Shown: piece by piece, positions 1-64,000 of the stretch | How the letters are laid out: the number at the start of each line of letters is the position of its first letter | How positions within the stretch are numbered: position 1 is the stretch's first letter | Assembly: GCA_963779415.1 (NCBI GenBank) | Contig: CAVZYA010000002.1 | Location: 1,024,001-1,088,000, forward strand | From: an uncultured Acidobacteriota bacterium | GTDB taxonomy: Bacteria > Acidobacteriota > Thermoanaerobaculia > UBA5066 | Length of the DNA: 64,000 nucleotides | Direction of reading: 5' to 3' | The notes under the pieces: model-generated | The model's database searches: none | What the model was told of the DNA's origin: nothing | Seen by the model: only the letters and a program-made list of their open reading frames with translations | Program-made: the position numbers and the translations under genes

Positions 1-140
1 TCGAAGTGGTTGGCAGCGCCGTGAGGCTCCGGAAGGCGCCCGGGGCGTCCCGCCGGGGGGCTGCCATCGTGGCCCGTCTGAAGGGACGGGGCCAATCCCG
101 TCTGACGACGGACCAGATCCTGGCGCTCACCCGAGGCTGA
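1..140 (+). CDS. 3' part of probable AbrB/MazE-type antitoxin (VapB-like), truncated by window edge
   Basis: Frame 3 reads ...IVARLKGRGQSRLTTDQILALTRG*, stop at 138-140, 3 bp before a PIN gene; C-terminus resembles AbrB-type antitoxins. Confidence 0.7.
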   Translation, partial: EVVGSAVRLRKAPGASRRGAAIVARLKGRGQSRLTTDQILALTRG

Positions 141-143
141 CCT

Positions 144-551
144 GTGCCGGGTTTCCTCGTCGACAGCAACGTCCTCTTGGACGTCTTCACGGAGGACCGG
201 AGCTGGCTCGAGTGGTCGTCCAAGGCGCTCGCGAAATGCGCGGACGAGGGTCCGCTCGTCATCAACCCGTTGATCTACGCCGAGGTCTCGATCGGCTTCG
301 ATCGGATCGAGGAGCTGGACGACGCGCTCGACCCGGCCGTCTTCCAGAGACGGCCTCTCCCTTGGGAAGCGGCGTTTCTGGCGGGGAAGTGCTTCCTTCG
401 CTACCGGCGGCGCGGCGGCATCAGGTCCTCCACCCTCCCGGACTTCTACATCGGTGCCCACGCGCTCGTCGAGGGTCTGACGCTCGTCACCCGCGACGCG
501 ACGAGATACCGGACCTACTTTCCGCGGCTCCATCTCGTGGCGCCTGCCTGA
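144..551 (+). CDS. vapC: PIN-domain toxin (VapC family)
   Basis: LVDSNVLLD N-terminal motif, YAEVS, LPDFYIGAHA, LVTRD; 135 aa. Confidence 0.92.
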   Translation: MPGFLVDSNVLLDVFTEDRSWLEWSSKALAKCADEGPLVINPLIYAEVSIGFDRIEELDDALDPAVFQRRPLPWEAAFLAGKCFLRYRRRGGIRSSTLPDFYIGAHALVEGLTLVTRDATRYRTYFPRLHLVAPA

Positions 552-710
552 ACGGCTGACCGCAAGAAACTCACGCGGGTGGCGCACGTCTCGAGCTATT
601 TCACCGCCGGGGCTCAGAACGGGGGGAAGACCTCGAAACCCGGACAGGCGACGAATGCGCGATCGTGGGTCCGGATCTGCGTCGTGTCGGCCCGACTTCG
701 GTGCGCGCCA

Positions 711-3239
711 TCAGCTCTTCGCCCCCTTCTCGTTCAGCAGCTTGAGAAGGCCATCGAGCGGCGCTTCAAAGTACTTCGGCATCTCGCCGCGGGCGCGAGC
801 CTGCCCGAGGATCCTCGCGACCATTGCTGCGCCGTCCCGAGAGGCAGCGAGGACCTTCGCGAAGCGGCGGTTCGCCGCGCAGCGACCGGAAGTCGGGCTC
901 CACGAGCAGCCAGTCGTACGCGGGCGGGGCGCCCACTTCGATGCTCTTCTCGAGAATCCGGATCGCGTCGTCGGTCCTTCCAATGTGGGCTAGCGCGGGC
1001 GCTGCGAGGCCGGCGGCATTCGAAACGAGGTTGGCGTCGGCCTTGGCGTCGAGAGCCGAGGCGAGAATCTGCCGGGCAAGGGTCTCGGACGTTGCGGTGT
1101 CGCGCTGCGCGACCGCGAGCGCAAACCTGATCTGACGCCACACCTCGCCGGGCGTGTGTGTCTTTGTGGCTTCAGCCTCGCTGCGTCGGAGCTCCCTCTC
1201 GGCCTCGTCCAGCCGGCCTAGCTTGATCAGCGCGAAGCCTCGCATAGCCAATCCAAACGTAAAATCCGGCTCCACCCGCAGCGCCCGGTCAACGACGGCG
1301 AGCGCATCTCCCGGCCGCCCGAGCCAGCAGAGGTCCACAGCGGCGTTCCCGGCCGCGAACGAGTCGGAATGGATCGAGGTCGACGGATCGCAGGCTGGCG
1401 GCGACGGAGAGGGATACCGAACCCGGGGTACTTACCCACATCCCCAAGATATGGTGGACCCCAGCGTCGCGGGGCGCGAAGGCGACGGCCTTGGCCGCAT
1501 AGTCGATCCCCCTTTCCGGATCGGCGTGAGCCGCGTACATCTCGACGAGGCTCAGGGCTGCCCACGCTTCGCCGCAGCGCGGGTCGATGCCGAGGGCGCG
1601 ACGAGCCCACGACTCGGCCTGTCTTCGCGCCTCGTGCACATCGGCCTCCGCGTCGAACCTGCACATGTAGAGCACCGCGATCTTGGCGGCGGCGACCGCG
1701 AACGACGGATCACGTTGGAGAGCGCGATTGAATGCCGTGAATGCTGCGTCGAAATCCTGCGGGTGGTGGAGGTTTCTGTAGCGGTTCGAAAAGTAAACAC
1801 CTTCCCGGTGGGCCAGTTCGGCCTCGGACGATACCGTGCTTGTTGGGAGCGGTAACGCCGCCGGACTCACCGCGAGACGAATCCCGTCCGCTGCTTGTCG
1901 CGCGAGGTCGTTGTAGCTCTCGCGCGGGCCTTCGTACTGCTTTCCCCACCGCACCCTTCTCGTCGCCGCGTCGACGAGTTGGACGTTCAGGGCGAATCGG
2001 CCCGGAGAGGTGGTGATCGACGTGACGATGAACGAGGAGACCTTGTAAAGGTCGGCCAGCCGTCCGAGATCCCCCTTGACCTTGTCCACCTCGAAGCTGC
2101 TCGGCGGCACCTTCGTGTCGAGCCCTTCAACCTGCGAGAGCAGCGTCGAGATCGTCCCCGGGACGGCGTCAGTGAGGTACGCCACCTCCGGTGCCCCGTA
2201 GACGGTGCACGGCAAAGCGAGGACGCTGGGCGGCCCGCTTGATACGGCGGCGCGCCTCCGGTTGGCAAAGAACAGGGTCCCGGCGACAGCCAGTGCGAGA
2301 AGAAACGCCATGCCCACCAGCGACTTCCGGTGCCTGGGCACCCAGACGCCCGCCAGTGACATTGGGGCTTTGGGCCTCGTGGAGGAGACATCCGGTAGCG
2401 CCTCGATCGCAAAGACCACGTCGCGAGCCGACTGGAAGCGGCTGTCCGGATCTTTCTCGAGGCAATGGCGGACGACGTTCTCAAGCGCTGCCGGGACGCT
2501 TCGGTTGGCCTCAGAAAGGTCTGGTGGCTCCTCTCTGAGGATGGCCGACATCGTGTCGGCTGACGTCTCCCTCTGGAATGGGCGCCTTCCCGACAGCATT
2601 TCGTAGAGAACGACGCCGAACGAGAAGAGGTCCGTCCGGACATCCACCGGCTGGCCGCGGATCTGCTCGGGAGACATGTAGGCCACCGTACCGACGGCCG
2701 TGCCGGGCTGTGTGGCGCTTTCTGTGGGCGTCTCCGTGTCGACGCCGGACGGACTCGAAGGATGGAAGGAGCTTGGCGACGCCGAAATCGAGGATCTTGA
2801 CGTGCCCGTCCTTCGTGACGAAGACGTTCTCGGGCTTGATGTCGCGGTGGACGATCCCCTTCTCGTGCGCCGCCGCGAGGCCGTGCGCGATCTGGATGGC
2901 GTAGTCGACGGCCTTCTTCGGCGGCAGGGGAGCGCCCAGCTTTTCGCGGAGCGATTCGCCTTGCAGAAGCTCCGAGACGATGAAGGGGCTTCCTTCGTGC
3001 GTCCCGACGTCGTGGACGACGAGGATGTTGGGGTGGTCGAGCTGGGCGGCGGCGCGGGCTTCCTTCTCGAAGCGCGACAGCCGTTCGGGATCCGAGGCGA
3101 GCTGCTGACGAACGACCTTGATGGCGACGTCGCGCCCGAGCCGCGTGTCGCGGGCCCGGTAGACCTCTCCCATGCCGCCGGCACCGAGAGGGGCAACGAT
3201 CTCGTAAGGCCCGAGGCGCGTGCCCGCGGAGAGGCCCAT
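711..3239 (-). CDS. Ser/Thr protein kinase with TM segment and TPR repeats (frameshifted across four ORF pieces)
   Basis: [25 protein letters not shown] in 2511..3239; [16 protein letters not shown] in 1289..3244; TPR-like pieces in 766..1338 and 711..983; shifts near 2755, 1360 and 875. Confidence 0.88.
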
Positions 3240-3374
3240 GGCACCTGCCTCCCCGGGTCGTTGGAAGGGGCGGGGCGTGTCCCCCCGGCGCGACGACGCT
3301 CGTTCCCGCGGCCCGTCAGGGTCGTGTTACTGCGGAGATTCTATTCCCGGCCCAGAAACCCGGGCGAACGTCTC

Positions 3375-4340
3375 TCAGGCGAACTTGTCCGTCGCGGCGA
3401 CGAGGCCGCGGCAGTTCGGGGGCTCCCACGCGCTGTGGCCGGCGTCGGGCGAGATGACGAGGTCCGCCTCGGGCCACGCGCGGTGGAGGGCCCACGCGCT
3501 GAAGATCGGGCAGACGACGTCGTAACGCCCCTGCACGATCACGCCCGGGATGTGGCGGATCTTGCCGGCGTCGCGCAGGAGCTGGTCGTCCACCTCGAAG
3601 AAGCCCCGGTTCGCGAAGTAGTGAGCCTCGATCCGCGCGAAGGCGAGCGCGAACTCGTCCTCCTCGTAGTGGCCCGTGAAGTCGGCGTCCGGCAGGAGCT
3701 TCGACGTGGCGCCCTCCCAGCCGCTCCAGATCTTCGCGGCCGCGAGGCGGACGGAGGGGTCGTCGCTCGTGAGGCGCTTGTGGTACGCCTTCACGAGGTC
3801 GCCGCGCTCGGCCTCGGGAATGTGCGCGAGGTACGGCTCCCACGCGTCCGGGAAGAGGGTCGAGGCGCCCTCCTGGTAGAACCAGTCGATCTCCTTCTTG
3901 CGCAGGAGGAAGATCCCGCGCAGGACGAGTTCCGTGACGCGGTCCGGGTAAGTCTCGGCGTACGCGAGCGCGAGCGTCGAGCCCCACGAGCCGCCGAAGA
4001 CCTGCCAGCGGTCGATCTCGAGGTGCGTCCGCAGCTTCTCGATGTCCGAGACGAGGTCCCACGTCGTGTTCGCCTCGAGGCTCGCGTACGGCGTGGACTT
4101 GCCGCAGCCGCGCTGGTCGAAGACGACGATGCGGTACTTGTCCGGGTGGAAGAAGCGCCGGACCTTCGCGTCCGAGCCGCCGCCGGGGCCGCCGTGAAGG
4201 AAGACGGCGGGCTTTCCCTTCGGGTTTCCGCTCTCCTCCCAGTAGATCGTATGGACGTCGGAGACCTTCAGCATCCCCGTGCGATACGGCTCGATGGGAG
4301 GGTAGAGCCAGGTGACGGGGTCCTTGAGCGGATGCGCCAT
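3375..4340 (-). CDS. pip: Proline iminopeptidase
   Basis: LYPPIEPY, LHGGPGGG, FDQRGCGKS, GGSWG nucleophile elbow, DAGHSA; start taken at MAHPLK. Confidence 0.95.
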   Translation of the reverse strand: MAHPLKDPVTWLYPPIEPYRTGMLKVSDVHTIYWEESGNPKGKPAVFLHGGPGGGSDAKVRRFFHPDKYRIVVFDQRGCGKSTPYASLEANTTWDLVSDIEKLRTHLEIDRWQVFGGSWGSTLALAYAETYPDRVTELVLRGIFLLRKKEIDWFYQEGASTLFPDAWEPYLAHIPEAERGDLVKAYHKRLTSDDPSVRLAAAKIWSGWEGATSKLLPDADFTGHYEEDEFALAFARIEAHYFANRGFFEVDDQLLRDAGKIRHIPGVIVQGRYDVVCPIFSAWALHRAWPEADLVISPDAGHSAWEPPNCRGLVAATDKFA

Positions 4341-4407
4341 GCGGAACCTCCGCCCCGGATCCTGCCAGAGTCCGCGCCGGACCGCCGGAAGGTCGTCCGA
4401 CGGGCAC

Positions 4408-5105
4408 TCAGGCCAGGTCGAAGACGAGGATCTCGGCGGCGGAAGGGGTGGAGATTCTGAGCTCTCTCTCATCCGAGACCGCCGCCCCGTCGCCTTCCCC
4501 GAGCTCGAGGCCGTTCAGGTCGATCTCACCCGTCGCCACGTGGACCCACGCGTGCCGCCCGGGGGCGATCGGGTGCGTGATGGCGTTCCCCTTCTTCAAT
4601 CGGCCGATCCGGACCTCCGCGTCCCGTCGGATCGTCACGGCGTCCGGCCCCGCGTGGCTCGTGGCGACGAGGTGGAGGCGCCCGTCGAGGAGGGCGGGGT
4701 CGAGCGCCTTCTCCTCGTAGCCGGGGGAAGGCCTTCTTTCTCCGGGACGATCCAGATCTGGAGGAAGTGGAGCGACTCGGACCGGGAGGGATTGAACTCG
4801 CTGTGCCGGATCCCGGTCCCGGCGCTCATCCGCTGGACCATCCCGGGCCTGAGGACGGAGCCGGAGCCGAGGCTGTCCTTGTGCTCGAGCGCCCCCTCGA
4901 GGACCCACGAGACGATCTCCATGTCGCGATGCCCGTGGGTGCCGAAGCCGCCTCCCGGGACGACGCGGTCGTCGTTCAGGACGAGGAGGCTCCGGAAGCC
5001 GGCGTGACGCGGGTCCCAGTGCTCGCCGAAAGAAAAGGTGTGCCGGCTGTCGAGCCAGCCGGCGTCTGTGTGGAAGCGTTCGGAGGAGTGCCGGAGGGTG
5101 ATCAT
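4408..5105 (-). CDS. Pirin family protein (YhhW-like), one frameshift near 4725
   Basis: WLDSRHTFSF, GFGTHGHRDMEI, MSAGTGIRHSEFN, LQIWI; C-terminal LGEGDG...ILVFDL in the other frame. Confidence 0.9.
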
Positions 5106-5497
5106 GAAAAGTCCTTCCCGAGGTCGGCGACCGTCGTCCTTCGCATTACGTCGAGGAACCGGGATCGGACGGGCTCGAAGATCCGCCCAGCCGGTCCCGG
5201 AAAGAGAGGAAAGGCGGCATCCAGCTCTTCGTACCCCTCGAGCGCGAGGACGACGTCCCCCACCGTGATCTCGGCGGCGGGGCGCCCGAGGACGAAGCCG
5301 CCGCGCCGCCCCCGCTTCGACCGGAGAATCCCCCGTTCGACGAGGCGCTGGAGGACCTTCGCGAGGAACGGTGCCGGGACGCTCGCCCTCTCGGCCAGCT
5401 CCTTTGCGCCGCGCCCCGGCGCTAGGGGCCCGCGTCCGTCGAGGTGCGGAAGCGCGGCGAGGGCGACCTCGGCCGCCCGGGAGAGGAACATCGTCAC
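5102..5497 (-). CDS. Rrf2 family transcriptional regulator
   Basis: ELAERASVPAPFLAKVLQRL...SKRGRRGGFVLGRPAAEITVGDVVLALEG; no Cys residues. Confidence 0.9.
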   Translation of the reverse strand: MTMFLSRAAEVALAALPHLDGRGPLAPGRGAKELAERASVPAPFLAKVLQRLVERGILRSKRGRRGGFVLGRPAAEITVGDVVLALEGYEELDAAFPLFPGPAGRIFEPVRSRFLDVMRRTTVADLGKDFS

Positions 5498-5521
5498 CTT
5501 CCCGTGAGGAGCCGGAGCATC

Positions 5522-6010
5522 TCAGTCCCCCTGACGCTCTCGTTCCTCCCTGAGGATCTCGAGCTCGGCAACGGCTTCGAGATCCTTGGGGCGCCCGGCC
5601 GCCGTCTTCACCTCGATCAGCTTGTCGATTCCGAGGCAGAGACACGGAATTCCGAAGATCACGATTCGATCGCAATGGGGCTCGAGATCCCGGTATCCCC
5701 CTCCCCCAGCGATCTCCCCGAAGAGGTCGAGGTCGCCGAGTCGGGTCGCAAGAGTGAAGTTGAGCCCGTGCCGGAGCGTGGCCGCGTCCGGACGAAACGG
5801 GAGTCCCGGTGGCGCCCCGCGAAGCTGCGCGTCGAGTCCGTCGAGGGCGTCCGCGAGCTGCTGAAGGTTCTCCTGTTCGCGAAGGTAGACGACGTCGAGA
5901 TCCTGGGTCAGCCGGGCCGATCCATGCGCCGTCGCGGCCGCACCGCCGATGATGATGAAACAAACGCCCCGGGAGGCCAGCGCCCGCAGCAGACCTTCAA
6001 AATCGGTCAT
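5522..6010 (-). CDS. Nucleotidyltransferase-fold protein (putative TA component)
   Basis: IIIGGAAATAHGSARLTQDLD (GG...DxD) and K...GRPKDL C-terminal motif. Confidence 0.8.
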   Translation of the reverse strand: MTDFEGLLRALASRGVCFIIIGGAAATAHGSARLTQDLDVVYLREQENLQQLADALDGLDAQLRGAPPGLPFRPDAATLRHGLNFTLATRLGDLDLFGEIAGGGGYRDLEPHCDRIVIFGIPCLCLGIDKLIEVKTAAGRPKDLEAVAELEILREERERQGD

Positions 6011-6209
6011 GGGAGGCGCGCCGGCCGGCGCGCTTCAATTCTTCCGCAAACCGCTGGAGTTCCATCAGCTGCCGGAAGCGCTCGTCGACGGTCCGGCGGA
6101 GGTTCTCCGCCAGGAGCGACCGGTCGACGCCTCCCTTGAAAGACGCGATCCGCGCTTCCGTGTCCGCGGACCGGAGGCGTTGCGGCGCCGTGGCATCCGT
6201 GTTTCGCAT
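5997..6209 (-). CDS. Small helical protein, probable partner of the nucleotidyltransferase
   Basis: 70 aa, GVDRSLLAENLRRTVDERFRQL; overlaps the start of the downstream gene. Confidence 0.65.
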   Translation of the reverse strand: MRNTDATAPQRLRSADTEARIASFKGGVDRSLLAENLRRTVDERFRQLMELQRFAEELKRAGRRASHDRF

Positions 6210-6242
6210 CGATCGTCCCTCGGGAATTCTACGAGGGTTCGC

Positions 6243-7421
6243 TCAGCCCACCTGCCGGAGGGCGCTGGTGATCTTCGTGAAGGCGGCGCGGCCGGCGGGG
6301 AAGACGCCGCCGAAAAAGCCCATGAAGAGCGAGAAGACGATCCCCGTCACCATCAGCGTCGGGGTGAGACGGAACGCGAAAACGACCTCCGAGAAGGTCG
6401 CGAAGTTCGTCGTCCCGGTCACGCCGGAGAGCGCCAGCTTCACGGCGAGCCAGCCGAGGACGCAGCCGAGGACCCCGCCGAGGAGGGCGAGGAAGATCGA
6501 CTCGAGGACGAAGGAGGTCATGATCGCGAGCCGGCCGAAGCCGAGGGCACGGAGCGTCGCGATCTCCCGGGTCCGGGCCGAAACGGCCGCGTACATGGTG
6601 TTCATCGCGCCGAAGCAGGCCCCGATCGCCATGACGACGCCGACGAAGATGCCGAGGAACTTGATCGGCGCGGCCGTCGACGTCTGCTCGTCGTAGTACT
6701 TTCGCTCGATCTTCCCTTCGAGGGCGAGACGCGGGTCCCCCGCGAGGCCCGCGAGGAACTGGTCGCGCCCGGCGCGGTCCGTCGTCCGCGCGAGAACGGA
6801 GGAGTAGCCGTTCCGCTTGAAGTCCGAGACCATCCCCTCCACGTCGGTCCAGATCTCGCTGTCGGGTGCGGTCCCTCCCGCGTCGAAAAGGCCCACGACG
6901 GTCCAGCGGTAGGCGCCGAACTTGATCGTCTGGCCGACGTCGCAGCTGGCGAAACGGCTTTCGACGCTCTGTGAGACGACGACCTCCGACTTTCCCGGCT
7001 CGAACATCCGTCCCTTCTCGAGGTTGAAGGTCGGCCGGAGCTTCATCCCCTTCTCGCCGACGCCGCGGATCGTCACGTTCGACGAGCCGCCTCCCCTCTT
7101 CTCGAGGTTCACGACGACGACCAGCTCCGGCGAGGCGAGCGGCTTGCCGTCGACGTCCTTCGCGATCCCGGGGAGCGTCTCGATGAGGGGGACCTGGTCG
7201 CGCGAGATCCCCGACTGCAGCTCCGACTGCGAGTTCTGGCGGAGGACGAGAACGTTCTGGTCCGACCCGGACGTGGTGAAGACGCGCGTCAGCCCTTCGC
7301 CGAGCGCCATGACGCAGAGGAAGACCGCCACGACGAGGCCGATGCCGAGGACCGTCAGGCCGGTCGTGATCTTCCTCACGAAGAGGTTGCGCCAGTTGTA
7401 CTTCAGCGGAATCGCGAGCAT
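6243..7421 (-). CDS. ABC transporter permease, MacB/FtsX family
   Basis: N-terminal TM, periplasmic domain, NTMYAAVSARTREIATLRALGF, three C-terminal TMs. Confidence 0.93.
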   Translation of the reverse strand: MLAIPLKYNWRNLFVRKITTGLTVLGIGLVVAVFLCVMALGEGLTRVFTTSGSDQNVLVLRQNSQSELQSGISRDQVPLIETLPGIAKDVDGKPLASPELVVVVNLEKRGGGSSNVTIRGVGEKGMKLRPTFNLEKGRMFEPGKSEVVVSQSVESRFASCDVGQTIKFGAYRWTVVGLFDAGGTAPDSEIWTDVEGMVSDFKRNGYSSVLARTTDRAGRDQFLAGLAGDPRLALEGKIERKYYDEQTSTAAPIKFLGIFVGVVMAIGACFGAMNTMYAAVSARTREIATLRALGFGRLAIMTSFVLESIFLALLGGVLGCVLGWLAVKLALSGVTGTTNFATFSEVVFAFRLTPTLMVTGIVFSLFMGFFGGVFPAGRAAFTKITSALRQVG

Positions 7422-7431
7422 GGAACCTCCG

Positions 7432-8589
7432 TCAGGCTACCTGTCTCAGGCCGTCGACGATGGAACGCCTGGACGAACGGATGGCGGGAACGAGGCCGGC
7501 GAGCACGCCGACGGCGACCGTGACGGCGAACGCGCCCGCGAGGACGTCGGGGTAGATCCGCAAGGCGGCGGCGAGGCCGGCGAGCGGAGAGTAGAGGACG
7601 AACGCGCGCAGGCGCGGAAAGAGGGCGACGAAGAGGGCGAGGCCGGCGCCGGCGCCGGCGAGCGAGAGGAGGGCGCTCTCGGAGAGGAGAAGACCGAAGA
7701 CGATCCGTTTCGAAAAACCGATCGCGCGGAGGACGGAGATCTCGGCGATCCGCTCGCGCGCCGCCATCGCCATCGTGTTGGCGGTGATGAGAAGGATGAC
7801 GACGGCGACGATGGCCGTGAGGGAGCGCATCAGGAGCCTCACGTTTCCGAGGAGTGCGATGTACTGGTTCTGGAACTCCTTTTCGGTCTCCGCGCGGACC
7901 GGACTCGGGGAGTTCTCGAAGAGGGCGTTGATCCGGGGGATGAGGTCCCGCACGGCGGCGAGGTCCGCCGCCTTGACCCAGATCATCGTGTAGCGCCCCG
8001 CCCGATACGGGAGCATCTCGTCGATCACCTTCTGGTCGAAGAAGACCGCCGCTTCGTCGTTTCCCTCGTAGACGGCACGGATCGTGAAAGTGTAGATGCC
8101 GGGCCAGATGTCCCCCACGAGCGTGATCTTCTGGCCGACGCGCCAGCCGTACTTCCGCATCAGGAGCCGGCCGACGAGGAGGCCGCTCCGGTCGTGCCGC
8201 CACTCCTCGGCCGACCCCTCCACGATCCCCGCGGTGTCGAAGACGGCGAGGAAGGACTCCGGGTCGACCGCGAACCGCTCGAAGACGTTGAAGGCCGAGA
8301 AGTCGACGTACCGCCCGCCGAACCAGTTGAACGGCGTCACCGCGACGACCCCCGGAAGGGTGCGGATCTTCTCGAGGTGGGCCGCGGGGAGGACGTTCGC
8401 GATGGAGACGCGGTGCCGGACGGCGAGGCGGTACATCCCGCGTCCCTGCGACGGGTCCGCGTCGAGCATCGCGACGAACGTTCCGAGGAGGCAGATGACG
8501 AAGACAGGCAGGAGGATCGAGCCGACCGTCAGCCCGGTGCGCGTCCTCTTTCGCAGGAGGTTCCGGACGACGAGCGGGAGGAACCTCAT
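7432..8589 (-). CDS. ABC transporter permease, MacB/FtsX family (paralog D)
   Basis: Starts MRFLPLVVRNLLRKRTRT; NTMAMAARERIAEISVLRAIGF; TGATG overlap with upstream gene. Confidence 0.92.
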   Translation of the reverse strand: MRFLPLVVRNLLRKRTRTGLTVGSILLPVFVICLLGTFVAMLDADPSQGRGMYRLAVRHRVSIANVLPAAHLEKIRTLPGVVAVTPFNWFGGRYVDFSAFNVFERFAVDPESFLAVFDTAGIVEGSAEEWRHDRSGLLVGRLLMRKYGWRVGQKITLVGDIWPGIYTFTIRAVYEGNDEAAVFFDQKVIDEMLPYRAGRYTMIWVKAADLAAVRDLIPRINALFENSPSPVRAETEKEFQNQYIALLGNVRLLMRSLTAIVAVVILLITANTMAMAARERIAEISVLRAIGFSKRIVFGLLLSESALLSLAGAGAGLALFVALFPRLRAFVLYSPLAGLAAALRIYPDVLAGAFAVTVAVGVLAGLVPAIRSSRRSIVDGLRQVA

Positions 8590-9755
8590 CAGCCCACCTG
8601 CCGGAGGCCGTCCACGATCGGCCGGCGGGCCGCCTGCACGGCCGGGACGAGGCCCGAGAGGAGGCCGATGGCGAGGGTGACGGCGAGGGCGACGCCGAGG
8701 AGGAGCGGGTCCGGATAGTTCCCCATCCCCGCGGCGAAGCCCCCGACCGGCGAGTACTGGATCGCCTTGCGGAAGAGCGGGTAGAAGAGCGAAAAGAGGC
8801 CGAGGCCGAAGAGGCCGCCGAGGAGCGCGAGGAGGATCCCCTCGCCCAGAATCATCCCGAGGATCGTCCTTTTCGGGTAACCGAGCGTCCGGAGGACGGC
8901 GATCTCCGTCACCCGCTCGCGCGTCGCCATCCCCATCGTATTGGCGGCGATCAGGAGGATGACGCAGCCGATGATGAAGGAGATCGATGTCAGGAGGAGC
9001 TTGACGTTCCCGAGCATCGAGACCCAGCCGTTCTGGAACTCCTTCTCGCTCTCCGTCCGCGTCGGCCGGTCGGAGTTCTCGAAAAGGGCGTCGATCTCCT
9101 TTGGAAGCCGCTCCGCGTCCGCCGCCGAGGCCGCCTTGATCCAGAACCAACCCACGAACCCCTTCACGCGCGGGAGGGCCTCCTCGATGTAGGCGTGGTG
9201 GAAGTAGACGCCGGTCTCGTCGGGGCCGCGGAACGTCGCGCGGATCGTCAGCTCGACGGAGATCGGGTAGATGTCCCCCTTGAGGACGATTTTCTGCCCC
9301 ATCTGCCAGCCGTATTTCTTCATCAGAAGCTCGCCGACGAGGACGCCCGCCCGGTCGTGGATCCAGTCGTCGGCGCTTCCCCGGACGATCTGCGCCTCGT
9401 CGAAGACGCGCAGCAGCGCCTCCGGATCCTGCGTGGAGAATCGCGCGAACTGGTTTCTCGCCGACTGGTCGACGTAGCTCCCGCCGAACCACTCCATCCG
9501 GACCAGCTCCGAGACGCCCTTGAGCTGCCGGATCTTCGGCGTCTGGGAGTCCGAGAGCCAGTTCGTGATGGAGACCCTGTGCCGGACGATGAGGCGGTAC
9601 ATCCCGCGCCCGCCCGAGGGGTCGGATTCGAGGGCGCGCAGCAGCGTCCCGAGGATGCAGATGACGAAGAGGGGCAGGAGGATCGCGCCGATCGTCAGCG
9701 CCGACCGGGTTTTCTTCCGGAGAAGGTTCTTCAGGATGAGCGGCAGGTACTTCAT
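8589..9755 (-). CDS. ABC transporter permease, MacB/FtsX family (paralog C)
   Basis: Starts MKYLPLILKNLLRKKTRS; NTMGMATRERVTEIAVLRTLGY. Confidence 0.92.
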   Translation of the reverse strand: MKYLPLILKNLLRKKTRSALTIGAILLPLFVICILGTLLRALESDPSGGRGMYRLIVRHRVSITNWLSDSQTPKIRQLKGVSELVRMEWFGGSYVDQSARNQFARFSTQDPEALLRVFDEAQIVRGSADDWIHDRAGVLVGELLMKKYGWQMGQKIVLKGDIYPISVELTIRATFRGPDETGVYFHHAYIEEALPRVKGFVGWFWIKAASAADAERLPKEIDALFENSDRPTRTESEKEFQNGWVSMLGNVKLLLTSISFIIGCVILLIAANTMGMATRERVTEIAVLRTLGYPKRTILGMILGEGILLALLGGLFGLGLFSLFYPLFRKAIQYSPVGGFAAGMGNYPDPLLLGVALAVTLAIGLLSGLVPAVQAARRPIVDGLRQVG

Positions 9756-10924
9756 CACCCGACCCGGCGGAGGCCGTCCACGATCGGGCGGCGGGCGGAC
9801 TGAAATGCGGGAACGAGACCGGCGAGGACGCCGACGCCGACGGCGATGCCGAAGCCGAGGGCGAGCACCTCGGGGAAGAGGGTGAAGGTGGTCGCGAAGG
9901 CCGCCCCCGGCGTGTTCTGGAGGCCCCGCTTCAGGCCCGGCTCGAGAGCCGAGAAGAGGACGAGCCCGAGGATCCCCCCGACGAGGGAGAGCGCGAGGCT
10001 CTCCGCCAGGACGAGGCCGAAGACCGCTCCCTGCGTGTAGCCGAGCGTCCGGAGGACGGCGATCTCGGTCACCCGCTCGCGGGCCGCCATCGCCATCGTG
10101 TTGGCCGAGATCAGGAGGATGACGAGGCCGATCGAGATCCCGATCGCTCCGATCAGGAGCTTGACGTTCCCGAGCTGCTGGACGAAGCCCATCTGAAACG
10201 CCTTCTCGGTCTCCGTCTTCGTCGGGGCCGGGGAGTTTTCGAACATCGCGTCGATCTCCTGCGGCAGGCGGTCTGCGGCCGCCGCGCCCGCGGCCTTCAC
10301 GTAGACCGCCCCGGTCTGACCCGCCGTGGAGGGGAGCGCCTCCTCGAGGTATTTCCGGTTGAAGAAGATCGAGCGCGCGGTCCCTTTCTCCGGCAGGTCG
10401 AAGACGCCCCGGATCGTCAGCTCGAGGGTGACGGGATAGGCGTCGCCGACGAGCGTGATCTTCTGTCCCATCCGCCAGCCGTAGTTCCGGAACGAGTCGA
10501 TCCCGACGACGCACCCCGCCCGGTCCTTCAGCCACTCCTCGTTCGACCCTTCGAGGACCGTCGCGTCGTCGAACACCCTGAGGAACGTCTCCGGCTCGAC
10601 GGCGAAACGGGGAAAGAAGTTCTTCGCGCTCTTGTCGACGTACGTCCCGCCGAACCAGGTGAACTTCGTCGCCGCGACGACGCCGGGGAGGCGCGCGATC
10701 CGGTCCGCGTACGTGACGGGGATCGGAACGGCCAGCGAGACCTGGTGCCGGGTGACGAGCCGGAACATCCCCCGCGTCAGGGCGGGGTCGGGGCGCTCGA
10801 GCGCCCGGACGAACGTCGCGAGGAGGCAGATGACGAGGAGCGGCAGGACGACGGAGGCGACCGTGAGGGCCGTCCGCGTCCTCTTCCGGAGGACGTTCTT
10901 GAGGATGAACGGCAGGTACTTCAT
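9755..10924 (-). CDS. ABC transporter permease, MacB/FtsX family (paralog B)
   Basis: Starts MKYLPFILKNVLRKRTRT; NTMAMAARERVTEIAVLRTLGY. Confidence 0.92.
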   Translation of the reverse strand: MKYLPFILKNVLRKRTRTALTVASVVLPLLVICLLATFVRALERPDPALTRGMFRLVTRHQVSLAVPIPVTYADRIARLPGVVAATKFTWFGGTYVDKSAKNFFPRFAVEPETFLRVFDDATVLEGSNEEWLKDRAGCVVGIDSFRNYGWRMGQKITLVGDAYPVTLELTIRGVFDLPEKGTARSIFFNRKYLEEALPSTAGQTGAVYVKAAGAAAADRLPQEIDAMFENSPAPTKTETEKAFQMGFVQQLGNVKLLIGAIGISIGLVILLISANTMAMAARERVTEIAVLRTLGYTQGAVFGLVLAESLALSLVGGILGLVLFSALEPGLKRGLQNTPGAAFATTFTLFPEVLALGFGIAVGVGVLAGLVPAFQSARRPIVDGLRRVG

Positions 10925-12092
10925 CACGCAACCTGCCGGAGCCCGTCGGCGATCGACCGGGTGGAGGAGCGGACGGCGGGGACGATCCCGGCGACGAGGC
11001 CGACGCCGACGGCCACGGCGAACGCGAGGGCGAGGACCTCCGGGTAGACGTGGAAGGTCGCCGCGAGGGGCAACATCGGGGTCAACATGAGCTGATGTCT
11101 CAGGGGCGGCATGGCGACCACGAACAGCAGGATGCCGGAGACTCCGCCGGTGAGCGCGATGAGGACGCTCTCGCCGAGGACGAGGGCCAGAATCGTCGAT
11201 CTCCGGAAGCCGAGCGTCCGGAAGACGGCGATCTCCGTGATCCGCTCGCGCGCCGCCATCGCCATCGTGTTCCCCGCGATCAGGAGGATGACGAGGACGA
11301 TGACGGCGCCGATGGACGTCAGGAGGAGCTTCACGTTCCCCAGCATCGACACCATCCCGTTCCGGAAGGCGTTCTCGGTCTCCGTCTTCGTCGGGATAGG
11401 GAGAGTTTTCGAACATCGCGTCGATCATGGGTCCGAGGCGCTCCGAGGCGGCGGCGTCCTTCGCCTTGATCCAGATCGTGGAGACCGAGCCCTTGAAGGA
11501 CGGGAACCGCTCGTCGATGACCCGGCGGTCGAAGAAGAGGCTCGCCGACGTGCCGTTCTCGAGGTGGTAGAGGGCCCGGATCGTCAGCTCGAGGGTCATC
11601 GGGAAGACGTCTCCGACGAGCACGATCCGGTCTCCGAGCTTCCAGCCGTACCGGGCGGCGAGGTTCGTCCCGACGACGCAGCCGGTCCGGTCCGCCCGCC
11701 AGTCGCGTTCGGAGCCCTCGACGATCTCGGCGTCGTCGAAGACCTTCAGGAACGTCTCCGGGTCGACGAAGACCCGCGGGAAGGCGTCTCTTCGCTCCGC
11801 CGTCGCGATAACGGCCGCCGAAGAAATTGAAGTCGGAGACGGCTTCGACGCCCGGGAGCTGCCGGATCTTCTCCTCGTAGGCCGACGGCAGGGTGCTCAA
11901 AAGGGAGACGCGGTGGCGAACGACGAGCCGGAACGATCCGCGCACCGTCCTCGGGTCCGGCGCCTCCAGCGCCTTCAGGAAGGTCCCCATGAGGCAGATG
12001 ACGAGGAGCGGCAGGACAATCGACGCGGCCGTCAGGGCCGTCCGCGTCCTCTTCCGGAAGACGTTCTTCAGTACGAGGGGCAGGAACTTCAC
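10924..12092 (-). CDS. ABC transporter permease, MacB/FtsX family (paralog A; frameshifts near 11790 and 11395)
   Basis: GTG start VKFLPLVLKNVFRKRTRT; pieces in three frames colinear with the neighbouring paralogs. Confidence 0.87.
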
Positions 12093-12847
12093 GGACGCGG
12101 CTCGAAGCCGGCCGAGGCGGCGATGGCCGCGGCCATCCCGACCTCCTTCTTGTCCCCCTCGGCCCGGATGTCCTCCCTGAGGACCCCCTTGTCGAGGTGG
12201 ACGAGACGGTGGGCCCGGGCCGCGGCGCGCGGGTCGTGCGTCACCATCACGATCGTCTTTGCGAACTCGTCGTTGAGCCTCTCGATGAGGACGAGCACCT
12301 CTTCGGCACTCCTGGCGTCGAGGTCGCCGGTCGGCTCGTCGGCCACGAGGAGCTTCGGGTCGGTCGCGATGGCGCGCGCGATGGCGACGCGCTGCTCCTG
12401 CCCGCCCGAGAGCTGACGCGGGTAGTGGTCCATCCGGTCGGAGAGGCCGACGATCGAGAGGGCCAGCTCCACCTGCTTGCGCCGCCGTGCGCGGGGAAGG
12501 TCGGTCAGGAGGAGCGGCAGCTCGACGTTCTCGAACGCCGTCAGGACCGGGACGAGGTTGTAGAGCTGGAAGATGAAGCCGACGTTCCGGCTCCGCCACT
12601 TCGCGAGCCCCGCCTCGCCCATTCCGTCGATCTCCTTCCCCCCGACGTTGATCCGGCCCGAGGTGGGGCGGTCGATGCCGGCGATGAGGTTCAGGAGCGT
12701 CGTCTTCCCCGACCCCGACGGGCCCATCAGCGCGAGGAACTCCCCCGCGTCGACCGCGAGGTTCAGGCCCGAAAGGACCGTCAGCGTCTGCGTGTCGCGC
12801 TGGTACGCCTTGACGAGGTTCTCGATCCGGATGAACGGCTCGGCCAT
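12089..12847 (-). CDS. ABC transporter ATP-binding protein (LolD/MacB type)
   Basis: Walker A GPSGSGKT, LSGGQEQRVAIARA, ADEPTGDLD, VTHD. Confidence 0.96.
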   Translation of the reverse strand: MAEPFIRIENLVKAYQRDTQTLTVLSGLNLAVDAGEFLALMGPSGSGKTTLLNLIAGIDRPTSGRINVGGKEIDGMGEAGLAKWRSRNVGFIFQLYNLVPVLTAFENVELPLLLTDLPRARRRKQVELALSIVGLSDRMDHYPRQLSGGQEQRVAIARAIATDPKLLVADEPTGDLDARSAEEVLVLIERLNDEFAKTIVMVTHDPRAAARAHRLVHLDKGVLREDIRAEGDKKEVGMAAAIAASAGFEPRP

Positions 12848-12887
12848 CGCTCTCTCCTCCGCTACCGGCGCGGGGCGCCGGGGCGAT

Positions 12888-14096
12888 TCAGTCCTTCTTG
12901 ACGCGGACCTTCTGGTCGGCGTACCACGTCCGGGCACCCGCCGCGTCGGCGACGATCTCTTCGCCCCCGGTGGCTCCCGACGTCACTTCGATCTGCGAGG
13001 CCGCGGCGGGTCCGAGGACGAGCGGACGAAAGACCGCCCGGTCCCCCTGCACGAAGAGCGCCCCCTTCCTGCCGCCCACCTCGACGATCGAGGCGGCGGG
13101 GACCATCACCTTCGGCTTCGCCCCCTCGGCGGGCTTCGCCTTCGGGTCGATGAAGACGACCCGGCACGACATCTCGGGGAGAATCCGCGAATCGCGGTCG
13201 AGGATCTCGACCTTCACCTTGACCGATCCCTTCTGCCGGTCGGCGGTCGGGACGATCTGCCGGAGGCGCGCCTCGTAAGGGTGGTCGGGATAGGCGTCGA
13301 GCGTCACCTGCGCGGGCTGCCCGAGGGAAAGCTTGCCGAGGTTCTGCTCGTTGATGTCTGCTTCCATCTCCAGCGACGAGAGGTCCACGATGATGGCGAA
13401 CGTCGCCCCGGCCGAGCCTGCTCCGCCGAAGCCCTGCGGGGCGACCGTCTCCCCGACGAACGCCTTCTTGACCGTGACGACGCCGTCGATCGGGGAGTAG
13501 ATCTCGGCGTTCTTGATCAGCTCCTCGGTGTAGCGGACCTGCTGGTCGATCGAGGCGATCTGCGCCACGAGCGAGCGGACCTGCGCGTCGGCCGTGTCGA
13601 ACGCCTGCTGGGTCCCGATCTTGTCGGCGAGAAGCGCCTTGGCCCGCTCGCGGTCCCTCTTCGCGTTTTCGAGCTGGGCGACGACCTGGTCCTTCGTCGC
13701 GAGGTACTGCTTCTTCTGCGCCTCCAGCTCCGGCGACTCGAGGCGGGCGACCAGCTCCCCCTTCTTCACGCGCTGCCCTTCCTCGAGGTTCATCCACTCG
13801 ATCCGGCCGACAGTCTTCGGGGAGATCTCGGCCTTCGACCGGGCCACGATGTAGCCGGAAGCCGTGAGGACGGTGGAAGCCTGCGTCGGCGTGACGAGGG
13901 CGATCCGCGTCGTCGTCACTTCCGGCGGCCGGAGGGTGACGCCGCCGCTCCGGCGGGCCCAGACGATGAGGGCCGCCGCCGCGACGGCGAGGAGGGTCGC
14001 GACGACGGGCCAGACGAGACGCCGCCCACCCGGGGGCTGGTCCCGGTCGATCCGGAGCGCGGTCAGGTCGGCGGTCTTGTTGAGGGGTTCCGTCAT
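12888..14096 (-). CDS. Efflux periplasmic adaptor subunit (MacA/HlyD-like)
   Basis: N-terminal TM, LTASGYIVA, biotinyl-lipoyl-like halves around a coiled coil, ILPEMS. Confidence 0.92.
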   Translation of the reverse strand: MTEPLNKTADLTALRIDRDQPPGGRRLVWPVVATLLAVAAAALIVWARRSGGVTLRPPEVTTTRIALVTPTQASTVLTASGYIVARSKAEISPKTVGRIEWMNLEEGQRVKKGELVARLESPELEAQKKQYLATKDQVVAQLENAKRDRERAKALLADKIGTQQAFDTADAQVRSLVAQIASIDQQVRYTEELIKNAEIYSPIDGVVTVKKAFVGETVAPQGFGGAGSAGATFAIIVDLSSLEMEADINEQNLGKLSLGQPAQVTLDAYPDHPYEARLRQIVPTADRQKGSVKVKVEILDRDSRILPEMSCRVVFIDPKAKPAEGAKPKVMVPAASIVEVGGRKGALFVQGDRAVFRPLVLGPAAASQIEVTSGATGGEEIVADAAGARTWYADQKVRVKKD

Positions 14097-14192
14097 CGGA
14101 TCCGTTCGTGGTCGAAGCGGGGGCAAACGAGTCTACAGCGCCGCCCCGGACCTCGATCCATCCTCCCTACGACGGACGGCTCCGTTCGGCTT

Positions 14193-15641
14193 TCAGCCCG
14201 CGGCCCGCTCGGCGGCAGCGGCCGTTCGGAGGGAATCGAGCAGCTTCTCGAGGTGCCGCCACTCCGTCCGGGCGCTTCCGATCGCGGCGCGAAGGACGTA
14301 TCGACCGGAGAGCGCGGTGTGCGAGATGAAGCTCCGCCCGTCGGCGTTCACCGCCTCGAGGATCCGGCGGTTCGCCGCGTCGGCCTCCTCCGGAGAGACG
14401 CCGGGAAAATCGAAGCGGAAGGCGACGACGGAGAACGGGGTCGGCGCCACGATCGAAAGCCCCGGAATCCTCTCCAGCTCCTCCCGAAGCCTCCGGGCGA
14501 GCGCGAGGTGTTTCCGGATGACCTCGCGGACCCCTTCGACGCCGAAAGCGCGGAGCGTCATCCACATCTTGAGGGCGCGGAAGCGGCGGCCGAGCTGAAT
14601 GCCGTAGTCCATGTACTCGCGGACGCTTCCGGCCTGGTTCTCCGGCGTCTCGAGGTAGACGGGGACGACGGAGAAGGCGCGGCGGACCCGCTCCATTCGC
14701 CGGAAGAAGAGCGCGGTGCACTCGAGCGGGGCGAGCATCCATTTGTGCGGATTGAAGACGATTGAGTCGGCCCGCTCCCATCCCGAGAAGAGGGGGCGCA
14801 TCTCGGGGAGCGAGGCCGCCGCGCCGGCATACGCCGCGTCGACGTGGAGCCACAGCCTCTCCCGCTGGCAGAGCGTGGCGATCTCCCCGCACGGGTCGAC
14901 GCTCGTGACGCCGGTCGTCCCGACCGTGGCAACGGCCGCGACCGGGACGCGCCACGCCGCACGGTCCTCCGCGATCGTCCTCGCGAGCGCCTCGGGGCGC
15001 ATCCGGAACTCGCCGTCGACGGGAATCTTCCGGAGGCCCGACGTCCCGAAACCGAGGACGACGCAGGCCTTGTCGATGGAGGAGTGCGCAAGCTCCGAGG
15101 CGTAGACGACTCCCGTGCCGCGCCCCGCGAGCCCCGTCTTCCGGAGGTCCGGGAAGGCCTGCTCGCGGGCGGCGGCGAGCGCGATCAGCGAGCCGGACGA
15201 GGCCGTGTCGGCGAGCTGCCCGTCGAAGCCGTCCTTCCCGGCCGGAAGTCCGACGATCGAAAGGAGCCAGCGGACGACGACCTGCTCCATCTCCGTCAGG
15301 ACGGGCGAGGTTCGCCAGAGGATCCCGGTCTGGTTGTATCCGGCCGCGAGAAAGTCCCCGACGACGCCGGGGGCCGCGCCGGTATTGGCGAAGTACGCCA
15401 TGTAACCGGGGTGCTGCCAGTGGGTCAGGTTGGGCTCCACGATCGCGTCGAGGTCCCGCTCGATCGCCTCCCAAGCCTCCGGCTCCTCGGGCGGCTCCGG
15501 AGGGAGCGAGGCGATCACCTCGCCCGGCCTCGTCCGCGCGAGGACGGGGCGCGACTCCAGCGTCTCGAAATACCGCGTCAGCCGGTCGACGGCCGAAGTG
15601 GCCATTTTCCGGAACTCTTCGGGGGGAAAGTCGCCGACCAT
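14193..15641 (-). CDS. Group II PLP-dependent decarboxylase (aromatic-L-amino-acid decarboxylase-like)
   Basis: THWQHPGYMAYF, AHSSIDKA, TVGTT, LHVDAAYAG, FNPHKWM, LGRRFRALK. Confidence 0.92.
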   Translation of the reverse strand: MVGDFPPEEFRKMATSAVDRLTRYFETLESRPVLARTRPGEVIASLPPEPPEEPEAWEAIERDLDAIVEPNLTHWQHPGYMAYFANTGAAPGVVGDFLAAGYNQTGILWRTSPVLTEMEQVVVRWLLSIVGLPAGKDGFDGQLADTASSGSLIALAAAREQAFPDLRKTGLAGRGTGVVYASELAHSSIDKACVVLGFGTSGLRKIPVDGEFRMRPEALARTIAEDRAAWRVPVAAVATVGTTGVTSVDPCGEIATLCQRERLWLHVDAAYAGAAASLPEMRPLFSGWERADSIVFNPHKWMLAPLECTALFFRRMERVRRAFSVVPVYLETPENQAGSVREYMDYGIQLGRRFRALKMWMTLRAFGVEGVREVIRKHLALARRLREELERIPGLSIVAPTPFSVVAFRFDFPGVSPEEADAANRRILEAVNADGRSFISHTALSGRYVLRAAIGSARTEWRHLEKLLDSLRTAAAAERAAG

Positions 15642-15667
15642 GGCCCCGAGTCTACGGCGCCCGTGTC

Positions 15668-17555
15668 CTAGGGCTCCGCCACGACGGTCGTCCGCGCGAT
15701 CCCGGTACGGTTCTCGAGGAGGTCGGCGACGGAGACCGAGAGGCTCCATTTTCCGGGGGCGAGGGTCAGCGAAAGGATCTTCGAGGTCTGCGTCCCCGAG
15801 GCCGCGGAGTACTCCTTTCCGGTCATCGCGAGGAAGAGGTCCTCGGAGAAGCTCTCGCGCCCCTTCCCCTCGGCCGAGTCGGCCACGACGCTGATCCGCG
15901 TCGACGCCACGAGGCCGTCTTCCTCGGCGAGGAACTTCAGGTCGTCGACCGCGATCTTCACCTCCAGCTTGTAGAGGTTCTTCCCGTCGACGCCGGGAGC
16001 GGGGCTCTTCCCCTTCCAGTCGATCGAGACGTCGATCGGTTTTCCGACGAGCCGTGCGGCGCCCGGCCGCTTCGCATCCGTCGACGCACGAAGACGCTGC
16101 CGGTCTGCCTCGGCCACGGCCGCCTCGGCTCGTTGCCCCGGGACCTTCGGCTGGTACGCCGACCGGGAGAAGACCCGGACGCCGCTCTTCTTCACGCGGA
16201 CCTCGACTTTGTACGAGCGGCGCGGGTCGACGTCCGTCATCCGGATCCCGAGGCGATAGGCCCCGGACGACGCGTCGAGAAAGACCGCGAGCGAGCCGGC
16301 GACATCCCCAGACTGGAGGCGCGCGAGCCCCCCCGTCGTCGCCGCGAGGTTCGTCCCGGTCTCCTGCATCGACTGACGTTCGCTCGAGAGAGGCCGGAAG
16401 CGCTCGGCCGGCCCCTGCGCGGCCGTAGGGAGGTCCGTCGCGCGGGACGGGTCGAGAAAATCGAAGGTGATCCCCGTGCCGGCGATCCACCGTCGCGAAG
16501 TCGTCGTACTCGGTCAGCTGCGTCGCCTGGATGCCGTTGACCGCGGAGCCGGGCATCCCCGGAAGGGCGGCGGCCGTCCGGGGGTCGGGCGCTCCGCCTC
16601 TCCGAATGGTCGACTGGGAGGCGACAGATGCCGCCTGGAGGAGGTTGAAGCCCGGATACCGCTCGAACCCGCGCGAGACGAAGACGACGGTCTTCCGTCC
16701 GTCGAGAAGCGCGTACTCCTCGCAGACCTTCCTCATCCCCTCGACGAGGTCGCGGACGCGCGCCCGCTCGGCCTGGACGAACCGTCCGATGTTCTGCCAC
16801 GCCTCGGCCATGAAGCGCGGGTCGGGAAAGGACGACGACATGTAGTCCTGGATGGCACGGGCGAGGTCGTCGAGGAGCCTCCGCTCGAGGGACTGTCTGG
16901 CCTCGTAGTTCCGGGGGCTGTCCGCATAGGCCGTTCCCTGCCGGGATGTGCCGTCGGAGACCGATGCGACCTCGCGGGCGTCCTCGGCAGCCGCCTCGGC
17001 CATCGTCTCGAGGGCGGCGGTGACCCTGTCCCGTGACTCTTCCTCGAAAACGAGGGTCGAGGAGCGCCCGAAGTGCGAGACGACCGAGAAGCGGGTGGGG
17101 GGCGGGACGCGGGAGAGGGCCTCCGAGATGGCGGGCACCGATTCGCTGACCGCGAGAAGCGGCAGGTCCTCGAGGTCGACGAAGACGAGGAGGTGCGGCG
17201 CGGGACGGGAGCCGGCCTCTGCGGGGGCGGTCGTCCCCGGGAGCGTCGGAGGAGCGACGGCGGCCGTGCCGCCTTCCGGCGCGGCGCCGGGACGCGGCGC
17301 CGGCGGGTCGAAGAACTCGAGGGGCTGGGCTCGTCCGGCGATCCGGACCTCGAAGTCGTCTTTCGTGAGGCCGGGGACGGGGCGGTCCTTCCCGTCGAGG
17401 GCGAGGACGTCCAGCTCGAGGATGTCGACGTCGATCCGGGTGACGACCTGGCCGGCGCGGGCGGGGGTTGGCGTCGGCGGCGTCTGGGCGGAGACCGGAA
17501 GCGCGAGGAGCCCCGCGAGGAGGCACGCGACGGCGATGCGGCGTCGGGGTGTCAG
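15668..17555 (-). CDS. Exported VWA-type domain protein (frameshifted; start uncertain)
   Basis: Signal-like IAVACLLAGLLALPVSAQ, LDGKDRPVPGLTKDDFEV, LDGRKTVVFVSRGF, LAATTGG, YRLG; shifts at about 16490-16400. Confidence 0.75.
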
Positions 17556-17890
17556 GCTTTCGGCTTCCCCGGGGCGATCGCGGGCCTCGTTGCGGAGGCC
17601 CTTCGGGCGCCTTCCGGGATCTGGAGCGGCCCGGTCTTCAGATCCTCCCGGATGATGAGGTCGAGGAAGAGGGCACGGACGCCGTCCCGTCCCTCCACCT
17701 TGAAGACCCTCCGGACCTCTTTCGGCGAAAGCGTCACGCCGGTCATCGCCTTGAGGTACTGGCAGAAGACGATCGCCCGCGAACGGAACGAGACGACGAG
17801 AATGAAGAGGAGAAGGAGCGCAAACGCGAGCGGAGCGAGATCGGAGAGGCTCCTGATCTCGAAGATGGAGCTCAAGTCCGGGAGCTTCAC
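17552..17890 (-). CDS. Hypothetical single-TM protein
   Basis: 112-aa ORF with one hydrophobic segment, in operon context. Confidence 0.6.
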   Translation of the reverse strand: MKLPDLSSIFEIRSLSDLAPLAFALLLLFILVVSFRSRAIVFCQYLKAMTGVTLSPKEVRRVFKVEGRDGVRALFLDLIIREDLKTGPLQIPEGARRASATRPAIAPGKPKA

Positions 17891-17957
17891 GCGGGCCCTC
17901 GCCTCCTCGCCGTGCGGTCGGGCGAATCATACTCTGGCCCCCCGCGGGGAAGGCTCG

Positions 17958-18314
17958 TCATCTGTCGAGAAGAGCGCCGCGCGAGATCTCGCGGAGCCGG
18001 GACGCATCTCCCCCCATCGACCACCTGAGCCAGTCGAGGGCCGCCCGTGCCCGCGCGGCGTCGCCGCAGGTGAAGAGGTCGACAGCCGCCTCGCCCCGCT
18101 CCGGCCACGTGTGGATCGTCAGGTGCGACTCGGAGATGACGGCGACGCCGGAGACCCCCTGCGGCTCGAGGCGGTGAAGGTGGACGCCGAGAAGGACCGC
18201 ACCCATCTGGTCGACCGTCGCCATGAGGAGGCGCTCGAGGAGGACGTCGTCGTCGAGGATCTCCCACGAGACTCCGGCGACGTCGAGGAGAAGGTGGATC
18301 CCGAGGGCGCGCAT
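17958..18314 (-). CDS. speD: S-adenosylmethionine decarboxylase proenzyme-like (pyruvoyl, short class)
   Basis: GIHLLLD, PQGVSGVAVISESHLTIHTWPE (E-S-H cleavage site), VDLFTCG. Confidence 0.88.
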   Translation of the reverse strand: MRALGIHLLLDVAGVSWEILDDDVLLERLLMATVDQMGAVLLGVHLHRLEPQGVSGVAVISESHLTIHTWPERGEAAVDLFTCGDAARARAALDWLRWSMGGDASRLREISRGALLDR

Positions 18315-19399
18315 CAGGCCGCCTCGGGGAGCGAGAGGGCGCGGAGAGCCTCGCGGTTCTCCGGGCGAACCTTCCAGATGAAGCCGTCGAGGACGTAGTG
18401 GACGGCCTGCGGGAGGGCGAGGAGAGGGACGAGGAGCGCGAGGACGATGGCGCCCGGGTCGAGCGAGGGGCCCGGAAAGATCGCCCGGTTCTCGTGCCAG
18501 AGGAGCCGGTCCCACCCCCACTCCTCGAGGAACGCGAAGACGAAGAGGGGGAGAAGGAAGAGCGGCAGGCTTCGGGCCGCGCGGAGGGCGAGCGACGGGG
18601 CGCGGCGGGAGAAGGGGGCCGACGCCGCCCGTGCGCGCTCGGTCAGCAGGACGAGGCCGATGTACGGGACACCGTGAATCAGGACGTTCGTCACGGTGAA
18701 GGCGTAGTCGGAGTCGAGGACGACAATCCCGAGGAACCACATCAACGTCGTCGTCAGGACGACGAGGGCTTTCCCCCAGGAGACGGGGAGGCCGCGCCGG
18801 GCCCGTCCCGCCTCCTTGAGCAGCCACGCGGAGAGAAGGCCCGCGAAGAGCGCCATCGCCGCGCGGGCGACTTCGGGGCTGAGGCCGGAGAGAAAGTCGC
18901 CGTCGACGAACCAGTGAAAGCGGCGGGGCTGGTGGGCGTGCCACCAGAGAAGCGGCGCGAGGGTGGCGCCGTAGATGACCGCCGCGTCGAGAACGCGCGC
19001 GACGCCCCCTTCCTCGCCGTTCTTCCGCCGGTAGAGCGCCACCCAGCCGTACTGCTGCCGGACGAAATGGAAGACGGCGACGTATGCCAGAACCCGCCAG
19101 AAGACGAGCGGCGAGAGAGACCAGGCGACGACGCCGGCCGCATAGCAGGCGGCCGGAACGGCGAGGTAGAGGACGCGCCGGCTGCGGAACTCGTCGGCGT
19201 CGGCGTAGACGCGCCAGCCGGTCGCCCAGACGTGCGCGACGTCGACGAAGACGACCGCGGCCAGCCAGAGCCCGAGGGGCGTGTCGCCCTCGAGCAGGCC
19301 GGTCGCGTGCCCGACGAGGAGAAGGAGGAGGGCCGCGGCCGTCGGCCCGGCGAAGAGGCCGAGGTCGACGGCGCGCGAGAAGAGCCAGGCCGAGCGCAT
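18314..19399 (-). CDS. Polytopic membrane protein with several His motifs
   Basis: About 9 hydrophobic segments; DVAHVWAT, FHFVRQQYG, IHGVPY, VHYVLDGFIWK. Confidence 0.75.
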   Translation of the reverse strand: MRSAWLFSRAVDLGLFAGPTAAALLLLLVGHATGLLEGDTPLGLWLAAVVFVDVAHVWATGWRVYADADEFRSRRVLYLAVPAACYAAGVVAWSLSPLVFWRVLAYVAVFHFVRQQYGWVALYRRKNGEEGGVARVLDAAVIYGATLAPLLWWHAHQPRRFHWFVDGDFLSGLSPEVARAAMALFAGLLSAWLLKEAGRARRGLPVSWGKALVVLTTTLMWFLGIVVLDSDYAFTVTNVLIHGVPYIGLVLLTERARAASAPFSRRAPSLALRAARSLPLFLLPLFVFAFLEEWGWDRLLWHENRAIFPGPSLDPGAIVLALLVPLLALPQAVHYVLDGFIWKVRPENREALRALSLPEAA

Positions 19400-19411
19400 C
19401 GCGGCGCGATG

Positions 19412-19906
19412 TTATCGCCGGGAGCCCGGAGCCTGCCGCCCCGCCACGCACGCCACCGTCCGGGCCGCCGCGTACGGGACCGTGATGAGGACGGGGCCGA
19501 TGACGAGCGCGGCGCCAGGGTACGAGACGCCGAGGAGGATCCACTGAAAGACGGAATCCATCAGGATGCCCATGAGGAGCAGCGCCGCAATGCTCTCGAA
19601 GCTGTCCCGCAGGAGTTTCCTTCGATGATCCGCGAGAAGGAAGAGACCGCGGAGGAGGGCGGGGCGTCCCGCGGCGGCGTCGGCCCGGCCGCTCCGGATC
19701 CCGATCAGGATCGCCAGCACCGGTTGAATCAGGAACCGGAGCCGGCCCGGCCCGGCGAGGCGCTTCGGGATGTCGAGAAGGAACTCCATCGAGAACAGGT
19801 AGAAGCCTCCGCGCTCCGACGCGTCGCGCAAGGCGCCGGGTATGGACACCCCGAGAACGGCGAGCGTCAGCAAGCCGATCGCCAGCGTCGTCCGTCGGGA
19901 TTTCAC
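19412..19906 (-). CDS. Hypothetical membrane protein
   Basis: GPGRLRFLIQP...GIRSGRADA, several hydrophobic segments. Confidence 0.7.
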   Translation of the reverse strand: MKSRRTTLAIGLLTLAVLGVSIPGALRDASERGGFYLFSMEFLLDIPKRLAGPGRLRFLIQPVLAILIGIRSGRADAAAGRPALLRGLFLLADHRRKLLRDSFESIAALLLMGILMDSVFQWILLGVSYPGAALVIGPVLITVPYAAARTVACVAGRQAPGSRR

Positions 19907-19925
19907 GGCCGCGCCGCGAGGCCGC

Positions 19926-20492
19926 CTACTTCCGGGCGACGTCCTTCAGCCAGACGGTCTCGGCGCCGTAGTCCTCGGTCACGAGGGCTCCGTCTTCGCG
20001 GATCTTCAGCTTCGCGGCCGGAGCGACCTCGCCGGATCCCTTGCCGTCGGCGTCGAGGACGAGAAGGACGTAGGCGTGGTCGTAGCCCGCCTTCGGCTTC
20101 GCGTTCGGCACGTCGCCGCCGATGTGGATGATCGGCTCGCTGCAGACGATCGTGATGATCTTTCCGCCGCCGGTCGAGCGCGGGAAGGCGAACTTGACCG
20201 GAACCTTGACCTTCGCGCCGCCCTCCACGAAGCCGAGAGTCGGCTGCGCGGCGAGTGCCTTGTTGAGCGCCGCCGCGTCGCCGGCCTTGAAGGCGGCGAG
20301 GAGCGTGTCCCGCTCGGAAGTCGTCAGCATCCGGTCGAGGGAGATCGTCACGGGAGCCGTGTGAAGCTTGCCGTCGGCCGTCTTCATCTCGGCCCGGGCC
20401 GTCCAGGTCTCCTGGGCGTTCGCCGCGCCGGCGGAGAGGATCGTGAGGGCGAGGCCGAGAGCGGCCGGACGAAGCAGGAAGCGCAGAGTCAT
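19926..20492 (-). CDS. Hypothetical exported protein
   Basis: Signal peptide MTLRFLLRPAALGLALTILSAGAANA, RBS GGAGG. Confidence 0.75.
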   Translation of the reverse strand: MTLRFLLRPAALGLALTILSAGAANAQETWTARAEMKTADGKLHTAPVTISLDRMLTTSERDTLLAAFKAGDAAALNKALAAQPTLGFVEGGAKVKVPVKFAFPRSTGGGKIITIVCSEPIIHIGGDVPNAKPKAGYDHAYVLLVLDADGKGSGEVAPAAKLKIREDGALVTEDYGAETVWLKDVARK

Positions 20493-20575
20493 CGTTACCT
20501 CCGGGTCGCGGATCTTACGACGGCGCCGGGCCGGCGCGGGGCCTCCCGCGAATCGGCCCGGTCGTCCCGGAGCGG

Positions 20576-21535
20576 TCACGGCTCCTTGACCGGGCTCCAG
20601 CTCTTGTCCGGGTCGTAGAGCTCCATCGCGCGGAAGTGTTCGAGCGTCTTCGGCCCGAGGTCCTTTTCATAGACGATGCCGTCGTGGCTCACGATGAAGC
20701 TCTTCACGCCGGTCACCCGGTAGTCGGCCGGCGCGGCGACGAGCGCGAAGCCGCCGATCATCACCCCCTCCACGACGAAGTCGATCTTCCCGAGCGGCGC
20801 CGCCGGGCCCTGGCCCTTGAGGACCTTGAAGTAGAAGCCGTGGAACGGCTCGGACTTCTTCGAGTAGCCCTCGGCGATCGCGCGGGCGAGCCCCTCTCCC
20901 AACGGCCCTCCCATGGTCCCGTCGGGGTTCTGCCACGCGAGGCCGTCCTGCTTCCCGGGGGTGCTGATGATCTTCTGCGCGTACTGGTTCACCGGGGAGC
21001 CGTCGTGCTTCTCGAGCGCGTACGCGTGCTGCGCCTCGACGAAGTGGTGGCAGGCCCCGATGGCATTCAGCTCGTTGCCTCCGATCCGGCGGTAGAGGAC
21101 TTCCTTCCGCCCCGCCTTCGAGTCGAAGAGCCACTTCCCCCCTTTGCGGACGATCGGAACCGGCATCGGCCAGTCCTGGTCTCCGATCGAGAGGATCGCG
21201 AGGTTCGGGTTCTTCGCGTCGGGGACGACGTCGTTCTTCTCGCGCGCCTTTGCCGCGAAGGCTTCGATCTGGTTCCTGTCCTGAACCGCGTCGGCGGTGA
21301 CGACGAAGTCCGCGCCGTCCGGCCCGAGGATCTCCTTCAGGGCAGGCACGTCGAGCCTCACCGCCGCGGAAATCAACGCGTCGGCGGCCCCCCTCGCGGA
21401 GTCGAATGTCCGCTGGTGGACGGCGACCGAGGGCTTCTTTGCCGCCGGCGCGACAGGCTCAGCGGCGTCGAGAGCCGGCGCGAAGATGAAGGCGCAGACG
21501 ATTCCTGAGCCAAGCCACTTTTTCATGACGCTCAT
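20576..21535 (-). CDS. DUF2950 family protein
   Basis: WPMPVPIV, RRIGGNEL, YAQKIISTPGKQDGLAW, PFHGFYFKVL, GIVYEKDLG. Confidence 0.88.
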   Translation of the reverse strand: MSVMKKWLGSGIVCAFIFAPALDAAEPVAPAAKKPSVAVHQRTFDSARGAADALISAAVRLDVPALKEILGPDGADFVVTADAVQDRNQIEAFAAKAREKNDVVPDAKNPNLAILSIGDQDWPMPVPIVRKGGKWLFDSKAGRKEVLYRRIGGNELNAIGACHHFVEAQHAYALEKHDGSPVNQYAQKIISTPGKQDGLAWQNPDGTMGGPLGEGLARAIAEGYSKKSEPFHGFYFKVLKGQGPAAPLGKIDFVVEGVMIGGFALVAAPADYRVTGVKSFIVSHDGIVYEKDLGPKTLEHFRAMELYDPDKSWSPVKEP

Positions 21536-22786
21536 CTCCGCCCTCCCCGGCCGCCGCCGCCGCCTCGCGAGCCCCCACCCCCTCCTCGGGAGCTCATGCT
21601 CGAGGAGCCCCGGGAGCTGCTTGCCTTGGCGCTGCTCCCGCTGTAGCCGCCGGAGCCGCCGCCGAAGGCGCCTGAGCTTCCTCCTCCGCGGCTGCTGGCG
21701 CTGGGGCTCGCTCCGGCACCGCCGCCGCCACGCGTGCTGGCGCTCGGGCTCGCTCCGGCACCGCCGCCGCCACGCGTGTTGGCGCTCGGGCTCGCTCCGG
21801 CTCCTCCCTGACGCCCTCCCTGCTGCTGGGCGCTTGCCCCGCGCGAGCCTTGTGAGCCGCCTTTGGCCGACCCGCCGTACTTGTTCGCCGTCGCCTGGCT
21901 CGAGTAGGGCGCGCCGCCGCGGTGCTGCGGAGTTGTGCTGCACGTTGCCGCTGTTGATGTTCGCGTTCCGGTTGTAATTGTTGTTCACGTTGACGTTGAC
22001 GGTGTTGTTGGAGCCCCATCCACAGCCACAGCACGAGCCGCCCCAGACGGCCGCGCCGATCATGACGCCGGCCGTGAAGGAGACGAACGCGGCGCCATAG
22101 GGAGGCGGGGGAGGGTAGTAGACCGGCGGGTAGGGGTAAATCGGCGGCGGGTAGACGACGGTCGGATTGTAGGAAGGGACGTAGATGACCTCGGGGTTCG
22201 AGGGCTGGACGACGATGACCGTCTTCTGCTCGACGACTTGCGTCTCGACCTTCTGCTGCTCGTTCGACGTCAGGGCGCCCTTGTCCTGCGCCTTCTTCCT
22301 CATCCGCTGAACGGCGTCCATGACGTCGCTCTGCTGGTCGAGAAAGGCGTCTCCCAGCTGCGTCGTCCACTGGATGTCGTCCGCGAGCCGCTTCACCACC
22401 TCGGGAACCGCCGCCATCGACTGGATGCTAGGGTCCCATGGCTGCTTGGCGACCGCATCGGCCAGTGCCTTGTCCTTCAGCTTCGGGTTCTTCGCCAGGA
22501 ACTGCTGAAGCTGGACGATCTCGAGCGGGTAGGTGGCCGCCACGAGCGTCTGGGCGAGGAGCGGGTCGGGGTAGAGGGCGATGGGAGCTACCAGGCTATC
22601 GAGCTGGTCGGGGGGGAGCTTCACCGGGGCCGCCTCGGCCCCGGCGGCCGGCGCCGCCGGTTTTGCCGTCTCCTGCGCCAGGAGAGCGCCCTCACCGGGG
22701 AGGAGGAGCAAGGCGCAGAAGAGCGCCAGGAGAGTACGGAAAGACCTATCCCGGAGTCGAGGGCGGAGCGAGAAGGGCATCATGGC
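21532..22786 (-). CDS. DUF3300 family protein with Gly/Ser/Arg-rich tail (frameshifted)
   Basis: QLDSLVAPIALYPDPLLAQ, WDPSIQSM, IYVPSYNP; tail ends ...GGGGRGGRR* overlapping the DUF2950 start. Confidence 0.88.
21694..21801. repeat. About 2.5 copies of a 42-bp intragenic tandem repeat
   Basis: Unit gctggcgctcgggctcgctccggcaccgccgccgccacgcgt; minus strand reads TRGGGGAGASPSAS. Confidence 0.85.
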
Positions 22787-22950
22787 CACTCCTTAGTGTG
22801 TCCCGAGGATAGGAGCCTTCCGTCGCACCGGCAAGAGTTCGGGATCCGGTCCGGCGGGGCTACGATACCGCGGCAATCGGTTCACCACGACGCGGCGGTT
22901 CGGGGATCGCTCCGGAACCGCCGCGCGAGAAAACAGAAGGAGAGAGAACA

Positions 22951-23550
22951 ATGAAGATCCACCGCATGCTCATCGGCCCCGTGGCCCTCGCCCTTGCCTT
23001 CTCGGCTGCGCCTCTCGTGGCGCAGGAGACCAAGACTGAATCGGGAAAGAGCGAGCAAGACTGGAAGAACATGAAGAAGGAAGGAAAGCAGAAGGAGGTC
23101 GACTCGGCGGCCGGCGCCGCACTCGATACGCTGCTGAAGGGGAATCCGAAGGCGAAGGAGCTGTACGACAAGGCGTACGGCTGGGCCGCCTTCGACAACC
23201 TGAAGCTCGGGTTCGTCATCTCGGGCAGCGGCGGCAAGGGGGTCGCGGTAGCGAAGAAGACCGGGAAGCGGACCTACATGCAGGTGGGCTCCGCCGGCAT
23301 CGGCCTCACCTTCGGCGGGAAGAAATACGACGTGGTCTTCCTCTTCCAGGACAGCCATACGTTCAACAGCTTCGTGACGAAGGGGTGGCAGGCGACGGCG
23401 GCCGCGAGCGCGGAGGCCGGAAAAGCCGGCGGCGGCGCGCAGACCGGTTTCCAGCACGGGATGGCGATCTACCAGATCGACGCCAAGGGGCTGATGGCGA
23501 GCGCCGACATCTCGGGGACGAAGTACTCCATCGACAAAGACGTCAACTGA
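22951..23550 (+). CDS. Exported YSC84/SYLF-like lipid-binding domain protein
   Basis: Signal peptide; GFVISGSGGKGVA, AGIGLTFGG, KGLMASADISGTKY. Confidence 0.8.
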   Translation: MKIHRMLIGPVALALAFSAAPLVAQETKTESGKSEQDWKNMKKEGKQKEVDSAAGAALDTLLKGNPKAKELYDKAYGWAAFDNLKLGFVISGSGGKGVAVAKKTGKRTYMQVGSAGIGLTFGGKKYDVVFLFQDSHTFNSFVTKGWQATAAASAEAGKAGGGAQTGFQHGMAIYQIDAKGLMASADISGTKYSIDKDVN

Positions 23551-24808
23551 CGCTTCCGCCCATTCCCAGCGAGTCCGCACGGTCGGCGCGGGTGCGGTCC
23601 TCGGCGTCGAGGAACGCGCGGTCGACCGTGCGGTGCAGGAGGTCGAGTTCCTCCCGCAGCCGGACGGCCCGCTCCGGTGGCACGACCCGGATCAGGCTCT
23701 CCAGCATGGCCCTCATCCGGCGGGCGATCTGGATGCTGTCCTTGCCGTAGTGCCGGATTTCGGTGACCGCGAGGTCGACGAGGTCCTCCCAGTTCGGCGT
23801 GCGGTAAACCAGGCGCAGTCGCCCGGTCTCGTCGAACACCTGGCCCGTATCCAGGCGCCTGAGGCCGACGGACCGCAGCAGATGGTGAAGCTGGTCGATG
23901 GCGAGCACCGCGGTGGTCGGGTCGTTGATCGCCGGTGACAGCGCCTTCGCGGCCACGTCGACGATGATCCGGAATGCGAACGCCGGGTCCTGCTCCATCG
24001 TCCGTTCGGGCCCGATGGCGATGGACTGCTGAAGATCCCGATCCTCGACGTCGCCACCGCCGTAGAGACGGAAAAGCGGGTCTCCCAGCGCGACGAAGTC
24101 GCCGACCTGGGGGACGACTTCGATTACTCCGTCGGCCCGTCGCGCCAGCGCGGCGAGCCCGGCCGGATCGAACGCGAGGACGACGCCGGGACGGAAATTC
24201 TCGACGGTGCGCCGGCGGTCACCGGCCGACAGGACAGTGGAAGGACCCGGGGCGTTCCCCGTCGCCGCGACAGGTTGGGGATAGACGTCGTTGATGACGT
24301 CGTGCCCGACTCTGCCGATCGAGGTCAGGACGCTGACGGGCCGTAGCGACTTTCCCACCTTGTCGATCATGTAGAGGAAGATGCCGATCGACGCCACGCT
24401 GCTGTAGGCCGCCAGCATCGCGGAGGGCCGCGGCACGGAGTCCTCGATCCGGACGACGACGGCGAGGTCGAACGTGAAAACGAAGACGAAAACCGAGAGC
24501 GAGAGCTTCAGGATCCGGTTTCGATAGAAGTGGGCGATGATCCGCGGCGTCAGCTGGGCGCTCGCGAGCTGCACCGCCAGGAGCAGGATCGAAAAGACGA
24601 AGACGATGAAGGTCAGCAGGGAGGACGAGAGCGCGGTCAGGAGGATCCGTGAGCCTTCCACGCCGACGCGCGGCTGCCATGACAAGAAGTGGTCCGCCGA
24701 CTGCATGAGGCGATTCGCGACGAGCGCGGCCAGGAGACCGAGGAGCGGCGGCAGCCAGACGGAGTTCCTGAGAAGGTTTCTCAGGCGGTACCGCTGCAAC
24801 CAGGTCAT
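23543..24808 (-). CDS. DUF2254 family membrane protein
   Basis: VQLASAQLTPR, ERTMEQDPAFAFRIIVDVAAKALSPAINDPTTA. Confidence 0.88.
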   Translation of the reverse strand: MTWLQRYRLRNLLRNSVWLPPLLGLLAALVANRLMQSADHFLSWQPRVGVEGSRILLTALSSSLLTFIVFVFSILLLAVQLASAQLTPRIIAHFYRNRILKLSLSVFVFVFTFDLAVVVRIEDSVPRPSAMLAAYSSVASIGIFLYMIDKVGKSLRPVSVLTSIGRVGHDVINDVYPQPVAATGNAPGPSTVLSAGDRRRTVENFRPGVVLAFDPAGLAALARRADGVIEVVPQVGDFVALGDPLFRLYGGGDVEDRDLQQSIAIGPERTMEQDPAFAFRIIVDVAAKALSPAINDPTTAVLAIDQLHHLLRSVGLRRLDTGQVFDETGRLRLVYRTPNWEDLVDLAVTEIRHYGKDSIQIARRMRAMLESLIRVVPPERAVRLREELDLLHRTVDRAFLDAEDRTRADRADSLGMGGSVS

Positions 24809-25879
24809 GACGCCAACCGCGAGTCGGCGGGGCCGTCGCCCCGGACCCAGGCCACAAAGAGCGTGTACGTGACGGCGAGGACGACCGGGCCGACGAAGAT
24901 CCCGATGAGCCCGAAGGAGATCATGCCGCCGATGACGCCCGCGAAGATGAGAAGGAGCGGAAGGTCGGCCCCCTTCTTGATGAGGATGGGCTTGAGGAAG
25001 TTGTCGACCAGTCCGGCCACGGCCGACCAGATGAGAACGAACGTCGCCCAGGCGGGGCTCATCGTGCTGAAGGACCAGATCACGACGAGGAGCAGAACGG
25101 GAAGCGGCCCGATCTGGGCGATGGCCAGGATGAACATGAGGACGGTGAGGAGTCCGACGAACGGCACGCCGGCGATCAGGAGGCCGAGGCCCGCGAGAAG
25201 CGACTGGGCGAGCGCGGTCACGATCACCCCCATCGCGACGGCGCGGATCGCCCCACCGGCCAAGTCCACCATGGCTTCGCCCTTCGGGCCGGCCAGCCGT
25301 CGGGTGAACGCCTTGACGCCGGCGACGGCGCTCTCGCCGGACGCATACATCACGGCCGTGATGATGACCGTCAGGAGGAACTGCGCGAGAAGTGCTGGTG
25401 AAGTTTCCGATCCGCTCCCTGATCCAGTGCGCGCCGCCGCTGAGGTAGGGCGAGGCCTGCTGGAGGAGCGCGGGGAGGCCTTCATTCGCGGCGTGGTTCC
25501 AGGTCTCCGCCGCCTTCACGCCCGCGAGCGGAATCTTTTCCAGCCAGGCGGGGGCCGGCGGAAGCTGGCGCGTCGACAGCTTCTGTGCGAACCCGGCGAT
25601 GCCGTCGACGTGCGTCACGACCGCGCCCACCCCGGCGAGGAGCGGCACCATGACGACGCCCAGAAGAGCGATCGTCATGACGGTCACGGCGAGCTTCCGC
25701 TTGCCCCAGAGGAGCCGCTGGAGCGACCGCATCAGCGGCCACGTCGCGACGGCGATCAGGGTGGCCCAGACGATGGCGACGAGGAACGGGCTCAGGATCC
25801 AGAGCGAGGCCGCGATCAGAAGGCCGAGGAAGAGGATCGCAAGGACCGTCCTGGGAAGGTCGGCGCGCGGCTCGTTCAT
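24805..25879 (-). CDS. ydiK: AI-2E family transporter (YdiK-like), frameshift near 25405
   Basis: PFLVAIVWATLIAVATWP, VDNFLKPILIKKGADLP, FGLIGIFVGPV. Confidence 0.85.
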
Positions 25880-25918
25880 CGGGGACGGACCTCCTTCAGC
25901 AGCTTCGGCACTGCTTCC

Positions 25919-26296
25919 TCACCCTTCCAGAAGAGTCAGACCGGCCGCCGCGAACCGCCGAAAGTCGCGGGCGTTGGCGGTCGCGAGCGACGCCCCTGCG
26001 CGTAGCGCGCTCGCGGCGATCATGCAGTCCATCAGAGAGCCCCGTCGCCGTCCGGACTCGTTGAAAAGACGCGCGGCGAGGACGGCATCCTCTTCCAGGA
26101 ACGGCGCGCGCTCGGAGACCACGCGCGAGATCAGCTCCAGGTGGCTCGCTTCGAGGGGGCCACAAAGAAGCTCCGCCCATGCAACGGCGCTCATCGCGAC
26201 GGCCTCTCCCGCCTTCAGCCAGGCTCGCAGAGAGCGGTCCTCGGCAGAGCCCCGGACGAGGCTCTTGATCAGAAAACTGGTGTCGAGATGAATCAC
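25919..26296 (-). CDS. vapC: PIN-domain toxin (VapC family)
   Basis: IHLDTSFLI, WAELLCG, DCMIAASA, LATAN..DF. Confidence 0.9.
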   Translation of the reverse strand: MIHLDTSFLIKSLVRGSAEDRSLRAWLKAGEAVAMSAVAWAELLCGPLEASHLELISRVVSERAPFLEEDAVLAARLFNESGRRRGSLMDCMIAASALRAGASLATANARDFRRFAAAGLTLLEG

Positions 26297-26571
26297 GTCG
26301 ACTCGTGCCGGCCGGACGTAGTACGGCGCTCCCGTTTCGTTAGCCTCGCCCATCGAGCTGCCGCCTCGCTGCTCAAGTCGAGCGAGCGCTGCAGCGTGCT
26401 GAGGGCGGCGAGCGTCTTCGGCGCTCCGGGAGCCGGTCCTCGCGCGGCCGCCCGGATCGTCCGTCGCAGAGCCTCGGACCTGGAAACCCCCCAGCGACGC
26501 GCCATGCCCTCCAGGGCACGGACGGTTTCGACATCCAGGGAGTAGGTAGTTTTCACGGTGGTGATGGCCAT
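26293..26571 (-). CDS. Ribbon-helix-helix (CopG-like) antitoxin
   Basis: KTTYSLDVETVRALEGMARRWGVSRSEALRR; 4-bp overlap with the PIN gene. Confidence 0.85.
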   Translation of the reverse strand: MAITTVKTTYSLDVETVRALEGMARRWGVSRSEALRRTIRAAARGPAPGAPKTLAALSTLQRSLDLSSEAAARWARLTKRERRTTSGRHEST

Positions 26572-26673
26572 ACTTGAATTGTAGGGCCGTAATACGCCGC
26601 GTTCAACCCGCGCTAGAATCGTCGTCGAGGTCACGCCCGGCGAATGGGAGGGCGAGTACATTTCTTCCCGGTG

Positions 26674-26753
26674 ACGGCACGACCCTGATGGCCGAACAGG
26701 CGTCGTCCTTCTGCTGATCGCCTCGAGAACCGTCTCGAGTTCGAGATGCTGCT
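26674..26753 (+). repeat. Diverged direct repeat, copy 1 (5' end of kinase gene; partner at 45126..45204)
   Basis: acggcacga(c/t)cctgatggccgaa...tctcgagttcgag(a/g)tgctgct shared, roughly 80% identity by eye. Confidence 0.8.
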
Positions 26754-28293
26754 CTCCGATCTCTCCTCGAGGTTCATCAACCTCCCTCCGCCAGAGGTGG
26801 ACAGCGAGATCGAAGACGCGTTAGGCCGTGTCTGCGAGCTTCTCGGCATCGATCTGGCGGTGCTCTGGCAGTGGTCGACTCCACGCCCGAATCTCCTCAC
26901 TCCTACCCATGGCTATCCGGGCCTGGACGGTCAGCAGCCTCCCGAGCCGCTGCACCAGGAGCACTTTCCCTGGGTGGTCCAGCAGATGCGGGCCGGACGC
27001 AGGCTCGCCCTCTCCTCGCTGGAGGAGCTGCCAGCGGAGGCCGCCGTCGACCTGCGGAGCGCCCGGCTTCGGGGCATCAAGTCGAATCTGAGCCTTCCGT
27101 TGTCGGTGGGGGGCGAGCCGCCCGTCGGCGTTTTGGCCTTCAACACCCTTCGGGCGGAGCGCGACTGGCCGGACGCACTGGTGAAGCGGCTGCAGCTGGT
27201 CGGGCAAGTCTTCACCAATGCGCTGGCCCGGAGGCGCGCCGACGAAGCACACCGCGCGAACGAGGCTCGCCTGGCGTCGGGAGCCGACCTCGCCGGCCTC
27301 GGGTTCTACGAGGTGGACTTCGCCAAGGGCGTCATGTATTTCGACGACCGGCTTCGTGACCTCTGCGGCTTTCCTCCGGAACGGGAACAGGGGCTCGAAG
27401 CCCTCGAATACTGGATGGAGCATCTCCATCCCGACGATCGCGCACACGTGCTGGACTTGCGCCAACAGCTGGAAGACGGGAGGCTGGAGCGCCTCTCTTT
27501 CGAATACCGCTACCTGCATCCGGACCGCGGGGAGACGTGGATCCAGCACCTGTCGGGCGTCGGCGCGCGAGATGCCGCCGGGCGCAGGGTCCGGACGTTC
27601 GGCGTCCTCCGCGACGTCACGGAGGGCAAGCGGGCCGAGGAGGCGCTGCACGACCTGAGCCGGCGCTTGATCCGGGCCCAGGAAGAGGAGCGCGCGCTGC
27701 TGGCTCGCGAACTGCACGACGACCTGACGCAGCGGCTCGCCGTGCTGGCGATCGACGTCGGCCGCGCCGAGCTTGCCGCGCCTGACGGGGACCAGACCGA
27801 AACGCTGCGGTCCGTTCGCGAGGGGCTCGTCCGCCTCAGCGAGGACGTCCATTCCCTCGCGTACCAGCTGCACCCGTCGGTCCTCGAGGAGCTGGGCCTG
27901 GCCGAGGCGCTCCGGACGGAATGCGAGCGGCTCGGACGCCAGGGCAGGGTCGACCTTTCGATAAAGCTCGATCCTCTGCCCGACGTCGTCGGAAGGGACG
28001 CCGCGCTCTGTCTCTTCCGCGTGGCGCAGGAGGCTCTGAACAACGTGATTCGCCATTCCCATGCGCTCGCCGCGACCGTCGACCTGCATCCGATGGACGG
28101 GGGCCTCCTCCTCGCCGTCCGGGACGATGGCATCGGCTTCGATCCGGCAGGCGGGAGAACGAGGAGGAGCCTCGGCCTGGCGAGCATGCGCGAACGCGTG
28201 AAGCTCTTGAACGGCACGCTCGACGTCGAGAGCGCGCCCGGCCAGGGCACCGCGATCGTCGCCTGGGTTCCCGCGGAAGAAGAGGCGAGATGA
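26688..28293 (+). CDS. Soluble sensor histidine kinase GAF-PAS-HisKA_3 (probable +1 error near 26710)
   Basis: HLHPDDR PAS, ARELHDDLTQ, VAQEALNNV, DDGIGF, SLGLASMRER. Confidence 0.92.
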
Positions 28294-28940
28294 GCCTCCC
28301 GCGCCGTCCCCGGGTGCTCCTCGCCGACGACCACCGCCTGGTGGCTGAGGCGCTGAAGAGCCTCCTCTCCCCCGAGTACGATCTGGTGGGCGTTGTGGAG
28401 GACGGGCGCGCGCTGGTCGAGGCGACCCGGACGCTGCGGCCGGACGTCATCGTTGCCGACGTCACCATGCCCCACCTCAACGGCATCGACGCCCTGATCC
28501 AGCTCCGGCAGGGCGGAGACCGGGTGCCCGTGGTCTTTCTCACCATGCACCGGGACGTGACCTTTGCTCGGCGCGCGCTCGACGCCGGAGCGTCGGGCTT
28601 CGTCCTCAAGCACTCGGCGCCGGCCGAGCTGATTTCGGCCATCCGCGCCGCGCTCGAGGGGAAGACCTACCTCACGCCCCAGCTCGCGGGGGAGGTTCTG
28701 GGAGCCATGAAGCAGGGGCCCGAAAAAGCCGCTGACCCGGTCGCCTCCCTCACGCCGCGGCAGCGCGAGGTCCTTCAGCTCCTGGCGGAGGGGCGTTCGG
28801 CCAAGGAGATCGCCTCGCGTCTCGGGATCTCGGCCCGGACGGTGGAGTTCCACAAGTACCAGATCATGGAGACGCTGGACCTCCACACGGGCGCCGAGCT
28901 GACCCACTTCGCCATCAAGCACGGCCTCGTCGAGCTCTGA
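28290..28940 (+). CDS. NarL-family response regulator (REC + LuxR HTH)
   Basis: LLADDH, ADVTMP, FLTMH, FVLK, LTPRQREVLQLLAEG, TVEFHK. Confidence 0.95.
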   Translation: MSLPRRPRVLLADDHRLVAEALKSLLSPEYDLVGVVEDGRALVEATRTLRPDVIVADVTMPHLNGIDALIQLRQGGDRVPVVFLTMHRDVTFARRALDAGASGFVLKHSAPAELISAIRAALEGKTYLTPQLAGEVLGAMKQGPEKAADPVASLTPRQREVLQLLAEGRSAKEIASRLGISARTVEFHKYQIMETLDLHTGAELTHFAIKHGLVEL

Positions 28941-28942
28941 CC
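28873..28942 (+). repeat. 70-bp direct repeat, copy 1 (3' end of response regulator)
   Basis: 68/70 identical to 29967..30036. Confidence 0.95.
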
Positions 28943-28974
28943 GTTCTCGTCCGGGGCGGGAGAGCCGCGGCGAA

Positions 28975-29637
28975 CTACTCTGGAACAGCGCTGGCCGTGA
29001 GTTGGCTGATCAGCCAGTGCCGGAACGACACCAGCTCCTCAGTTTCACGGGCGCCCCAGCCGAGCGCTTTCAACGCGGGACGCGGATTGAAGTCCTTTAG
29101 CACCCAGGCCAGCGTCAACGGCGAGAACCCGGCGTCCTTTTTCGGGGCGTCGCGCAACCCCGCCTGGAGATCGCCCCCTGCGTCCAGCAGCGCCTTGAGG
29201 TCTACCAGGTCACGGGTTTCGGATCGCTCGAGCAGCGTCGCAAGCTTGCTGGCGAGGATCTCGTGCTTGCTGTCCACCGATTTGGCCGCGCCTTCAACAA
29301 CAGCCTGCTCTGGAGGTTCGATCGCCGCGAAGGGCTCGGCGACGAGGTCAACGACGCAGGCGTCTCGTCCGTCCGACACACGGAGCACGCTGAAGGCCGG
29401 TGCCGTCCTGAGCACATGAACGTCGAGGCCTGCCGCCCGCAGGGCCGACACGGTGTCGGCCACCACAGTGCCGAGCTCAGAGCGATTCCTCCAGAAGAGG
29501 TCCAGATCCCGCGTCTCGCGGTGACCGAGGTGCACACCCGCCAAGGCGCCGCCGCCTGTCAACGTCCAGTGCGGGGTGATCCCGGCGAGCACCCCGAGGA
29601 TGCGGCGCTGGAGCGCCGTGAGCCTATCGCCAGACAC
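28975..29637 (-). CDS. AbiEii/AbiGii-like nucleotidyltransferase toxin
   Basis: LTGGGALAGVHLGHRETRDLDLF, KLATLLERSETRDLVDL. Confidence 0.88.
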   Translation of the reverse strand: MSGDRLTALQRRILGVLAGITPHWTLTGGGALAGVHLGHRETRDLDLFWRNRSELGTVVADTVSALRAAGLDVHVLRTAPAFSVLRVSDGRDACVVDLVAEPFAAIEPPEQAVVEGAAKSVDSKHEILASKLATLLERSETRDLVDLKALLDAGGDLQAGLRDAPKKDAGFSPLTLAWVLKDFNPRPALKALGWGARETEELVSFRHWLISQLTASAVPE

Positions 29638-29926
29638 GGCCCTGGCCCTCCCACGTGTCGAAGAGCCACGACCAGAAATCGCGCGTGCGCCCGAGGTATC
29701 GCGTGAGCCGCGGCCAGAGATCCCGGATCTCGCGGGGGCGGACGAACAGGAACACGTCGTCCGGCTTGGCCTGACGCATGAGCTTGCCGACCAAATAGGC
29801 GCGAACTTCCGGGTCAGGATCCGCAAGCCCCCTGCGGAACTGGTTCAGTGTGAGACCGCAGTCCCAGAGGAAGTAAGGACGATCCTGCGCGTCGGCCAGC
29901 CGCTCCGGAGGCGTGTAACTCAGCAC
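29624..29926 (-). CDS. Small putative antitoxin partner
   Basis: 100 aa, RPYFLWD...LMRQAKPDDVF...YLGRTRDFWSWL; overlaps the toxin start. Confidence 0.72.
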   Translation of the reverse strand: MLSYTPPERLADAQDRPYFLWDCGLTLNQFRRGLADPDPEVRAYLVGKLMRQAKPDDVFLFVRPREIRDLWPRLTRYLGRTRDFWSWLFDTWEGQGRVWR

Positions 29927-29966
29927 GGAGCGAGCGTACCAGAGCGGGGGGACCGTATGAAGCAGT

Positions 29967-30036
29967 CGCTGGACCTTCACACGGGCGCCGAGCTGACCCA
30001 CTTCTCCATCAAGCACGGCCTCGTCGAGCTCTGACC
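29967..30036 (+). repeat. 70-bp direct repeat, copy 2 (orphan regulator 3' end)
   Basis: Encodes LDLHTGAELTHFSIKHGLVEL*. Confidence 0.95.
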
Positions 30037-30168
30037 TCGTAGATTCCCTGCGGCGGGCCCCGTAATTCTCCGAGGTCACAACCGGCAGAAGCGCGGCTAG
30101 CCTCCGGCTCGTAGTTGGGTGCCGGCAGGAACCGCGACGAGCACGGTCGCGGGGAAGGAATCGCCCCA

Positions 30169-30612
30169 ATGCCCGAGAAGCCCCTGAGCTGCGTTCTCCT
30201 CGCGGACCGCCACCATGGCCTCACGGAAGGCGTCCGCGGGCTGCTCGAGACGGCGTTCGGAACGGTGGTCATGGTTGCCGACGAGGCGTCACTGCTGGAG
30301 GGGGCGGGCCGGCTGAGGCCCGACGTGGCGGTCGTGGATCTCTCGCTGGCAAGGGACAGCAGCCTGGGCTGGCTGCACGCGCTGAAGGACCGCTGTCCGG
30401 GTCTCAGGGTGATCGCCCTCAGCGTCCACGACGAAGCGAACATCCGCAGGGCGGCGCTCGAGGCGGGCGCCGATGCGTTCGTTCTGAAACGGGCGATCGT
30501 GACCGACCTCCTGCCGGCGGTCGACCGCCTCCGTGAGGAGGCCGAGGTGCCCTCGCCGGGGAGCGGAAGCGCGCCCGTTCCGGCAGGTGACGCGAGGAAG
30601 AACCCGCAATGA
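30169..30612 (+). CDS. Single-domain response regulator (atypical acidic pocket ADRH)
   Basis: VLLADRH, AVVDLSL, ALSVH, FVLKR. Confidence 0.85.
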   Translation: MPEKPLSCVLLADRHHGLTEGVRGLLETAFGTVVMVADEASLLEGAGRLRPDVAVVDLSLARDSSLGWLHALKDRCPGLRVIALSVHDEANIRRAALEAGADAFVLKRAIVTDLLPAVDRLREEAEVPSPGSGSAPVPAGDARKNPQ

Positions 30613-31374
30613 CGACGTCTTGCCGGAGCCTGCGTCGAGCCGTACTCGCGAGAGCGGCGGTCGCCTTGGCGATTTCTCTCATCGCATACCCCGCCGCCGC
30701 GGAGGACGACGCCTTCCGGAACACCGCCGAGATCTACCTGATGGCCCCGTCGATGTCGGGGACGGTCGGCTTCGGTCCGCTCGGTACGGAGATCGATGTC
30801 CCGTCCTCGAGGATCTTCGAGAACCTCAAGTTCGCGGTCCTCGCGGACTACCGGGGAGAGGCCCCGAAATGGGCCGTGGCGGCCGACGTCGTCTACATGA
30901 ACCTCGGGGGGAGCGGGACCGGCTCCCTGGACCGCGCCTCGGCCGACGTCGGCGTCGAGGAGTTCATCGTCGACCTCGCCGGGGCGTGGCGGTTCTCGAA
31001 GGCGTTCGAGCTTCTCGCGGGGGGGAGGTACACGCGGCTCCGGACGACCGTCACGTTGACGAGCCCCCTGAAAGTCCGCGACGCGAAGGTCGACGAGGAC
31101 TGGTTCGACCCGTTCGTCGGCGCCCAGGCGTTCCTGCCGCTCTCGAAGGCCCTCCTGCTCCAGCTCCGCGGTGATGTCGGCGGCTTCGGGGTCGGCTGCA
31201 AATTCACGTGGCAGGTGATGGCCCGCCTGAACTGGCAGGTCTCGCCGGTTCGTCCGCCTCGGCCTCGGCTACCGCTGGCTCGACCAGGACTTCGAGACGG
31301 GCTCGGGAGTCGACTACTTCCGATGGAAGGTCCTGACCTAGGGCCCGTTGATCGCGGCGGGCGTCACGTTCTAG
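30609..31374 (+). CDS. Putative outer-membrane beta-barrel protein (frameshift near 31250, in-frame TAG at 31339)
   Basis: Signal peptide, amphipathic strands, DWFDPFVG, LRGDVGGFGVG, GYRWL, terminal Phe (..GVTF*). Confidence 0.72.
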
Positions 31375-31499
31375 GAATTCGACGAGAAGGGGGGACCGCG
31401 AGGAGTGAAAGGAGATACGGAGTCATGACGAAGAAGACGAGCAAGAGCGGCGAACCGACCGCCTGTTCTCCCGGAGATCTCACGAGAAAGGAAATGACC

Positions 31500-32700
31500 A
31501 TGGCTGACAACGCGAAGCAGATCAAAGAGACCACGTTCGAAAACACGAAACTGAACCTCGTGAAGCTGGATTGGAAAGAGGTGTATTACACCAACTGTCC
31601 CCTCGTGTCCGCCAGCAACGTGGACCAGGAGCTGGGCTGGACGCGGGAGGAGTACAAGAAGATCGGCGTGAAGTACGCCTTCCTGCGCTCGACCCGCGAG
31701 AACGACTGGTATCCGCACTACATCCACAATCTCGACAACCTCATCCGCTTCGGCGGGCTCTTCCCGCCCGTCCAGGTTCACGCCGACATCCGCAGGACGA
31801 GGCTCCTGGGCGTGACGCACGTGCCGCGCGAAGGTGGCGTCATGATGGTGCGCGCCAAGGACGACATCTACCGGATGAGCGATCTGAAGGGGAAGAAGAT
31901 CGGGCTCTCGAAGAGCCTGAACCGGGTCAAGAACGACTGGTGGCGCATCCAGGAGCACCAGGGCATCGAGCTGATGCTCCGGTTGCACGGCATGACCATG
32001 AAGGACATCGAACTGGTGGAGTTCCCCTACGCGGATGACTGGTACAACGATCCGAAGATGCTGGATCCGATGGAGAATCCGTCCGAATTGTGGCTGAAGC
32101 GCGACCACAAGCGCGACCTCGCCTTCCGTCCGTTGGAAACGGCCCTGGAAAAGGGCGTCATCGATGCGCTCTATTGTCAAAGCAAAGTGTTGAGCGTTCT
32201 CGCCGAGGCAACCGGCAACTTCGTGTCCATTGAGGATTTGTCGAGGTATCCGGACTGGCGCCTGCAGGTGGCCAACATCCCGGCCGCGATCACGTGCAGC
32301 GACGTGATGGCCGAGAAGCACCCCGAGCTGGCCGTCACGTTCATGAAGGGCATGATCAAGGTGGGGCGCTGGGCCAACGAGCACAAGCACGCGGCGGCGG
32401 CGATCCTCGACAAGCAGACGTTTTACCTCGACGTCGAGGACACCTACCGGGGCATCAGAGACGTCGACATGGTGCCCAACCTGTCGCCGCAGAACCTGGC
32501 CTCCGTGGAGATCGGGAAGAACTTCATGCTGAAGCATGGCTACATCAAGCGCGACTTCGACGTGCAGAAGTGGGCGGCTCCGGAGTTTCTCGAGCAGGCG
32601 GCGCGGGAGCTCCTCGAAGCGCAGTGGAAGAAGACGACCACGGCGAAGCTCCCCGCGACGACTGAGCTGCAGGCGGCTTCCGCGGCGGGTCGGCTCGAGT
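31500..32700 (+). CDS. DszB-like (2'-hydroxybiphenyl-2-sulfinate desulfinase / SsuA-fold) protein; stop obscured by errors
   Basis: YYTNCP, PHYIHNLDNLIRFGG (H-x9-R-F-G-G), RTRLLG, DLKGKKIGLS match the DszB pattern; no signal peptide. Confidence 0.8.
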
Positions 32701-32718
32701 CGGAAGGGAGACAGATCC

Positions 32719-34416
32719 ATGAAAGTCATCATCGTGGGCGGAGTGGCGGGCGGAGCGTCGTGCGCGGCGCGGCTGCGCCGGCTGGACGAGAAGGCCGAGA
32801 TCGTGATGGTGGAACGCGGGCCGTACCTCTCATACGCCAACTGCGGGCTGCCGTACCACGTCTCGGGCGTGATCGCCGAAGGAGTCGAGCCTCCTCGTGG
32901 CCAACGAGCAGTACTTCAAGGCGAACCTCGGCGATCGACGCGCGGACGAACTGCGAGGCGGTCTCGATCGACCGGAAGAAGAAGACCGTCGGCCTGAAGA
33001 ACGTCAAGACCGGCGAGGTGACGACGGAGAAGTACGACAAGCTCGTCCTCTCGCCCGGGGCGCCTTCGGTCCGTCCGCCGCTTCCGGGGATCGACCTGCC
33101 CGGGATCTTCCAGGTGCGGACCGTGCCCGACGCGCGGGCGATCAAGGAGTGGATCGAGAAGGGGACGGTGTTCCTCGCCGGAATGTCCAACTACTCCGGG
33201 ATCCAGTTCGTCAAGCCGCCACGGCGCGCCGTCGTGATCGGCGGCGGGTTCATCGGCCTCGAGACGGCGGAGAACCTGATCCACGCGGGGTTCGAGGTGA
33301 CGCTCGTCGAGATGCTCGACCAGGTCCTCGCCCCGCTCGACCGCGAGTTCGCCCACCTCGTCGAGGAGCACCTGAAGAGGCACGGCATGACGGTCGCCCT
33401 CGGCGACGGCGTGGCCGGATTCACGCAGCTGGCGGGGGGCGCGATCGAGGTGAAGACGAAGTCCGGCAAGACGTACCCGGCCGACGTCGTGATCCTCGCC
33501 CTCGGCGTCCGGCCGGACACGACGCTCGCGAAGGCCGCCGGGCTCGAGATCGGCGAGCGCGGAGGGATCCGCGTCGACGACCAGATGCACACGAGCGACC
33601 CGGACATCTTCGCCGTCGGCGACGCCGTCGAGGTCAAGGACTGGGTGACGGGGCAGTGGAGCCTCGTGGCGCTCGCCGGGCCGGCGAACCGGCAGGGGCG
33701 GATCGCGGCCGACGTGATCGCCGGGCGCAAGTCCCGCTACCGCGGCACGCAGGGGACCTCGATCATCGGGCTCTTCGGCGGCGCCGCCGCCTGGACCGGC
33801 GTCAGCGAGAAGACGCTGAAGAAGAGCGGCGACACGGACTACGAGAAGATCTACATCTTCCCGAACTCGCACGCCGGCTACTACCCGGGCGCCAGGCTGA
33901 TCGGGCTGAAGTTCATCTTCCGGAAGTCCGACGGGCGGGTCCTCGGGGCGCAGGCGATCGGCGAGGACGCACCGGCGGTGGACAAGCGGATCAGCGCCCT
34001 CGCGATGGCCCTCCAGATGAAGGCGACGATCTACGACCTCGAGGAGGCCGAGCTCTGCTACGCGCCCCAGTTCGGCAGCGCGAAGGACGCGGTGAACTTC
34101 GCCGGGATGGTCGCGGCGGACGTCCTCCATGGGGACATGCCGCTCGCCCACTGGGACGAGACGAGAGGCGCGTTCCTCCTCGACGTGCGCCTGCCGGTCG
34201 AGCTCGTCGTCGAGAGCGTCCCCGGCGCCGTCAACATCCCGCTCCACCTGCTCCGCGCCCGCCTCGGCGAGGCTTCCGAAGGACCGGGAGATCCTCGTCA
34301 TCTGCCGCTCCGCCCAGCGCGCCTACTACGCGACGCGGGTCCTCCTGCAGAACGGATTCAAGGCCCGGAACATCTCGGGCGGCATGCTGTCGCGGGCCAT
34401 GCTTTCACCGCAGTAG
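32719..34416 (+). CDS. CoA-disulfide/persulfide reductase with C-terminal rhodanese domain (Cdr/Npsr type), frameshifted
   Basis: IIVGGVAGGASCAARLRR, SYANCGLPY redox Cys, IGGGFIGLE, FAVGD, ELCYAPQF, rhodanese ICRSAQRA. Confidence 0.92.
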
Positions 34417-34449
34417 CAAGACACTGAACAAGGAATAGGAGAACAAACG

Positions 34450-36870
34450 ATGACAACCGCAGCTGCTTCCGAGAAGAGCACCACCGGCCGCGTCAAGGCC
34501 GACAGCGCCCGGATCGACCGGCTGAAAGAACAGCTCCTGAGCACGCCTCAGGCACTGGACAACGAGCGGGTCCGGATCATGGCGGAGGTCTACGAGGGAA
34601 CCGCCGGATACCAGCAGATCATCCGCAGGGCCAAGTTCTTCTCCGAGCTGATCGAGAGGAAGAAGCTCTACATCGACGAGAACCTCATCGTCGGCAGCAT
34701 GGCGAGCAGCGTGAACGCCGTCTACACGTACCCGGAGTGGAACGTGGAGTGGATGAAGGCAGAGAAGACCGTCGAGAAATCGAAGACCCCGGAAGACCGC
34801 AAGGCGAACCAGTGGGCGCTCGAGTACTGGGACAAGTGGGCGCTGCGCCCGCGGGCCGACGAGATCTTCATCAAGAAGTACGGCTTCGATCCGGACCCGG
34901 TCTACAAGGCGGGCCTCATCGCCGAGTTCATGTCCTGGCCAGGTGGCGGAGGCAACCTCAACTATCCCCGGGTCTACCGGGAGGGCCTCGCCAGCATGAT
35001 CAAGGAGGTCGAGGAGCGGCAGAAGGCCCTCGACATGCGGCTGCCGAACGCGCCCAAGTTCTACTTCTACGAGGCCTGCCTGATCACGATGACGGCCGTC
35101 ATCCGGCTGGCCAACCGCTACGCCGAGCTGGCCCGGGAGATGGCGGCCAAGGAGAAGAACGCGGACCGCAAGGCCGAGCTCATTGGCATCGCCGAGACCT
35201 GCAAGTGGGTGCCTGAGCATCCTGCCCGTAATCTGAGAGAAGCGATCCAGGCTCATTTCTTCTGTCATATCTGCGCAGAGATCGAGCAGGTGGGTTGCGG
35301 CTACTCGGAGGCCTACCTGGGCCAGAACCTCGAGCCGTTCTACCAGCGTGACAAGGCCGCGGGGCTGATCGGTCCCGATGAGGCGACCTACCTGCTGCAG
35401 CTGCTCTTCGTCAAGCTGAACGAGATCGGGTACTACTACGGAGAGCAGGTGGCTCTGCAGAACTCCGCCGACCTTGGCCAGAGCATCACGGTCGGCGGCT
35501 ACACCGAAGACGGAGACGATGCCACCGCGGAGATGGACTACAACATTCTCGACGCCGCGAAGTACCTGAAGCTGCCCCAGCCGCCCCTCTCCTGCTGCTA
35601 CACGGAGAAGATGAGCGGCAAGTTCCTGGAGAAGGTCCTCGACGTCATCGACACCGGCGTCGGCATGCCGCAGTTCGTGAACGGCGACGTGATGATCAAG
35701 CGGGCCCTCAACCTCTTCGCAGGGAGCAAGAACGGTCTCACGCTCGAGAAGGCACGACGGACCTGTATCGGCGCGTGCGTGGGAAGCTACATCCCGTACG
35801 AGACCGGGCATCCGGTGGAGGGGCAGCCGAACCTCGGAAAGGTCCTCGAGCTGACGCTGAACAACGGCTTCGACCCCCGGACCAAGGTGCAGATCGGCCC
35901 CAAGACCGGGGATCCCGAGAAGTTCAAGGACTTCGAGGAGCTGTACGCGGCTTTCGAAAAGCAGCTCCAGTTCTGCGAGGACACGCTCCGCCGCGAGGCA
36001 TGGATCGCGAGCATCCTCTGCGCCGAATACCTTCCCGTCGCCTGGCGCTCCATCCTGACGAAGGGGTGCATCGAGAGCGGAACCGAGGTCTGGAACGGCG
36101 GCGCCAACTACTACACGGTTGCCCAGATCACCGTCGGTGGCGTGGACGCCGCCAACGGGCTCATGGCGGTGAAGAAGCTGGTGTACGACGACAAGAAGCT
36201 GACGATGGCCGAGCTGAAGAAGGCGCTGGCGGCGAACTTCGAGGGCGAGTACGAGAAGGTCCGGAAGCTCTGCTACGAGGCCCCCAAGCACGGAAACGAC
36301 ATCCCCGAGGTCAACAAGTTCGTTCGCCGTGTGTACAACTCCATCTTCCAGGCGTTCCAGAACGTGGACGGCGGCGGTAACTACATCAGCCCGGACATCA
36401 GATCGGCCCCCGACTCCTACACCAAGAGCATCCACAACCTGATGGGTCTGGTGACGGGCGCCCTGCCGACCGGCAAGAAGGCCGGCGTAGCCCTCTGCGA
36501 TGGCAGCCTGTCCGCCATGCCCGGCACCGACGTCAACGGGCCGACCGCGCTGGTCATGTCCGCGGCAAAGGGCGCGGACGCGGTCAAGTTCACCGCGACG
36601 CACATGAACATGAAGCTCCCTCCCAACCAGCTCAAGACCCGCAAGGGCCGAGAGACCCTGCTGAACCTCGTCAAGACCTATATGGACAACGACGGCTATC
36701 ACATCCAGTTCAACGTGCTGGACACCAACATCCTGAAGGACGCGCAGAAGCACCCGGAGAAGTACCGCGACCTGGTCGTGCGGGTGGCGGGGTTCAGCGC
36801 CTTCTTCACGAAGCTGCACCCGGGTGTGCAGAACGAGATCATCGCCCGCACCGAGCAGAGCTTCGGTTGA
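34450..36870 (+). CDS. Glycyl radical enzyme of unassigned specificity (806 aa)
   Basis: C-terminal HIQFNV...LVVRVAGFSAFF (Gly781), Cys loop TCIGACVGS (Cys443), VPEHPARN, ITVGG, PKHGND. Confidence 0.95.
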   Translation: MTTAAASEKSTTGRVKADSARIDRLKEQLLSTPQALDNERVRIMAEVYEGTAGYQQIIRRAKFFSELIERKKLYIDENLIVGSMASSVNAVYTYPEWNVEWMKAEKTVEKSKTPEDRKANQWALEYWDKWALRPRADEIFIKKYGFDPDPVYKAGLIAEFMSWPGGGGNLNYPRVYREGLASMIKEVEERQKALDMRLPNAPKFYFYEACLITMTAVIRLANRYAELAREMAAKEKNADRKAELIGIAETCKWVPEHPARNLREAIQAHFFCHICAEIEQVGCGYSEAYLGQNLEPFYQRDKAAGLIGPDEATYLLQLLFVKLNEIGYYYGEQVALQNSADLGQSITVGGYTEDGDDATAEMDYNILDAAKYLKLPQPPLSCCYTEKMSGKFLEKVLDVIDTGVGMPQFVNGDVMIKRALNLFAGSKNGLTLEKARRTCIGACVGSYIPYETGHPVEGQPNLGKVLELTLNNGFDPRTKVQIGPKTGDPEKFKDFEELYAAFEKQLQFCEDTLRREAWIASILCAEYLPVAWRSILTKGCIESGTEVWNGGANYYTVAQITVGGVDAANGLMAVKKLVYDDKKLTMAELKKALAANFEGEYEKVRKLCYEAPKHGNDIPEVNKFVRRVYNSIFQAFQNVDGGGNYISPDIRSAPDSYTKSIHNLMGLVTGALPTGKKAGVALCDGSLSAMPGTDVNGPTALVMSAAKGADAVKFTATHMNMKLPPNQLKTRKGRETLLNLVKTYMDNDGYHIQFNVLDTNILKDAQKHPEKYRDLVVRVAGFSAFFTKLHPGVQNEIIARTEQSFG

Positions 36871-36881
36871 CATTCAGCGGA

Positions 36882-36918
36882 GCCGGTACAGTGGGGCGGC
36901 CCGCCCCGCCGTACCGGC
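36882..36918 (+). terminator. GC-rich stem-loop directly after the GRE gene (terminator or mRNA-stabilising hairpin)
   Basis: gccggtacagtggggcgg-c-ccgccccgccgtaccggc followed by ccattctt; weak U tract. Confidence 0.6.
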
Positions 36919-37027
36919 CCATTCTTCACGAGCAGCCCGGCACGGTTGGACGAAGGACGACGACGGACAGCGACCGCACGAACACGAGAGGCAATTTGTG
37001 ATCAAAGAGATCGGCCATGGGAGTTTC

Positions 37028-38173
37028 ATGAGACGCATCGCAATCAACGTCGGCGCTGGCTACGTCCCGGGGCTGAATGCCGTGGTCAAGGGCGCGGCCC
37101 TGGCGGCGGGCAGGATGGGATGGGAGATCGTCGGCATCCGGGACGGATTCGACGGGCTGCTGCACCCGGAGCGCTACCCGGACGGCGGCCTGCTGACCCT
37201 CAGCCCCGAGCTGGTCGAGAACATCGATCCGGCCGGCGGGGGCTTCCTGGGCCAGTCGGGCCGGGTCGACCCGTTTCACGTCCGCCGGGTCAACGAAGAC
37301 GAGATGGTCGAGGAAGTCGACATGTCCGACGAGCTCCTTGCCGCGTTCCGGAAGGAGCAGCTCGATGCGCTGATCTCCGTCGTCGGGGGGCGCGGGCTGA
37401 GCATCCTCTACAAGCTCCACCGCAAGGGGCTCCATACGGTCTGCGTCCCCCGGTCGATCGAGAACGACATCGCCGCGACCGCGGTCTCTTTCGGCTTCAA
37501 CAGCGCGCTCAGCTTCACCATCGAGATGCTGGACCGGGCCCGTCAGGCGGCCCAGGCGGCCCGCAAGATCGGGGTGGTGGAGGTCCTGGGAGAGCAGTCC
37601 GGGTGGGTAGCGCTCCAGGCTGCCATCGCCGTCTGCGCCGATGCGGTCCTGATTCCCGAGATCCTCTGCGACCTCAAGGTGGTGGCGTCGCGGCTGAAGG
37701 ACAAGGTGTCGCTCCGGAGGCCGTACGGCCTGGTGGTGGTGGCCGAAGGGGCCAGGTTCCTCGAGACCTCGAAAGCCGAGGCGAAGCCTTCCTCCCTCAA
37801 GGCCTCTCTGTCGCCGCTGGCGACCGGGGATGCCAGCGAGCACGTCATCCACAGGTCGGGTCAGGCCGCCGAGAAGGTGGCGAACGGGCTGCAGCTTCTG
37901 CTCGCCGAGGAAACCTATCCGCTCGTCCTGGGGCCCTGGGTCAGGGGCGGCACTCCGACCGCGGTCGACCGCCAGCTGGGCCTCGGTTACGGGGCCGGAG
38001 CCGTGCGCGCCCTGAAGGCCGGCAAGAACGGGATGATGGTGGCGTTCGTTCCCCCGGACATGAAGTTCGTGCCGCTGACGGAAGCGATCAACAAGGTCAG
38101 GACCGTACCTGCGGACAGCGAGTTCATGCAGATCGCCCAGAGCCTCGGCATCTGCCTCGGGAAGGAGCTGTGA
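37028..38173 (+). CDS. PfkA-fold protein with substituted catalytic motifs
   Basis: Overall PfkA layout (PGLNAVV, GIRDGFDGL, VVVAEG, RGGTPT..DR) but GGRGL, PRSIEND and EVLGE replace GGDG, PKTIDND and EVMGR. Confidence 0.85.
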   Translation: MRRIAINVGAGYVPGLNAVVKGAALAAGRMGWEIVGIRDGFDGLLHPERYPDGGLLTLSPELVENIDPAGGGFLGQSGRVDPFHVRRVNEDEMVEEVDMSDELLAAFRKEQLDALISVVGGRGLSILYKLHRKGLHTVCVPRSIENDIAATAVSFGFNSALSFTIEMLDRARQAAQAARKIGVVEVLGEQSGWVALQAAIAVCADAVLIPEILCDLKVVASRLKDKVSLRRPYGLVVVAEGARFLETSKAEAKPSSLKASLSPLATGDASEHVIHRSGQAAEKVANGLQLLLAEETYPLVLGPWVRGGTPTAVDRQLGLGYGAGAVRALKAGKNGMMVAFVPPDMKFVPLTEAINKVRTVPADSEFMQIAQSLGICLGKEL

Positions 38174-39135
38174 TGAGCACGCCCGTGAACCCATCCGCTC
38201 CGACCGGCTTCGTTCTGAACATCCAGCGCTATTGCAGTCACGACGGCCCGGGTATCCGCACGAACGTATTCCTCAAGGGTTGCTCGCTCCGCTGCAAGTG
38301 GTGCGGCAACCCCGAGAGCATCGCCTTCAAGCCCGAACTCTCCTACGACCCCAGGAAGTGCACCGGCAGGAAGGAATGCGGCGTCTGCCTGAAGCCTCCC
38401 TTCCCGGAAGGCGCCTTCTATGTGCCGGAAAACGCTGCCGACGACAAGGTCAAGGTCAACTGGGACCTGGCGACGGGCTGCGACGAGGCGATGGTCGCGC
38501 TGTGCGAGCCGGGCGCTCTCGAGATGTTCGGCAAGCGAATGACGGTGGACGAGGTCCTGGACGAGGTAGAGAAGGACAGCTCCTTCTACCGGAACACCGG
38601 GGGTGGCATGACGCTGAGTGGCGGCGAGTGCCTGCTGCAGCCGGACTTCGCGGCCGCCCTGCTGAAGGGGGCCCACGACCGCGGCTTCAACACGGCGATC
38701 GAAACGGCGTGCAACGTTCCCTGGGCGTACGTGGAGAAGGTGCTGCCCCACGTCGATACCGTCCTCCACGACCACAAGATGACGATCCCGGAGCGCCACA
38801 AGAAGTGGGTCGGAGTGAGTAACGAGCGGATCCTCACGAACTTCAAGAGAGCCTACGAGACGTTTCCAAACGCGGACTTCATCGCCAGGACGCCGCTGAT
38901 TCCGGGCATAAACGCCGACGAGGAGCACATCCGGGCCGTCCTGGCGTTCATTCGCCCGCACAAGAACGTCATCGACTACGAGCTGCTGCCGTACCACCGC
39001 TTCGGCCTCGGCAAGTACGAGCTGCTGGGCGAGGTGTACGAGCTGGACGACTACAAGACGCCGTCGGACGACTTGGTCAAGCACCTCCAGGCCATCATCG
39101 ACGAGGCCTTCGGCCGCAGCGGAGGCACCAAGTGA
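38173..39135 (+). CDS. Glycyl-radical enzyme activating enzyme (radical SAM)
   Basis: HDGPGIRT, CSLRCKWC (CX3CX2C), NPES, SGGE, IETA, LLPYH; TGATG-coupled to upstream gene. Confidence 0.96.
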   Translation: MSTPVNPSAPTGFVLNIQRYCSHDGPGIRTNVFLKGCSLRCKWCGNPESIAFKPELSYDPRKCTGRKECGVCLKPPFPEGAFYVPENAADDKVKVNWDLATGCDEAMVALCEPGALEMFGKRMTVDEVLDEVEKDSSFYRNTGGGMTLSGGECLLQPDFAAALLKGAHDRGFNTAIETACNVPWAYVEKVLPHVDTVLHDHKMTIPERHKKWVGVSNERILTNFKRAYETFPNADFIARTPLIPGINADEEHIRAVLAFIRPHKNVIDYELLPYHRFGLGKYELLGEVYELDDYKTPSDDLVKHLQAIIDEAFGRSGGTK

Positions 39136-40280
39136 CACCTAACGAAGACATCTACGAAAGGCTGGCGGCGGCGCTGGAGGCGCTCCCGCACGGCTTCGCC
39201 CGCACGCCTTCGGGCGTGGAGATCAAGTTGATGAAGAAGGCCTTCACGGAGGAGGAGGTCCGGTTGGCCGGCCAACTCACCCGCACCCCCGAAACGGCTG
39301 CCGAGATCGCCAAGCGGTTGGGCCGGGATGTGGCCGAGGTCACCGCGCTGCTCGAGAGGCTGATTCCGCTGGGCCTGGTCTCGCTTCCCGGAAACACGGC
39401 GGGGGGGGGCGTTCTGAAAGAGGAAATGAAAGGCGAGAGGAGATACCGGCTGCGCCCGTTCATGGTGGGCTGGTACGAGGCCGGCATGCGCCGCCTTGAC
39501 AAGGAGTTCGCCGAGCTGTTCGAGCAGTTCATCACCGAAGGCGGGGGCGAGCGTGTCTTCGCGCCGCGACCGGGACTGCTGGGCGTGGTGCCGGTGCGAG
39601 GTTCGCTCAAGCCCGAGTATGTCAAGCGCGAGCCGCATATAGACATTGACGCCCACTTCCAGCGGCACGAGCGCTTTCTCGTCATCCCCTGCGTCTGCAA
39701 ACGGGAGCGGGAAGTCCTGGGGGACTCGTCCTGCGGGAAGCCCATGAAGCGTTGTGGATTCGTGGGACTGCCGCCCCAGACCCCGCTGGGCGAGACCGTG
39801 CTGGGCCGGGAGGAGGCGTCCAAGCTCCTCACCGAGCTCGGCGAGCAGGGTCACGTCAACCTCGCGTTCTACGGCTTCACCATGTTCGCGGATGCGCCGC
39901 AGTTCATGGGCACGTGCAACTGCTGCTCCTGCTGCTGCGGGATACTCCACGGCCCGAAGCTGGCCGGCCTGGAGTCCCACCAAGGGCCGCAGCCGTCGAA
40001 CTTCCGCGCTGTCATCGACCCGGAGGCGTGCATTGCATGCGGCGTCTGCCAGGAGCGTTGTCCGGTGGACGCGATCTCCGACATCACGGAGCCGGGCCCG
40101 ATCGAGGGGAAGTCACGCGTAGAGCGGGCAAAGTGCATCGGATGCGGAGTGTGCGTGATCGGCTGCGCATCCGACGCGATTGTGATGGAGCCGGTCTCCC
40201 CGGAGGAGTGGTTCCACGTCCCCTCCAGCATGGCGGAGTGGGAAGAGATGCGGCTGAAGAACTTGGCGTCACAGAAATGA
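39132..40280 (+). CDS. Multi-Fe-S protein (N-terminal wHTH-like region, Cys-rich middle, C-terminal 2x[4Fe-4S])
   Basis: PCVCKR, CNCCSCCC, CIACGVCQERCP, CIGCGVCVIGC. Confidence 0.88.
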   Translation: MTPNEDIYERLAAALEALPHGFARTPSGVEIKLMKKAFTEEEVRLAGQLTRTPETAAEIAKRLGRDVAEVTALLERLIPLGLVSLPGNTAGGGVLKEEMKGERRYRLRPFMVGWYEAGMRRLDKEFAELFEQFITEGGGERVFAPRPGLLGVVPVRGSLKPEYVKREPHIDIDAHFQRHERFLVIPCVCKREREVLGDSSCGKPMKRCGFVGLPPQTPLGETVLGREEASKLLTELGEQGHVNLAFYGFTMFADAPQFMGTCNCCSCCCGILHGPKLAGLESHQGPQPSNFRAVIDPEACIACGVCQERCPVDAISDITEPGPIEGKSRVERAKCIGCGVCVIGCASDAIVMEPVSPEEWFHVPSSMAEWEEMRLKNLASQK

Positions 40281-41086
40281 GCGGGTGCAGCGCCCTCCTC
40301 TCTGGTCTTGCCATCCTCCTTGCCGCGGCCTTGCCCGCTCCGGTGAGCGCCCAGACTCAAGCGGAACCCGGCGGAGTGACGGCCCAGACGGAGGCCGACG
40401 CGAACAACCCCCTCGCCAAAGTCCAGGCATTCAACCTCCACGACTACTACGTCCCGACGCTCTCGGAGACTCCGGACCAGACCGCCAACACGTTCTGGCT
40501 CCGGTACGCACAGCCGGTTGGAGGGTTCCTGATCCGGGCGTCGCTGCCGCTGTCCCGGGTACCGGCGGGCGACGGCACCACGACGTCCGGGCTCGGCGAC
40601 TTCAATGCCTTCGCCGCCTACCTGTTCGACACAAAGCCGGGAGTGAGCTTCGGCCTGGGGCCGCAGGTGACGGCCCCCACCGCGACGGCTCACGAGACCG
40701 GGACAGGGAAGTGGCAGGGCGGCCTCGCCGCGGTCTACTTCGACGCGACGTCGCAGAGGGTCCAGTGGGGCGGGCTCGTCACCTGGCAGGCGGACTTCGC
40801 CGGCCCTTCCAACCGGCCCGGTACGAACGTCCTCGCCGTCCAGCCCTTCTACTTCATCCAACTCGGAAAGGGACTGTACGTGAGGAGCACGGCGGTGATG
40901 GCCTTCAATCTGGAGAATGGCTCGTACAACGTGCCCGTCGGCCTCGGCCTCGGCATGGTGATCCCGGCGGGCCGGACGGTCCTCAACGCGTTCGTGGAGC
41001 CGCAGTTCACGGTTCTTTCGCATGGCCCCGGCCAGCCGGAAGTGCAGATCTTCGTCGGCCTTAACACGCAGTTTCTGAAGAAGTAG
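40277..41086 (+). CDS. Putative outer-membrane beta-barrel/transporter protein
   Basis: Signal peptide, ANNPLA, SGLGDF, GLGPQVTAPTA, TGKWQGG, NVPVGLG. Confidence 0.75.
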   Translation: MSGCSALLSGLAILLAAALPAPVSAQTQAEPGGVTAQTEADANNPLAKVQAFNLHDYYVPTLSETPDQTANTFWLRYAQPVGGFLIRASLPLSRVPAGDGTTTSGLGDFNAFAAYLFDTKPGVSFGLGPQVTAPTATAHETGTGKWQGGLAAVYFDATSQRVQWGGLVTWQADFAGPSNRPGTNVLAVQPFYFIQLGKGLYVRSTAVMAFNLENGSYNVPVGLGLGMVIPAGRTVLNAFVEPQFTVLSHGPGQPEVQIFVGLNTQFLKK

Positions 41087-41106
41087 CAGGGATGAGGAGA
41101 TAGTCG

Positions 41107-41991
41107 ATGTCGACCACCCTGACGCTCCTGTTCAAGATCACACTGGCGATCTTCATGGCGGGCAGCCTGCTGGAGATGGGCCTCCGGCTCAACCTCCAGG
41201 AGGCCTTCCGGGGGCTTCGCAACGTGCGCTTCGTGGCCTACACGCTGGTCTGGAGCTTCGTCCTCGTCCCCGCCCTCGCCTACGGGATCACACTCGTCAT
41301 CCCGCTGCAGGCCCCCTATGCCATCGGCCTCGTCCTTCTGGGCATGGCGCCCTGCGCGCCCTTTGTCCCCGGCCTCGTGGACAAGGCCAAGGGGGACCTT
41401 GGCTTCACGGCGGCCTTCATGCTCCTCGCCTCGGTCGGCACCGTCGTGTGCATGCCCTTTACGGTGCCTCTTCTCACCACGGGCCTGACCGCCAGCGCCT
41501 GGGCGATCGCCAAGCCCCTCCTGATCGTCGTCCTCCTGCCCATGGCAATCGGCGTCATCATCCGTCGTCAGGCGGATGCCTTCGCCTCCAAACTGCTCCC
41601 CTTCGCGAAGAAGCTCGCAGGGATCTTCGGCCTCCTCTGGTCCGTCCTGTGCCTCGTCATCTACGGGAAGGGCCTGCTCGGCGTGGCGGGCGAGTTCGCC
41701 CTCGCTTCGGAACTTCTCTTCTTCTGCGTGATCTTCCTGGGCACCTACTGGCTGGGCTTCGGCCTGCCCTATGAGCAGAAGATCGTGCTGAGCGTCGGGG
41801 TCACGACCCGGAACCTCGGCGCCTGTCTCACGCCGCTCCTCTCGGTGCCGGACATGGACCAGCGGGCCACGCTCATGATCGTGCTGGCGCTCCCCATCAT
41901 GGTCATCGTCTCGTTGCTGGGGGCGAAGTGGCTGGGCCCGGCGGCCGAACCGGGGTCCAAGACACCTGCGCCCGACCAGGCAAGTGCTTGA
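41107..41991 (+). CDS. Bile acid:sodium symporter (BASS/SBF) family transporter
   Basis: MGLRL, FVLVPALAY, GLVLLGMAPCAP, KAKGD, TRNLG; about 9 TMs. Confidence 0.88.
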   Translation: MSTTLTLLFKITLAIFMAGSLLEMGLRLNLQEAFRGLRNVRFVAYTLVWSFVLVPALAYGITLVIPLQAPYAIGLVLLGMAPCAPFVPGLVDKAKGDLGFTAAFMLLASVGTVVCMPFTVPLLTTGLTASAWAIAKPLLIVVLLPMAIGVIIRRQADAFASKLLPFAKKLAGIFGLLWSVLCLVIYGKGLLGVAGEFALASELLFFCVIFLGTYWLGFGLPYEQKIVLSVGVTTRNLGACLTPLLSVPDMDQRATLMIVLALPIMVIVSLLGAKWLGPAAEPGSKTPAPDQASA

Positions 41992-42082
41992 TGAGCCCCC
42001 AGCGCTCCTCCGCCGGCACCTCCCGATCCTGGAATGGGGGCCCAATACACCGGCAGGTTCTTGTTGATGGAGGGTTCACCGC

Positions 42083-43900
42083 ATGAGTGAAGGTGCTCCC
42101 GGCGTGCTTGCCATGATCAGCTGGCCCCGCCCGTTCGTGGGACTCCGGGGCATCAGGCTGGCCGACGTCCCCCGCGAGGTCTCGGCGGGCGTCACGCTGG
42201 CCGCCCTCATGATCCCGCTCAACATCGGTTACGCGCAGGTGGCCGGCCTGCCGCCCGTGGCCGGCCTCTACGCGGCCATCATTCCCCTGGCCGTCTTCGC
42301 CCTGCTGGCGAGTTCGCGCCACCTGGTGACGAGCCCCGACGCCTCCATGGCCACCCTGGTCGGTGCCACTCTGGTCGCCTTCGCTGCGCCCGGAGACCCG
42401 TTGCGCCTGCAGTACGCCCTCGCCCTGGCGATGGTCTGCGCGCTGCTGTTCTTCCTCTTCTGGATTTTCCGGTTGGCGTTCCTCGCCAACTTCCTGTCGC
42501 GCGCCGTGATGGCGGGGTTCATCACCGGGCTCGGGGTCGAGGTGTTCACGAACCAGGTGCGAAAGATCCTCGCCGCCCCCCACGTGGCGGGCGCCGCGAC
42601 AGGCGTGCTGGCGGCGGCCGAACGGATCAAGGACGTCATGGCGAGCTCGGTGAACACCGAGGGCTACTTCGTGGAGGTCGTCGCCCTGATCCACTCGATC
42701 CCCCGGGCCAACCTTTACTCGGTGGCGATCGGCGTCGCCGCCTTTCTGACCGTCCGCCTTCTCAAGCGCTTCGCGCCCAGGATCCCGGGGGCGCTGGTGG
42801 CGCTGGGGGTGCTCACGCTCGCCGTGGCTTACTTCAACCTCGCCCAAAAGGGGGTCGGCGTCCTCGGCGCGATTCCCTCGGGTCTTCCGACCCTGACCCT
42901 GCCGGCCATCCCTGCCGCCGACTACCTGAGGCTGTTTCCCGGCGCCATGGCGATTGTGGCGATCCTGCTGTGTGAGGGCCTGCTCGTGGTCCGCAGCTAC
43001 AGCAGCAAGTACGGATACAAGGCGGACGGCGATCAGATGTTGTTCGCCTACGGCGCGGCAAACCTCGCGGCCGGGTTTACCGGCTCGCTACTGACCGGCA
43101 ACAGCCCCTCCCGCTCGGCAGCGATGGACTCCTCGGGAGCGAAGAGCCAGCTGCCGAGCCTGGTGGCGGCCGGGACGATCGCCGTGGTCATGCTGTTCTT
43201 CACCGACATGCTCGCGTACCTGCCGAATGCGGCCCTGGCGGGGATCGTCGCCAATGCGGTGCTCTCCCTGATCGAGGTCCACGAGCTCGGCGAGCTGTGG
43301 CGGATGCGGCGTTCGGAGTTCTGGATCGCCGCCACCTGCCTCCTGAGCGTGCTGGCTCTGGGGCCGCTGCGCGCCGTCCTCATCGCCTTTCTCCTGTCCA
43401 CGATCGACGTCATCCGGCGGGCGTCCCGCCCGGAGACGGCGGCGCTGCTCGAAGCCGCGGACGGCAGCCATTTCGCCGCCACGGACCTGGGCCAGGGCGT
43501 CAGTCCGTCGGGCCTGGTCGTCTATCGGTTCGGCGCCCCGCTCTACTTCGCCAACGCGACCCTGTTTCTCGACGAGGTCGAGCAACTGATCGCCCGGGCG
43601 CCGACCCCGGTCCGCTGGTTCGTGCTGGACGCGCAGGCGATGGTCGACGTCGACACCACCGGCGCGGAGGTCCTTCGGCAGGCAATCACCTTGCTGACCG
43701 GGCGCGGCATCGTCTTCGCCGTCAGCCGCGCCGATCGGTCCTTCCGCTCCTGGCTGGAGCGATACGGGCTCATGAAGCTGATTGACCAGAAGCGCTTCTA
43801 CCCGACCAACCGCCACGCCGCGGCGGCGTTTCGCGAGGACTCGGGGCGCGAGGCGGAGCCGCCCGGAACGGCCTCGCCGCCTCTCCCTCAGGGTACGTGA
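42083..43900 (+). CDS. SulP family anion transporter with STAS domain
   Basis: AGVTLAALMIP..GYAQVAGLPPVAGLYA, GAKSQL, GAPLYFANA, VDTTG. Confidence 0.95.
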   Translation: MSEGAPGVLAMISWPRPFVGLRGIRLADVPREVSAGVTLAALMIPLNIGYAQVAGLPPVAGLYAAIIPLAVFALLASSRHLVTSPDASMATLVGATLVAFAAPGDPLRLQYALALAMVCALLFFLFWIFRLAFLANFLSRAVMAGFITGLGVEVFTNQVRKILAAPHVAGAATGVLAAAERIKDVMASSVNTEGYFVEVVALIHSIPRANLYSVAIGVAAFLTVRLLKRFAPRIPGALVALGVLTLAVAYFNLAQKGVGVLGAIPSGLPTLTLPAIPAADYLRLFPGAMAIVAILLCEGLLVVRSYSSKYGYKADGDQMLFAYGAANLAAGFTGSLLTGNSPSRSAAMDSSGAKSQLPSLVAAGTIAVVMLFFTDMLAYLPNAALAGIVANAVLSLIEVHELGELWRMRRSEFWIAATCLLSVLALGPLRAVLIAFLLSTIDVIRRASRPETAALLEAADGSHFAATDLGQGVSPSGLVVYRFGAPLYFANATLFLDEVEQLIARAPTPVRWFVLDAQAMVDVDTTGAEVLRQAITLLTGRGIVFAVSRADRSFRSWLERYGLMKLIDQKRFYPTNRHAAAAFREDSGREAEPPGTASPPLPQGT

Positions 43901-43955
43901 TGTGACAACTCATCCCGAAGCAGGAGCCGACCCCACGTCGGCAGGAGGAATCAAG

Positions 43956-44387
43956 ATGTTGAAAAGACCGTCCACCACATTCTGGCTGATCGCCGCTCTG
44001 CTCCTCGCCGCCTCGCCCGCTGCCCTCGCCGGCGACCTGACGGGGACGAGCCGCTTCCTCTGCTCCGTCGTCAACGTCGGCCGGTGCGACGTCGACGGCT
44101 GCTGGGAGGACACTCCCGACGGCGCGCTCATCCCGCAGTTCGTCATCATCGACCTCGGGGCCAAGCTCCTCTCCACGACTGCGGCGAGCGGCCAGAACCG
44201 CTCCACCCCGATCGAGTCCGTCCGGCGCGATGGGGGCCTCATCGTCCTTCAGGGCCTCGAGAACGGCCGGGCTTTCAGCTTCGTCATCTCCGAGAAGTCG
44301 GGGAGCGCGTCAGTGGCCATCGCCCGGGAAGAGCTGGTCCTCGCCGTCTCGGCGGCCTGCACGCCCCTGCCGGCGTCCCAGAAGTAG
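43956..44387 (+). CDS. Hypothetical exported protein
   Basis: RBS GGAGG, signal peptide, four Cys, LQGLENGRAFS. Confidence 0.75.
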   Translation: MLKRPSTTFWLIAALLLAASPAALAGDLTGTSRFLCSVVNVGRCDVDGCWEDTPDGALIPQFVIIDLGAKLLSTTAASGQNRSTPIESVRRDGGLIVLQGLENGRAFSFVISEKSGSASVAIAREELVLAVSAACTPLPASQK

Positions 44388-44405
44388 ATCAGGAGGAAAC
44401 ACACC

Positions 44406-44957
44406 ATGAAGAGAACCTTCGTCGCCATCCTGTGCCTGATCCTCGCCGGAGGCAGCCTCGTCCTCCTCGCGCAATCCTCCGGCCAGAAGTCCCTCGCCGC
44501 CACCCTCGGAGTCGCCGCCTTCCCGTCTGCCGGACAGAACGCCCAGCAGCAGTCGCAGGACGAGGCGGCCTGTTACAAGTGGGCGGTCCAGAACACGGGC
44601 ATCGACCCGTTCGAGGCCCAGAAACAGGGCGCGCAGGCGCAGCAGCAGGCCGCCCAGAACGCGCAGGCGGCCCAGTCGGCCGGACAGGGCGCCGCGGTGC
44701 AGGGGGCGGCCCGGGGCGCTGCGGCCGGCGCCCTCATCGGAGCAGCCGCCGGCGACGCCGGAACCGGCGCCGCGGTGGGCGCGGCGACGGGAGCAGTCGC
44801 GGGGCGGAGGAAGAAGAAACAGGCGGAGGCGTCGGCGACGCAGCAGGCGCAGGCCCAGGGCCAGCAGGCGCAGCAGGCCACGGCCCAGCAGATGCAGAGC
44901 TTCAAGAAGGCCTTCTGCGCCTGCCTCGAAGGGAAGAAGTACATCGCCAAGTACTGA
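44406..44957 (+). CDS. Exported glycine-zipper domain protein
   Basis: Signal peptide, QQSQDEAACYKWA, GAARGAAAGALIGAAAG, CLEGKKY. Confidence 0.85.
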   Translation: MKRTFVAILCLILAGGSLVLLAQSSGQKSLAATLGVAAFPSAGQNAQQQSQDEAACYKWAVQNTGIDPFEAQKQGAQAQQQAAQNAQAAQSAGQGAAVQGAARGAAAGALIGAAAGDAGTGAAVGAATGAVAGRRKKKQAEASATQQAQAQGQQAQQATAQQMQSFKKAFCACLEGKKYIAKY

Positions 44958-44971
44958 GCCGGCGGGAGCCG

Positions 44972-45204
44972 ATGCTCGAAACGACCCTCGCCCGGGCGGC
45001 CCTGGTCTTCGCCGCGCTCGTCGGAGCCTCGCTCCTTCGCGCCGACGAGTCGGAGCAGCCCCGAATCTCACCGACCCGGCGAAGATTGAATCAAACGCGA
45101 GGTCATGCCCCGCTACGTGGGGGAAACGGCACGATCCTGATGGCCGAAGACGCGCCTTCACCTGTGGATCGTCTCGAGAGCCCTCTCGAGTTCGAGGTGC
45201 TGCT
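44972..45204 (+). pseudogene. Gene remnants: signal-peptide stub followed by truncated 5' end of a kinase paralog
   Basis: MLETTLARAALVFAALVGASLLRADE, then MAEDAPSPVDRLESPLEFEVLL resembling the kinase start at 26688. Confidence 0.55.
45126..45204 (+). repeat. Diverged direct repeat, copy 2 (partner at 26674..26753)
   Basis: Alignment by eye with 26674..26753. Confidence 0.8.
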
Positions 45205-45370
45205 GGCGGGCCGCATGGTGGCCGTTTCTTCGCTCGGGGATCTGCCGGTGAAGACCGCCCCAGATCGGGAAAACGCCCGGCTTTCCCGGGTGAGATGGCC
45301 CCCGGCAAAGCCCTTTGCGCCCCGACAGGACCACGACCAGAAAATAGCCCCCGGCAGTTCAGAACGGACA

Positions 45371-45386
45371 TTGGACCTTGGTCTAA
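45371..45386. promoter_or_regulatory. Palindromic motif copy TTGGACCTTGGTCTAA
   Basis: Reverse complement matches TTGGACCAAGGTCCAA at 15/16 positions. Confidence 0.6.
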
Positions 45387-45410
45387 CACCTGTCCGCCGT
45401 CCGGGCCCAC

Positions 45411-46031
45411 TCAGGAGGAGCGGGGTCTGACCCGCTGAGCGAGCCGGACGAGGTCGGCGAGGGAGGCCGCCTTCATCTTCTCCATCACGCGGGCCCGGTG
45501 GACCTTGATCGTCTTCTCCACGGTCCCGAGCCGGCCCGCGATCTGCTTGTTCAGCTCGCCCGAGACAACATGCTCGAGAACCTCCCGCTCCCGCGGCGTC
45601 AACGTCTCGAGCCGCTCTCGGATCGACGCGACCTCGGCTCTCTCTTCCCGCGCTACGACGTCTCTTTCCATCGCCCGGCGGATGGCCGCGAGGAGATCCT
45701 CGTCCTCGACCGGCTTCGTCAGGAAATCCGCCGCGCCACGTTTCATGGCCTGGACGGTCGCCGGGACGTCGGCCCGGCCCGTGAGGAAGATGACGGGCAG
45801 AAGGCAGCCACGCTTCTCGAGCTCCTGCTGAATCTCCAGCCCGCTCATCTGTGGCATCGACATGTCCAGGACGAGGCAGCCGGGCGCCCCCGGATCGAGC
45901 TGGTCGAGGAACTCGCGCGGGGACGAAAACGTCGCGACGGGGAAGCCCTCCGAGCGGAGGAGCCGCGCGACGGCTTTCAATACGTGCAGTTCGTCGTCGA
46001 CGACGGTAACCGTCGGGAGGCTGCCCTTCAT
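45411..46031 (-). CDS. FixJ-family response regulator
   Basis: VVDDE, GCLVLDMSMP, FLTG, FLTKP, LTPREREVL, TIKVHRARVMEKM. Confidence 0.95.
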   Translation of the reverse strand: MKGSLPTVTVVDDELHVLKAVARLLRSEGFPVATFSSPREFLDQLDPGAPGCLVLDMSMPQMSGLEIQQELEKRGCLLPVIFLTGRADVPATVQAMKRGAADFLTKPVEDEDLLAAIRRAMERDVVAREERAEVASIRERLETLTPREREVLEHVVSGELNKQIAGRLGTVEKTIKVHRARVMEKMKAASLADLVRLAQRVRPRSS

Positions 46032-47896
46032 GTCCGACCGGAAGATGCGGGGAGGACGAGGTGGAAGGTCGCCCCGGGTACTCCCTCCTCGTTGTTCGAG
46101 GCCCGGATCTCGCCGTCGTGAGCGCTGACGATCGTCCGGCAGACGGCCAGGCCGAGGCCGAGCCCCTGCGGCTTCGTCGTGACGAACGGCTCGAAGATCG
46201 CGGCGAGCCGGTCGCCGGGGATGCCGCAGCCGCGGTCCGAGATCGAGACCCGAACCCTCCCGTCGCCATTCCGCTCCGTCCTCACAAGCAGCCGGCGCTC
46301 GGCGGGCGTCACCGCCGACATCGCGTCGCTGCCGTTCATCAGGAGGTTGAGGATCACCTGCTGGAGCTGGATGCGGTCGCCGTTCACGGCCGGGAGATCG
46401 GGCGCGAACTCCGCGCTCACGGCCACGCCGTGGTTCGCTAGGTCGCTTCGCATGATCTTCAGGACCTCCCGCACCAGCTCGGAGATGTCGAGGGGATTGC
46501 GATGCACCTCCACGTTTTTCAGCATCAGCCGCAGACGCTGGATCACCTCACCGGCGCGCCGGTCCTGATCCACGATGTCCTTCAGGATCTCGCGCGCCTC
46601 GTCCACGTCAGGCTCGCTCCGGGCCAGGAGGCGCTGGACGGCCTGCGCGTTGCTGAGGATCGCCGTCAGGGGCTGGTTCAGCTCGTGGGCGAGCGATCCC
46701 GACAGCTCGCCGATCGTCGAGACGCGGGAGAGGTGCGCGAGCTGGCTGTGCTGCTGGAGAAGGACCTGCTCCGCATCCTTGAGCGGCGTGATGTCGAGAG
46801 AGACGCCGTAGGCCCGCGCGGGCGATCCCCCGGGCGCCCGCTCCACGGCCCCTCGCGCCGCGATCCAACGGGTCCGGCCATCGGGACGCACGATCCGGTA
46901 ATCCGTCTTGAACTCGCCGGAACCGGCGAGGGTCTCCTCGATCAACAGACGCACCCGATCCTGGTCATCGCCGTGAATGGTGCCGAGGAATTCCGCGAGG
47001 TCGACCGGCGCGCCATCCTCGATGCCGTAGAGGACCCGGCCGCCGGGGGTGATCCAGATCGCGTCGCTCGGGATGTCCCACGTCCAGAGCGCCAGATCCG
47101 CCGCCTTCGCGGCGAGGCTCATCCTCCGCTCGCGCTCCCGCACCTCCGCCTCGCTCGCTTGGAGCTCCCGGGCCAGGTTTTTCGCCCGGACGATCTCCGC
47201 GCCGAGCTCCTGACCCATCGAGAGCAGGACCCCGAGGTAGGCGAAGGTGAGGAAGTAGGGCGAGCGGAGCCTTCCCTCGTGGATGAAGGCCACGTGCGTC
47301 GTCGCCACGAACATGAAGAAGAACATGCCGCCACACACCGTCAGGGCGCGGCGTCGGTCCCCACGCCGCCAGACCTCCACCCCTGCGTCGACGACGAAGG
47401 CCAGGAAGAGAAAGGCGCTGAACTGGGAGACCCGGACCCAGGGGTTCACGATACCTTCAGGGACCCAGACGGTTTCCCCGAGGAAGGGGGCGGGAATCGC
47501 CCGCTCGATCGCCGTGAAACTGAGGTTGGTCGGTGACAGGAAGTTCAGGACGAGCGAGGAGACGGCCCTCGTCCCGATCGCCGCCCACGCGAGCCAGGGC
47601 CGTCCGGCGCCGAGGTAGAGGCGGACGAACCCGACGAGAGCGCAGATGGTGATCGCCAGGGGAACGTGCGCCCACCGGATGAGAACGGTCATTCGCTCGG
47701 GGGTGCTCTCCCGCATGACCCAGAGCTCGAGGACGCCGAGCACCGCGTTGGAGATGGAAGCCGTCGCGAAGAGCAGATGAGACCAGGACGTCCGGTCGCT
47801 CGCCCACACGAGCAGGTTCAGAAGGGCGAGCGTCAAGCAGGCCGAGATGGCCGCGGACCACGCAGCCGTGACCCAACTGAAGGGCATCGCGGGCAT
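46028..47896 (-). CDS. Membrane sensor histidine kinase with PAS domain (FixL/NtrB type)
   Basis: About 7 TMs, IHGDD PAS, LAHELNQPL, LNLLMNG, DRGCGI, FVTTKPQGLGLGL. Confidence 0.93.
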   Translation of the reverse strand: MPAMPFSWVTAAWSAAISACLTLALLNLLVWASDRTSWSHLLFATASISNAVLGVLELWVMRESTPERMTVLIRWAHVPLAITICALVGFVRLYLGAGRPWLAWAAIGTRAVSSLVLNFLSPTNLSFTAIERAIPAPFLGETVWVPEGIVNPWVRVSQFSAFLFLAFVVDAGVEVWRRGDRRRALTVCGGMFFFMFVATTHVAFIHEGRLRSPYFLTFAYLGVLLSMGQELGAEIVRAKNLARELQASEAEVRERERRMSLAAKAADLALWTWDIPSDAIWITPGGRVLYGIEDGAPVDLAEFLGTIHGDDQDRVRLLIEETLAGSGEFKTDYRIVRPDGRTRWIAARGAVERAPGGSPARAYGVSLDITPLKDAEQVLLQQHSQLAHLSRVSTIGELSGSLAHELNQPLTAILSNAQAVQRLLARSEPDVDEAREILKDIVDQDRRAGEVIQRLRLMLKNVEVHRNPLDISELVREVLKIMRSDLANHGVAVSAEFAPDLPAVNGDRIQLQQVILNLLMNGSDAMSAVTPAERRLLVRTERNGDGRVRVSISDRGCGIPGDRLAAIFEPFVTTKPQGLGLGLAVCRTIVSAHDGEIRASNNEEGVPGATFHLVLPASSGRT

Positions 47897-47974
47897 GATT
47901 CTAGGCCTCCCTCTCGTCCCCCCGAGCACGCCCTGGGGGGACTCCCGCCCGAAGCACCTGCGGCAGGCCGAGCA

Positions 47975-47994
47975 CATTGGACCAAGGTCCAATG
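47975..47994. promoter_or_regulatory. Inverted repeat CATTGGACC-AA-GGTCCAATG in divergent promoter region
   Basis: Perfect 9-bp arms between divergent kinase and regulator genes. Confidence 0.7.
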
Positions 47995-48027
47995 CTACCG
48001 GCACGCCGGACGGCCCATCCTTTCGGG

Positions 48028-48456
48028 GTGCGCCGGAGTCGGCCTCTCATCGCTGTGGTGGACGACGAGGAACCCGTCAGGAAGGCCTTTCGGCGGCTGA
48101 TCGTCGCCGCCGGAAACGACTGTGAGACCTTCGACTCGGGCGCCGACTTCCTCGCCTCCTTGGAGGATCATGAGCCGGACTGTCTCCTCCTCGACCTTCA
48201 CATGCCGGGTCTGACCGGTCTCGACGTGCAGGCGTGCCTCGCTCGTGTAGAGCCCAGGATTCCCGTCGTCATCATCACCGGCCAGGACGAGCCCGAGACG
48301 CGAGGCCGCGCCCTGGCGGCCGGCGCAGCCGCATACCTGCTGAAGCCCGTCGACGAGGAGACGCTGTTCGCGGCCATCGCCTCTGCGCTCTCCAGCATCC
48401 CCGGCTCACGAAACTCCCGCGAGGCCCCCCCCGGATGCCCGACGACGTCCCGATGA
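48028..48456 (+). CDS. Single-domain response regulator
   Basis: IAVVDDE, CLLLDLHMPG, IITG, YLLKP; start uncertain. Confidence 0.9.
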   Translation: MRRSRPLIAVVDDEEPVRKAFRRLIVAAGNDCETFDSGADFLASLEDHEPDCLLLDLHMPGLTGLDVQACLARVEPRIPVVIITGQDEPETRGRALAAGAAAYLLKPVDEETLFAAIASALSSIPGSRNSREAPPGCPTTSR

Positions 48457-48541
48457 TCGTCACCGACTCCGCCGGCACGTCGCCGATCCGGTACACGCCG
48501 TGGGAATCGCGACCGGCAGGAAGCCCCGCGCGCCCGCCGTG

Positions 48542-48557
48542 TTGGACCAAGGTCCAA
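48542..48557. promoter_or_regulatory. Palindrome TTGGACCAAGGTCCAA upstream of the 48612 gene run
   Basis: Identical 16-mer to 47977..47992, 55 bp before ATG. Confidence 0.7.
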
Positions 48558-48611
48558 TTGCAGCCCCGCTTCCCGCGGACGTACAAATGACGCCCGGAAG
48601 GAGATACGACG

Positions 48612-49187
48612 ATGAGGAGTCTGAGAGTCTCGGTGGTGGCGGCCAGCGTCGCGGTCGCCTGGTGCATCGCGCCCGTGGCCCAGTCGCAGGCCCCGCCGAA
48701 AGGCGAGACGGTGGTCGCGTCCCTCACGGTCACCGCGACCGTGACGAAGATCGACCAGAAGACACGCGAGGTCACGCTCAAGGCGGCCGACGGAAAGACA
48801 TACAGCTTCGTCGCCGGCGAGGCGGTGCAGAACCTCGCCCAGGTGAAAAAGGGAGACGAGGTCACGGCGACGTACGTGGAGGCCGTGGCCTACGAGGTCC
48901 GGAAGGGCGGAAAGGCCGGCGTCGGAGCGGTCGCGGGAGCCGCAGCCGCTCCGATCGGTGAAAAGCCGGCGGGAGTCGTCGGGGGGCAGGTCACCGTGAC
49001 GGTCAAGATCACTGCGATCGACCACAAGGTCCCTTCGGTCACCTTCAAGTTGCCTTCGGGCGACACGCGGACCATCAAAGTGAAGTACCCCGAGAAGCTC
49101 CAGGGCGTGAGCGTGGGCGACACGGTCGAAATCACCTACACCGAAGCGCTCGCACTGACGGTCGAAGCAAAGCCGAAGAAGAAGTAG
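48612..49187 (+). CDS. Hypothetical exported protein with two OB-fold-like repeats
   Basis: Signal peptide; duplicated TVT.ID...VT.K...V..GD.V...Y.EA.A. Confidence 0.8.
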   Translation: MRSLRVSVVAASVAVAWCIAPVAQSQAPPKGETVVASLTVTATVTKIDQKTREVTLKAADGKTYSFVAGEAVQNLAQVKKGDEVTATYVEAVAYEVRKGGKAGVGAVAGAAAAPIGEKPAGVVGGQVTVTVKITAIDHKVPSVTFKLPSGDTRTIKVKYPEKLQGVSVGDTVEITYTEALALTVEAKPKKK

Positions 49188-49234
49188 GTCGGGAGCCGGA
49201 CAACGGAGACGATCGATCCTGAAGGAGGAGTGAA

Positions 49235-49807
49235 ATGGAAAGTGTCAGAGGGGCGGTCATCGACTGGGCTCAGGAAGTCAAGAAGAACGCCGGGTGGCTC
49301 GTGGGACTGGGCGTCCTGACGGTGGTTGCGGGATTCCTGTCCATCATGTCTCCCATGCTCGGCGGCCTCGGCGTCGTCTTCCTCGTCGGAATCGCGATGG
49401 CGATCGGCGGCGTCGCGCGAACCGTCGGCGTCTTTCGCGCGGGGTCGTTCGGGCAGGGCGCTCTGGCGCTGATCGGCGGCATCCTCACGTTCGGGGCGGG
49501 CCTGATCCTCGTGGCCCGGCCCGGAGTCGGGCTGGCGGGCCTGACCCTGCTGCTCGGGGGCTATCTGCTGGTGGACGGGATCTCCGGCGCCATTCTCGCG
49601 TTCCACGTGCGGCCGGAGAACGGATGGGGCTGGATGCTCTTCAGCGCCGCCATGGGCGTGCTCCTGGGATTCCTGCTGCTCCGGGAGTGGCCGCTCTCCG
49701 GGCTCTGGGCGATCGGGACTCTGGTGGGGGTGAACCTCCTGTTCACCGGCTTCTCCTTCATCTCCATAGGCTCGGCCGCGCGTAGCGTGGCCAAGCGGGT
49801 CGCGTAG
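49235..49807 (+). CDS. HdeD/DUF308 family membrane protein
   Basis: Six TMs, GWGWMLFS, WPLSGLWAIGTLVGVNLLF. Confidence 0.88.
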   Translation: MESVRGAVIDWAQEVKKNAGWLVGLGVLTVVAGFLSIMSPMLGGLGVVFLVGIAMAIGGVARTVGVFRAGSFGQGALALIGGILTFGAGLILVARPGVGLAGLTLLLGGYLLVDGISGAILAFHVRPENGWGWMLFSAAMGVLLGFLLLREWPLSGLWAIGTLVGVNLLFTGFSFISIGSAARSVAKRVA

Positions 49808-49977
49808 ATTGAGCGAGGCGGCGGCCCGCCCTGTTTCGGATTCTGGACGAGGCGTCCGGACGGGCGGGCCGTAACACGGGAGCCGAGAAGGTTTCGTCTC
49901 TTGAATTCTCCTCGCCGATCGCTACCCCGGTCTGAAGCGCGCGATCGCCAGGATCGCGGATCAAGGGCCGTGCTGAC

Positions 49978-50499
49978 ATGAAGACCGAAGAATTGAAAGA
50001 ACGAGTCCATCACGGTCTGATCGAGTACGGGATCAATGTCGTCTATTTGACGTTTGTGTTCACCGCCTTTACGGAATACAGAAGGCTCATTCTGGCCGCC
50101 TACGACATCACGTATACGAATTACTGGGTGGCGCTGATCAAGAGCCTGGTCCTCGGAAAGGTCATCATGACCCTGGGCGCGTTCCACCTCGGTCGCCGTA
50201 TTGAAGCGAAGCCCTTGATCTATCCGACCCTTTACAAGGCGGTGGTCTTCAGTCTCCTAGTCGGTGTTTACACGGTCATCGAGCATGTGATCAAGGGTCT
50301 CTTTGCCGGAGAGGGGCTTGCGGGAGGTCTCGTTGATCTCTCGGGGAAGGGGTCTCAGGTATTGCTCGCCGACGGTCTGGTCCTTTTCGTGGCCTTGATT
50401 CCCTTCTTCGCGGTCAAGGAACTGGGACGGGTGTTGGGCCGGGAAAGGGTCGGCACGCTCTTCTTCAGGAGAAGCGTCGATGCCGACCGGAAGGGATAA
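49978..50499 (+). CDS. Hypothetical membrane protein
   Basis: Four TMs, [16 protein letters not shown]; visibly lower GC than neighbours. Confidence 0.75.
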
Positions 50500-50502
50500 G
50501 GT

Positions 50503-51204
50503 ATGAGACCGAAAGAGACGGAGAGCCCAAGGCGCGTCCTCGCGATCGACGTCGGCGGGACGCACGTGAAGATCCTCGTAACGGGGGAGAACGAGCCGCG
50601 GAAGTTCCAGTCCGGCATGGAGATGACGCCCGAACGGATGGTCGCTGGTGTCAGAGAACTGGCCGGAGATGGGACGTACGACGCCATCTCGATCGGGTAT
50701 CCGGGTCCTGTCGTCGGGGGCGCTCCGGCGGCCGAGCCGCACAACCTCGCTCACGGCTGGGTCGGATTCGACTTCGAAGCCGCCTTCGGATGCCCGGTCA
50801 AGCTGATCAACGACGCGGCGATGCAGGCTCTCGGGAGCTACAGGGGCGGGACGATGCTCTTTCTCGGCCTCGGGACGGGCCTCGGCTCGGCGCTCATCGC
50901 CAACGGCACCCTGGTCCCGATGGAGCTCGGGCACCTTCCGTACAAGAAGGGCACGTTCGAGGATTACACGGGCATTCGCGGGCTGGAGAGATACGGCGAG
51001 GAGAAGTGGCGCCAGGCCGTCTCGAACGTCGTGGAGCGGTTCACGTCGGCCCTCTTCCTGGACGACGTCGTCCTCGGAGGGGGAAACGCGAAGAAGCTGA
51101 AGGAACTCCCTCCCGGCTGCCGACTCGGAGACAACGCCAACGCCTTTCTGGGGGGCTTTCGCCTCTGGAAGGGCAGGGAGAGCGGGAAGAGGAGCACACC
51201 ATGA
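50503..51204 (+). CDS. ppgK: ROK-family sugar kinase (polyphosphate glucokinase-like)
   Basis: [39 protein letters not shown]. Confidence 0.82.
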
Positions 51205-52217
51205 AACTCGGAATGATCGGGGTCGGGCGGATGGGGGCGAACATGGTTCGCCGGCTGATCGGCGGCGGCCACGACTGTGTCGTCTTCGACATGTCGCCCG
51301 AGGCGGTGGCCGGACTCGTCAAGGAGAAGGCAGTCGGCGCCTCCTCTCTCGCCGACTTTGTGAAGAAGCTTGCTAAACCCCGTGCGGTCTGGCTGATGGT
51401 CCCAGCGGCCGTCGTCGACAAGACGATCGCCGACCTTTTTCCCCTGCTCGAAAAGGGGGACGTCGTCATCGACGGCGGCAACTCCTACTACGTCGACGAC
51501 ATCCGCCGCGCGAAGGAACTCGCGGCAAAGGGCGTTCACTACGTGGACGTCGGGACGAGCGGCGGCGTCTGGGGCCTCGAGCGGGGCTACTGCATGATGA
51601 TCGGGGGCGAGACGGACGTCGTGCAGCATCTCGACCCGATCCTCAAGCGGCTCGCCCCGGGCCGGGGGGACGTCCCGCTGACGCCGGGACGCGACAAGGT
51701 GAAAGGGACGGCGGAGGAGGGCTACCTCCACTGCGGGCCGAACGGGGCGGGCCACTTCGTCAAGATGGTCCACAACGGAATCGAATACGGGCTCATGGCT
51801 GCCTACGCCGAAGGGCTCGGCATCCTCCGCGCCGCGAACGTCGGAAAGGGAGATCACGCGGTCGACGCCGAGACGACGCCGCTCCGGGACCCCGAGCACT
51901 ACCAGTACGACCTGAACCTTCCCGACATCACAGAGGTCTGGCGGCGCGGGAGCGTCATCGCGTCGTGGCTCCTCGACCTGACGGCCGCGGCCCTGATCGA
52001 GGACCCGGCCCTCGCGAAGTTCGCCGGGCGCGTCTCGGATTCCGGCGAGGGGCGCTGGACGATCAAGGCCGCCATCGACGAGGCGGTCCCCGCTCCCGTC
52101 CTGACCACGGCGCTCTACGAGCGGTTCGCGTCCCGCGGCGAGGCGGAGTTTCAGAACAAGCTCCTCTCGGCGATGCGCTACGAGTTCGGCGGCCATCTCG
52201 AAAAGCCGTCGAAGTGA
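51201..52217 (+). CDS. gnd: 6-phosphogluconate dehydrogenase, decarboxylating (short form)
   Basis: [44 protein letters not shown]. Confidence 0.96.
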
Positions 52218-52227
52218 GGAGAAGGAC

Positions 52228-53604
52228 ATGAGCGCTCCCCGATCGGACGCCCTCGTTTTCTTCGGGGCGACGGGCGATCTCGCTTACAAGAAGATCTTCC
52301 CGTCGCTCCAGGCGATGCTGAAGCGCAACCACCTCGACGTGCCGGTCGTCGCCGTCGCGAAGGCCGGCTGGAACCTCGACCAGATGAAGGCCCGCGCGAA
52401 GGACAGCCTCGAAAAGCACGGCGGGCTCGACCCCATTGCCTTCACGACGCTCTCCGGGCTCCTCCGGTACGTCGACGGCGACTACAACGACCCCGCGACG
52501 TTCGCGGCGATCAAGAAGAAGCTGGGCACTGCGAGTCGGCCGGCGCACTACCTCGCCATCCCCCCGGTCCTCTTCGGCAAGGTCGTGGAGCAGCTCGGGA
52601 CGTCAGGCCTCTCGGAGAATGCCCGCGTCATCGTCGAGAAGCCGTTCGGAACGGACCTCGCCTCGGCGAGAGAGCTGAACCGGATCCTCTTTTCGGAGTT
52701 TCCGGAGTCGTCGATCTTCCGGATCGACCACTACCTCGGCAAGAAGCCGGTCCAGGCTGTCCTCGTCTTCCGGTTCGCGAACGCGTTCATGGAGCCGTTC
52801 TGGAACCGGAACTACGTCGAAAGCGTCCAGATCACGATGGCGGAGAACTTCGGCGTCCAGGGGCGGGGCGCGTTCTACGACCAGACGGGGACGATTCGGG
52901 ACGTCATTCAGAACCACATCTTCCAAGTTCTCTGCAACCTGACGATGGAGCCCCCCGTCCGGACCGACAGCGAATCGGTCCGGGACGAGAAGGTCAAGAT
53001 GCTGAAGGCCATCCCGGACCTCGAGCCGGCCGAGCTCGTCCGCGGGCAGTTCACCGGCTTCAGGTCGGAGCCGGGCGTGGCAAAGGACTCGAAGACTGAG
53101 ACGTTCGCCGCGCTGAAGCTGGAGATCGACTCGTGGCGCTGGAAGGGCGTCCCCTTTTACATCCGCGCCGGGAAGTCGCTCCCCGTCACCTGCACGGAAG
53201 TCCTCGCCCGGCTCAAGAAGCCGCCGACGGTCATCAAGGAGAGCAGGCTCCACCAGAACACGCTTCGATTCCGGATCAGTCCCGAGCCGACCGTTGCCCT
53301 TGGCACGATGATCATGGGCGCCTCGGACGATATGACCGGCCAGACGGCGGAGCTGGTGGCGAGCCGCCACCCGGCGGCCGGCGAGGCCGACGCCTACGAG
53401 CGGGTCCTGACCGATGCCATCGCGGGGGACGCGACCCTCTTCGCGCGCCAGGACTACGTCGAGGAGGCCTGGCGGATCGTCGACCCGGTTCTGAGGGCAG
53501 GAACGCCCGTCTTCGGGTACGCCCCCGGCTCGTGGGGGCCGGCAGAGGTCGAGCAGCGTCTCACGCCTCCCGGTGGCTGGAACGATCCGAAGGAAGGAGC
53601 CTGA
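52228..53604 (+). CDS. zwf: Glucose-6-phosphate 1-dehydrogenase
   Basis: [38 protein letters not shown]. Confidence 0.97.
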
Positions 53605-53605
53605 G

Positions 53606-55753
53606 ATGAGTTCCATGGCACCAAACGTGAGCGGCGTGGGCGCCCCGGGCCGACGCACGGTCTACAGCATGTGCGGCATGTGCGCGGTCCGCTGCCCGAT
53701 GGAAGTGACCGTCGAGGACGGTCGGGTGGCCTGGATTCAGGGTAATCCGCACGACAAGGCCATCGGCACCAGCCTCTGTGCGAAGGGCGCGGCCGGGCTG
53801 TCCTTCGAGTTCGACGACCAGCGGCCGCAGTCGCCGCTGATCCGTACCGGCCCGCGGGGCAGCGGCCAGTGGCGGCGGGCGTCCTGGGACGAGGCCCTTG
53901 ACTACGTCGCCGACAAGCTGAAGGAGACGATCGAAGCTTTCGGGGGGCGCGGAATCGCGCTTTCCGACCGCGGCGGCCCCTTCAACGACCTGACCCGCAC
54001 CTTCGTGCAGGCGCTCGGCTCGCCGAACTACTTCAACCACGACGCCACCTGCAATGCCAATGCTCATAACGCCGGGCGCTCTATTTACGGCTTCGGCAGC
54101 GCCGGGCTCATCTTCGACCTCCCAAACACGAAGCACCTCGTGCTCTACGGCCGCAACATCGTCGAATCGCTGATGGTCAAGGAGGCCAAGGCCTTCATGG
54201 GCGCGCTGGCGAAGGGAATGCGCGTCACGTACATCGATCCGCGCGCGAGCATCACGGCGTGCAAGGCTACCCGCTATTGGCAAGTGCGGCCGAACAGCGA
54301 CTACGCCTTGAACCTCGCCATCATTCACGAAGTCCTGGAGACGCAGGCGTACGACAAGGACTTCGTCGAGCGCTTCGTCACCGGCATGGAGTCGCTGCGA
54401 GAAGCGGTCCGGGAGACGACGCCCGAGTGGCAGGAAGCCCGCACCGGCGTTCCCGCCGGCGAGCTTCGCGCTTTCGTGAAGGAGATCGCCGGGCAGGTTC
54501 CGCACGTCATCTTCCATCCGGGCTGGATGACGGCGCGCCACAAGCAGTCGTCCTACGTCAGCCGCACGGCGCTGATCCTGAACGCGCTCATGGGCAACAT
54601 CGAGATCCCCGGCGGCTGCGTGATCGCCAAGCCGCCCGAGTACTACGGCCGCAAGAGCCTGAAGCCGCTGGTTTCTCGCGTGCCGGCGGTCACGGAGCCG
54701 CGCGTGGACGGCGCGGGCACCACCCGGCCGTCCTGGGACCCGGCGATCGGGATGCTGCACCGGCTGTTCGCCGCCCTCGAGACCGGTCAGCCCTACGGAA
54801 TCGGCGCCTACGTGGCCTATCGCCACGATCCCCTGACCGGCATGCCCGACGTGGAGGCAATGAAGCGCGCGCTGGACAAGCTGAAGCTTCTCGTCTCGAT
54901 CGACGTCCGCTACTCGGAAACGGGCTGGTACTCCGACGTCATCCTGCCCGAATCGACCTACCTCGAGCGCGCCAACATCCTCGCTCAGATGCCCGGTCCC
55001 GTGCCCGTCTTTCTCATGCGCGACCAGGCGATCGCCCCGCGCTTCGACAGCCGCCCGGCCTGGTGGATCTTCCGCGAGATCCTGCGCCGCATGGACGTCA
55101 AGGAAGCGCTGGACTTCGAGACCATCGAGGAGATCTGGAACTACCAGCTCGAGGGCACGGGCGTCACCGTCGCCGAGATGCGCGAGCAGGGCATCGTCGC
55201 GCTGGCGGTCGCGCCGAAGCTCACACCGCGCGACAAGCTCAGGTTCCCGACCCCCTCCGGCAAGATCGAGATCGACAGCGACGTCCTGAAGAAGGCGGGG
55301 CTGGCCAGCCTGCCGCCCTACGAGCCGAAGGTCGCGCCGTCGGGCGATCACTTCACCCTGCTGTTCTCGAAGACCGCGACGCTGGCGCACGGCCAGTCCC
55401 TCAACAACCCCCTCCTCAACGGGATCGCGCCGGAACAGGTGCTCTGGATCCATCCCGACCGCGCAAGGCCGCTCGGCATCGGCGACGGCACGGAGGTCGA
55501 GGTCAGCGGCGGCGGAGCCTACGTCGGAAAGATGAAGGCCCGGGTCACCCCCTGGATCCACCCGGAGGCGGTCTTCATGCTGCACGGCTACGGGGCGACG
55601 GTTCCGGTCGCGACGCGTGCCCTCGGCCGAGGCGTCGCCGACCAGCGTCTGCAGCACGGCAAGCTCGACGAGTTCGACCCGGCCGGCGGCGGCTGCGCCC
55701 TGACCGAGACCATCGTCCGGATAAAGCCGGCGGCGGAGGAGGTGAGGCCGTGA
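53606..55753 (+). CDS. Molybdopterin oxidoreductase, thiosulfate/polysulfide reductase (PhsA/PsrA)-like, no Tat signal
   Basis: CGMCAVRC...LCAKG Fe-S motif, SWDEALD, HDATC putative Mo ligand Cys, SDVILPESTYLER, FPTPSGKIE. Confidence 0.88.
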   Translation: MSSMAPNVSGVGAPGRRTVYSMCGMCAVRCPMEVTVEDGRVAWIQGNPHDKAIGTSLCAKGAAGLSFEFDDQRPQSPLIRTGPRGSGQWRRASWDEALDYVADKLKETIEAFGGRGIALSDRGGPFNDLTRTFVQALGSPNYFNHDATCNANAHNAGRSIYGFGSAGLIFDLPNTKHLVLYGRNIVESLMVKEAKAFMGALAKGMRVTYIDPRASITACKATRYWQVRPNSDYALNLAIIHEVLETQAYDKDFVERFVTGMESLREAVRETTPEWQEARTGVPAGELRAFVKEIAGQVPHVIFHPGWMTARHKQSSYVSRTALILNALMGNIEIPGGCVIAKPPEYYGRKSLKPLVSRVPAVTEPRVDGAGTTRPSWDPAIGMLHRLFAALETGQPYGIGAYVAYRHDPLTGMPDVEAMKRALDKLKLLVSIDVRYSETGWYSDVILPESTYLERANILAQMPGPVPVFLMRDQAIAPRFDSRPAWWIFREILRRMDVKEALDFETIEEIWNYQLEGTGVTVAEMREQGIVALAVAPKLTPRDKLRFPTPSGKIEIDSDVLKKAGLASLPPYEPKVAPSGDHFTLLFSKTATLAHGQSLNNPLLNGIAPEQVLWIHPDRARPLGIGDGTEVEVSGGGAYVGKMKARVTPWIHPEAVFMLHGYGATVPVATRALGRGVADQRLQHGKLDEFDPAGGGCALTETIVRIKPAAEEVRP

Positions 55754-56266
55754 GCACGTACGTTCTGCGCCACGACGAGCCGAACTGCATCGCCTGCCAG
55801 GCCTGCGAGGTGCACTGCGCGACGAACAAGGACCTCGGCCCCGGCCCGGCCCCGTGCAAGATCCTCACCGTCGGGCCGCTCGAGGTCGGCGGACGGCCCC
55901 GCCTTCGCATCACGTTCATGCCGTGCTTCCATTGCGAGGACCCGTGGTGTGTCCGGGCCTGCCCGACCGGCGCGATGCGGCGGCGCGAGAAGGACGGGAT
56001 CGTCTTCGTCGAGTCGAGCGTCTGCATCGGCTGCAAGAGCTGCATGGCCGCCTGCCCGTGGGGGACGCCGCAATGGGATCCGGCCACGCGCAGGGTCGTC
56101 AAGTGCGATTACTGCAAGGACCGGCTCGATGCGGGGCTGAAGCCGGCCTGCGTCACGAAGTGCGTGACGGGCTGCCTTTCGTTCGGCGTCGCCAGCGAGG
56201 CTTCCGGACCCGCGTCGCGAGCGTTACGCCCGCCAGATCCTCGCCGAGCCGCTGGACGGCGCATAG
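55750..56266 (+). CDS. 4Fe-4S dicluster subunit (PsrB/DmsB-like), frameshift near 56200
   Basis: CIACQACEVHC, CFHCEDPWCVRACP, CIGCKSCMAACP, KCDYC...PACVTKC. Confidence 0.9.
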
Positions 56267-56275
56267 GGAGGAGCC

Positions 56276-59246
56276 ATGAGCGAACTCCGGACGCTGCCGG
56301 CGTGGCTCGACCCGGGCGCCAGCGCCCTCTCCGGCGCGGCGCCGCCGGCGCCGACCCTGGAAGGTGCGATGCCCGGCCTCGCCCGGGCCCAGTCGATGAC
56401 GCCCCTCCAGCGGCTGCACCGCCTCCAGGAGTCCGGCCTCGCCGAATGCGGCGGCGCGGGCGAGCCGATCCATCTCGCCTGGCGCCAGTTCCTGCGCGGC
56501 CGCGGGCCTTCGGTGCTCGTGATCGACGCGACCGGCCTCGACGCGCGGTCGCGCGGCTCGGCCGCCGTTCTCGACGGCGCGCCGTGGCTCCTGGCCGAGG
56601 GCGTTCTGATCGCCGTCGGCCTGCGCGACAGCCTCAAGGTCGAGCTGCGTCTGCCCGCCGAACTGAATGGCCGTGAAGCGGCTTTCCTGAATGCCGTCGA
56701 CTCCATCCGTTCGCTCGCCCAGGTCGCCATTCCCGCGCCGGCAGGTGGAGGTGCTGCGCGACAGCCGGCCGGGCTGCTGGGGGGAGGGGCGTCCCGCCGA
56801 CGCGTCCCGGCTCATCCACACGCCGGAGACGTGGTGCCGGATCGCCCTGCTGTTCGCAGGCGCCCCGGACCTCGACGCGTCGCTGCTGACCCTCCGGCGC
56901 GGCCTGGAGCAGCGCGGCCTCGTCGAGCTCCAGCGCGCCGGGAACCTCAGGCGCCAGATCGACGAGTGGGGCGGCGGCGGCGTGGGGCAGAGCGGGGATG
57001 CTCTGCTCGTCTTCGACGACGGGCTGGGCGGCTTCCTGCCGCTCTCCGCCTCGGATCTCGCGTGCGACCCGCTGTCCCTCGCGTCCGCGGGCGTCGTCCC
57101 GGCGCCGTCCACCCTCATGGCCATGGCCGAGGGCGTCTGCGTCGTCAAGCGGACCGGGCGCGCGGTCTACCGGCACTGGCAGCTCGCCGACGGCGAAGAG
57201 GCCCCGGTCCGGGGGGCCCTGGCGCGCGCCGCGCGCCTGATCTCCGAGATCTCGCTCGGCCGCGGCGAGGCCGCGCATCTCGCCGCGCTCGACGCGATGG
57301 CGATGGAGCTCGCCACGCAGGGGCTGGCGGCCGCGTGGCCGCTCGGCAGCTCCCTGCGCCACTACCGCGAGCAGTGGGAGCGCCACGTCCGGCGGGAGTC
57401 CTGCCCGGAGGGGCTCTGCCTTTCGCCGCGGGCCGCGCCCTGCCACAGCACCTGCCCGGCCAACATCGACATCCCGAGCTTCATCGCCCACCTCGGGCAC
57501 GGGGACTATCGCTCCACCATCGAGGTCATCCGGCGCGACAACCCGCTGCCGCTGACCTGCGGCCTGGTCTGCCCGGCGCCGTGCGAATCCGCCTGCGTCC
57601 GCGGCAGCCACGACGGCGCCGTCTTCATCCGGCCGCTGAAGGCCAAGGCGGCCGAGCACTGCCTCGCCGACGGGGGCTACCCGAAACCCGAGCTCGCGCC
57701 CGAAACGGGCAAGCGGATCGGCCTCGTCGGCTCCGGCCCGTCCAGTCTCACGGCGGCCTACTACCTGCGCACCCTTGGCCACGACGTCGAGATCCACGAG
57801 GCGCAGGAGCACGCCGGCGGAATGCTGCGCTACGGCATCCCCGCGTACCGGAATCCCGCCCGATCTGCTCGAAAAGGAGATCGACCAGATCCGGGCCCTC
57901 GGGGTCCGGATTCTCACCGGCTCTCCGGTCGCCAGCGTCGAGGAGTTCCGCAAGAAGTACGACGCCGTCTTCCTCGGGCTCGGCACGCAGAAGGCCCGGC
58001 TGCTGCCGGTCGAAGGCGCCCATCTTCCGTTCGTCCTCGGCGGCATCGACTTCCTCCGCGCCGCGCGGAGTGGAGAGCCGGTGCGCGTCGGGCCGCGCGT
58101 CGTCGTCATCGGCGGCGGAAACGTCTCGATCGACGTCGCCCTGACGGCCCTGCGCCAGGGTGCAAGGCACGTGGACCTGACCTCGCTCGAGAAGCGCCGC
58201 GACATGCCGGCCAGCCCCGACGAGATCGAGCTCGCGGTCGCCGAAGGCGTTCAGGTGCACGCCGGCTGGGGGCCGCTGCGTTTCGAGGAAGAGGGCCTCG
58301 CCGTCTTCCAGTTCTGCGAGCGCGTCAAGGACGAGACCGGCAAGTTCGATCCGAAATTCGACGTCAACCGCCTCCTGCAGCTGGAAGCCGATCACGTCAT
58401 CCTCGCGACCGGCCAGGGCACGGACCTTTCGTGCCTCGAGGGGAGCGGCGTCGAGAACAACCGCGGCTTCATCGTCGCCGACCCGAAGACGAAGATGACG
58501 ACGGTCCCGGGCATCTTCGCCGGAGGCGACGGGCAGCACGGCCCGCGGACGGCGGTGGAGGCGATCCGCTCCGGGAAAGATCGCCGCGGCCTCGATCGAC
58601 GCCTGGCTGCGCGGGACGACGCTCGACGCGGCCGACCGGAACGCCCGTGCGCCGCGCCGAGGTGACGCCGCTGACCGTCGTGGCGGAAGACCGGGCCCAT
58701 CTGCGGCGTGCCGCGATGCCCGAGAGGACGGTCGAAGAGACCGTCGGGGAGGGCAACTACGTCCGGATCGAGGAGGGCCTGACCGACGCGATGGCGCACG
58801 ACGAGGCGCGGCGCTGCCTGCGGTGCGACGTGTGCATCGGCTGCGGCCTCTGCATGGCCGCCTGCAGCGAGATGGGCGTCGAGGCGATCCGCATGGCCGA
58901 CACGCCGGCCGGTCGCCTCGCCCACTACGACTACCTGCGCCCGGGGGAGCGGTGCATCGGCTGCGGCGCCTGCACCGAGGTCTGCCCGACCGGCGCGATC
59001 CACCTCGAGGATCAGGGCGGCGTGCGGCGCACGATCATCACGGGAACCGTCGTGAAGGAACAGCCGCTCCTGACGTGCTGCGAGTGCGGCGCGCCGACGC
59101 AGACGCCGGCTCACCGCGACTTCGTCCGCCGTCGCCTGCCGGATCACATGGTGAGCCACCTGGACCGCGAGCTCTGCACGGCCTGCGCCCGCGGGCGGGG
59201 CGATCGTCCCGGAGTGGGAGCGAACGTGGTGGCGCCGCCGGGGTAG
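56276..59246 (+). CDS. Multidomain flavoprotein: degenerate NuoF-like region + GltD/SudA-like FAD/NAD(P) domain + ferredoxin (three frameshifts)
   Basis: APCHSTCPA, CGLVCPAPCESAC, VGSGPSSL, GGMLRYGIP, VIGGGNV, FAGGD, EARRCLRC, two CIGCGxC motifs. Confidence 0.85.
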
Positions 59247-59276
59247 CTCCCGGCATCCCCGATCGCGCCCCTGCGG

Positions 59277-60896
59277 CTACAGCATCGAGTCGACCGGCAG
59301 CGCGCGCAGCAGGTTCGCAGTCAGCTTCTTCCAGAAGCCCGCGTAGGGCTCGGAGTCGAAGACGACCTGTCGGCCCTCTGTCGTTCCCGTCCAACGCAGC
59401 GTCTCGCGGCCGCCCACGCCACGGGCAAGGCCCACCCGGAAGGCCACCTTGTCCACGTTCTCGTCGAAGCTCTTTGCGGCGCCGCCTGCGACCGTCGGCT
59501 CGTGGAAAAGGATCCCGATTTCGTCGTTCAGAAACAGGGAGCGCTGGTCGAAGTTGAACGAGCCCACGAACATCGTCGTGCCATCGATTGCCATGGTCTT
59601 GGCGTGCAGGCTCGACTTGCTCAGGCCGGGAAGCCAGGTGAACAGCGTGCGTTCCAGGTCCTTGACCTGCTCGTTCAGCTCGTAGAGCTGCACCCCGCTT
59701 CGAACGAGCTGCTTGCGGTGCCGCATGTACCCGGCGTGCACCGCGGTTACGTCGTTGGAGACGAGTGAGTTGGTCAGAATCCGAACCTTCACTCCCTTGC
59801 GGCTCAGGTCGCACAGCGCGTCGGCGCCGACCTGGCCGGGTACGAAGTAGGGCGAAACGAGAATGAACTCCCGCGTCGCCGCTCGGATGACCGGCGCGAG
59901 CTGCGAGATGAGGAGTTCGTCGCGCCAGGCACCGTCCCGGTCCTGCTTGACGGCCGGGTCGTGAATGACCCGGGCCGTCGCGAAGAGGAAGCGGAGCGTT
60001 CGGTCTCTCAACGACTGAGTCAACGTGGAGGCATTCAGGGCCTCGACGTATGCCGACGCGGCGTCCTGGCGCGCGGCGTCGGCCAGGGTGCCGCGGAGCT
60101 TCTCCAGGGCCCCGGCGGGCGCGGGACGGATCAACGTGCCGGCCGGCCGGGCGTGCGGGCTGTTCCAGTACTCGTCGAAGGCCCCGGAGACTTCCGCCAC
60201 GACCGGTCCGATCGCCATGACGTCGAGATCGGTGAACGCAAGGCTCGGGTCCGCCTGAAAGTACTCGTCGCCGATGTTGCGGCCGCCGACGATGGAGACC
60301 TGGCTGTCCACGGTGAAACTCTTGCTGTGCATCCGATGATTCACCGTCCTGAACCGCGTGAGGAACTGGAGGGTCTTCGATCGCCGGCGCTTGAAGGGGT
60401 TGAACAGCCGCACGTCGACGCCGCGGTGGGAGTCGATTGCCGACCACACGTCGTCGGCCTCCCCGCCGTACATGTCGTCGATCAGCATGCGTACCCGTAC
60501 GCCCCGGTCGGCGGCCTCGACGAGCTCCCGGAGCAGGAGCCTCCCGACGGTGTCCTGGTGGAACATGTAGTACTGCACGTCGATGCTGCGCTCGGCGTGG
60601 CGCGCGTTCACGGCCCGCGCCACGAACGCGTCGCGTCCGCTGCCCAGCAGGTGAACGCCGGAAAGCCCCGCGTGCTGCTCCAGCTGGGGCCGAAACGTCC
60701 TGCCAAGGGTCGTGCTCTCGCCGTCGCCGATCGTGAAGGAGATCGCGAGACCTCCGCCTGCTTCGATCGTCGCATCCGTGCCGAACGGCACCGAGGAGAC
60801 GTCCACCTTCTTGCCGGCCTTGACCGTCGTCTCGGTTTCGTCGGCGAACGGCAGGAACGGCAGGGCGGCGAGCGTCGGCAGGGTTCGCGTTCTCAT
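59277..60896 (-). CDS. Phospholipase D family protein (ClsC/YmdC-like)
   Basis: Two HKD motifs: HSKSFTVD...GGRN and HAKTMAID...GSFN. Confidence 0.92.
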   Translation of the reverse strand: MRTRTLPTLAALPFLPFADETETTVKAGKKVDVSSVPFGTDATIEAGGGLAISFTIGDGESTTLGRTFRPQLEQHAGLSGVHLLGSGRDAFVARAVNARHAERSIDVQYYMFHQDTVGRLLLRELVEAADRGVRVRMLIDDMYGGEADDVWSAIDSHRGVDVRLFNPFKRRRSKTLQFLTRFRTVNHRMHSKSFTVDSQVSIVGGRNIGDEYFQADPSLAFTDLDVMAIGPVVAEVSGAFDEYWNSPHARPAGTLIRPAPAGALEKLRGTLADAARQDAASAYVEALNASTLTQSLRDRTLRFLFATARVIHDPAVKQDRDGAWRDELLISQLAPVIRAATREFILVSPYFVPGQVGADALCDLSRKGVKVRILTNSLVSNDVTAVHAGYMRHRKQLVRSGVQLYELNEQVKDLERTLFTWLPGLSKSSLHAKTMAIDGTTMFVGSFNFDQRSLFLNDEIGILFHEPTVAGGAAKSFDENVDKVAFRVGLARGVGGRETLRWTGTTEGRQVVFDSEPYAGFWKKLTANLLRALPVDSML

Positions 60897-61114
60897 TGAG
60901 GAATCCTCTCACTTCGCTTGTCTGAAGTGTTCACGACGTCGTCACGGAAGCCCCCGGAGTTCCGTTTTCTTGAGCGTAAATCTCGCGCCGTCCCATGTAC
61001 ACGAAGAAGGCGGGCGGCGCGCATTGCCCCAAAGAACCGCACAGGAAACGCGGCCGGCGTTGGGCGAGTCACCTCGCGGCGGTCAGGACGGGCCGGCTCG
61101 GATTAAGATCGCGC

Positions 61115-62182
61115 ATGCCTCGCTGGACATGGCTCGTTCCCTCCGCCGCGTTGCTTCTACTTACCACAGCCGTCGTCGTGGGTGTCAGCCCTCTGCTCAC
61201 CGTCTTGAGTGCGGCGACGCTCATCGGCGCGGTCATCGCCGCGGTGCACCACGCCGAAGTGGTCGCGCATAGGGTGGGTGAGCCGTTCGGGACGCTCGTA
61301 CTCGCGGTGGCGGTCACGGTCATCGAGGCCTCACTCATCCTCTCGATGATGCTGGCCGGTGGTGCGGGCAAGGCGATGCTTGCGCGCGACACGATCTTCT
61401 CGGCCATCATGATCATCACCAACGGCGTGATCGGAATCTGCCTCCTGGTTGGGGGGCTGCGCCACCGCGAGCAGTCGTTTCGCGTCGAGGGAGCCGGGCC
61501 GGCGCTCGCCGCGCTGATCGCCCTCGCGACGCTCTCGCTCGTTCTGCCATCGTTCACGACGACCACGCCGGGCGCGACGTACAGCACCCCACAACTGGCC
61601 TTCGCGGCCGTGGCCTCACTCACGCTGTGGGCGGTGTTCGTCTTCGTGCAGACGGTACGGCACCGGGACTACTTCCTGCCCGTCACAGGTGCCGCGGACG
61701 AGAACACGCACGCCCCGGCACCGTCGAAAGGACAAGCGTGGGCGAGTTTCGGCCTGCTGCTCCTGTCGCTCGTGGCGGTCGTTGGCCTCGCCAAGGTGCT
61801 TTCGCCCACGATCGAGCGAGCCGTCGTCGCCGCCGGTGCGCCCGAGGCGGTGATCGGGATCGCGATTGCCATGCTCGTACTACTTCCCGAGACATGGTCC
61901 GCGGTGCGGGCCGCCCGGGCCGACCGGCTTCAGACAAGTATTAACCTCGCCCTCGGCTCGGCCCTCGCCACCATCGGCCTCACGATCCCCGTCGTCGCGA
62001 TCGCGTCGGTGACGTTTCACATCCCGATGACGCTCGGCCTCGAGCCCACGGGGGTCGTGATGCTCACACTCAGCTTTGTCGTGGGCTCGATCACATTGGG
62101 CACCGGCCGGACCAACATGATGCAGGGCGCGGTGCACCTCGTGATCTTCGCGGTGTACCTGTTCCTCTCGTTTGTTCCCTGA
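61115..62182 (+). CDS. chaA: Ca2+/H+ antiporter (ChaA family)
   Basis: AVHHAEVVAHRVGEPFGTLVLA, VLLPE, NLALGSALATIGLTIP, QGAVHLV. Confidence 0.9.
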   Translation: MPRWTWLVPSAALLLLTTAVVVGVSPLLTVLSAATLIGAVIAAVHHAEVVAHRVGEPFGTLVLAVAVTVIEASLILSMMLAGGAGKAMLARDTIFSAIMIITNGVIGICLLVGGLRHREQSFRVEGAGPALAALIALATLSLVLPSFTTTTPGATYSTPQLAFAAVASLTLWAVFVFVQTVRHRDYFLPVTGAADENTHAPAPSKGQAWASFGLLLLSLVAVVGLAKVLSPTIERAVVAAGAPEAVIGIAIAMLVLLPETWSAVRAARADRLQTSINLALGSALATIGLTIPVVAIASVTFHIPMTLGLEPTGVVMLTLSFVVGSITLGTGRTNMMQGAVHLVIFAVYLFLSFVP

Positions 62183-62312
62183 GGGCCGTAGGGGCGGACA
62201 GGAAGCAGGCGGCGCCCACGCCGTCTCCGGGAAAACCGGCGTCCCGGTCGCGGCGGCAGATGTATGATTCCGCGTGACCTCGACGGTCGGTCCCGAGGCA
62301 GAGATCACGGCC

Positions 62313-63533
62313 ATGTATCTGAATATTGCCGTCCTGTTTGCCTTCGTGTTCGTGTACGGACTCGTCGCCGGGCGTGCCGGGGCCGCGCCGATCGGTGGGG
62401 CAGTCGCGTTCACCGCCTTCGGCCTCGCCTGTGGGCCGGCGGGTCTCGGCCTCATCAAGATGAATCTTCGCGCCGAGGAGCTGCGGCTCCTGGCAGAGCT
62501 CACGCTGGCGCTCGTCCTCTTCACCGACGCGGCCAACGCCAACCTCGCCGTCGTCCGGCAGAATCGCGCGACGATCGGGCGGTTGCTGCTCGTGGGCCTT
62601 CCGCTCACGATCCTCCTGGGGTGGGCTGTCGGGGCCCTCCTGCTGGGGGGCCTCGGCGTGATCGAGCTCGCCATCCTCGCCACGATGCTGGCGCCGACCG
62701 ACGCGGCGCTCGGGCAAGCCGTCGTCAGCAACCCCGCCGTCCCCTCATCGGTCCGCGAGGACCTGAACGTGGAGAGCGGCCTGAACGACGGGATCTGCGT
62801 TCCCGTGCTCCTCGTGCTCCTGGCGTTTGCCGCAGAGGAAGCCGGCCTGGGCTCGGGAATCGCCCTGAGGCGCCTCGCCGAGGAGATTGGCGTTGGCGCC
62901 CTCGCGGGCGGCGCCCTCGCCTTCCTCGGGGCGCGGGCGGTCCGATTGACCGCCGAGCGCAACTGGGGCTCGGGGGCCTGGCGACAGTTCCTGGTGATCA
63001 GTATGGCGCTCACCTGCTTCGCGACCGCCCAGGCGCTTGGTGGGAGTGGCTTCATCGCGTGCTTCGTCGGCGGGCTCGTGGCGGGCGCCATGGCCAAGGA
63101 ACAGAAGCACGAGTACCTCCTGGCGGCCGAAGGGTTCGGCGGTGTACTCAGCCTCCTCACCTGGGTGGCCTTCGGTGCCACGGTCGTCGGGCCGGCGCTC
63201 GGGCACGTCACCCTGCCGGTATTGGCCTACGCAGTCCTGAGCCTCACGGTCGTCCGGATGCTTCCGGTGTACCTGGCTCTGGCCGGAGCGGGGATGCGCG
63301 CGGACGCCAAGCTGTTCATCGGCTGGTTCGGCCCACGCGGGCTCGCAAGCATCGTCTTCGGGGTCATCGTGGCCCAGGCGAACCTGCCAGGCGGTGAGAC
63401 CCTGACATTCACCGTTGCCTGGACGGTCATTTTCAGCGTCCTGGCGCACGGGCTGACCGCCAACCCGCTCGCAGCCGCGTTCGCTCGCCGCGTCTCGCCG
63501 GAGACGGCGAGTCCTTCGTCCGCCCGTCGTTAG
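62313..63533 (+). CDS. Cation:proton antiporter (CPA1/NhaP-like)
   Basis: LFTDA, LAPTDAALG, VESGLNDG, GWFGPRGLASIV. Confidence 0.92.
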   Translation: MYLNIAVLFAFVFVYGLVAGRAGAAPIGGAVAFTAFGLACGPAGLGLIKMNLRAEELRLLAELTLALVLFTDAANANLAVVRQNRATIGRLLLVGLPLTILLGWAVGALLLGGLGVIELAILATMLAPTDAALGQAVVSNPAVPSSVREDLNVESGLNDGICVPVLLVLLAFAAEEAGLGSGIALRRLAEEIGVGALAGGALAFLGARAVRLTAERNWGSGAWRQFLVISMALTCFATAQALGGSGFIACFVGGLVAGAMAKEQKHEYLLAAEGFGGVLSLLTWVAFGATVVGPALGHVTLPVLAYAVLSLTVVRMLPVYLALAGAGMRADAKLFIGWFGPRGLASIVFGVIVAQANLPGGETLTFTVAWTVIFSVLAHGLTANPLAAAFARRVSPETASPSSARR

Positions 63534-63677
63534 AGCCTTGACTTTGCTCGGAGGCCGTGGGAGCGCCTCGGCAACCTGGGAAAAGGACTGGTCCCGCCCG
63601 ACGCGGCCGGTGGCGTTCATCCGCGGGAATGTCTTCGGTTTATGATCGTCTCGCCCGGTAGGCAGGTGGGGACGCAC

Positions 63678-64000
63678 ATGACGCCATTCCAGGGGATCAT
63701 CGCGGCGGCCTCCGCCATCGTTCTCTTCCTGTACGCACTCGAAGGATTCAGCCGGGAATTGCAGGCGGTCGGCGGCACGGCGCTCCAGTCGTGGCTGTCG
63801 CGGGTAACGGCAAGCCGCTGGCTCGCGTTCCTGATCGGCGCAATCGCCACGGCGCTCGTTCAGTCGAGCAGCGCCGTGACGGCGCTGGCCGTCACCCTGG
63901 TCGATGCGTCGGTGATTTCGTTCCGCGGAAGCCTCGGCGTGCTGCTCGGCGCGAACGTCGGGACGACGACCACGGCCTGGCTCGTCGCGTTCAAGCTGAC
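63678..64000 (+). CDS. Na/Pi cotransporter family protein, 5' part (runs off window)
   Basis: Manual translation MTPFQGII...ATALVQSSSAVT...GANVGTTTTAWL. Confidence 0.88.
   Translation, partial: MTPFQGIIAAASAIVLFLYALEGFSRELQAVGGTALQSWLSRVTASRWLAFLIGAIATALVQSSSAVTALAVTLVDASVISFRGSLGVLLGANVGTTTTAWLVAFKL

What the first reader, a model, noticed from the sequence alone, without database searches (positions are those of the whole stretch)
30169..43900. Candidate undescribed anaerobic organosulfur pathway: glycyl radical enzyme clustered with a DszB-like desulfinase, persulfide reductase-rhodanese, degenerate PfkA and anion transporters
Seen: a closely spaced plus-strand run of REC protein, beta-barrel, DszB-like protein, Cdr-rhodanese, GRE, PfkA-fold protein, activase, polyferredoxin, beta-barrel, BASS and SulP, with several overlapping stop/start codons. 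Established: DszB releases sulfite from an aryl-sulfinate in the aerobic 4S pathway; Cdr-rhodanese (Npsr) enzymes reduce persulfides; some GREs (IslA/IseG, HpsG) cleave C-S bonds. I know of no characterised pathway combining a GRE with DszB. Inference: an imported sulfur-bearing organic anion is attacked by radical chemistry to give a sulfinate. The sulfinate is then desulfinated, and the released sulfur is handled by the reductase and SulP.
Basis: partly seen in the sequence, partly recalled or inferred. Interest (0 to 1): 0.92.

Follow-up and report, generated by a model that had tools for sequence, protein, structure and literature searches.

The report
Undescribed glycyl-radical enzyme sulfur island
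This is a real, widely shared but unstudied gene island in which an oxygen-sensitive radical enzyme with an unusual active site, a disabled sugar-kinase look-alike and sulfur-handling enzymes travel together, probably letting soil and sediment bacteria process an organic sulfur compound without oxygen.

Summary
The Cdr-rhodanese gene is split by three 1-nt insertions. The first beta-barrel has a frameshift and a premature stop. The DszB-like gene has lost its stop codon.

The cluster is not a chance mosaic. In 44 related loci with complete 10-kb flanks, GRE, PFK-like protein and activase co-occur 44 of 44 times. Cdr-rhodanese occurs in 34 and the DszB-like gene in 25.

The GRE lies outside every characterised clade. 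Its best match is HypD, at half the NCBIfam cut-off. Its Cys loop lacks the eliminase glutamate.

The PFK-like protein has lost the kinase motifs. A model places it on the activase (ipSAE 0.64, best control 0.09).

The DszB-like protein keeps DszB's Cys/His/Arg triad and fold. However, 46 of 50 genomes that carry it without a nearby GRE have no orthologous GRE at all. Its steady partners are rhodanese, Cdr and SulP.

The island is therefore two separable modules.

Eight literature searches found no description of this island. This scan had already noted the same family in 7 other genomes.

The parts
26746..28293 (+). GAF-PAS-HisKA_3 sensor histidine kinase, probable regulator of the island. 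A NarL/LuxR-type response regulator follows at about 28287-28940.
   Evidence: Pfam. The translation shows REC plus LuxR HTH. Kinases of this type occur in 17 of 80 GRE loci, and sigma54-GAF activators in 22 of 80.
30169..30612 (+). Stand-alone receiver (REC) domain protein.
   Evidence: PF00072, 49.4 bits. Relatives occur in 18 of 80 GRE loci.
30609..31374 (+). Putative outer-membrane beta-barrel 1. It is broken here by a 1-nt insertion at 31249 and a premature stop at 31339-31341.
   Evidence: No family match. The comparison with L061, which reads ...KVLTQGPLIAAGVSF, is.
31425..32700 (+). Cytoplasmic DszB-like protein of SBP fold, a putative desulfinase. Its natural stop is lost through insertions at 32682 and 32696.
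   Evidence: DszB is the only PDB sequence hit (E 1.2e-11) and the top fold hit (E 5.3e-18). The Cys/His/Arg triad is invariant in 40 of 40 sequences. The ends of orthologues are shown.
32719..34416 (+). CoA-disulfide/persulfide-reductase with a C-terminal rhodanese domain (Cdr-RHD). Here it lies in four frame pieces, with insertions at 32875, 32932 and 34271.
   Evidence: The intact L061 orthologue matches PDB 3ICR (525 bits), Npsr 3NTA (496 bits) and CoA-persulfide reductase 8A56 (455 bits).
34450..36870 (+). Glycyl radical enzyme of a new Glu-less clade, 806 aa and intact.
   Evidence: PFL-like 492 bits plus Gly_radical 96 bits. It falls below all NCBIfam cut-offs. The Cys loop is G-A-C443-V-G445-S and the glycyl motif R-V-A-G781-F-S.
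37028..38173 (+). PFK-fold protein without kinase motifs, a predicted partner of the activase.
   Evidence: PF00365, 201 bits. It falls below the NCBIfam PFK cut-offs.
38173..39135 (+). GRE-activating radical SAM enzyme.
   Evidence: TIGR02494 scores 313.9 against a cut-off of 174.35. The CX3CX2C motif at C37, C41 and C44 is invariant.
39132..40280 (+). wHTH domain, Cys-rich region and 2x[4Fe-4S] ferredoxin-domain protein; a probable electron carrier.
   Evidence: Pfam Fer4 families. Invariant cysteines are listed. In the fold search only the ferredoxin and wHTH parts match. It occurs in 28 of 80 GRE loci.
40277..41086 (+). Putative outer-membrane beta-barrel 2.
   Evidence: No family match. 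Relatives occur in 6 of 80 GRE loci.
41107..41991 (+). BASS-family (SBF) transporter.
   Evidence: PF01758, 78.2 bits. It is far below the bass, ACR3 and PanS cut-offs. BASS genes occur in 38 of 80 GRE loci.
42083..43900 (+). SulP-family anion transporter.
   Evidence: TIGR00815 scores 314.5 against a cut-off of 380.45. It occurs in 24 of 80 GRE loci and 30 of 80 DszB-centred loci.

Best explanation
The locus is a horizontally spread 'sulfur island' built from two separable modules.

Module 1 is GRE, PFK-fold protein and activase, with or without the wHTH-polyferredoxin. It is a three-component glycyl-radical system. The activase installs the glycyl radical on Gly781. The PFK-fold protein has lost its ATP/Mg and fructose-6-phosphate residues and acts as a bound accessory subunit of the activase, not as a kinase. 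The Fe-S protein supplies electrons. The GRE has neither the Cys-x-Glu base nor the beta1 His/Arg of the eliminases, and carries an invariant W-P-G-G-G-G-N loop in their place. It most likely cleaves a C-S (or similar C-heteroatom) bond of an imported small organic anion, by radical beta-scission that needs no general base.

Module 2 is the DszB-like protein, rhodanese(s), Cdr-rhodanese and SulP/BASS. It handles oxidised and sulfane sulfur. The DszB-like enzyme releases sulfite from a sulfinate-type substrate. Rhodanese domains carry sulfane sulfur. The NAD(P)H-dependent Cdr-RHD reduces the persulfide to sulfide. The transporters import the substrate or export the sulfur oxyanion.

Module 2 works on its own in most genomes. 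Module 1 is an optional anaerobic add-on that feeds it or shares its products.

What is shown: gene content, conservation, motif states and co-occurrence. The activase-PFK contact is a model. Substrate, bond cleaved and flow between the modules are inferred.
For: Conservation of module 1 and its neighbours:
- GRE relatives of 67-97% identity were found in 113 stretches, of which the best 80 loci were kept. They come from MAGs labelled Acidobacteriota, Planctomycetota, Bacteroidota, Verrucomicrobiota, Nitrospirota, Gemmatimonadota, Pseudomonadota and Actinomycetota.
- In the 80 loci the counts are PFK-like 75, activase 71, Cdr 48, DszB-like 39, BASS 38, Fe-S protein 28 and SulP 24.
- In the 44 loci with both flanks complete they are PFK 44, activase 44, Cdr 34, DszB-like 25, and any of Cdr, DszB-like or rhodanese 37.

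GRE active site:
- Cys443 is present in 50 of 50 orthologues. Position 445 is Gly in 44 and Pro in 6, never Glu.
- HypD Arg156 and His160 align to Pro and Gly within a W163-PGGGGN loop, and that loop is nearly invariant among 50 orthologues (W163, P164, G166-G168 and N169 in 50 of 50; position 165 is Gly in 42 and Ala in 8).

PFK-like protein:
- In 57 sequences GGD has become GAG[YF], GGDGS has become GG[QR]G, TIDND has become SIEND and GHxQRGG has become GPWxRGG.
- New residues C139, R142, W193 and W304 are invariant in 47 of 47.

Complex model of activase with PFK-like protein:
- ipSAE median 0.64, best of 3 controls 0.09. In the tool's calibration, 58 of 80 solved complexes and 2 of 110 mismatched pairs reached the mark.
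- The runs share at least 72% of contacts, and the partner's pLDDT is at least 83.
- The interface uses the former GGDGS loop (residues 122-129) and the activase's cluster loop (residues 37-40).

Further points for module 1:
- Extra PFK-like copies are each followed by an extra Fe-S protein copy in L007, L016 (twice), L025, L028, L068, L071 and L074.

Module 2:
- DszB-like: C27, H60 and R70 of DszB align and are invariant in 40 of 40. DszB is the top fold hit, ahead of SsuA.
- Cdr-RHD matches Npsr and CoA-persulfide reductase structures.
- Of 39 GRE genomes with no DszB-like gene within 10 kb, 22 hold one elsewhere. That makes about 61 of 78 GRE genomes.
Against: - No substrate-specific enzyme, such as an aldehyde dehydrogenase or a CoA ligase, is consistently present to reveal the carbon skeleton.
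- IslA's sulfonate-binding beta1 residues are not conserved (read with passages of PMC8473560). A sulfonate would therefore have to bind differently.
- 4 of 44 complete-flank GRE loci show no sulfur or transporter gene within 10 kb, though a DszB-like gene lies elsewhere in the genome for three of them (L001, L016, L047).
- 17 of 39 GRE genomes without a nearby DszB-like gene gave no match at all. These are MAGs, so absence is not shown.
- dsrA passes its cut-off in only 8 of 50 other GRE genomes. Sulfite respiration cannot be the general purpose.
- In this window the Cdr and beta-barrel 1 genes are interrupted.
- The activase-PFK contact is a model, not a measurement.
Confidence: 0.5

Rival explanations
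1. The GRE converts an imported organosulfur anion into a sulfinate. The DszB-like enzyme hydrolyses that sulfinate to sulfite. Cdr-rhodanese and SulP dispose of the sulfur.
For: - The DszB triad and fold are conserved.
- The DszB-like gene lies within 10 kb of the GRE in 39 of 80 loci. It is present somewhere in about 61 of 78 GRE genomes.
- Beta-scission of a sulfonyl radical from a sulfone would give a sulfinate without a general base (established radical chemistry, recalled). That fits the Glu-less loop.
Against: - The DszB-like gene does not need the GRE. Only 15 of 80 DszB-centred loci hold it.
- 46 of 50 further genomes showed no orthologous GRE.
- Its commonest neighbours are a roughly 190-aa rhodanese (44 of 80), Cdr (37 of 80) and SulP (30 of 80).
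- Cdr is a more frequent GRE neighbour than the DszB-like gene, at 34 against 25 of 44.
Confidence: 0.15
2. The GRE acts on a substrate without sulfur. The sulfur genes form an independent module for reactive-sulfur detoxification or sulfur assimilation. That module merely shares a mobile island and anaerobic regulation with the GRE.
For: - The modules are separable.
- The GRE lacks IslA's sulfonate-binding residues.
- Cdr-RHD relatives are known as persulfide-detoxifying enzymes (molecule names).
- 7 of 44 complete-flank GRE loci have no Cdr, DszB-like or rhodanese gene within 10 kb.
Against: - 37 of 44 complete-flank GRE loci, from many phyla, carry a Cdr, DszB-like or rhodanese gene.
- The DszB-like gene is present in about 78% of GRE genomes. 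It was found in only 509 stretches of a collection of 185,579 species genomes.
- That association survives many independent transfers.
Confidence: 0.2
3. The GRE is a reductive enzyme that works like class III ribonucleotide reductase. A second cysteine near Cys443 forms a disulfide or persulfide in each turnover, for example in C-S hydrogenolysis. The flavoprotein Cdr-RHD re-reduces it with NAD(P)H.
For: - Cys439 is present in 43 of 50 orthologues. Three of the seven without it carry Cys446.
- Cdr is the most frequent accessory gene after PFK-like and activase (34 of 44).
- SAM synthetase lies in 11 of 80 loci, and extra Fe-S proteins occur. This would suit a system that consumes reducing power.
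Against: - 4 of 50 orthologues have neither extra cysteine.
- 10 of 44 complete-flank loci lack Cdr nearby.
- Cdr-RHD also accompanies the DszB-like gene in GRE-free genomes.
- No precedent exists in the PFL2 class (recalled).
Confidence: 0.1
4. The PFK-fold protein is a true kinase. It phosphorylates the substrate or product, for example to create a phosphate leaving group.
For: - The full-length PFK fold is present (201 bits).
- Arg72, Glu222 and Arg252 equivalents, Asn128 and Asp129 are kept.
Against: - Residues for Mg-ATP binding and catalysis are replaced throughout 57 sequences. These are Asp of GGD, Asp103, Asp127 (now Glu), Arg171, Arg243 and His249.
- The former GGDGS loop lies in the modelled interface with the activase.
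- The protein is below all NCBIfam PFK cut-offs.
Confidence: 0.05
5. In this particular genome the upstream half of the island (beta-barrel 1, the end of the DszB-like gene, and Cdr) is really decaying. The lesions are mutations, not assembly errors.
For: - Seven uncompensated insertions and one nonsense substitution lie within 3.1 kb.
- GRE to SulP, and the 8.5 kb of rpoB and rpoC, are intact.
- Short contigs of relatives in four public runs lack the extra letters at 32875/6, 32929/33 and 34271.
Against: - Cdr dN/dS against L061 is 0.19, the same as for an intact pair at 0.18. No stop lies inside any frame piece.
- All indels are insertions in the stretch most similar to a co-occurring relative (the DszB-like protein is 99% identical to that of L061). 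Such a pattern could arise from cross-mapped reads during polishing (inference).
- The three Cdr insertions sum to +3.
Confidence: 0.4

Closest known systems
trans-4-hydroxy-L-proline dehydratase HypD (PDB 6VXC; NCBIfam NF043068) and the other PFL2-class GRE 1,2-eliminases (glycerol dehydratase 1R8W, CutC)
   Same: Same fold and length, the same glycyl motif and catalytic Cys, and an activase of the same subfamily. HypD is the best PDB match at 425 bits.
   Different: - The score is 495.5 bits against a cut-off of 1100.
- The Cys-x-Glu glutamate is Gly or Pro.
- HypD Arg156 and His160 are replaced by an invariant PGGGGN loop.
- A PFK-fold partner is obligatory.
C-S cleaving GREs: isethionate sulfite-lyase IslA (PDB 7KQ3) and DHPS sulfo-lyase HpsG (NF048011)
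   Same: These are GREs that release sulfite from an organic anion. The activase here scores best against HpsH (344.1 bits). The sulfur-related context is similar, and the host genome has dsrAB.
   Different: - HpsG scores 421.7 bits against a cut-off of 1000, and IslA 291.8 bits.
- The CXE motif, essential in IslA (E470Q is inactive; passages of PMC8473560), is absent.
- The beta1 Arg189 and Gln193 positions are not conserved.
- dsrA is present in only 8 of 50 other GRE genomes.
DszB, 2'-hydroxybiphenyl-2-sulfinate desulfinase of the 4S pathway (PDB 2DE2/2DE3)
   Same: - It is the only PDB sequence hit and the top fold hit.
- Cys27, His60 and Arg70 are conserved.
- It is cytoplasmic, with no signal peptide in the N-termini listed.
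   Different: - Identity is about 22%.
- No dszA or dszC monooxygenase genes appeared among the conserved neighbours in either ORF clustering (and 48/49).
- Its partners are rhodanese, Cdr-RHD and SulP instead.
- A second invariant Cys (C267 of alignment A5) is present.
- Some orthologues carry an N-terminal ...SG[DE]PTACSPGDL... tail.
CoADR-RHD / Npsr / CoA-persulfide reductase (PDB 3ICR, 3NTA, 8A56)
   Same: Same two-domain architecture. The redox Cys lies in SYANCGLPY and the rhodanese Cys in ICRSAQR.
   Different: It is below the NCBIfam CoA-disulfide reductase cut-off (420.6 against 578.8 for the intact L061 copy). In this window it is interrupted by three insertions.
Multisubunit GREs with small accessory subunits (HpdBC, benzylsuccinate synthase)
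   Same: An extra, co-conserved, non-catalytic protein is encoded between the GRE and the activase.
   Different: The extra protein here is a 381-aa PFK-fold protein that is modelled on the activase. In those systems it is a small Fe-S subunit on the GRE (recalled).

Membership tests
Glycyl radical enzyme superfamily | PFL-like barrel plus a C-terminal glycyl radical domain with R-V-x-G, and a catalytic Cys on the Cys loop. | tested here: met
   PF02901 scores 492.1 bits and PF01228 96.3 bits. R778, V779, A780 and G781 are present in 50 of 50, and C443 in 50 of 50.
GRE 1,2-eliminases (HypD, GDH, PDH, CutC, IslA, HpsG) | Cys-x-Glu motif on the Cys loop. | tested here: not met
   C443-V-G445 occurs in 44 of 50 and C-V-P in 6 of 50. 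The CXE motif is stated as conserved in eliminases in passages of PMC8473560.
Any NCBIfam GRE equivalog (HypD, IAD, HpsG, HpfG, CutC, HPAD, PflD, PflB) | Score over the curated cut-off. | tested here: not met
   The best score is 495.5 against 1100. Even the PFL2-3 subfamily scores 472 against 678.2. The 10 nearest 50%-cluster representatives also fail all cut-offs.
Isethionate sulfite-lyase IslA | Sulfonate-binding Arg189 and Gln193 (beta1) and Arg678 (beta8). | tested here: inconclusive
   The beta1 positions, equated with HypD Arg156 and His160 in PMC8473560, align to Pro and Gly. That part is not met. Arg678 could not be mapped, because no IslA alignment was obtainable.
GRE-activating enzymes (TIGR02494) | CX3CX2C radical SAM motif and a score over the cut-off. 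| tested here: met
   The score is 313.9 against 174.35. C37, C41 and C44 are invariant in 47 of 47.
DszB desulfinase | Type II SBP fold with Cys27, His60 and Arg70. | tested here: met
   Alignment. Invariant in 40 of 40. Foldseek top hit 2DE2, E 5.3e-18, TM 0.64/0.72.
DszB desulfinase | Hydrolytic release of sulfite from an aryl sulfinate. | not testable with these tools
   An enzyme assay is needed.
PfkA phosphofructokinase | GGD(x)PGMN, GGDGS and TIDND motifs, and the Arg162, Arg171, Arg243 and His249 substrate residues. | tested here: not met
   Alignment to PDB 1ZXX. Column counts in 57 sequences. Below the cut-offs of TIGR02483 (241.2 against 430.55) and NF002872 (213 against 253).
CoADR-RHD / Npsr persulfide reductase | Pyr_redox_2 and dimerisation domains with the redox Cys, plus a rhodanese domain with the active Cys, in one intact polypeptide. 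| tested here: inconclusive
   Domains and both cysteines are present. The window's gene needs three frame changes. Intact orthologues occur in 48 of 80 loci.

The most novel reading that the evidence does not exclude
GRE, PFK-fold protein and activase form a new kind of three-component glycyl-radical system, in which a former kinase has become an obligate subunit of the activase. The Glu-less GRE carries out base-independent radical C-S scission, or a reductive desulfurisation that uses its cysteine pair. Together with the DszB-like desulfinase, rhodaneses and NAD(P)H persulfide reductase, it would form the anaerobic counterpart of the oxygen-dependent ssu/4S sulfur-scavenging systems of soil bacteria.
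Probability: 0.25. Interest if true: 0.9.

Novelty: new variant of a known kind. Interest (0 to 1): 0.75.

Why it matters
Most sulfur in soils and sediments is organic (recalled). The known bacterial routes that free it (Ssu, Tau, Msu, Sfn, Dsz) need O2 (recalled). A GRE-based system present in MAGs of many phyla from soil, wetland and sediment would fill the anoxic half of that picture.

It would also add a new reaction type to the GRE family, with no catalytic Glu, His or Arg and an invariant Gly-rich loop. A new type of activase partner, a kinase fold turned into a protein-binding module, would be added as well.

The DszB-like/rhodanese/Cdr module is itself undescribed. It is about four times commoner than the GRE in the collection scanned (509 against 113 relatives). 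It would be the first DszB relative with a role outside aerobic fuel desulfurisation.

Tried and rejected
- **Sigma-54 promoter scan of the window** (TGGCAC-N5-TTGC, up to 2 mismatches). It gave 21 matches against 37.7 expected, and none was useful.
- **ESM Atlas for the PFK-like protein.** It returned only PFK clusters and no new lead.
- **Fold search of the Fe-S protein model** (pLDDT 79). No match reached E <= 0.001. Only ferredoxin and wHTH pieces matched.
- **Search for the source reads.** No run holds the stretch; the best share of words was 0.18.
- **Laying four runs.** This gave only short contigs of relatives at 88-99% identity. RNA libraries X1 and X13 do hold such contigs over the DszB-like, Cdr and GRE genes. 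The tool warns that this does not show transcription, so I draw no habitat or expression claim from it.
- **ORF cluster 8.** I first read it as 'sigma54 activator in 38 loci'. It is a merger of two GAF-containing regulators: sigma54 activators in 22 loci and kinases like the window's in 17 loci plus the window.
- **First dN/dS run for Cdr.** It used wrong frame offsets and was redone.
- **A tree that includes named, characterised GREs.** This was not built, because no tool gave me their sequences. The tree of 76 rows holds only unnamed representatives.
- **ACR3-type arsenite carrier as a reading of BASS.** It scores 32.5 bits against a cut-off of 282.8 and is not supported.
- **Dissimilatory sulfite respiration as the general purpose.** dsrA passes its cut-off in 8 of 50 other GRE genomes.

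Full report
**1. What is in the window**

The window has about 67% G+C, so spurious long ORFs abound. I read the three + frames and scanned them against Pfam and NCBIfam.
- REC, 30169-30612
- a family-less putative outer-membrane barrel, 30609-31374
- an SsuA/NMT1-fold protein, 31425 to about 32700
- a CoA-disulfide-reductase-like flavoprotein with a rhodanese tail, 32719-34416
- a GRE, 34450-36870
- a PFK-fold protein, 37028-38173
- a GRE activase, 38173-39135
- a 382-aa wHTH/Cys-rich/2x[4Fe-4S] protein, 39132-40280
- a second family-less barrel, 40277-41086
- BASS, 41107-41991
- SulP, 42083-43900

Four junctions overlap stop and start. Upstream lie a GAF-PAS-HisKA_3 kinase (26746-28293) and a NarL-type regulator.

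**2.

Frame 3 is open from 30609 to 34427 only because several genes are out of register. I aligned the window to L061, which has 90% DNA identity and an intact gene set. The window has uncompensated insertions at:
- 31249, in barrel 1
- 32682 and 32696, which destroy the stop of the DszB-like gene
- 32717, which is intergenic
- 32875, 32932 and 34271, in Cdr

Barrel 1 also has Gln changed to stop ten codons before its end.

rpoB and rpoC of the same 4.36-Mb, 3-contig genome are uninterrupted. Read piecewise, all 564 Cdr codons are present. dN/dS against L061 is 0.19, against 0.18 for the intact pair L061/L035.

No public run holds this DNA. Contigs of relatives in four runs lack the extra letters at 32875/6, 32929/33 and 34271. 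That repeats what L061 shows and does not decide between error and mutation. I rate real decay at about 0.4.

**3. Is the cluster more than chance?**

A scan of one genome per species found 113 stretches that encode a GRE relative. The best 80 are 67-97% identical and come from MAGs labelled as at least eight phyla.

I ran tblastn of the window's proteins against these 80 loci. The counts were PFK-like 75, activase 71, Cdr 48, DszB-like 39, BASS 38, Fe-S protein 28, SulP 24, REC 18, barrel 1 10 and barrel 2 6.

I then restricted the count to the 44 loci with both 10-kb flanks complete. PFK-like was present in 44, activase in 44, Cdr in 34, DszB-like in 25, BASS in 22 and the Fe-S protein in 20. 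Any of Cdr, DszB-like or rhodanese was present in 37. Four loci had no sulfur or transporter gene.

ORF clustering added further recurrent neighbours:
- a stand-alone rhodanese, 23 loci
- sigma54-GAF activators, 22 loci
- kinases like the window's, 17 loci
- LuxR-type regulators
- SAM synthetase, 11 loci

**4. The GRE**

It falls below every NCBIfam cut-off: HypD 495.5 against 1100, the PFL2-3 subfamily 472 against 678.2, HpsG 421.7 against 1000, and CutC 382.2 against 1050. The best solved relatives are HypD 6VXC (425 bits) and glycerol dehydratase 1R8W (394 bits). IslA scores 292 bits.

In the HypD and GDH alignments the catalytic Cys and the glycyl motif align. The Glu of Cys-x-Glu is Gly, and HypD Arg156 and His160 face Pro and Gly.

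Among 50 full-length orthologues:
- C443 is invariant.
- Position 445 is Gly in 44 and Pro in 6.
- C439 is present in 43. Three of the other seven have C446.
- The loop W163-P-G-G-G-G-N169 is invariant except position 165, which is Gly in 42 and Ala in 8.

Passages of PMC8473560 state that CXE is conserved in GRE eliminases. They also state that IslA E470Q, R189E, Q193A and R678E are inactive.

I searched a library of 1.84 billion 50%-cluster representatives. The nearest full-length rows are 52%, 47% and at most 42% identical. Their Cys loops read GCVS, GCVS, GCVS and SCVP. In a FastTree of 76 rows, the window groups with the first three at SH-like support of 98-99. None of the ten nearest rows reaches an NCBIfam equivalog cut-off.

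The GRE thus sits in an uncharacterised, Glu-less branch.

**5. The PFK-fold protein**

It scores 201 bits on PF00365 but is below the NCBIfam PFK cut-offs. I compared 57 sequences against a solved PfkA, 1ZXX:
- GGDxPGMN reads G-A-G-[Y/F]-V-P-G-x-N.
- GGDGS reads G-G-[Q/R]-G.
- TIDND reads S-I-E-N-D.
- MGR reads L-G-[E/A].
- GHxQRGG reads G-P-W-x-R-G-G.

New residues are invariant in 47 primary copies: C139, P141, R142, W193, W304 and R306. It is therefore conserved but is not a phosphofructokinase.

Extra copies in eight loci are each followed by an extra copy of the Fe-S protein, and in L037 the order is GRE, Fe-S protein, PFK-like protein, activase. Each PFK-like gene therefore sits next to a ferredoxin-domain protein.

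A complex prediction of the activase (alignment A3) with the PFK-like protein (alignment A2) gave the following:
- ipSAE was 0.57, 0.64 and 0.66. The best of three controls was 0.09.
- In the tool's calibration, 58 of 80 solved complexes and 2 of 110 mismatched pairs reached the mark. The tool notes these counts hold only roughly with my own alignments.
- The runs share at least 72% of contacts, and the partner's pLDDT is at least 83.
- The interface joins PFK-like residues 81-96, 122-129 (the former GGDGS loop) and 354-359 to activase residues 37-40 (the CX3CX2C loop), 80-101, 181-183 and 214-219.

The model supports binding but does not show it. I know of no solved complex of a PFK with a radical SAM enzyme (recalled).

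**6. The DszB-like protein and its own company**

DszB is the only PDB sequence match, at E 1.2e-11. DszB C27, H60 and R70 align to the protein's YTNC, YPHY and IRFGG. These three residues are invariant in 40 of 40 sequences that are 77-99% identical. A model (pLDDT 79.5) has DszB as its best fold match, at E 5.3e-18, ahead of SsuA at 1.7e-13. The listed N-termini show no signal peptide.

A scan with this protein found 509 relatives, of which the best 80 were kept. Around those 80 loci the counts are Cdr 37, a rhodanese-tail hit 38, SulP 30, BASS 17 and GRE only 15. The commonest neighbour is a roughly 190-aa rhodanese directly beside it, in 44 of 80 loci. Other neighbours are a nitroreductase-ferredoxin fusion (14), MarC (13), an enoyl-CoA hydratase (12), DUF202 (12) and a sulfatase (10).

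I searched 50 genomes that hold the gene with no GRE within 10 kb; 8 further such genomes were not searched. Only 4 have an orthologous GRE of at least 69% identity elsewhere.

Conversely, of 39 GRE genomes with no DszB-like gene within 10 kb, 22 hold one elsewhere. Several of these lie just beyond the flank on the same contig.

The dependence is therefore one-sided. GRE genomes usually have the DszB-like module, and most DszB-like genomes have no GRE.

**7. The other parts**

- *Cdr-RHD.* The intact L061 copy matches CoADR-RHD 3ICR (525 bits), Npsr 3NTA (496 bits) and CoA-persulfide reductase 8A56 (455 bits). Both active cysteines are present.
- *Fe-S protein.* It has invariant cysteines in C-x-C, KRCG and T-C-x-C-C-x-C-C stretches, plus two ferredoxin motifs. 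Its model matches solved structures only in the ferredoxin and wHTH parts.
- *BASS.* It is far from the ACR3, PanS and bass cut-offs.
- *dsrAB.* The host genome carries dsrAB. dsrA passes its cut-off in only 8 of 50 other GRE genomes. Sulfite respiration may be used here but is not the general role.

**8. Reading**

The evidence fits two modules that are often, but not always, fused into one island.

Module 1 is a GRE system with a new kind of activase partner and an active site that lacks the acid/base residues of the eliminases. That fits radical beta-scission of a good radical leaving group, such as a sulfite, sulfonyl or thiyl radical. This step is inferred from established radical chemistry.

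Module 2 combines a probable desulfinase with sulfane-sulfur carriers, a persulfide reductase and anion transporters.

I put 0.5 on the general reading, in which the GRE acts on an organosulfur anion and is functionally tied to module 2.

**9. Literature**

Eight full-text searches found no paper describing this cluster. They paired 'glycyl radical (enzyme)' with desulfinase, DszB, sulfinate, phosphofructokinase, rhodanese, and Acidobacteriota plus sulfonate. One paired desulfinase with rhodanese. One covered a panel of small sulfonates.

I read only search listings, apart from passages of PMC10591310 (not relevant) and PMC8473560. Subscription papers and supplements were not visible.

**10. 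Earlier notes of this scan**

A sequence look-up showed the same GRE family noted in 7 other windows of 7 genomes. Each was read as an undescribed GRE with a pseudo-PFK partner, and some had sulfur genes. I re-derived the core claims here. New in this report are:
- the one-sided GRE/DszB-like dependence
- the rhodanese/DszB-like pairing
- the lesions in this window

Noticed in passing
window 28978-29826 (-) and 29627-30169 (-): An AbiEii-type nucleotidyltransferase toxin gene (PF08843) sits with an unassigned upstream ORF between the two-component genes and the REC gene. This suggests an inserted toxin-antitoxin pair inside the island's regulatory region.
   Followed up: no
G000:C1:710337-712548 and G000:C1:1568146-1570089: The host genome carries dsrAB; dsrA scores 572 bits, over its cut-off. 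It also carries a second, PFL-type GRE of 794 aa, scoring 725 bits on PF02901.
   Followed up: partly
window 20579-22789 (-) and 23546-25879 (-): Two ORFs join domains that are usually separate: DUF3300 with DUF2950, and an 87-residue AI-2E transporter fragment with DUF2254. These may be further frameshift fusions in this assembly.
   Followed up: no
L078:14739-15917 and 10 other GRE loci: A SAM synthetase gene lies in 11 of 80 GRE loci, and in L078 it sits directly after the activase. This hints at high SAM demand.
   Followed up: no
window 31425-31496; L022, L024, L035, L068, L076, L078: A subset of DszB-like proteins carries a conserved N-terminal tail...SG[DE]PTACSPGDL..., with a cysteine. 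L061, the closest relative, lacks it.
   Followed up: no
G027:C6:94653-97004: One genome holds a 45%-identical paralogue of the GRE (686 bits) in addition to a fragmented orthologue. This sister clade was not examined.
   Followed up: no
L007, L016, L025, L028, L068, L071, L074: Second and third copies of the PFK-like gene occur as pairs with extra copies of the wHTH-polyferredoxin gene, away from any GRE or activase gene.
   Followed up: partly
window 44406-44957 (+): A glycine-zipper outer-membrane lipoprotein-like ORF with a long Gln/Ala-rich stretch lies just downstream of SulP.
   Followed up: no
L145:11197-12075 and 13 other DszB-centred loci: A ferredoxin-nitroreductase fusion protein recurs beside the DszB-like gene, often with an enoyl-CoA hydratase and an AraC regulator in Gammaproteobacteria-labelled MAGs.
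   Followed up: no

Follow-up and report, generated by a model that had tools for sequence, protein, structure and literature searches.

What reaction does a glycyl radical enzyme (GRE) catalyse when its Cys loop and active site have been rebuilt, and with which proteins does it work? These questions are raised by a gene in the window, a stretch of 64,000 nucleotides of DNA from an uncultured Acidobacteriota bacterium, the relevant features of which are collected in Table 1. An earlier note, made from the letters of the DNA, had flagged the product as a GRE with a non-canonical Cys loop and had suggested new chemistry or a relative of the single-subunit arylacetate decarboxylases. Our analysis indicates that it is very probably a real GRE, an oxygen-sensitive radical enzyme, of a widespread but uncharacterised family that has a degenerate phosphofructokinase-like protein (pseudo-PFK) as obligate partner, and new chemistry is plausible.

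Table 1. Features in and around the GRE locus. Positions are those of the window; locus counts refer to genes within 10 kb of the GRE in 80 loci of its family.
Feature	Position	Strand	Evidence and occurrence
Sensor histidine kinase (GAF-PAS-HisKA_3-HATPase)	26689..28293	+	Pfam; homologous kinase upstream of GRE in many of the 80 loci
NarL/LuxR-type response regulator	27921..28940	+	Pfam Response_reg 1.2e-26, GerE 5.6e-18; relatives in other loci
Stand-alone receiver-domain protein	30115..30612	+	Pfam Response_reg 8.4e-13
Putative outer-membrane protein, signal-peptide-like N-terminus	30609..31340	+	No Pfam match; tblastn 9/80 loci, poorly conserved
Cytoplasmic DszB-like (SsuA/NMT1-fold) desulfinase homologue	31425..32700	+	DszB 2de2 best PDB match, 9.7e-12
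CoA-disulfide-reductase/persulfide-reductase-like flavoprotein + rhodanese fusion (CoADR-rhodanese)	32719..34416	+	Pfam Pyr_redox_2, Pyr_redox_dim; 50/80 loci
GRE; Gly781, Cys443 (C-V-G), Cys283, Lys659	34450..36870	+	806 aa, open frame
GC-rich hairpin right after GRE stop	36879..36920	+	-36.1 kcal/mol, z -4.95, 0/200 shuffles as stable
PfkA-fold protein with degenerate kinase motifs (pseudo-PFK), 381 aa	37028..38173	+	Pfam PFK 3.2e-59
GRE-activating radical SAM enzyme (activase), reduced ferredoxin-like insert	38173..39135	+	NCBIfam PFLE_PFLC 313.9 bits vs cut-off 174
Winged-helix + Cys-run + 2x[4Fe-4S] ferredoxin-domain protein	39132..40280	+	Pfam Fer4 families, weak HVO_A0114/TrmB; 30/80 loci
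Second putative outer-membrane protein	40277..41086	+	No Pfam match; 6/80 loci
BASS/SBF-family anion:sodium symporter	41107..41991	+	Pfam SBF 8.5e-22; 38/80 loci
SulP-family anion permease, STAS domain	42083..43900	+	Pfam Sulfate_transp 2.9e-78 + STAS; 28/80 loci

The enzyme and its active site

The GRE gene is an uninterrupted frame, in whose product Pfam recognises the domains PFL-like (3.8e-147) and Gly_radical (1.9e-27). The C-terminal glycyl radical motif, R778-V-A-G781-F, is unchanged in 120 of 121 homologues, and the same number keep Cys443, which here lies in A-C-V-G-S. HMMER alignments with five solved GREs, HypD, glycerol dehydratase (GD), propanediol dehydratase (PD), CutC and HpzG, place Cys443 on their catalytic Cys, and the earlier reading of Gly781 in RVAGF and of a Cys443 followed by V-G is thus borne out by frame, domains and alignment alike. 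A structure model, which the earlier note had asked for, was built with AF2 (pLDDT 92, pTM 0.92) and has the GRE fold; it superimposes on HypD, PD and GD with TM-scores of 0.90-0.92 at 30-33% identity, and CutC falls in the same TM range. The features of the PFL-like GRE superfamily, a glycyl domain, a catalytic Cys, the barrel fold and a nearby radical SAM activase, are all present.

Residues 282-292 read GCGYSEAYLGQ, and the five solved relatives have ..(S/T)(P/L)(G/A)R(L/F/V/M)DQ there. The block is almost invariant among the 121 close homologues, and the earlier observation that GYSEAYLGQ replaces the usual S-x-G-R-x-D-Q holds. Gly445 occupies the column of a Glu in the same five enzymes; this position is Gly in 117 homologues, Pro in three and His in one. 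Because these motif features are conserved among 121 close homologues, they are not due to chance. Several cysteines of the family are invariant (C272, C283, C443, C540 and C608). The emphasis formerly placed on Cys439 was misplaced: this residue is Cys in 100 of the 121 homologues and Ala in 21, so it is not essential, whereas Cys283, which had gone unremarked, is kept in 120.

His160, Asp278, Asp339 and Glu436 of HypD have acid-base or leaving-group roles according to PMC7077986. In an alignment containing the HypD equivalog P0162 they map onto Gly167, Cys283, Leu342 and Gly445 of the GRE, and these replacements are themselves invariant in the family. By alignment, all of the acid-base residues needed by eliminases and isomerases are gone. 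Cys283 would then stand, as an invariant pocket residue, at the leaving-group position of eliminases, and the invariant Lys659 at the putative carboxylate-binding position; positions 167, 331, 343 and 445 all map as Gly. The C-x-E motif kept in all eliminases and isomerases characterised (review PMC13450708, June 2026) is absent from the Cys loop, which reads C-V-G.

It could be argued that the protein is nonetheless an ordinary eliminase or dehydratase that draws its base from elsewhere, or else a decaying paralogue, since its overall fold and best matches are those of eliminases and a genuine HypD is encoded in the same genome. We regard this as highly improbable. The four HypD acid-base residues have been exchanged for residues that are invariant in their turn, and the family, although patchy among close relatives, spans at least nine phyla at 67-97% identity. 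This high identity across phyla, the intact frame and the dedicated activase and partner argue for strong purifying selection rather than decay. Judged by sequence, the gene is functional-looking, has an activase of its own and belongs to a tight, uncharacterised family.

Relatives of the enzyme

The best solved relative is 33% identical, where the earlier note had looked for identity above about 60% to a characterised GRE as evidence against its proposal. Matches to the best solved GREs, which are eliminases and isomerases, range from 4.9e-126 to 1e-100 in E-value at 27-33% identity, and for the C-S-cleaving GREs (IslA, IseG and HpsG) identity to 7KQ3, 5YMR and 6LON is 26-29%. The GRE lies below the cut-off of every NCBIfam functional model, with 495.5 bits against 1100 for HypD, 472 against 678.2 for the PFL2-3 subfamily, 443.9 against 1100 for IAD, 421.7 against 1000 for HpsG, 389.7 against 1000 for HpfG, 382.2 against 1050 for CutC, 360.6 against 1150 for HPAD and 80.3 against 994.2 for PFL. 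Among the 107 nearest full-length 50% representatives scanned, only HypD (P0162) and an HpsG-type enzyme (P0182) reach an equivalog cut-off. The eliminases and isomerases (HypD 6VXC, glycerol dehydratase 1R8W, propanediol dehydratase 5I2G, CutC, HpyG/HpzG, HplG, YbiW and PflD) are the best matches in both sequence and fold, and share with the GRE the Gly loop, the position of the Cys loop, the 10-stranded barrel and a dedicated radical SAM activase. They differ from it in their C-x-E motif and HypD-type residues, and the GRE, for its part, is accompanied by a PFK-like protein and by an activase whose Fe-S insert is reduced.

In a tree of 111 sequences, the clade of the GRE family includes P0125, P0123 and P0126, all of which have C-V-S and a Cys at position 283, with support of 0.99-1.0. 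The family thus groups within a lineage that lacks the Glu and bears Cys283. The IAD-like representatives P0139, P0154 and P0163 join this clade only at a 42-member node.

The tree bears on the suggested kinship with the single-subunit arylacetate decarboxylases. A radical decarboxylase of a carboxylic acid, working by Kolbe-type chemistry (as in HPAD) or by hydrogen-atom transfer (as in PAD and IAD), would use Lys659 to bind the carboxylate and would need no general base if the thiyl oxidised the carboxylate directly; the DszB-like neighbour would then be an unrelated fold relative. Lys659 does lie at a carboxylate-binding position in the alignment, the glycines at 167, 331, 343 and 445 leave space for a large group such as an aromatic one, and the substrate is likely to be an anion here as in those decarboxylases. 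The PAD loop is non-Glu (Cys482-x-Gln484) and AAD has no small subunit, IAD and PAD also being single-subunit enzymes (PMC13450708 section 5.4), and the IAD-like P0154 has a C-I-G-G-C-V-G loop. However, the residue two after the Cys is Glu505 in HPAD, Glu502 in IAD and Gln484 in PAD (PMC13450708 section 5.4); no such Glu or Gln is found in the GRE loop, which has Gly445 instead. PAD further depends on Tyr691 and Trp495, and IAD on Arg226 and other residues. P0154 keeps GRFDQ, lacks Cys283 and, like P0139 and P0163, stands outside the GRE clade up to the 42-member node. The shortfall against the IAD and HPAD models is large, and in comparisons with solved GREs HypD (425 bits) scores above both AAD 7e7l (313 bits) and BSS 4pkc (282 bits, below the eliminases), AAD being outranked by seven eliminase or isomerase structures. 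None of HPAD, IAD, PAD and AAD has a second pocket cysteine or a PFK-like partner, and this explanation leaves the invariant Cys283 and the rhodanese, CoADR and DszB-like context unexplained. Kinship with these decarboxylases is not upheld, and we consider a decarboxylase improbable.

Two invariant active-site cysteines also recall PFL and TdcE, in which two catalytic cysteines relay a radical as is proposed below for the GRE. In a PFL-like acyl-transferring lyase the thiyl would add to the carbonyl of a 2-oxoacid or thioester, Cys283 would carry the acyl group and CoA would accept it; the CoADR would serve to hold CoA in its reduced state, and a crotonase or thiolase would process the acyl-CoA. 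The CoA-linked neighbours (the CoADR-like flavoprotein and a crotonase, and a thiolase in the sister clade) suit such a role, as does the source genome, in which a Gly_radical search gave only two matches, this GRE and a HypD equivalog, and no canonical PFL. However, no enzymes but PFL and TdcE have two Cys on the Cys loop (PMC13450708), where they are adjacent. No adjacent pair is present in the GRE, whose loop reads C439-I-G-A-C443 and whose cysteines 283 and 443 lie on different elements; the PFL model is missed by a very wide margin, and PFL structures align over the C-terminal domain only (1h16, 1.1e-21). An acyl-transferring lyase accordingly has little probability, slightly less than a decarboxylase. 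The earlier conclusion that the enzyme is neither PFL nor a classical eliminase therefore stands, given the non-adjacent Cys pair, the missing C-x-E, the replaced HypD residues and NCBIfam scores far below cut-off.

The activase and its pseudo-PFK partner

No HiPIP-type small-subunit gene adjoins the GRE gene and no ORFs for small Fe-S subunits of the X-succinate-synthase type flank it; its neighbours encode the CoADR-rhodanese fusion and the pseudo-PFK. The statement in the earlier note that no small-subunit gene is adjacent is thus right for the HpdC/BssBC types, but it overlooked an obligate PFK-like gene between GRE and activase. The gap of 157 nt from the GRE stop to this gene contains only the hairpin, possibly a partial terminator or transcript stabiliser.

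The pseudo-PFK gene is present in 75 of the 80 loci, the five without it ending inside the GRE gene, and all 75 loci with downstream sequence have the order GRE, pseudo-PFK, activase. The activase is found in 71 loci, the remainder being interrupted by contig ends. Only these three genes form the core conserved unit of the family loci, and the pseudo-PFK is an obligate partner gene of the GRE. Its product falls below all NCBIfam cut-offs (best 241 against 430.55 bits). Compared with the solved PFK 1zxx, GGDAPG has become GAGYVPG, GGDGS has become GGRGL, TIDND has become SIEND, MGR has become LGE and LGHMQRGG has become LGPWVRGG; the altered positions are presumably the functional kinase motifs of PFK.

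The stop codon of the pseudo-PFK gene overlaps the start of the activase gene (TGATG). The best functional-model score of the activase is 344 bits for HpsH, under the cut-off of 430. Its insert has only four invariant Cys (C63, C69, C72 and C111), with C103 in 22 of 26 sequences, so that four of the usual eight auxiliary cysteines are retained. The activase of the HypD in the same genome and two sister-clade activases have eight insert Cys and no PFK-like gene.

Modelling of the activase with the PFK-like protein gave a complex score, which is the model's own confidence, of 0.70, compared with 0.02 for the best of three controls. This value is the median of three runs (0.72, 0.47 and 0.70), one of which reached only 0.47; between runs no fewer than 61% of contacts agree, and the pLDDT of the partner does not fall below 83. 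Of solved complexes, 58 of 80 attained the mark used, as did two of 110 mismatched pairs, a calibration that is rough here, since the alignments were our own. The interface so predicted involves segment 80-101 of the activase, which has been replaced, and also covers its CX3CX2C loop, the face expected to bind the Gly loop of the GRE, which could reflect regulation or an artefact. On these models the pseudo-PFK probably binds the activase, a prediction made with some reserve. The activase would have lost one of two auxiliary [4Fe-4S] sites and would dock a degenerate PfkA-fold protein in its place, which would serve as a structural or regulatory subunit of GRE activation.

Extra proteins are also needed by HPAD (gamma), BSS (beta, gamma) and MASS (beta, gamma, delta), whose additional non-catalytic subunits regulate radical installation or solubility (PMC13450708 section 4.2). 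These are small Fe proteins, HiPIP- or rubredoxin-like, whose binding partner is the GRE itself, whereas the pseudo-PFK is a 381-aa protein with a PfkA fold and no cysteine motifs, and is predicted to bind the activase.

Neighbouring genes and the proposed chemistry

Around the core unit, sulfur-flavoured neighbours occur in only 28 to 50 of the 80 family loci. The product of the gene at 31425 is a DszB-like desulfinase homologue that keeps its catalytic residues. Foldseek ranks DszB 1-3 with TM-scores of 0.61-0.74 for a model of moderate confidence (pLDDT 79), in a fold that also includes non-desulfinases such as SsuA and Thi5. Cys27, His60, Arg70 and Gly73 of DszB correspond to C35, H75, R85 and G88, which are invariant in 33 of 33 sequences; we take the last three to be the sulfinate-binding residues, and the title given to PDB 2DE3 mentions Cys27. 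DszB itself, a 2'-hydroxybiphenyl-2-sulfinate desulfinase (2DE2/2DE3), is the best match in sequence and fold, and the DszB-like protein has no signal peptide. It differs from DszB in sharing only 22% identity and in its anaerobic context, away from the DszABC monooxygenase pathway. The gene occurs in 39 of 80 loci, often followed by a crotonase. In the window it begins at an alternative start and has lost its stop codon through a 1-nt insertion near 32682, as judged against locus L061.

The CoADR-rhodanese frame, recovered by reading in three frames, is likewise broken in the window by 1-nt insertions at about 32875 and 32932, which neither L061 nor RNA-library contigs show; its score with the NCBIfam CoA-disulfide reductase model is 327 bits, below the cut-off of 579. 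The RNA-library matches come from three runs of one sediment study and cover, at a likeness of at least 92%, the genes from DszB-like through Fe-S protein, plus SulP, but they are contigs, and DNA carry-over is possible. Clusters of the Fe-S protein at 39132 bear generic 4Fe-4S names only in the atlas, and a relative of this protein is found in the sister-clade loci L087 and L088; sister-clade loci independently carry rhodanese, a TRAP transporter, thiolase and the same Fe-S protein. The two anion carriers are not sulfur-specific: SulP scores 314.5 bits with the NCBIfam sulP model (cut-off 380) and also matches the DauA and BicA models, and BASS matches PanS. A GH63/MGH1-like glycoside hydrolase recurs in 28 family loci and may hint that the substrate derives from a sugar. 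Upstream, the domains of the response regulator begin only at residue 132 of its ORF, and its true start is therefore probably near 28.3 kb.

We infer that the GRE is best read as an enzyme that cleaves a C-S bond of an anionic organosulfur compound by radical chemistry without a base. With the acid-base residues gone, a heterolytic, base-assisted elimination would be impossible, and purely homolytic steps are therefore most likely. Lys659 would hold the anionic substrate in the pocket, and the substrate radical would fragment by beta-scission, expelling a sulfur-centred radical of HS/RS, sulfite or sulfonyl type. The neighbouring Cys283 thiol would quench this radical and hand it back to Cys443 in a two-cysteine relay, and the reaction would yield an unsaturated acid together with a sulfur species in reduced or oxidised form. 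The crotonase could feed the acid through CoA chemistry, and the sulfur product could be handled by CoADR-rhodanese (persulfide), the DszB-like enzyme (turning sulfinate into sulfite) and the anion carriers SulP and BASS. That the substrate is an organosulfur anion has a chance just short of even; the whole package, organosulfur and base-free radical cleavage included, is offered more tentatively, and the specific two-Cys beta-scission mechanism is doubtful.

The C-S lyases IslA, IseG and HpsG are the only GRE class tied to organosulfur anions, and the locus in the window likewise has sulfur-handling and anion-transport genes. The sulfonate-anchor residues of HpsG are R183, Q187 and R672 (PMC13450708). 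The Arg/Gln/Arg anchor of these lyases is absent from the GRE, in which the aligned residues are Trp163, Gly167 and Asp655 (invariant in 17/17 family rows), and the Glu of CXE is missing as well (Gly445). If the substrate is a sulfonate, its binding mode would therefore differ from that in IslA, IseG and HpsG.

Class III ribonucleotide reductase is a thioredoxin-dependent GRE reductase, and by analogy the GRE might be a reductase whose Cys pair is oxidised in each turnover and re-reduced by CoADR-rhodanese or the Fe-S protein; it could, for instance, convert a sulfonate into a sulfinate, which would be hydrolysed by the DszB-like enzyme. The several invariant cysteines (C272, C283, C443, C540 and C608) would find a use here, a pyridine-nucleotide disulfide reductase and a poly-Fe-S protein are often encoded nearby, and the DszB-like enzyme would need a sulfinate, which anoxic metabolism rarely supplies. 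This reading is nevertheless quite improbable: 30 of 80 loci have no CoADR-rhodanese gene within 10 kb, and a PFL-like GRE reductase is unknown (PMC13450708).

The same review lists seven GRE classes, and the terms phosphofructokinase, soil, Acidobacteri* and sulfinate do not occur in it. Base-free C-S cleavage would go beyond these classes. It is a speculative and rather unlikely proposition, the joint claim being less probable than the mechanism within it, that the GRE is the founding example of an eighth class, a base-free homolytic C-S (or C-X) beta-scission lyase with a relay between Cys443 on the loop and Cys283 on a barrel strand, and with an activase that has exchanged a cluster for a pseudo-PFK. 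If true, the pseudo-PFK would be without precedent both as a protein partner of a GRE activase and as an accessory subunit of the GRE superfamily that is not a metalloprotein, and soil and sediment bacteria of many phyla would possess an unrecognised anaerobic route of organosulfur turnover.

Conserved residues and place in the glycyl radical enzyme superfamily

The open reading frame of the glycyl radical enzyme (GRE) encodes 806 residues, in which both a PFL-like (3.8e-147) and a glycyl radical (1.9e-27) domain are recognised. In HMMER alignments with the five best solved GREs (HypD 6vxc, glycerol dehydratase 1r8w, propanediol dehydratase 5i2a, CutC 9f3w and HpzG 8iof), the catalytic cysteine lines up with Cys443 and the C-x-E Glu with Gly445, the block GCGYSEAYLGQ (residues 282-292) stands where the solved enzymes show x-(S/T)-x-(G/A)-R-x-D-Q, and Gly781 lies within RVAGF. 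The C-V-G cysteine loop, the GCGYSEAYLGQ segment and Gly781, as described at these positions in an earlier note made from the sequence alone, are therefore all present. An AlphaFold2 model of the enzyme, built from a 34-row alignment, is confident (pLDDT 92, pTM 0.92) and superposes on HypD, propanediol dehydratase, glycerol dehydratase and CutC with TM 0.90-0.92. These solved enzymes are only 29-33% identical to it; the note had named identity above about 60% to a characterised GRE as the result that would speak against its reading.

Of 8000 proteins scored in a word-indexed search, 587 reached E <= 1e-50, and the best 120 of these are 78-92% identical to the query. Aligned with the query, they keep C443 and G781 in 120 of 121 sequences each and G445 in 117 (Pro in three, His in one); the GCGYSEAYLGQ block is nearly invariant, with Cys283 in 120/121. 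Cys439, on which the note had laid stress, cannot be essential because it is Ala in 21 of these 121 sequences, and it was rejected as the catalytic partner. The note's observation stands and its reading is supported in part, its stress on Cys439 having been misplaced.

All NCBIfam scores of the enzyme are below their cut-offs: HypD 495.5 (1100), the PFL2-3 subfamily 472 (678.2), IAD 443.9 (1100), HpsG 421.7 (1000), CutC 382.2 (1050), HPAD 360.6 (1150) and PFL 80.3 (994.2). The available part of the June 2026 superfamily review (PMC13450708) lists seven GRE classes, has CXE kept in all eliminases and isomerases, and gives two loop cysteines as known only from PFL and TdcE. So far as the available text goes, the Cys-x-Glu loop is used by every non-RNR class bar PFL, the decarboxylases and the X-succinate synthases. 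A decarboxylase is unlikely, with IAD and HPAD scores at less than half their cut-offs. PFL-like acyl transfer is likewise unlikely, with the PFL score the lowest of the seven.

When 1.84 billion 50%-identity representatives were searched exhaustively with HMMER, 7632 proteins came up at E <= 0.001. The closest full-length neighbours among them, P0123 (52% identity), P0125 (47%) and then others at about 42%, likewise do without the loop Glu (C-V-S, C-V-P, C-T-S), and most have Cys283. In a FastTree phylogeny of 111 sequences (four family members and 107 representatives of at least 740 aa, shorter ones being omitted), the family clusters with P0125, P0123 and P0126 (support 0.99-1.0) within a clade of 17 (support 1.0), only two of which have C-V-E. 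The NCBIfam scan took in 107 of the 135 representatives of at least 740 aa, and just two of these 107 attain an equivalog cut-off: P0162 (HypD) and P0182 (HpsG type). The IAD-like representative P0154 (35% identical) has a C-I-G-G-C-V-G loop like that of the window GRE, keeps GRFDQ and has no Cys283; the C-V-G loop therefore arose more than once.

A term search of the available text of PMC13450708 returned no mention of phosphofructokinase, soil, Acidobacteri* or sulfinate. In the full-text literature we found no paper on this GRE family or on a phosphofructokinase (PFK)-like partner of a GRE or activase, though supplementary cluster tables may list it. The enzyme belongs to a strongly conserved, uncharacterised family whose accessory protein is of a new kind.

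Features of the window in gene order, followed by features of other loci
Feature	Position	Strand	Remarks
Sensor kinase and LuxR regulator
AbiEii-type nucleotidyltransferase toxin domain ORF	28975-29826	-	Pfam 3.4e-13
Receiver
Outer-membrane protein
DszB-like protein	31425-32700	+
CoADR-rhodanese	32719-34416	+
GRE	34450-36870	+	806 aa
Hairpin	36879-36920		GC-rich
PFK-like protein	37028-38173	+	381 aa
Activase	38173-39135	+	radical SAM
wHTH/Fe-S protein	39132-40280	+
Outer-membrane protein
BASS	41107-41991	+
SulP	42083-43900	+
HypD equivalog, same genome (G000:C1)	L141 7730-10090	-	1195.9 bits, cut-off 1100
HypD activase, same genome (G000:C1)	L141 10095-11021	-	adjacent; canonical, 8 Cys in insert; no PFK-like gene
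GH63/MGH1-like glycoside hydrolase (example)	L017 3923-6811	-	~960 aa

The PFK-like protein and the activase

The PFK-like protein has a clear PFK domain (3.2e-59), yet its best NCBIfam PFK score is 241 against a cut-off of 430.55. Compared with the solved PFK 1zxx, GGDAPG has become GAGYVPG, GGDGS GGRGL, TIDND SIEND, MGR LGE and LGHMQRGG LGPWVRGG. These motifs normally bind Mg-ATP and fructose 6-phosphate. The stop codon of the PFK-like gene overlaps the activase start codon (TGATG).

Most GRE activases have a ferredoxin-like insert with eight cysteines, according to the part of PMC13450708 available. Across 26 aligned activases of the family, C63, C69, C72 and C111 alone are invariant in the insert (C103 is present in 22/26), and these four would suffice for one auxiliary cluster. 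The HypD activase of the same genome and two sister-clade activases, taken as comparators, each show the CX2CX2CX3C motif twice and in full, and at all three loci the interval from GRE to activase holds no PFK-like gene. Among 54 metagenome loci retrieved with a sister-clade query, a PFK-like gene was found only at L094, which is a true family member (GRE 84% identical).

Complex prediction for activase and PFK-like protein scored 0.70 (runs 0.72, 0.47 and 0.70), and the best of three controls scored 0.02. Of 80 solved complexes 58 attain the score mark, as do 2 of 110 mismatched pairs; the counts hold only roughly here because our own alignments were supplied. The runs share at least 61% of contacts, with partner pLDDT of at least 83. 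On the activase side the predicted interface takes in the CX3CX2C loop at residues 37-40, the segment 80-101 that stands in for the lost cluster site, and residues 155, 181-183 and 214-219; on the PFK-like side it takes in the acidic loop 81-96, where D81, F83, R86 and E96 are invariant, together with 122-129, the degenerate GGDGS region, and 354-359. The models suggest that the PFK-like protein probably binds the activase. We know of no solved activase-partner complex that the prediction could have memorised. PMC13450708 gives PFL-AE as the sole activase with a structure.

Extra PFK-like paralogues, about 55-68% identical to that of the window, adjoin copies of the wHTH/Cys-run/2x[4Fe-4S] protein at seven related loci (L016, L025, L028, L066, L068, L071 and L074), and PFK-like proteins may therefore pair with ferredoxin-domain proteins generally. 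The Fe-S protein has only generic 4Fe-4S names in Atlas.

Gene neighbourhood, distribution and candidate substrate

A scan of one genome per species gave 113 relatives, of which the best 80 loci (67-97% identical) were retained and searched by tblastn within about 10 kb. The PFK-like gene was found at 75/80 and the activase at 71/80, followed by CoADR (50/80), DszB-like (39/80), BASS (38/80), the Fe-S protein (30/80) and SulP (28/80), with the two outer-membrane proteins at only 9/80 and 6/80. The five loci without a PFK-like gene (L035, L036, L053, L056 and L073) all end inside the GRE gene, and four further loci without an activase (L018, L024, L030 and L044) end within or just past the PFK-like gene; the triad of GRE, PFK-like protein and activase is therefore invariant wherever visible. 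A crude single-linkage clustering of stop-to-stop ORFs, which fused genes via stop-free frames and antisense ORFs (clusters U2 and U5), served only for choosing extra query proteins. Between the GRE and the PFK-like gene, immediately past the GRE stop codon, lies a hairpin (-36.1 kcal/mol, z -4.95) that may set a higher ratio of GRE to activase expression.

The DszB-like protein has no signal peptide. DszB is its best PDB match by sequence (9.7e-12) and also by fold (TM 0.61-0.74, model pLDDT 79), and the residues aligned with DszB Cys27, His60, Arg70 and Gly73 are invariant in 33/33 DszB-like sequences. A conserved N-terminal extension with a Cys (..SGDPTACSPGDL..) is seen in the window (31425-31493, if the start is at 31425) and at L022, L024, L043, L068 and L076. 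At related loci a crotonase often follows the DszB-like gene. The next gene in the window encodes a flavoprotein, of the CoA-disulfide-reductase or persulfide-reductase type, whose C-terminus is a rhodanese domain. Compared with the 97%-identical locus L061, the window carries single-base insertions at 32682, which abolishes the DszB-like stop, and at 32875 and 32932, which break the CoADR-rhodanese frame; together they produce a stop-free frame of 1279 codons (30591-34427) across three genes. The insertions near 32875 and 32932 are also missing from RNA-library contigs, and the three are either assembly consensus errors or real pseudogenisation.

In the sister clade (L087 and L088, GRE about 50% identical), the GRE is followed directly by a canonical activase with no PFK-like gene between them. 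Both of these long loci also contain a sigma-54 activator, a thiolase, a TRAP transporter and a rhodanese, as well as a protein related to the Fe-S protein of the window, and the combination of anion carrier, sulfur-transfer domain and CoA enzyme therefore recurs independently. Mainly because of this recurrence we favour an organosulfur anion as the substrate, at a little under an even chance. A GH63/MGH1-like glycoside hydrolase, absent from the window, lies beside the GRE module at 28/80 loci from several phyla and is unexplained by an organosulfur substrate.

The 80 loci carry titles from Acidobacteriota, Planctomycetota, Bacteroidota, Verrucomicrobiota, Nitrospiraceae, Gemmatimonadota, alpha-, beta-, gamma- and 'delta'-proteobacteria, Actinomycetota, Aminicenantes and Balneolaceae, and the family extends over nine or more bacterial phyla from soil and sediment. 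Within the genus, family and order of the window it occurs in only 3/41 genomes, the window's included (3/30 of the high-quality ones). Such strong conservation with patchy occurrence looks like a horizontally mobile accessory island. The genome of the window (4.36 Mb, three contigs, 92% complete) has exactly one further Gly_radical match, a genuine HypD equivalog. RNA-library contigs from three runs of one sediment study, of at least 92% likeness, span the DszB-like, CoADR, GRE, PFK-like, activase, Fe-S and SulP genes and nearly leave out BASS and the two outer-membrane genes, where low cover is uninformative. These contigs come from many relatives with possible DNA carry-over; they are no proof of transcription and at most hint at expression of the island in anoxic sediment. 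A GRE homologue 80% identical to that of the window is labelled Flavihumibacter profundi, a cultured carrier on record, and the hypothesis is therefore open to direct testing.

Pocket residues and candidate chemistry

The HypD pocket, as given in the available part of PMC7077986, comprises Phe152, Arg156, His160, Asp278, Lys326, Ser334, Asp339, Phe340, Cys434, Glu436, Tyr450 and Thr645, with His160, Asp278, Asp339 and Glu436 essential for acid-base chemistry. Transferred through P0162 (1426.6 bits, cut-off 1100) in the alignment that carries this HypD equivalog, these residues correspond in the same order to Phe160, Trp163, Gly167, Cys283, Gly331, Ser339, Leu342, Gly343, Cys443, Gly445, Gln459 and Lys659 of the GRE, and all 12 are invariant or 16/17 among the family rows. 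The four acid-base residues are thus all lost. Cys283 occupies the position of the leaving-group-contacting residue of HypD, and Lys659 the position where HypD binds the substrate carboxylate. An ordinary eliminase, the type of the closest NCBIfam model, is highly improbable for a pocket of this composition.

The C-S lyase sulfonate anchor, Arg183, Gln187 and Arg672 of HpsG in the available text of PMC13450708 (section 5.6.3), was transferred through the HpsG-type equivalog P0182 (1142.6 bits, cut-off 1000). It lands on Trp163, Gly167 and Asp655, and with the anchor residues so replaced an IslA-type sulfonate site was ruled out.

The scaffold thus described keeps its Gly/Cys radical dyad intact, is devoid of acid-base residues and carries a lysine and a second invariant cysteine in the pocket, and we infer that catalysis has to be homolytic. 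The Cys443 thiyl would take one of the substrate's hydrogen atoms, a sulfur-centred radical would be expelled through beta-scission, Cys283 at the leaving-group position would quench it, and Cys443 would then regain the radical. This two-cysteine scheme in four steps fits the GRE features best, as a tentative proposal drawn from conserved residues. A disulfide-coupled reductase would also employ two cysteines and is very unlikely. Base-free radical C-S cleavage is most plausibly the chemistry of the enzyme.

The loss of acid-base residues, the extra pocket cysteine and the probable recruitment of a dead sugar kinase to the activase point to radical chemistry not yet explored and to a novel control over how the glycyl radical is installed, the main practical bottleneck of the field according to the available part of PMC13450708. 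Were an organosulfur anion the substrate, the system would supply a link so far missing from the anaerobic sulfur cycle of soils, peat and sediments.

Follow-up and report, generated by a model that had tools for sequence, protein, structure and literature searches.

A phosphofructokinase (PFK)-fold protein with degenerate kinase motifs, here called PFKL, is encoded between a glycyl radical enzyme (GRE) and its activase in the window, the 64,000-nucleotide stretch of an uncultured Acidobacteriota genome that was analysed. We consider it probable that PFKL is a non-kinase accessory or regulatory subunit and a fixed protein partner of the GRE activase. It probably represents a novel type of helper subunit rather than a glycolytic enzyme, and phosphate transfer to fructose-6-phosphate would have been lost on the way to this role.

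The PFKL gene and its altered motifs

The PFKL reading frame (37028..38173, plus strand) runs for 381 codons with no internal stop, and a GGGAG lies 4 nt 5′ of its ATG. The database version of the protein starts at a GTG at 36998 and is 391 aa long. The last base of the stop codon TGA (38171–38173) is also the A of the activase start ATG at 38173, which gives a TGATG overlap (38171..38175, plus strand); an alternative activase start, GTG at 38170, would give a 4-nt overlap. On the 5′ side, a 157-nt spacer separates the GRE and PFKL genes. It folds with a minimum free energy of −63.3 kcal/mol (z −2.43) and contains a GC-rich stem-loop just 3′ of the GRE stop (36879..36920, plus strand), which was not scored as a terminator in a scan of 34300–40400. 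The same scan gave only three terminator-like sites, all on the minus strand and fewer than expected from shuffled sequence, and a sigma-70 scan of this interval gave no promoter-like sites.

PFKL has the fold of a PFK. Residues 3–329 match the full 277-position PF00365 profile (E 3.2e-59, 201 bits, cut-off 30.9). The AF2 model of the monomer has a pLDDT of 75.7, and its best Foldseek matches are all PFKs (1zxx, E 4e-25). The protein nevertheless scores below the curated PFK cut-offs: 241 bits vs 430.6 for TIGR02483, 213 vs 253 for NF002872, 203 vs 544 for NF010674 and 148 vs 371 for TIGR02482. Three other PF00365 copies in the same genome all have canonical motifs and, judged by sequence, serve glycolysis.

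The altered motifs were mapped by HMMER alignment to two solved PFKs, from E. coli (1pfk) and L. delbrueckii (1zxx). GAGYVPG aligns on SGGDAPG, GGRG on GGDG, PRSIEND on PGTIDND, GFNSA on GFFTA/GYDTA and LGE on MGR. A preliminary description of this DNA had reported these five altered PfkA motifs, together with an intact frame TGATG-coupled to the activase, and all of this holds. The PKTIDND that it used as reference occurs in the nearest canonical relatives. Two further changes lie beyond its list, R243→Y297 and H249→P303, while R72 and R252 are kept as R79 and R306. In PfkA, Asp12 lies in the GGD ATP loop, Asp103 of GGDG binds Mg, Asp127 of T-I-D-N-D is the catalytic base, and R162, R171, R243, H249 and R252 bind fructose-6-phosphate. 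The first four residues of this last set are K180, E189, Y297 and P303 in PFKL; only R306 is kept.

Motif states were tallied in 75 sequences, comprising the window and 74 of 80 genome loci. Position 12 (Y12 in the window) is F in 42, Y in 31 and H in two, and Asp12 is absent. Position 122, corresponding to Asp103, is R in 41 (as in the window), Q in 30, another residue in four and never Asp. The catalytic Asp127 is replaced by Glu in 70 sequences, including the window (E145), and position 145 is Asp in five. T125 has become S143. G123, R142, N158 and W304 are present in 75 of 75. At the former substrate-phosphate positions, ten different residues occur at 189 (R171), 297 (R243) is variable, and His is never found at 303 (H249). 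Two conserved insertions, 84–103 and 243–290, are specific to the PFKL family.

Known classes fit PFKL poorly. As an ATP-dependent 6-phosphofructokinase (PfkA, EC 2.7.1.11) it has the fold and lacks the Mg-binding Asp, the catalytic base and most of the fructose-6-phosphate-binding residues. Pyrophosphate (PPi)-dependent PFKs have a signature of Asp at position 104 and Lys at 124. PFKL has G123 and R142 at these positions, and its scores against the PPi-PFK NCBIfam models are far below cut-off. It is likewise no small Fe-S subunit of a GRE (BSS beta/gamma or HPAD gamma type), being 381 aa long with Cys only at 139, 203, 214 and 376 and no CxxC motif. It does carry the marks of the degenerate clade described below: an aromatic residue at position 12, S-x-E-N-D, no Asp in the GGDG loop, a place in that clade (SH-aLRT 100), and a gene directly 5′ of one for a GRE activase (or ferredoxin-domain protein).

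Descent, selection and gene neighbourhood

The 75 orthologues span more than 12 phyla, and the PFKL substitutions are common to all 75 family members examined. Because the changes recur in 74 orthologues besides the window, they reflect neither chance nor sequencing error. Selection on the family is purifying, with a median dN/dS of 0.168 (1469 pairs, dS 0.1–1.5) and a value of 0.119 between the window and locus L001, whose PFKL is 96% identical. All eight close degenerate representatives group as a single clade in a quick tree (SH-aLRT 100, stem 0.95), nested among canonical K-T-D-N-D PFKs. Judged from these sequences, the PFKL family is one clade derived from PFKs of the K-T-D-N-D type. The preliminary description had proposed a pseudokinase or neofunctionalised PFK-fold protein rather than a decaying one, and had pointed to substitutions shared among orthologues under purifying selection as the check. 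The proposal is borne out by the shared states, the dN/dS and the single clade; neither close homologues with canonical motifs nor lineage-specific decay, which it had named as contrary evidence, was found.

The two flanking genes encode a recognisable GRE–activase pair. The GRE (34450..36870, plus strand; 806 aa, PFL-like and Gly_radical domains) has an RVAGFS glycine motif at residue 778 and a Cys loop, IGACVGS, at residue 440. It is PFL2-type, with HypD (6vxc) as its best PDB match (425 bits), and falls below the cut-off of all equivalog models. GRE 1,2-eliminases have Cys-x-Glu in the Cys loop (GCVE). IGACVGS lacks this Glu, and 68 of 69 orthologues likewise have a Glu-free loop, G[AG]CV[GP][SC]. 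The activase (38173..39135, plus strand; Radical_SAM and Fer4_12) scores 313.9 bits against TIGR02494 (cut-off 174.35). It contains the cluster motif C37x3C41x2C44 and a ferredoxin-like insert with C63, C69, C72 and C111. Its top score is to the HpsH model NF048010 (344 bits), under that model's cut-off of 430.

PFKL is less tightly linked to the GRE than to the activase. An activase gene lies less than 600 nt downstream of PFKL in 77 of the 80 genome loci, and the contigs of the remaining three end 0–2 nt past PFKL. The PFKL stop is overlapped by an in-frame activase start in 55 of 73 loci. In a metagenome scan the activase was directly 3′ of degenerate PFKL genes in 12 of 13 loci (the thirteenth contig is 1170 nt long), vs 0 of 67 loci with canonical PFKs. 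Upstream, 79 of 80 loci encode a GRE on the same strand, typically 73–230 nt from PFKL and more than 600 nt away in 11 of the 79. Loci L057 and L087 pair PFKL and the activase with a different GRE (31% identity for L057), and at L086 no GRE was detected within 6 kb upstream and 2.7 kb downstream. A reverse search that started from the GRE found PFKL after it in four of four genomes of the phylum sample. Moreover, a second PFKL paralogue lies directly before the gene of a ferredoxin-domain (wHTH/4Fe-4S) protein in 7 of 80 loci.

The surrounding island combines putative sulfur enzymes with anion transporters. In the window, a protein with a wHTH and two 4Fe-4S ferredoxin motifs follows the activase (39132..40280, plus strand), its GTG start overlapping the activase stop (GTGA). 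Upstream, on the plus strand, lie genes for a DszB-like (sulfinate desulfinase-like) protein (31494..32700, ~396 aa; PDB 2de2, E 9.5e-12) and a CoA-disulfide-reductase-like (CoADR-like) flavoprotein (32719..34427). Cys35 of the former aligns on DszB Cys27, and the end of its gene is uncertain owing to an indel vs L001; the latter is frameshifted after about codon 53 vs L001. Homologues of the two occur in 33 and 45 of the 80 loci, respectively. Profile matches identify an SBF/BASS-family transporter (41107..41991, plus strand) and a SulP-family anion permease with a STAS domain (42083..43900, plus strand). A 1272-aa upstream ORF, considered as an unknown N-terminus fused to CoADR, proved to be three genes run together. 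When the stop-to-stop ORFs of all 80 loci were clustered against one another, neighbouring genes merged into one cluster, and the result served only to choose further neighbour families for Pfam. The putative desulfinase points to organosulfur chemistry. No sequencing run contained half of the words sought. Contigs from two sediment RNA libraries (one study) and two DNA runs cover all 30 bins of 34000–40400 at 88–99% likeness; these are contigs of relatives, and the RNA libraries may contain DNA.

Predicted complex with the activase and possible roles

Structure prediction supports binding of PFKL to the activase. The modelled 1:1 complex has an ipSAE of 0.66 (runs 0.62, 0.67 and 0.66), vs 0.01 for the best of three controls. 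Of 80 solved complexes, 58 reach the mark applied to this score, as do 2 of 110 mismatched pairs; these counts are rough here, because our own alignments were used. The runs have at least 73% of contacts in common, with a partner pLDDT of 82 or higher. The score is unlikely to reflect memorisation of a known structure, because the PDB sequence matches to PFKL include no PFK–radical-SAM complex. PFKL contributes its former ATP face (the GGRG loop and next helix, 122–129), the family-specific β-hairpin 85–97 and C-terminal residues 351–359. The activase contributes its CX3CX2C cluster loop (37–40) and the ferredoxin-like insert (80–101). Conservation lends the model no support, since the residues at the interface are not conserved above the level of the remaining residues of either protein (random sets reach their mean in 1310 of 10000 draws on the PFKL side and 7116 of 10000 on the activase side), and interface stretch 79–86 of PFKL has a pLDDT below 50 in the monomer model.

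Bound in this way, PFKL may stabilise, shield or gate the activase and the way it reaches electrons or the GRE. Among the roles suggested in the preliminary description, which had also proposed complex prediction as a check, an accessory factor for activation fits best, given a gene fixed to that of the activase and a controlled complex model. Lying apart from the modelled interface, the former sugar-phosphate pocket retains R142, N146, D147, T151, N158, E185, W304 and R306 as invariant residues, so PFKL may bind a small anionic ligand there and couple activation to it. Since the pocket is conserved, the suggested metabolite sensor is still viable. Of the three suggestions, a kinase that acts on a non-sugar substrate ranks last.

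A bolder version of the accessory role is that PFKL is a working control element beyond a scaffold, in which the remodelled nucleotide site and the conserved former sugar pocket, set apart from it, together bind either an anionic sulfur metabolite or a cofactor of nucleotide type and thereby gate or supply the electron that starts glycyl-radical formation, and that PFKL-type proteins are a general class of ferredoxin-domain-binding adaptors. We regard this as speculative and on the unlikely side. In the model, the remodelled nucleotide site (GxGxxxG and GG[RQ]G loops) would lie against the radical-SAM cluster loop and auxiliary-cluster insert of the activase, in line with a control element; the paralogue that pairs with the wHTH/4Fe-4S protein is in line with an adaptor class.

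Alternatively, PFKL could have remained an enzyme that transfers phosphate or another group from a new donor to a new substrate, probably an anionic organosulfur compound, and would then act on the substrate or product of the GRE. A changed activity is possible because E145-N146-D147, R142, R79 and R306 resemble an anion-binding, possibly catalytic, pocket: the acidic pair and N146 are kept, R79 and R306 are conserved, and the invariant R142 stands where PPi-PFKs have their Lys. Strongly purifying selection and the sulfur enzymes and anion transporters of the island would also suit an enzyme. However, the Mg-site Asp is found in none of the 75 sequences, an aromatic residue replaces the ATP-loop Asp, the substrate-phosphate positions 189 and 297 vary freely, and the activase covers the former ATP face in the model. 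The gene also tracks the activase rather than the GRE (L057, L086, L087), and its paralogue is paired with a ferredoxin-domain protein. We judge an enzymatic role improbable.

A slightly poorer prospect is that PFKL is a structural subunit of the GRE, as BSS beta/gamma and HPAD gamma are, rather than of the activase. Its place between the two genes, the same-strand upstream GRE at nearly every locus and the four-of-four reverse search would agree with this, but GRE–PFKL spacing is loose, whereas the PFKL and activase genes overlap, L086 has the pair with no detected GRE, and it is the activase complex that passes the controls. Binding to both partners could be true. More doubtful again is a ligand-sensing regulator with no stable hold on the activase, such as an allosteric or transcription-independent switch for a glycolytic or sulfur metabolite. 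The conserved pocket outside the interface and the precedent of regulatory PFK-fold copies speak for it, whereas the translationally coupled and strictly adjacent activase gene favours a stoichiometric complex, and the family-specific hairpin lies within the modelled interface. Finally, neighbouring genes in the window carry 1-nt indels vs the closest relative, but a decaying or mis-assembled glycolytic pfk gene has a negligible chance of being the explanation and is ruled out by motif states shared with 74 other loci in many phyla and by a dN/dS of 0.17, in line with an intact frame, 96% identity to L001 and a family that gained invariant residues and two conserved insertions.

Significance and relation to known systems

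To our knowledge, GREs make do with a radical-SAM activase and a general reductant, apart from a few that additionally carry small Fe-S subunits bound to the GRE. If the complex model is right, the entire fold of a glycolytic enzyme has been recruited as an obligate activase partner, in a module spread by horizontal transfer among bacteria from more than 12 phyla in soil, peat and sediment. Should activation require PFKL, this large orphan GRE family could not be reconstituted from GRE and activase alone. PFKL genes are annotated as 6-phosphofructokinase, which inflates the glycolytic capacity inferred for metagenome-assembled genomes. The adjoining GRE is an uncharacterised oxygen-sensitive radical enzyme, and the DszB-like desulfinase, CoADR-like flavoprotein, rhodanese and anion transporters provide a concrete lead to anaerobic organosulfur chemistry.

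The PFKL clade beside GRE activases is undescribed in the literature that we found. Searches of freely accessible papers on glycyl radical enzymes with phosphofructokinase, alone or together with activating enzyme, gave nothing on such a protein as judged by title and abstract. No paper joined ‘phosphofructokinase-like’ with ‘radical SAM’ or ‘DszB’ with ‘glycyl radical’, and nothing relevant appeared among the matches listed for any two of glycyl radical, rhodanese and sulfate permease, for glycyl radical with Acidobacteriota and sulfonate, or for GRE with SSN and accessory.

Among characterised GRE systems, we know of no PFK-like gene in those of HypD (6vxc), glycerol dehydratase (1r8w), IslA (7kq3) or HpsG/HpsH. 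The GRE here shares the PFL2 type with these 1,2-eliminases, and its activase scores highest against the HpsH model, but the Cys loop of the GRE lacks the Glu and all equivalog scores stay below cut-off. The BSS beta/gamma and HPAD gamma subunits are small, contain Fe-S clusters and attach to the GRE. PFKL resembles them as an extra, probably non-catalytic protein encoded in a GRE operon that would be required beside the GRE and activase, but it is a 381-aa protein with a PFK fold and four scattered Cys, and the activase is indicated as its partner by both the model and synteny.

The closest sequence relatives are the ‘mixed-substrate’ PFKs of TIGR02483 (GGGD, GDGS/T, PKTIDND, MGR, RHLR), the curated model to which PFKL scores best. 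The nearest canonical members are 35–42% identical to PFKL, share its fold and length class, and surround its clade in the tree. Unlike them, PFKL lacks the Asp of GGD and of GGDG, carries T125S and D127E, has lost R171, R243 and H249, and has two extra insertions; moreover, it adjoins an activase gene, as no canonical PFK did in the metagenome scan. Non-catalytic copies of the PFK fold are known from the C-terminal half of eukaryotic PFK-1 and the regulatory subunit of plant PPi-PFK. Like them, PFKL goes back to a duplicated PFK fold, lacks catalytic residues and probably serves in binding or regulation. Whereas those copies regulate another PFK domain, PFKL is free-standing, bacterial and tied to a radical-SAM activase, outside sugar metabolism.

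A degenerate PFK-fold family

PFKL, the PFK-fold protein with altered kinase motifs, is encoded at window positions 37028-38173 (+) by 381 open codons within a longer ORF starting at 36824, and a GGGAG lies 4 bases 5′ of its ATG at 37028. The last base of its TGA stop (38171-38173) is the first base of the ATG of the activase, the radical-SAM activating enzyme of the upstream glycyl radical enzyme (GRE), giving TGATG; the intact frame and the coupling given in the preliminary description are thus borne out. Pfam PF00365 aligns to residues 3-329 over the whole PFK profile (E 3.2e-59). PFKL scores far under the cut-off of every NCBIfam PFK model, the best being TIGR02483 (the ‘mixed’ PFK group), at 241 vs a cut-off of 430.6.

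HMMER alignments to solved PFKs confirmed each motif substitution described earlier. PfkA SGGDAPG becomes GAGYVPG in PFKL, GGDG becomes GGRG, PGTIDND becomes PRSIEND, GF(F/D)TA becomes GFNSA, and MGR becomes LGE. The same alignments reveal two further changes (R243 to Y297 and H249 to P303) and the retention of PfkA R72 and R252 as R79 and R306. In PfkA, Asp103 serves Mg, Asp127 is the base, and Arg171, Arg243 and His249 serve fructose-6-phosphate.

A word-indexed search returned 4989 relatives, the best 120 of which all show 79-100% identity along the full length. Scanning one genome per species yielded 80 loci at 56-96% identity. As named by the record labels, these come from Acidobacteriota, Actinomycetota, Planctomycetota, Verrucomicrobiota, Chloroflexi, Nitrospirae, Gemmatimonadota, Ignavibacteria, Calditrichia, Kiritimatiellia, Cyanobacteria, Flavobacteriaceae, and alpha-, beta-, gamma- and delta-proteobacteria. 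We aligned the window PFKL with 74 of the 80; the six others were omitted because the best HSP fell short of residues 3-374 or contained a stop. Among these 75 sequences, position 12 (PfkA Asp12) is F (42), Y (31) or H (2), and position 122 (Asp103) is R (41), Q (30), P (2), A (1) or E (1), with Asp in none. Position 142 (Gly124) is R in all 75, and position 145 (Asp127) is E in 70 and D in five. Ten different residues occupy position 189 (Arg171); position 297 (Arg243) is Y, F, K, Q or others, and position 303 (His249) is P (62), L (8), S (3) or A (2). N146, D147, N158 and W304 are present in all 75, and position 306 (Arg252) is R in 74 and K in one. Overall, 70 of 381 columns are invariant, and two insertions relative to PfkA, residues 84-103 (R86, E96, D98) and 243-290, hold invariant residues of their own. 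Nei-Gojobori dN/dS is 0.119 between the window PFKL and L001, its closest relative, with a median of 0.168 over the 1469 of 2775 pairs with dS 0.1-1.5. The shared residue states, invariant insertion residues and dN/dS values show that the losses are old, common and maintained, and that new constraints have arisen. PFKL retains the PFK fold, has lost its phosphoryl-transfer set and is under purifying selection, which supports the core of the earlier proposal of a pseudokinase or neofunctionalized protein. A decaying gene, the sole rival ruled out, is excluded by losses shared across the family and kept under selection. In L167 (G389:C4:526278-531662), from one of four GRE-positive genomes in a sample of the window's phylum, PFKL is broken over several frames, with five separate HMM matches; either gene breakage or assembly indels may account for this.

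PFKL family members share a single origin. An exhaustive profile-free search with PFKL found 6714 representatives, and we compared the 76 of 320-450 aa among the best 150. The degenerate ones comprise nine close representatives (P0123, P0125, P0127, P0128, P0130, P0131, P0133, P0135 and P0136) and four scattered ones; the remainder read GGGD, GDG[ST], KTDND, MGR and RHLR. In a quick IQ-TREE phylogeny of 68 rows, from which nine partial rows were removed, the window protein groups with seven degenerate representatives in a single clade (SH-aLRT 100, stem 0.95 changes per column) inside the canonical K-T-D-N-D enzymes, and the four scattered representatives fall outside it. The genome of the window encodes three more PF00365 matches (340, 286 and 169 bits), so glycolysis is independent of the PFKL gene. 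Two of them, each starting TSGGDAPGMN, lie in a single 1022-aa open frame (G000:C1:84131-86149, L081 and L082), a tandem of canonical PFK domains reminiscent of eukaryotic PFK-1; the other, a PPi-type copy at C1:89943-90902 (-), reads GGGPAPGIN.

Linkage to activase genes

Linkage of PFKL to activase genes is obligate. The activase (38173-39135, +; Pfam Radical_SAM and Fer4_12) exceeds the cut-off of the general GRE-activase model TIGR02494 (313.9 bits vs 174.35). An activase lies at most 600 nt 3′ of PFKL in 77 of the 80 genome loci, and in the remaining three the contig ends 0-2 nt past PFKL. The PFKL stop and an in-frame activase start overlap in 55/73 loci (by 4 nt in 48 and 1 nt in seven), as counted by a rule that chose the stop-nearest start and so favors overlap. 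For a control search of metagenome contigs, the query was an alignment built from six distant degenerate representatives. It gave 80 loci, 13 of which contain degenerate copies (16 genes); the activase is directly 3′ in 12 of these, the 13th contig being just 1170 nt long. Within the DNA covered, neither activase nor GRE occurs at any of the 67 canonical-PFK loci.

The GRE (34450-36870, +; Pfam PFL-like and Gly_radical) lies upstream of PFKL on the same strand in 79/80 loci. The spacer between the two genes typically measures 73-230 nt, with more than 600 nt in 11/79 loci. In the window this spacer spans 157 nt (MFE -63.3 kcal/mol, z -2.43) and holds a long GC-rich stem-loop right past the GRE stop (36879-36920, +), which may set PFKL and activase levels lower relative to the GRE. 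A reverse search found the GRE in 4 of 401 sampled genomes of the window's phylum and in none of the three from its family. All four encode PFKL and activase after the GRE, one (L167) with PFKL split over several frames. Rare within this phylum yet present across many, the island has the patchy distribution expected for horizontal spread.

In a locus labeled Microcoleaceae cyanobacterium (L057:4192-9131), PFKL is 67% identical to that of the window and the GRE preceding it shares only 31% identity with the window GRE, indicating that the PFKL-activase pair is combined with different GREs. Two metagenome loci carry more distant degenerate PFK-like genes, with motifs GGGY/PTSVEND (L086:5944-10705) and LGGY/PASVEND (L089); each precedes an activase and an AhpD/CMD-family protein. 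The order in L086 is regulators, PFKL, activase, AhpD/CMD-like protein and permease, with no GRE detected over 6 kb on the upstream side and 2.7 kb on the downstream side; in L089 it is SDR, PFKL, activase and CMD.

Some loci encode a second PFKL after the activase. In seven of the 80 genome loci (L007, L016, L027, L038, L041, L044 and L045; about 10150-12860), a paralogue 58-71% identical directly precedes a homologue of the wHTH/4Fe-4S (ferredoxin-domain) protein; L088, L091 and L093 have one too. L088, for example, reads sigma-54 activator, ABM, GRE, PFKL, activase, second PFKL and ferredoxin-domain protein. The window lacks this paralogue, and there the activase stop overlaps the GTG (39132) of the wHTH/4Fe-4S protein (39132-40280, +).

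Putative sulfur genes of the operon

The GRE best matches HypD (6vxc, 425 bits) and is under the cut-off in every equivalog model. Its glycine motif RVAGFS occurs in 76/77 orthologues, and 68/69 have the Cys loop G[AG]CV[GP][SC]. This loop lacks Glu, so the GRE is not a standard 1,2-eliminase. Most orthologues have a second Cys four residues before the loop Cys.

Upstream, a 1272-aa ORF (30609-34427, +) is an artefact when read as one gene, as it joins three: an unknown of ~210 aa, a sulfinate desulfinase-like gene and a CoA-disulfide-reductase-like flavoprotein gene. In L001 each of these genes has its own frame, with stops separating them, and the window differs from L001 here by single-base indels. 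The first ~53 codons of the flavoprotein gene (32719-34427; from the ATG at 32719, MKVIIVGGVAGG...) do not share the reading frame of the remainder, owing to a genuine frameshift or to an error in assembly. The desulfinase-like protein (31494-32700, +; about 396 aa, cytoplasmic) is homologous to DszB (PDB 2de2; E 9.5e-12, residues 31-369 on 23-360), an enzyme of the dibenzothiophene pathway; in Pfam it has only a weak NMT1 match. Its Cys35 aligns to DszB Cys27 and the H...RFGG stretch is kept, residues with roles in DszB.

Homologues of the desulfinase-like protein (60-95% identity) occur in 33/80 loci and the flavoprotein in 45/80. Rough counts from stop-to-stop ORF clusters in L001-L080 give 27 loci with a rhodanese-domain gene near the module and 10 with an S-adenosylmethionine synthetase gene. 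SBF and SulP transporters lie downstream of the operon in the window. Together with the GRE Cys loop, these genes point to anaerobic organosulfur chemistry. The genes for the ferredoxin-domain protein and the SBF transporter flank a 259-aa ORF (40285-41064, +) that matches nothing in Pfam or NCBIfam and has homologues in L001, L012 and L020 (52-68% identity).

Modeled complex and possible role

Complex modeling from custom alignments (37 activases, 42 PFKLs) supports, at the level of a prediction, binding of PFKL to the activase. The ipSAE values were 0.62, 0.67 and 0.66 (median 0.66), and the best of three controls reached 0.01; the ipSAE mark is reached by 58/80 solved complexes and 2/110 mismatched pairs, counts that are rough because of the custom alignments. 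Runs had at least 73% of contacts in common, with partner pLDDT at least 82. The modeled 1:1 complex would form via the former nucleotide face of PFKL, at residues 81, 83, 86, 88, 91-96, 122-123, 125-126, 128-129, 351, 354-357 and 359. PFKL 79-84 and 120-129 align to PfkA 72-77 and 101-110, the ATP-binding face, and residues 85-97 form a family-specific hairpin (strands 85-88 and 94-97) in the monomer model, where residues 79-86 have low confidence. Predicted activase contacts are 37-40, 51, 80, 83, 85-87, 94, 96, 98-99, 101, 181-183, 214-216 and 218-219. Residues 37-40 lie between the first and second Cys of C37x3C41x2C44, and 80-101 within a Cys-bearing insert. Contact residues of the two proteins are no more conserved than the average residue.

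We infer that PFKL is a non-kinase subunit that would stabilize, shield or gate the activase near its Fe-S clusters. Outside the modeled interface, the former sugar pocket is still invariant (R142, N146, D147, T151, N158, E185, W304 and R306) and may bind a small anionic ligand. A possible ligand keeps alive the idea that PFKL is a sensor. A free sensor, a GRE subunit and a protein with a new enzymatic activity are the rival readings. The evidence supports PFKL as a PFK-fold pseudoenzyme partner in a GRE-activase system. A text search covering papers outside subscription journals found no publication that links a PFK-like protein to a GRE or GRE activase.
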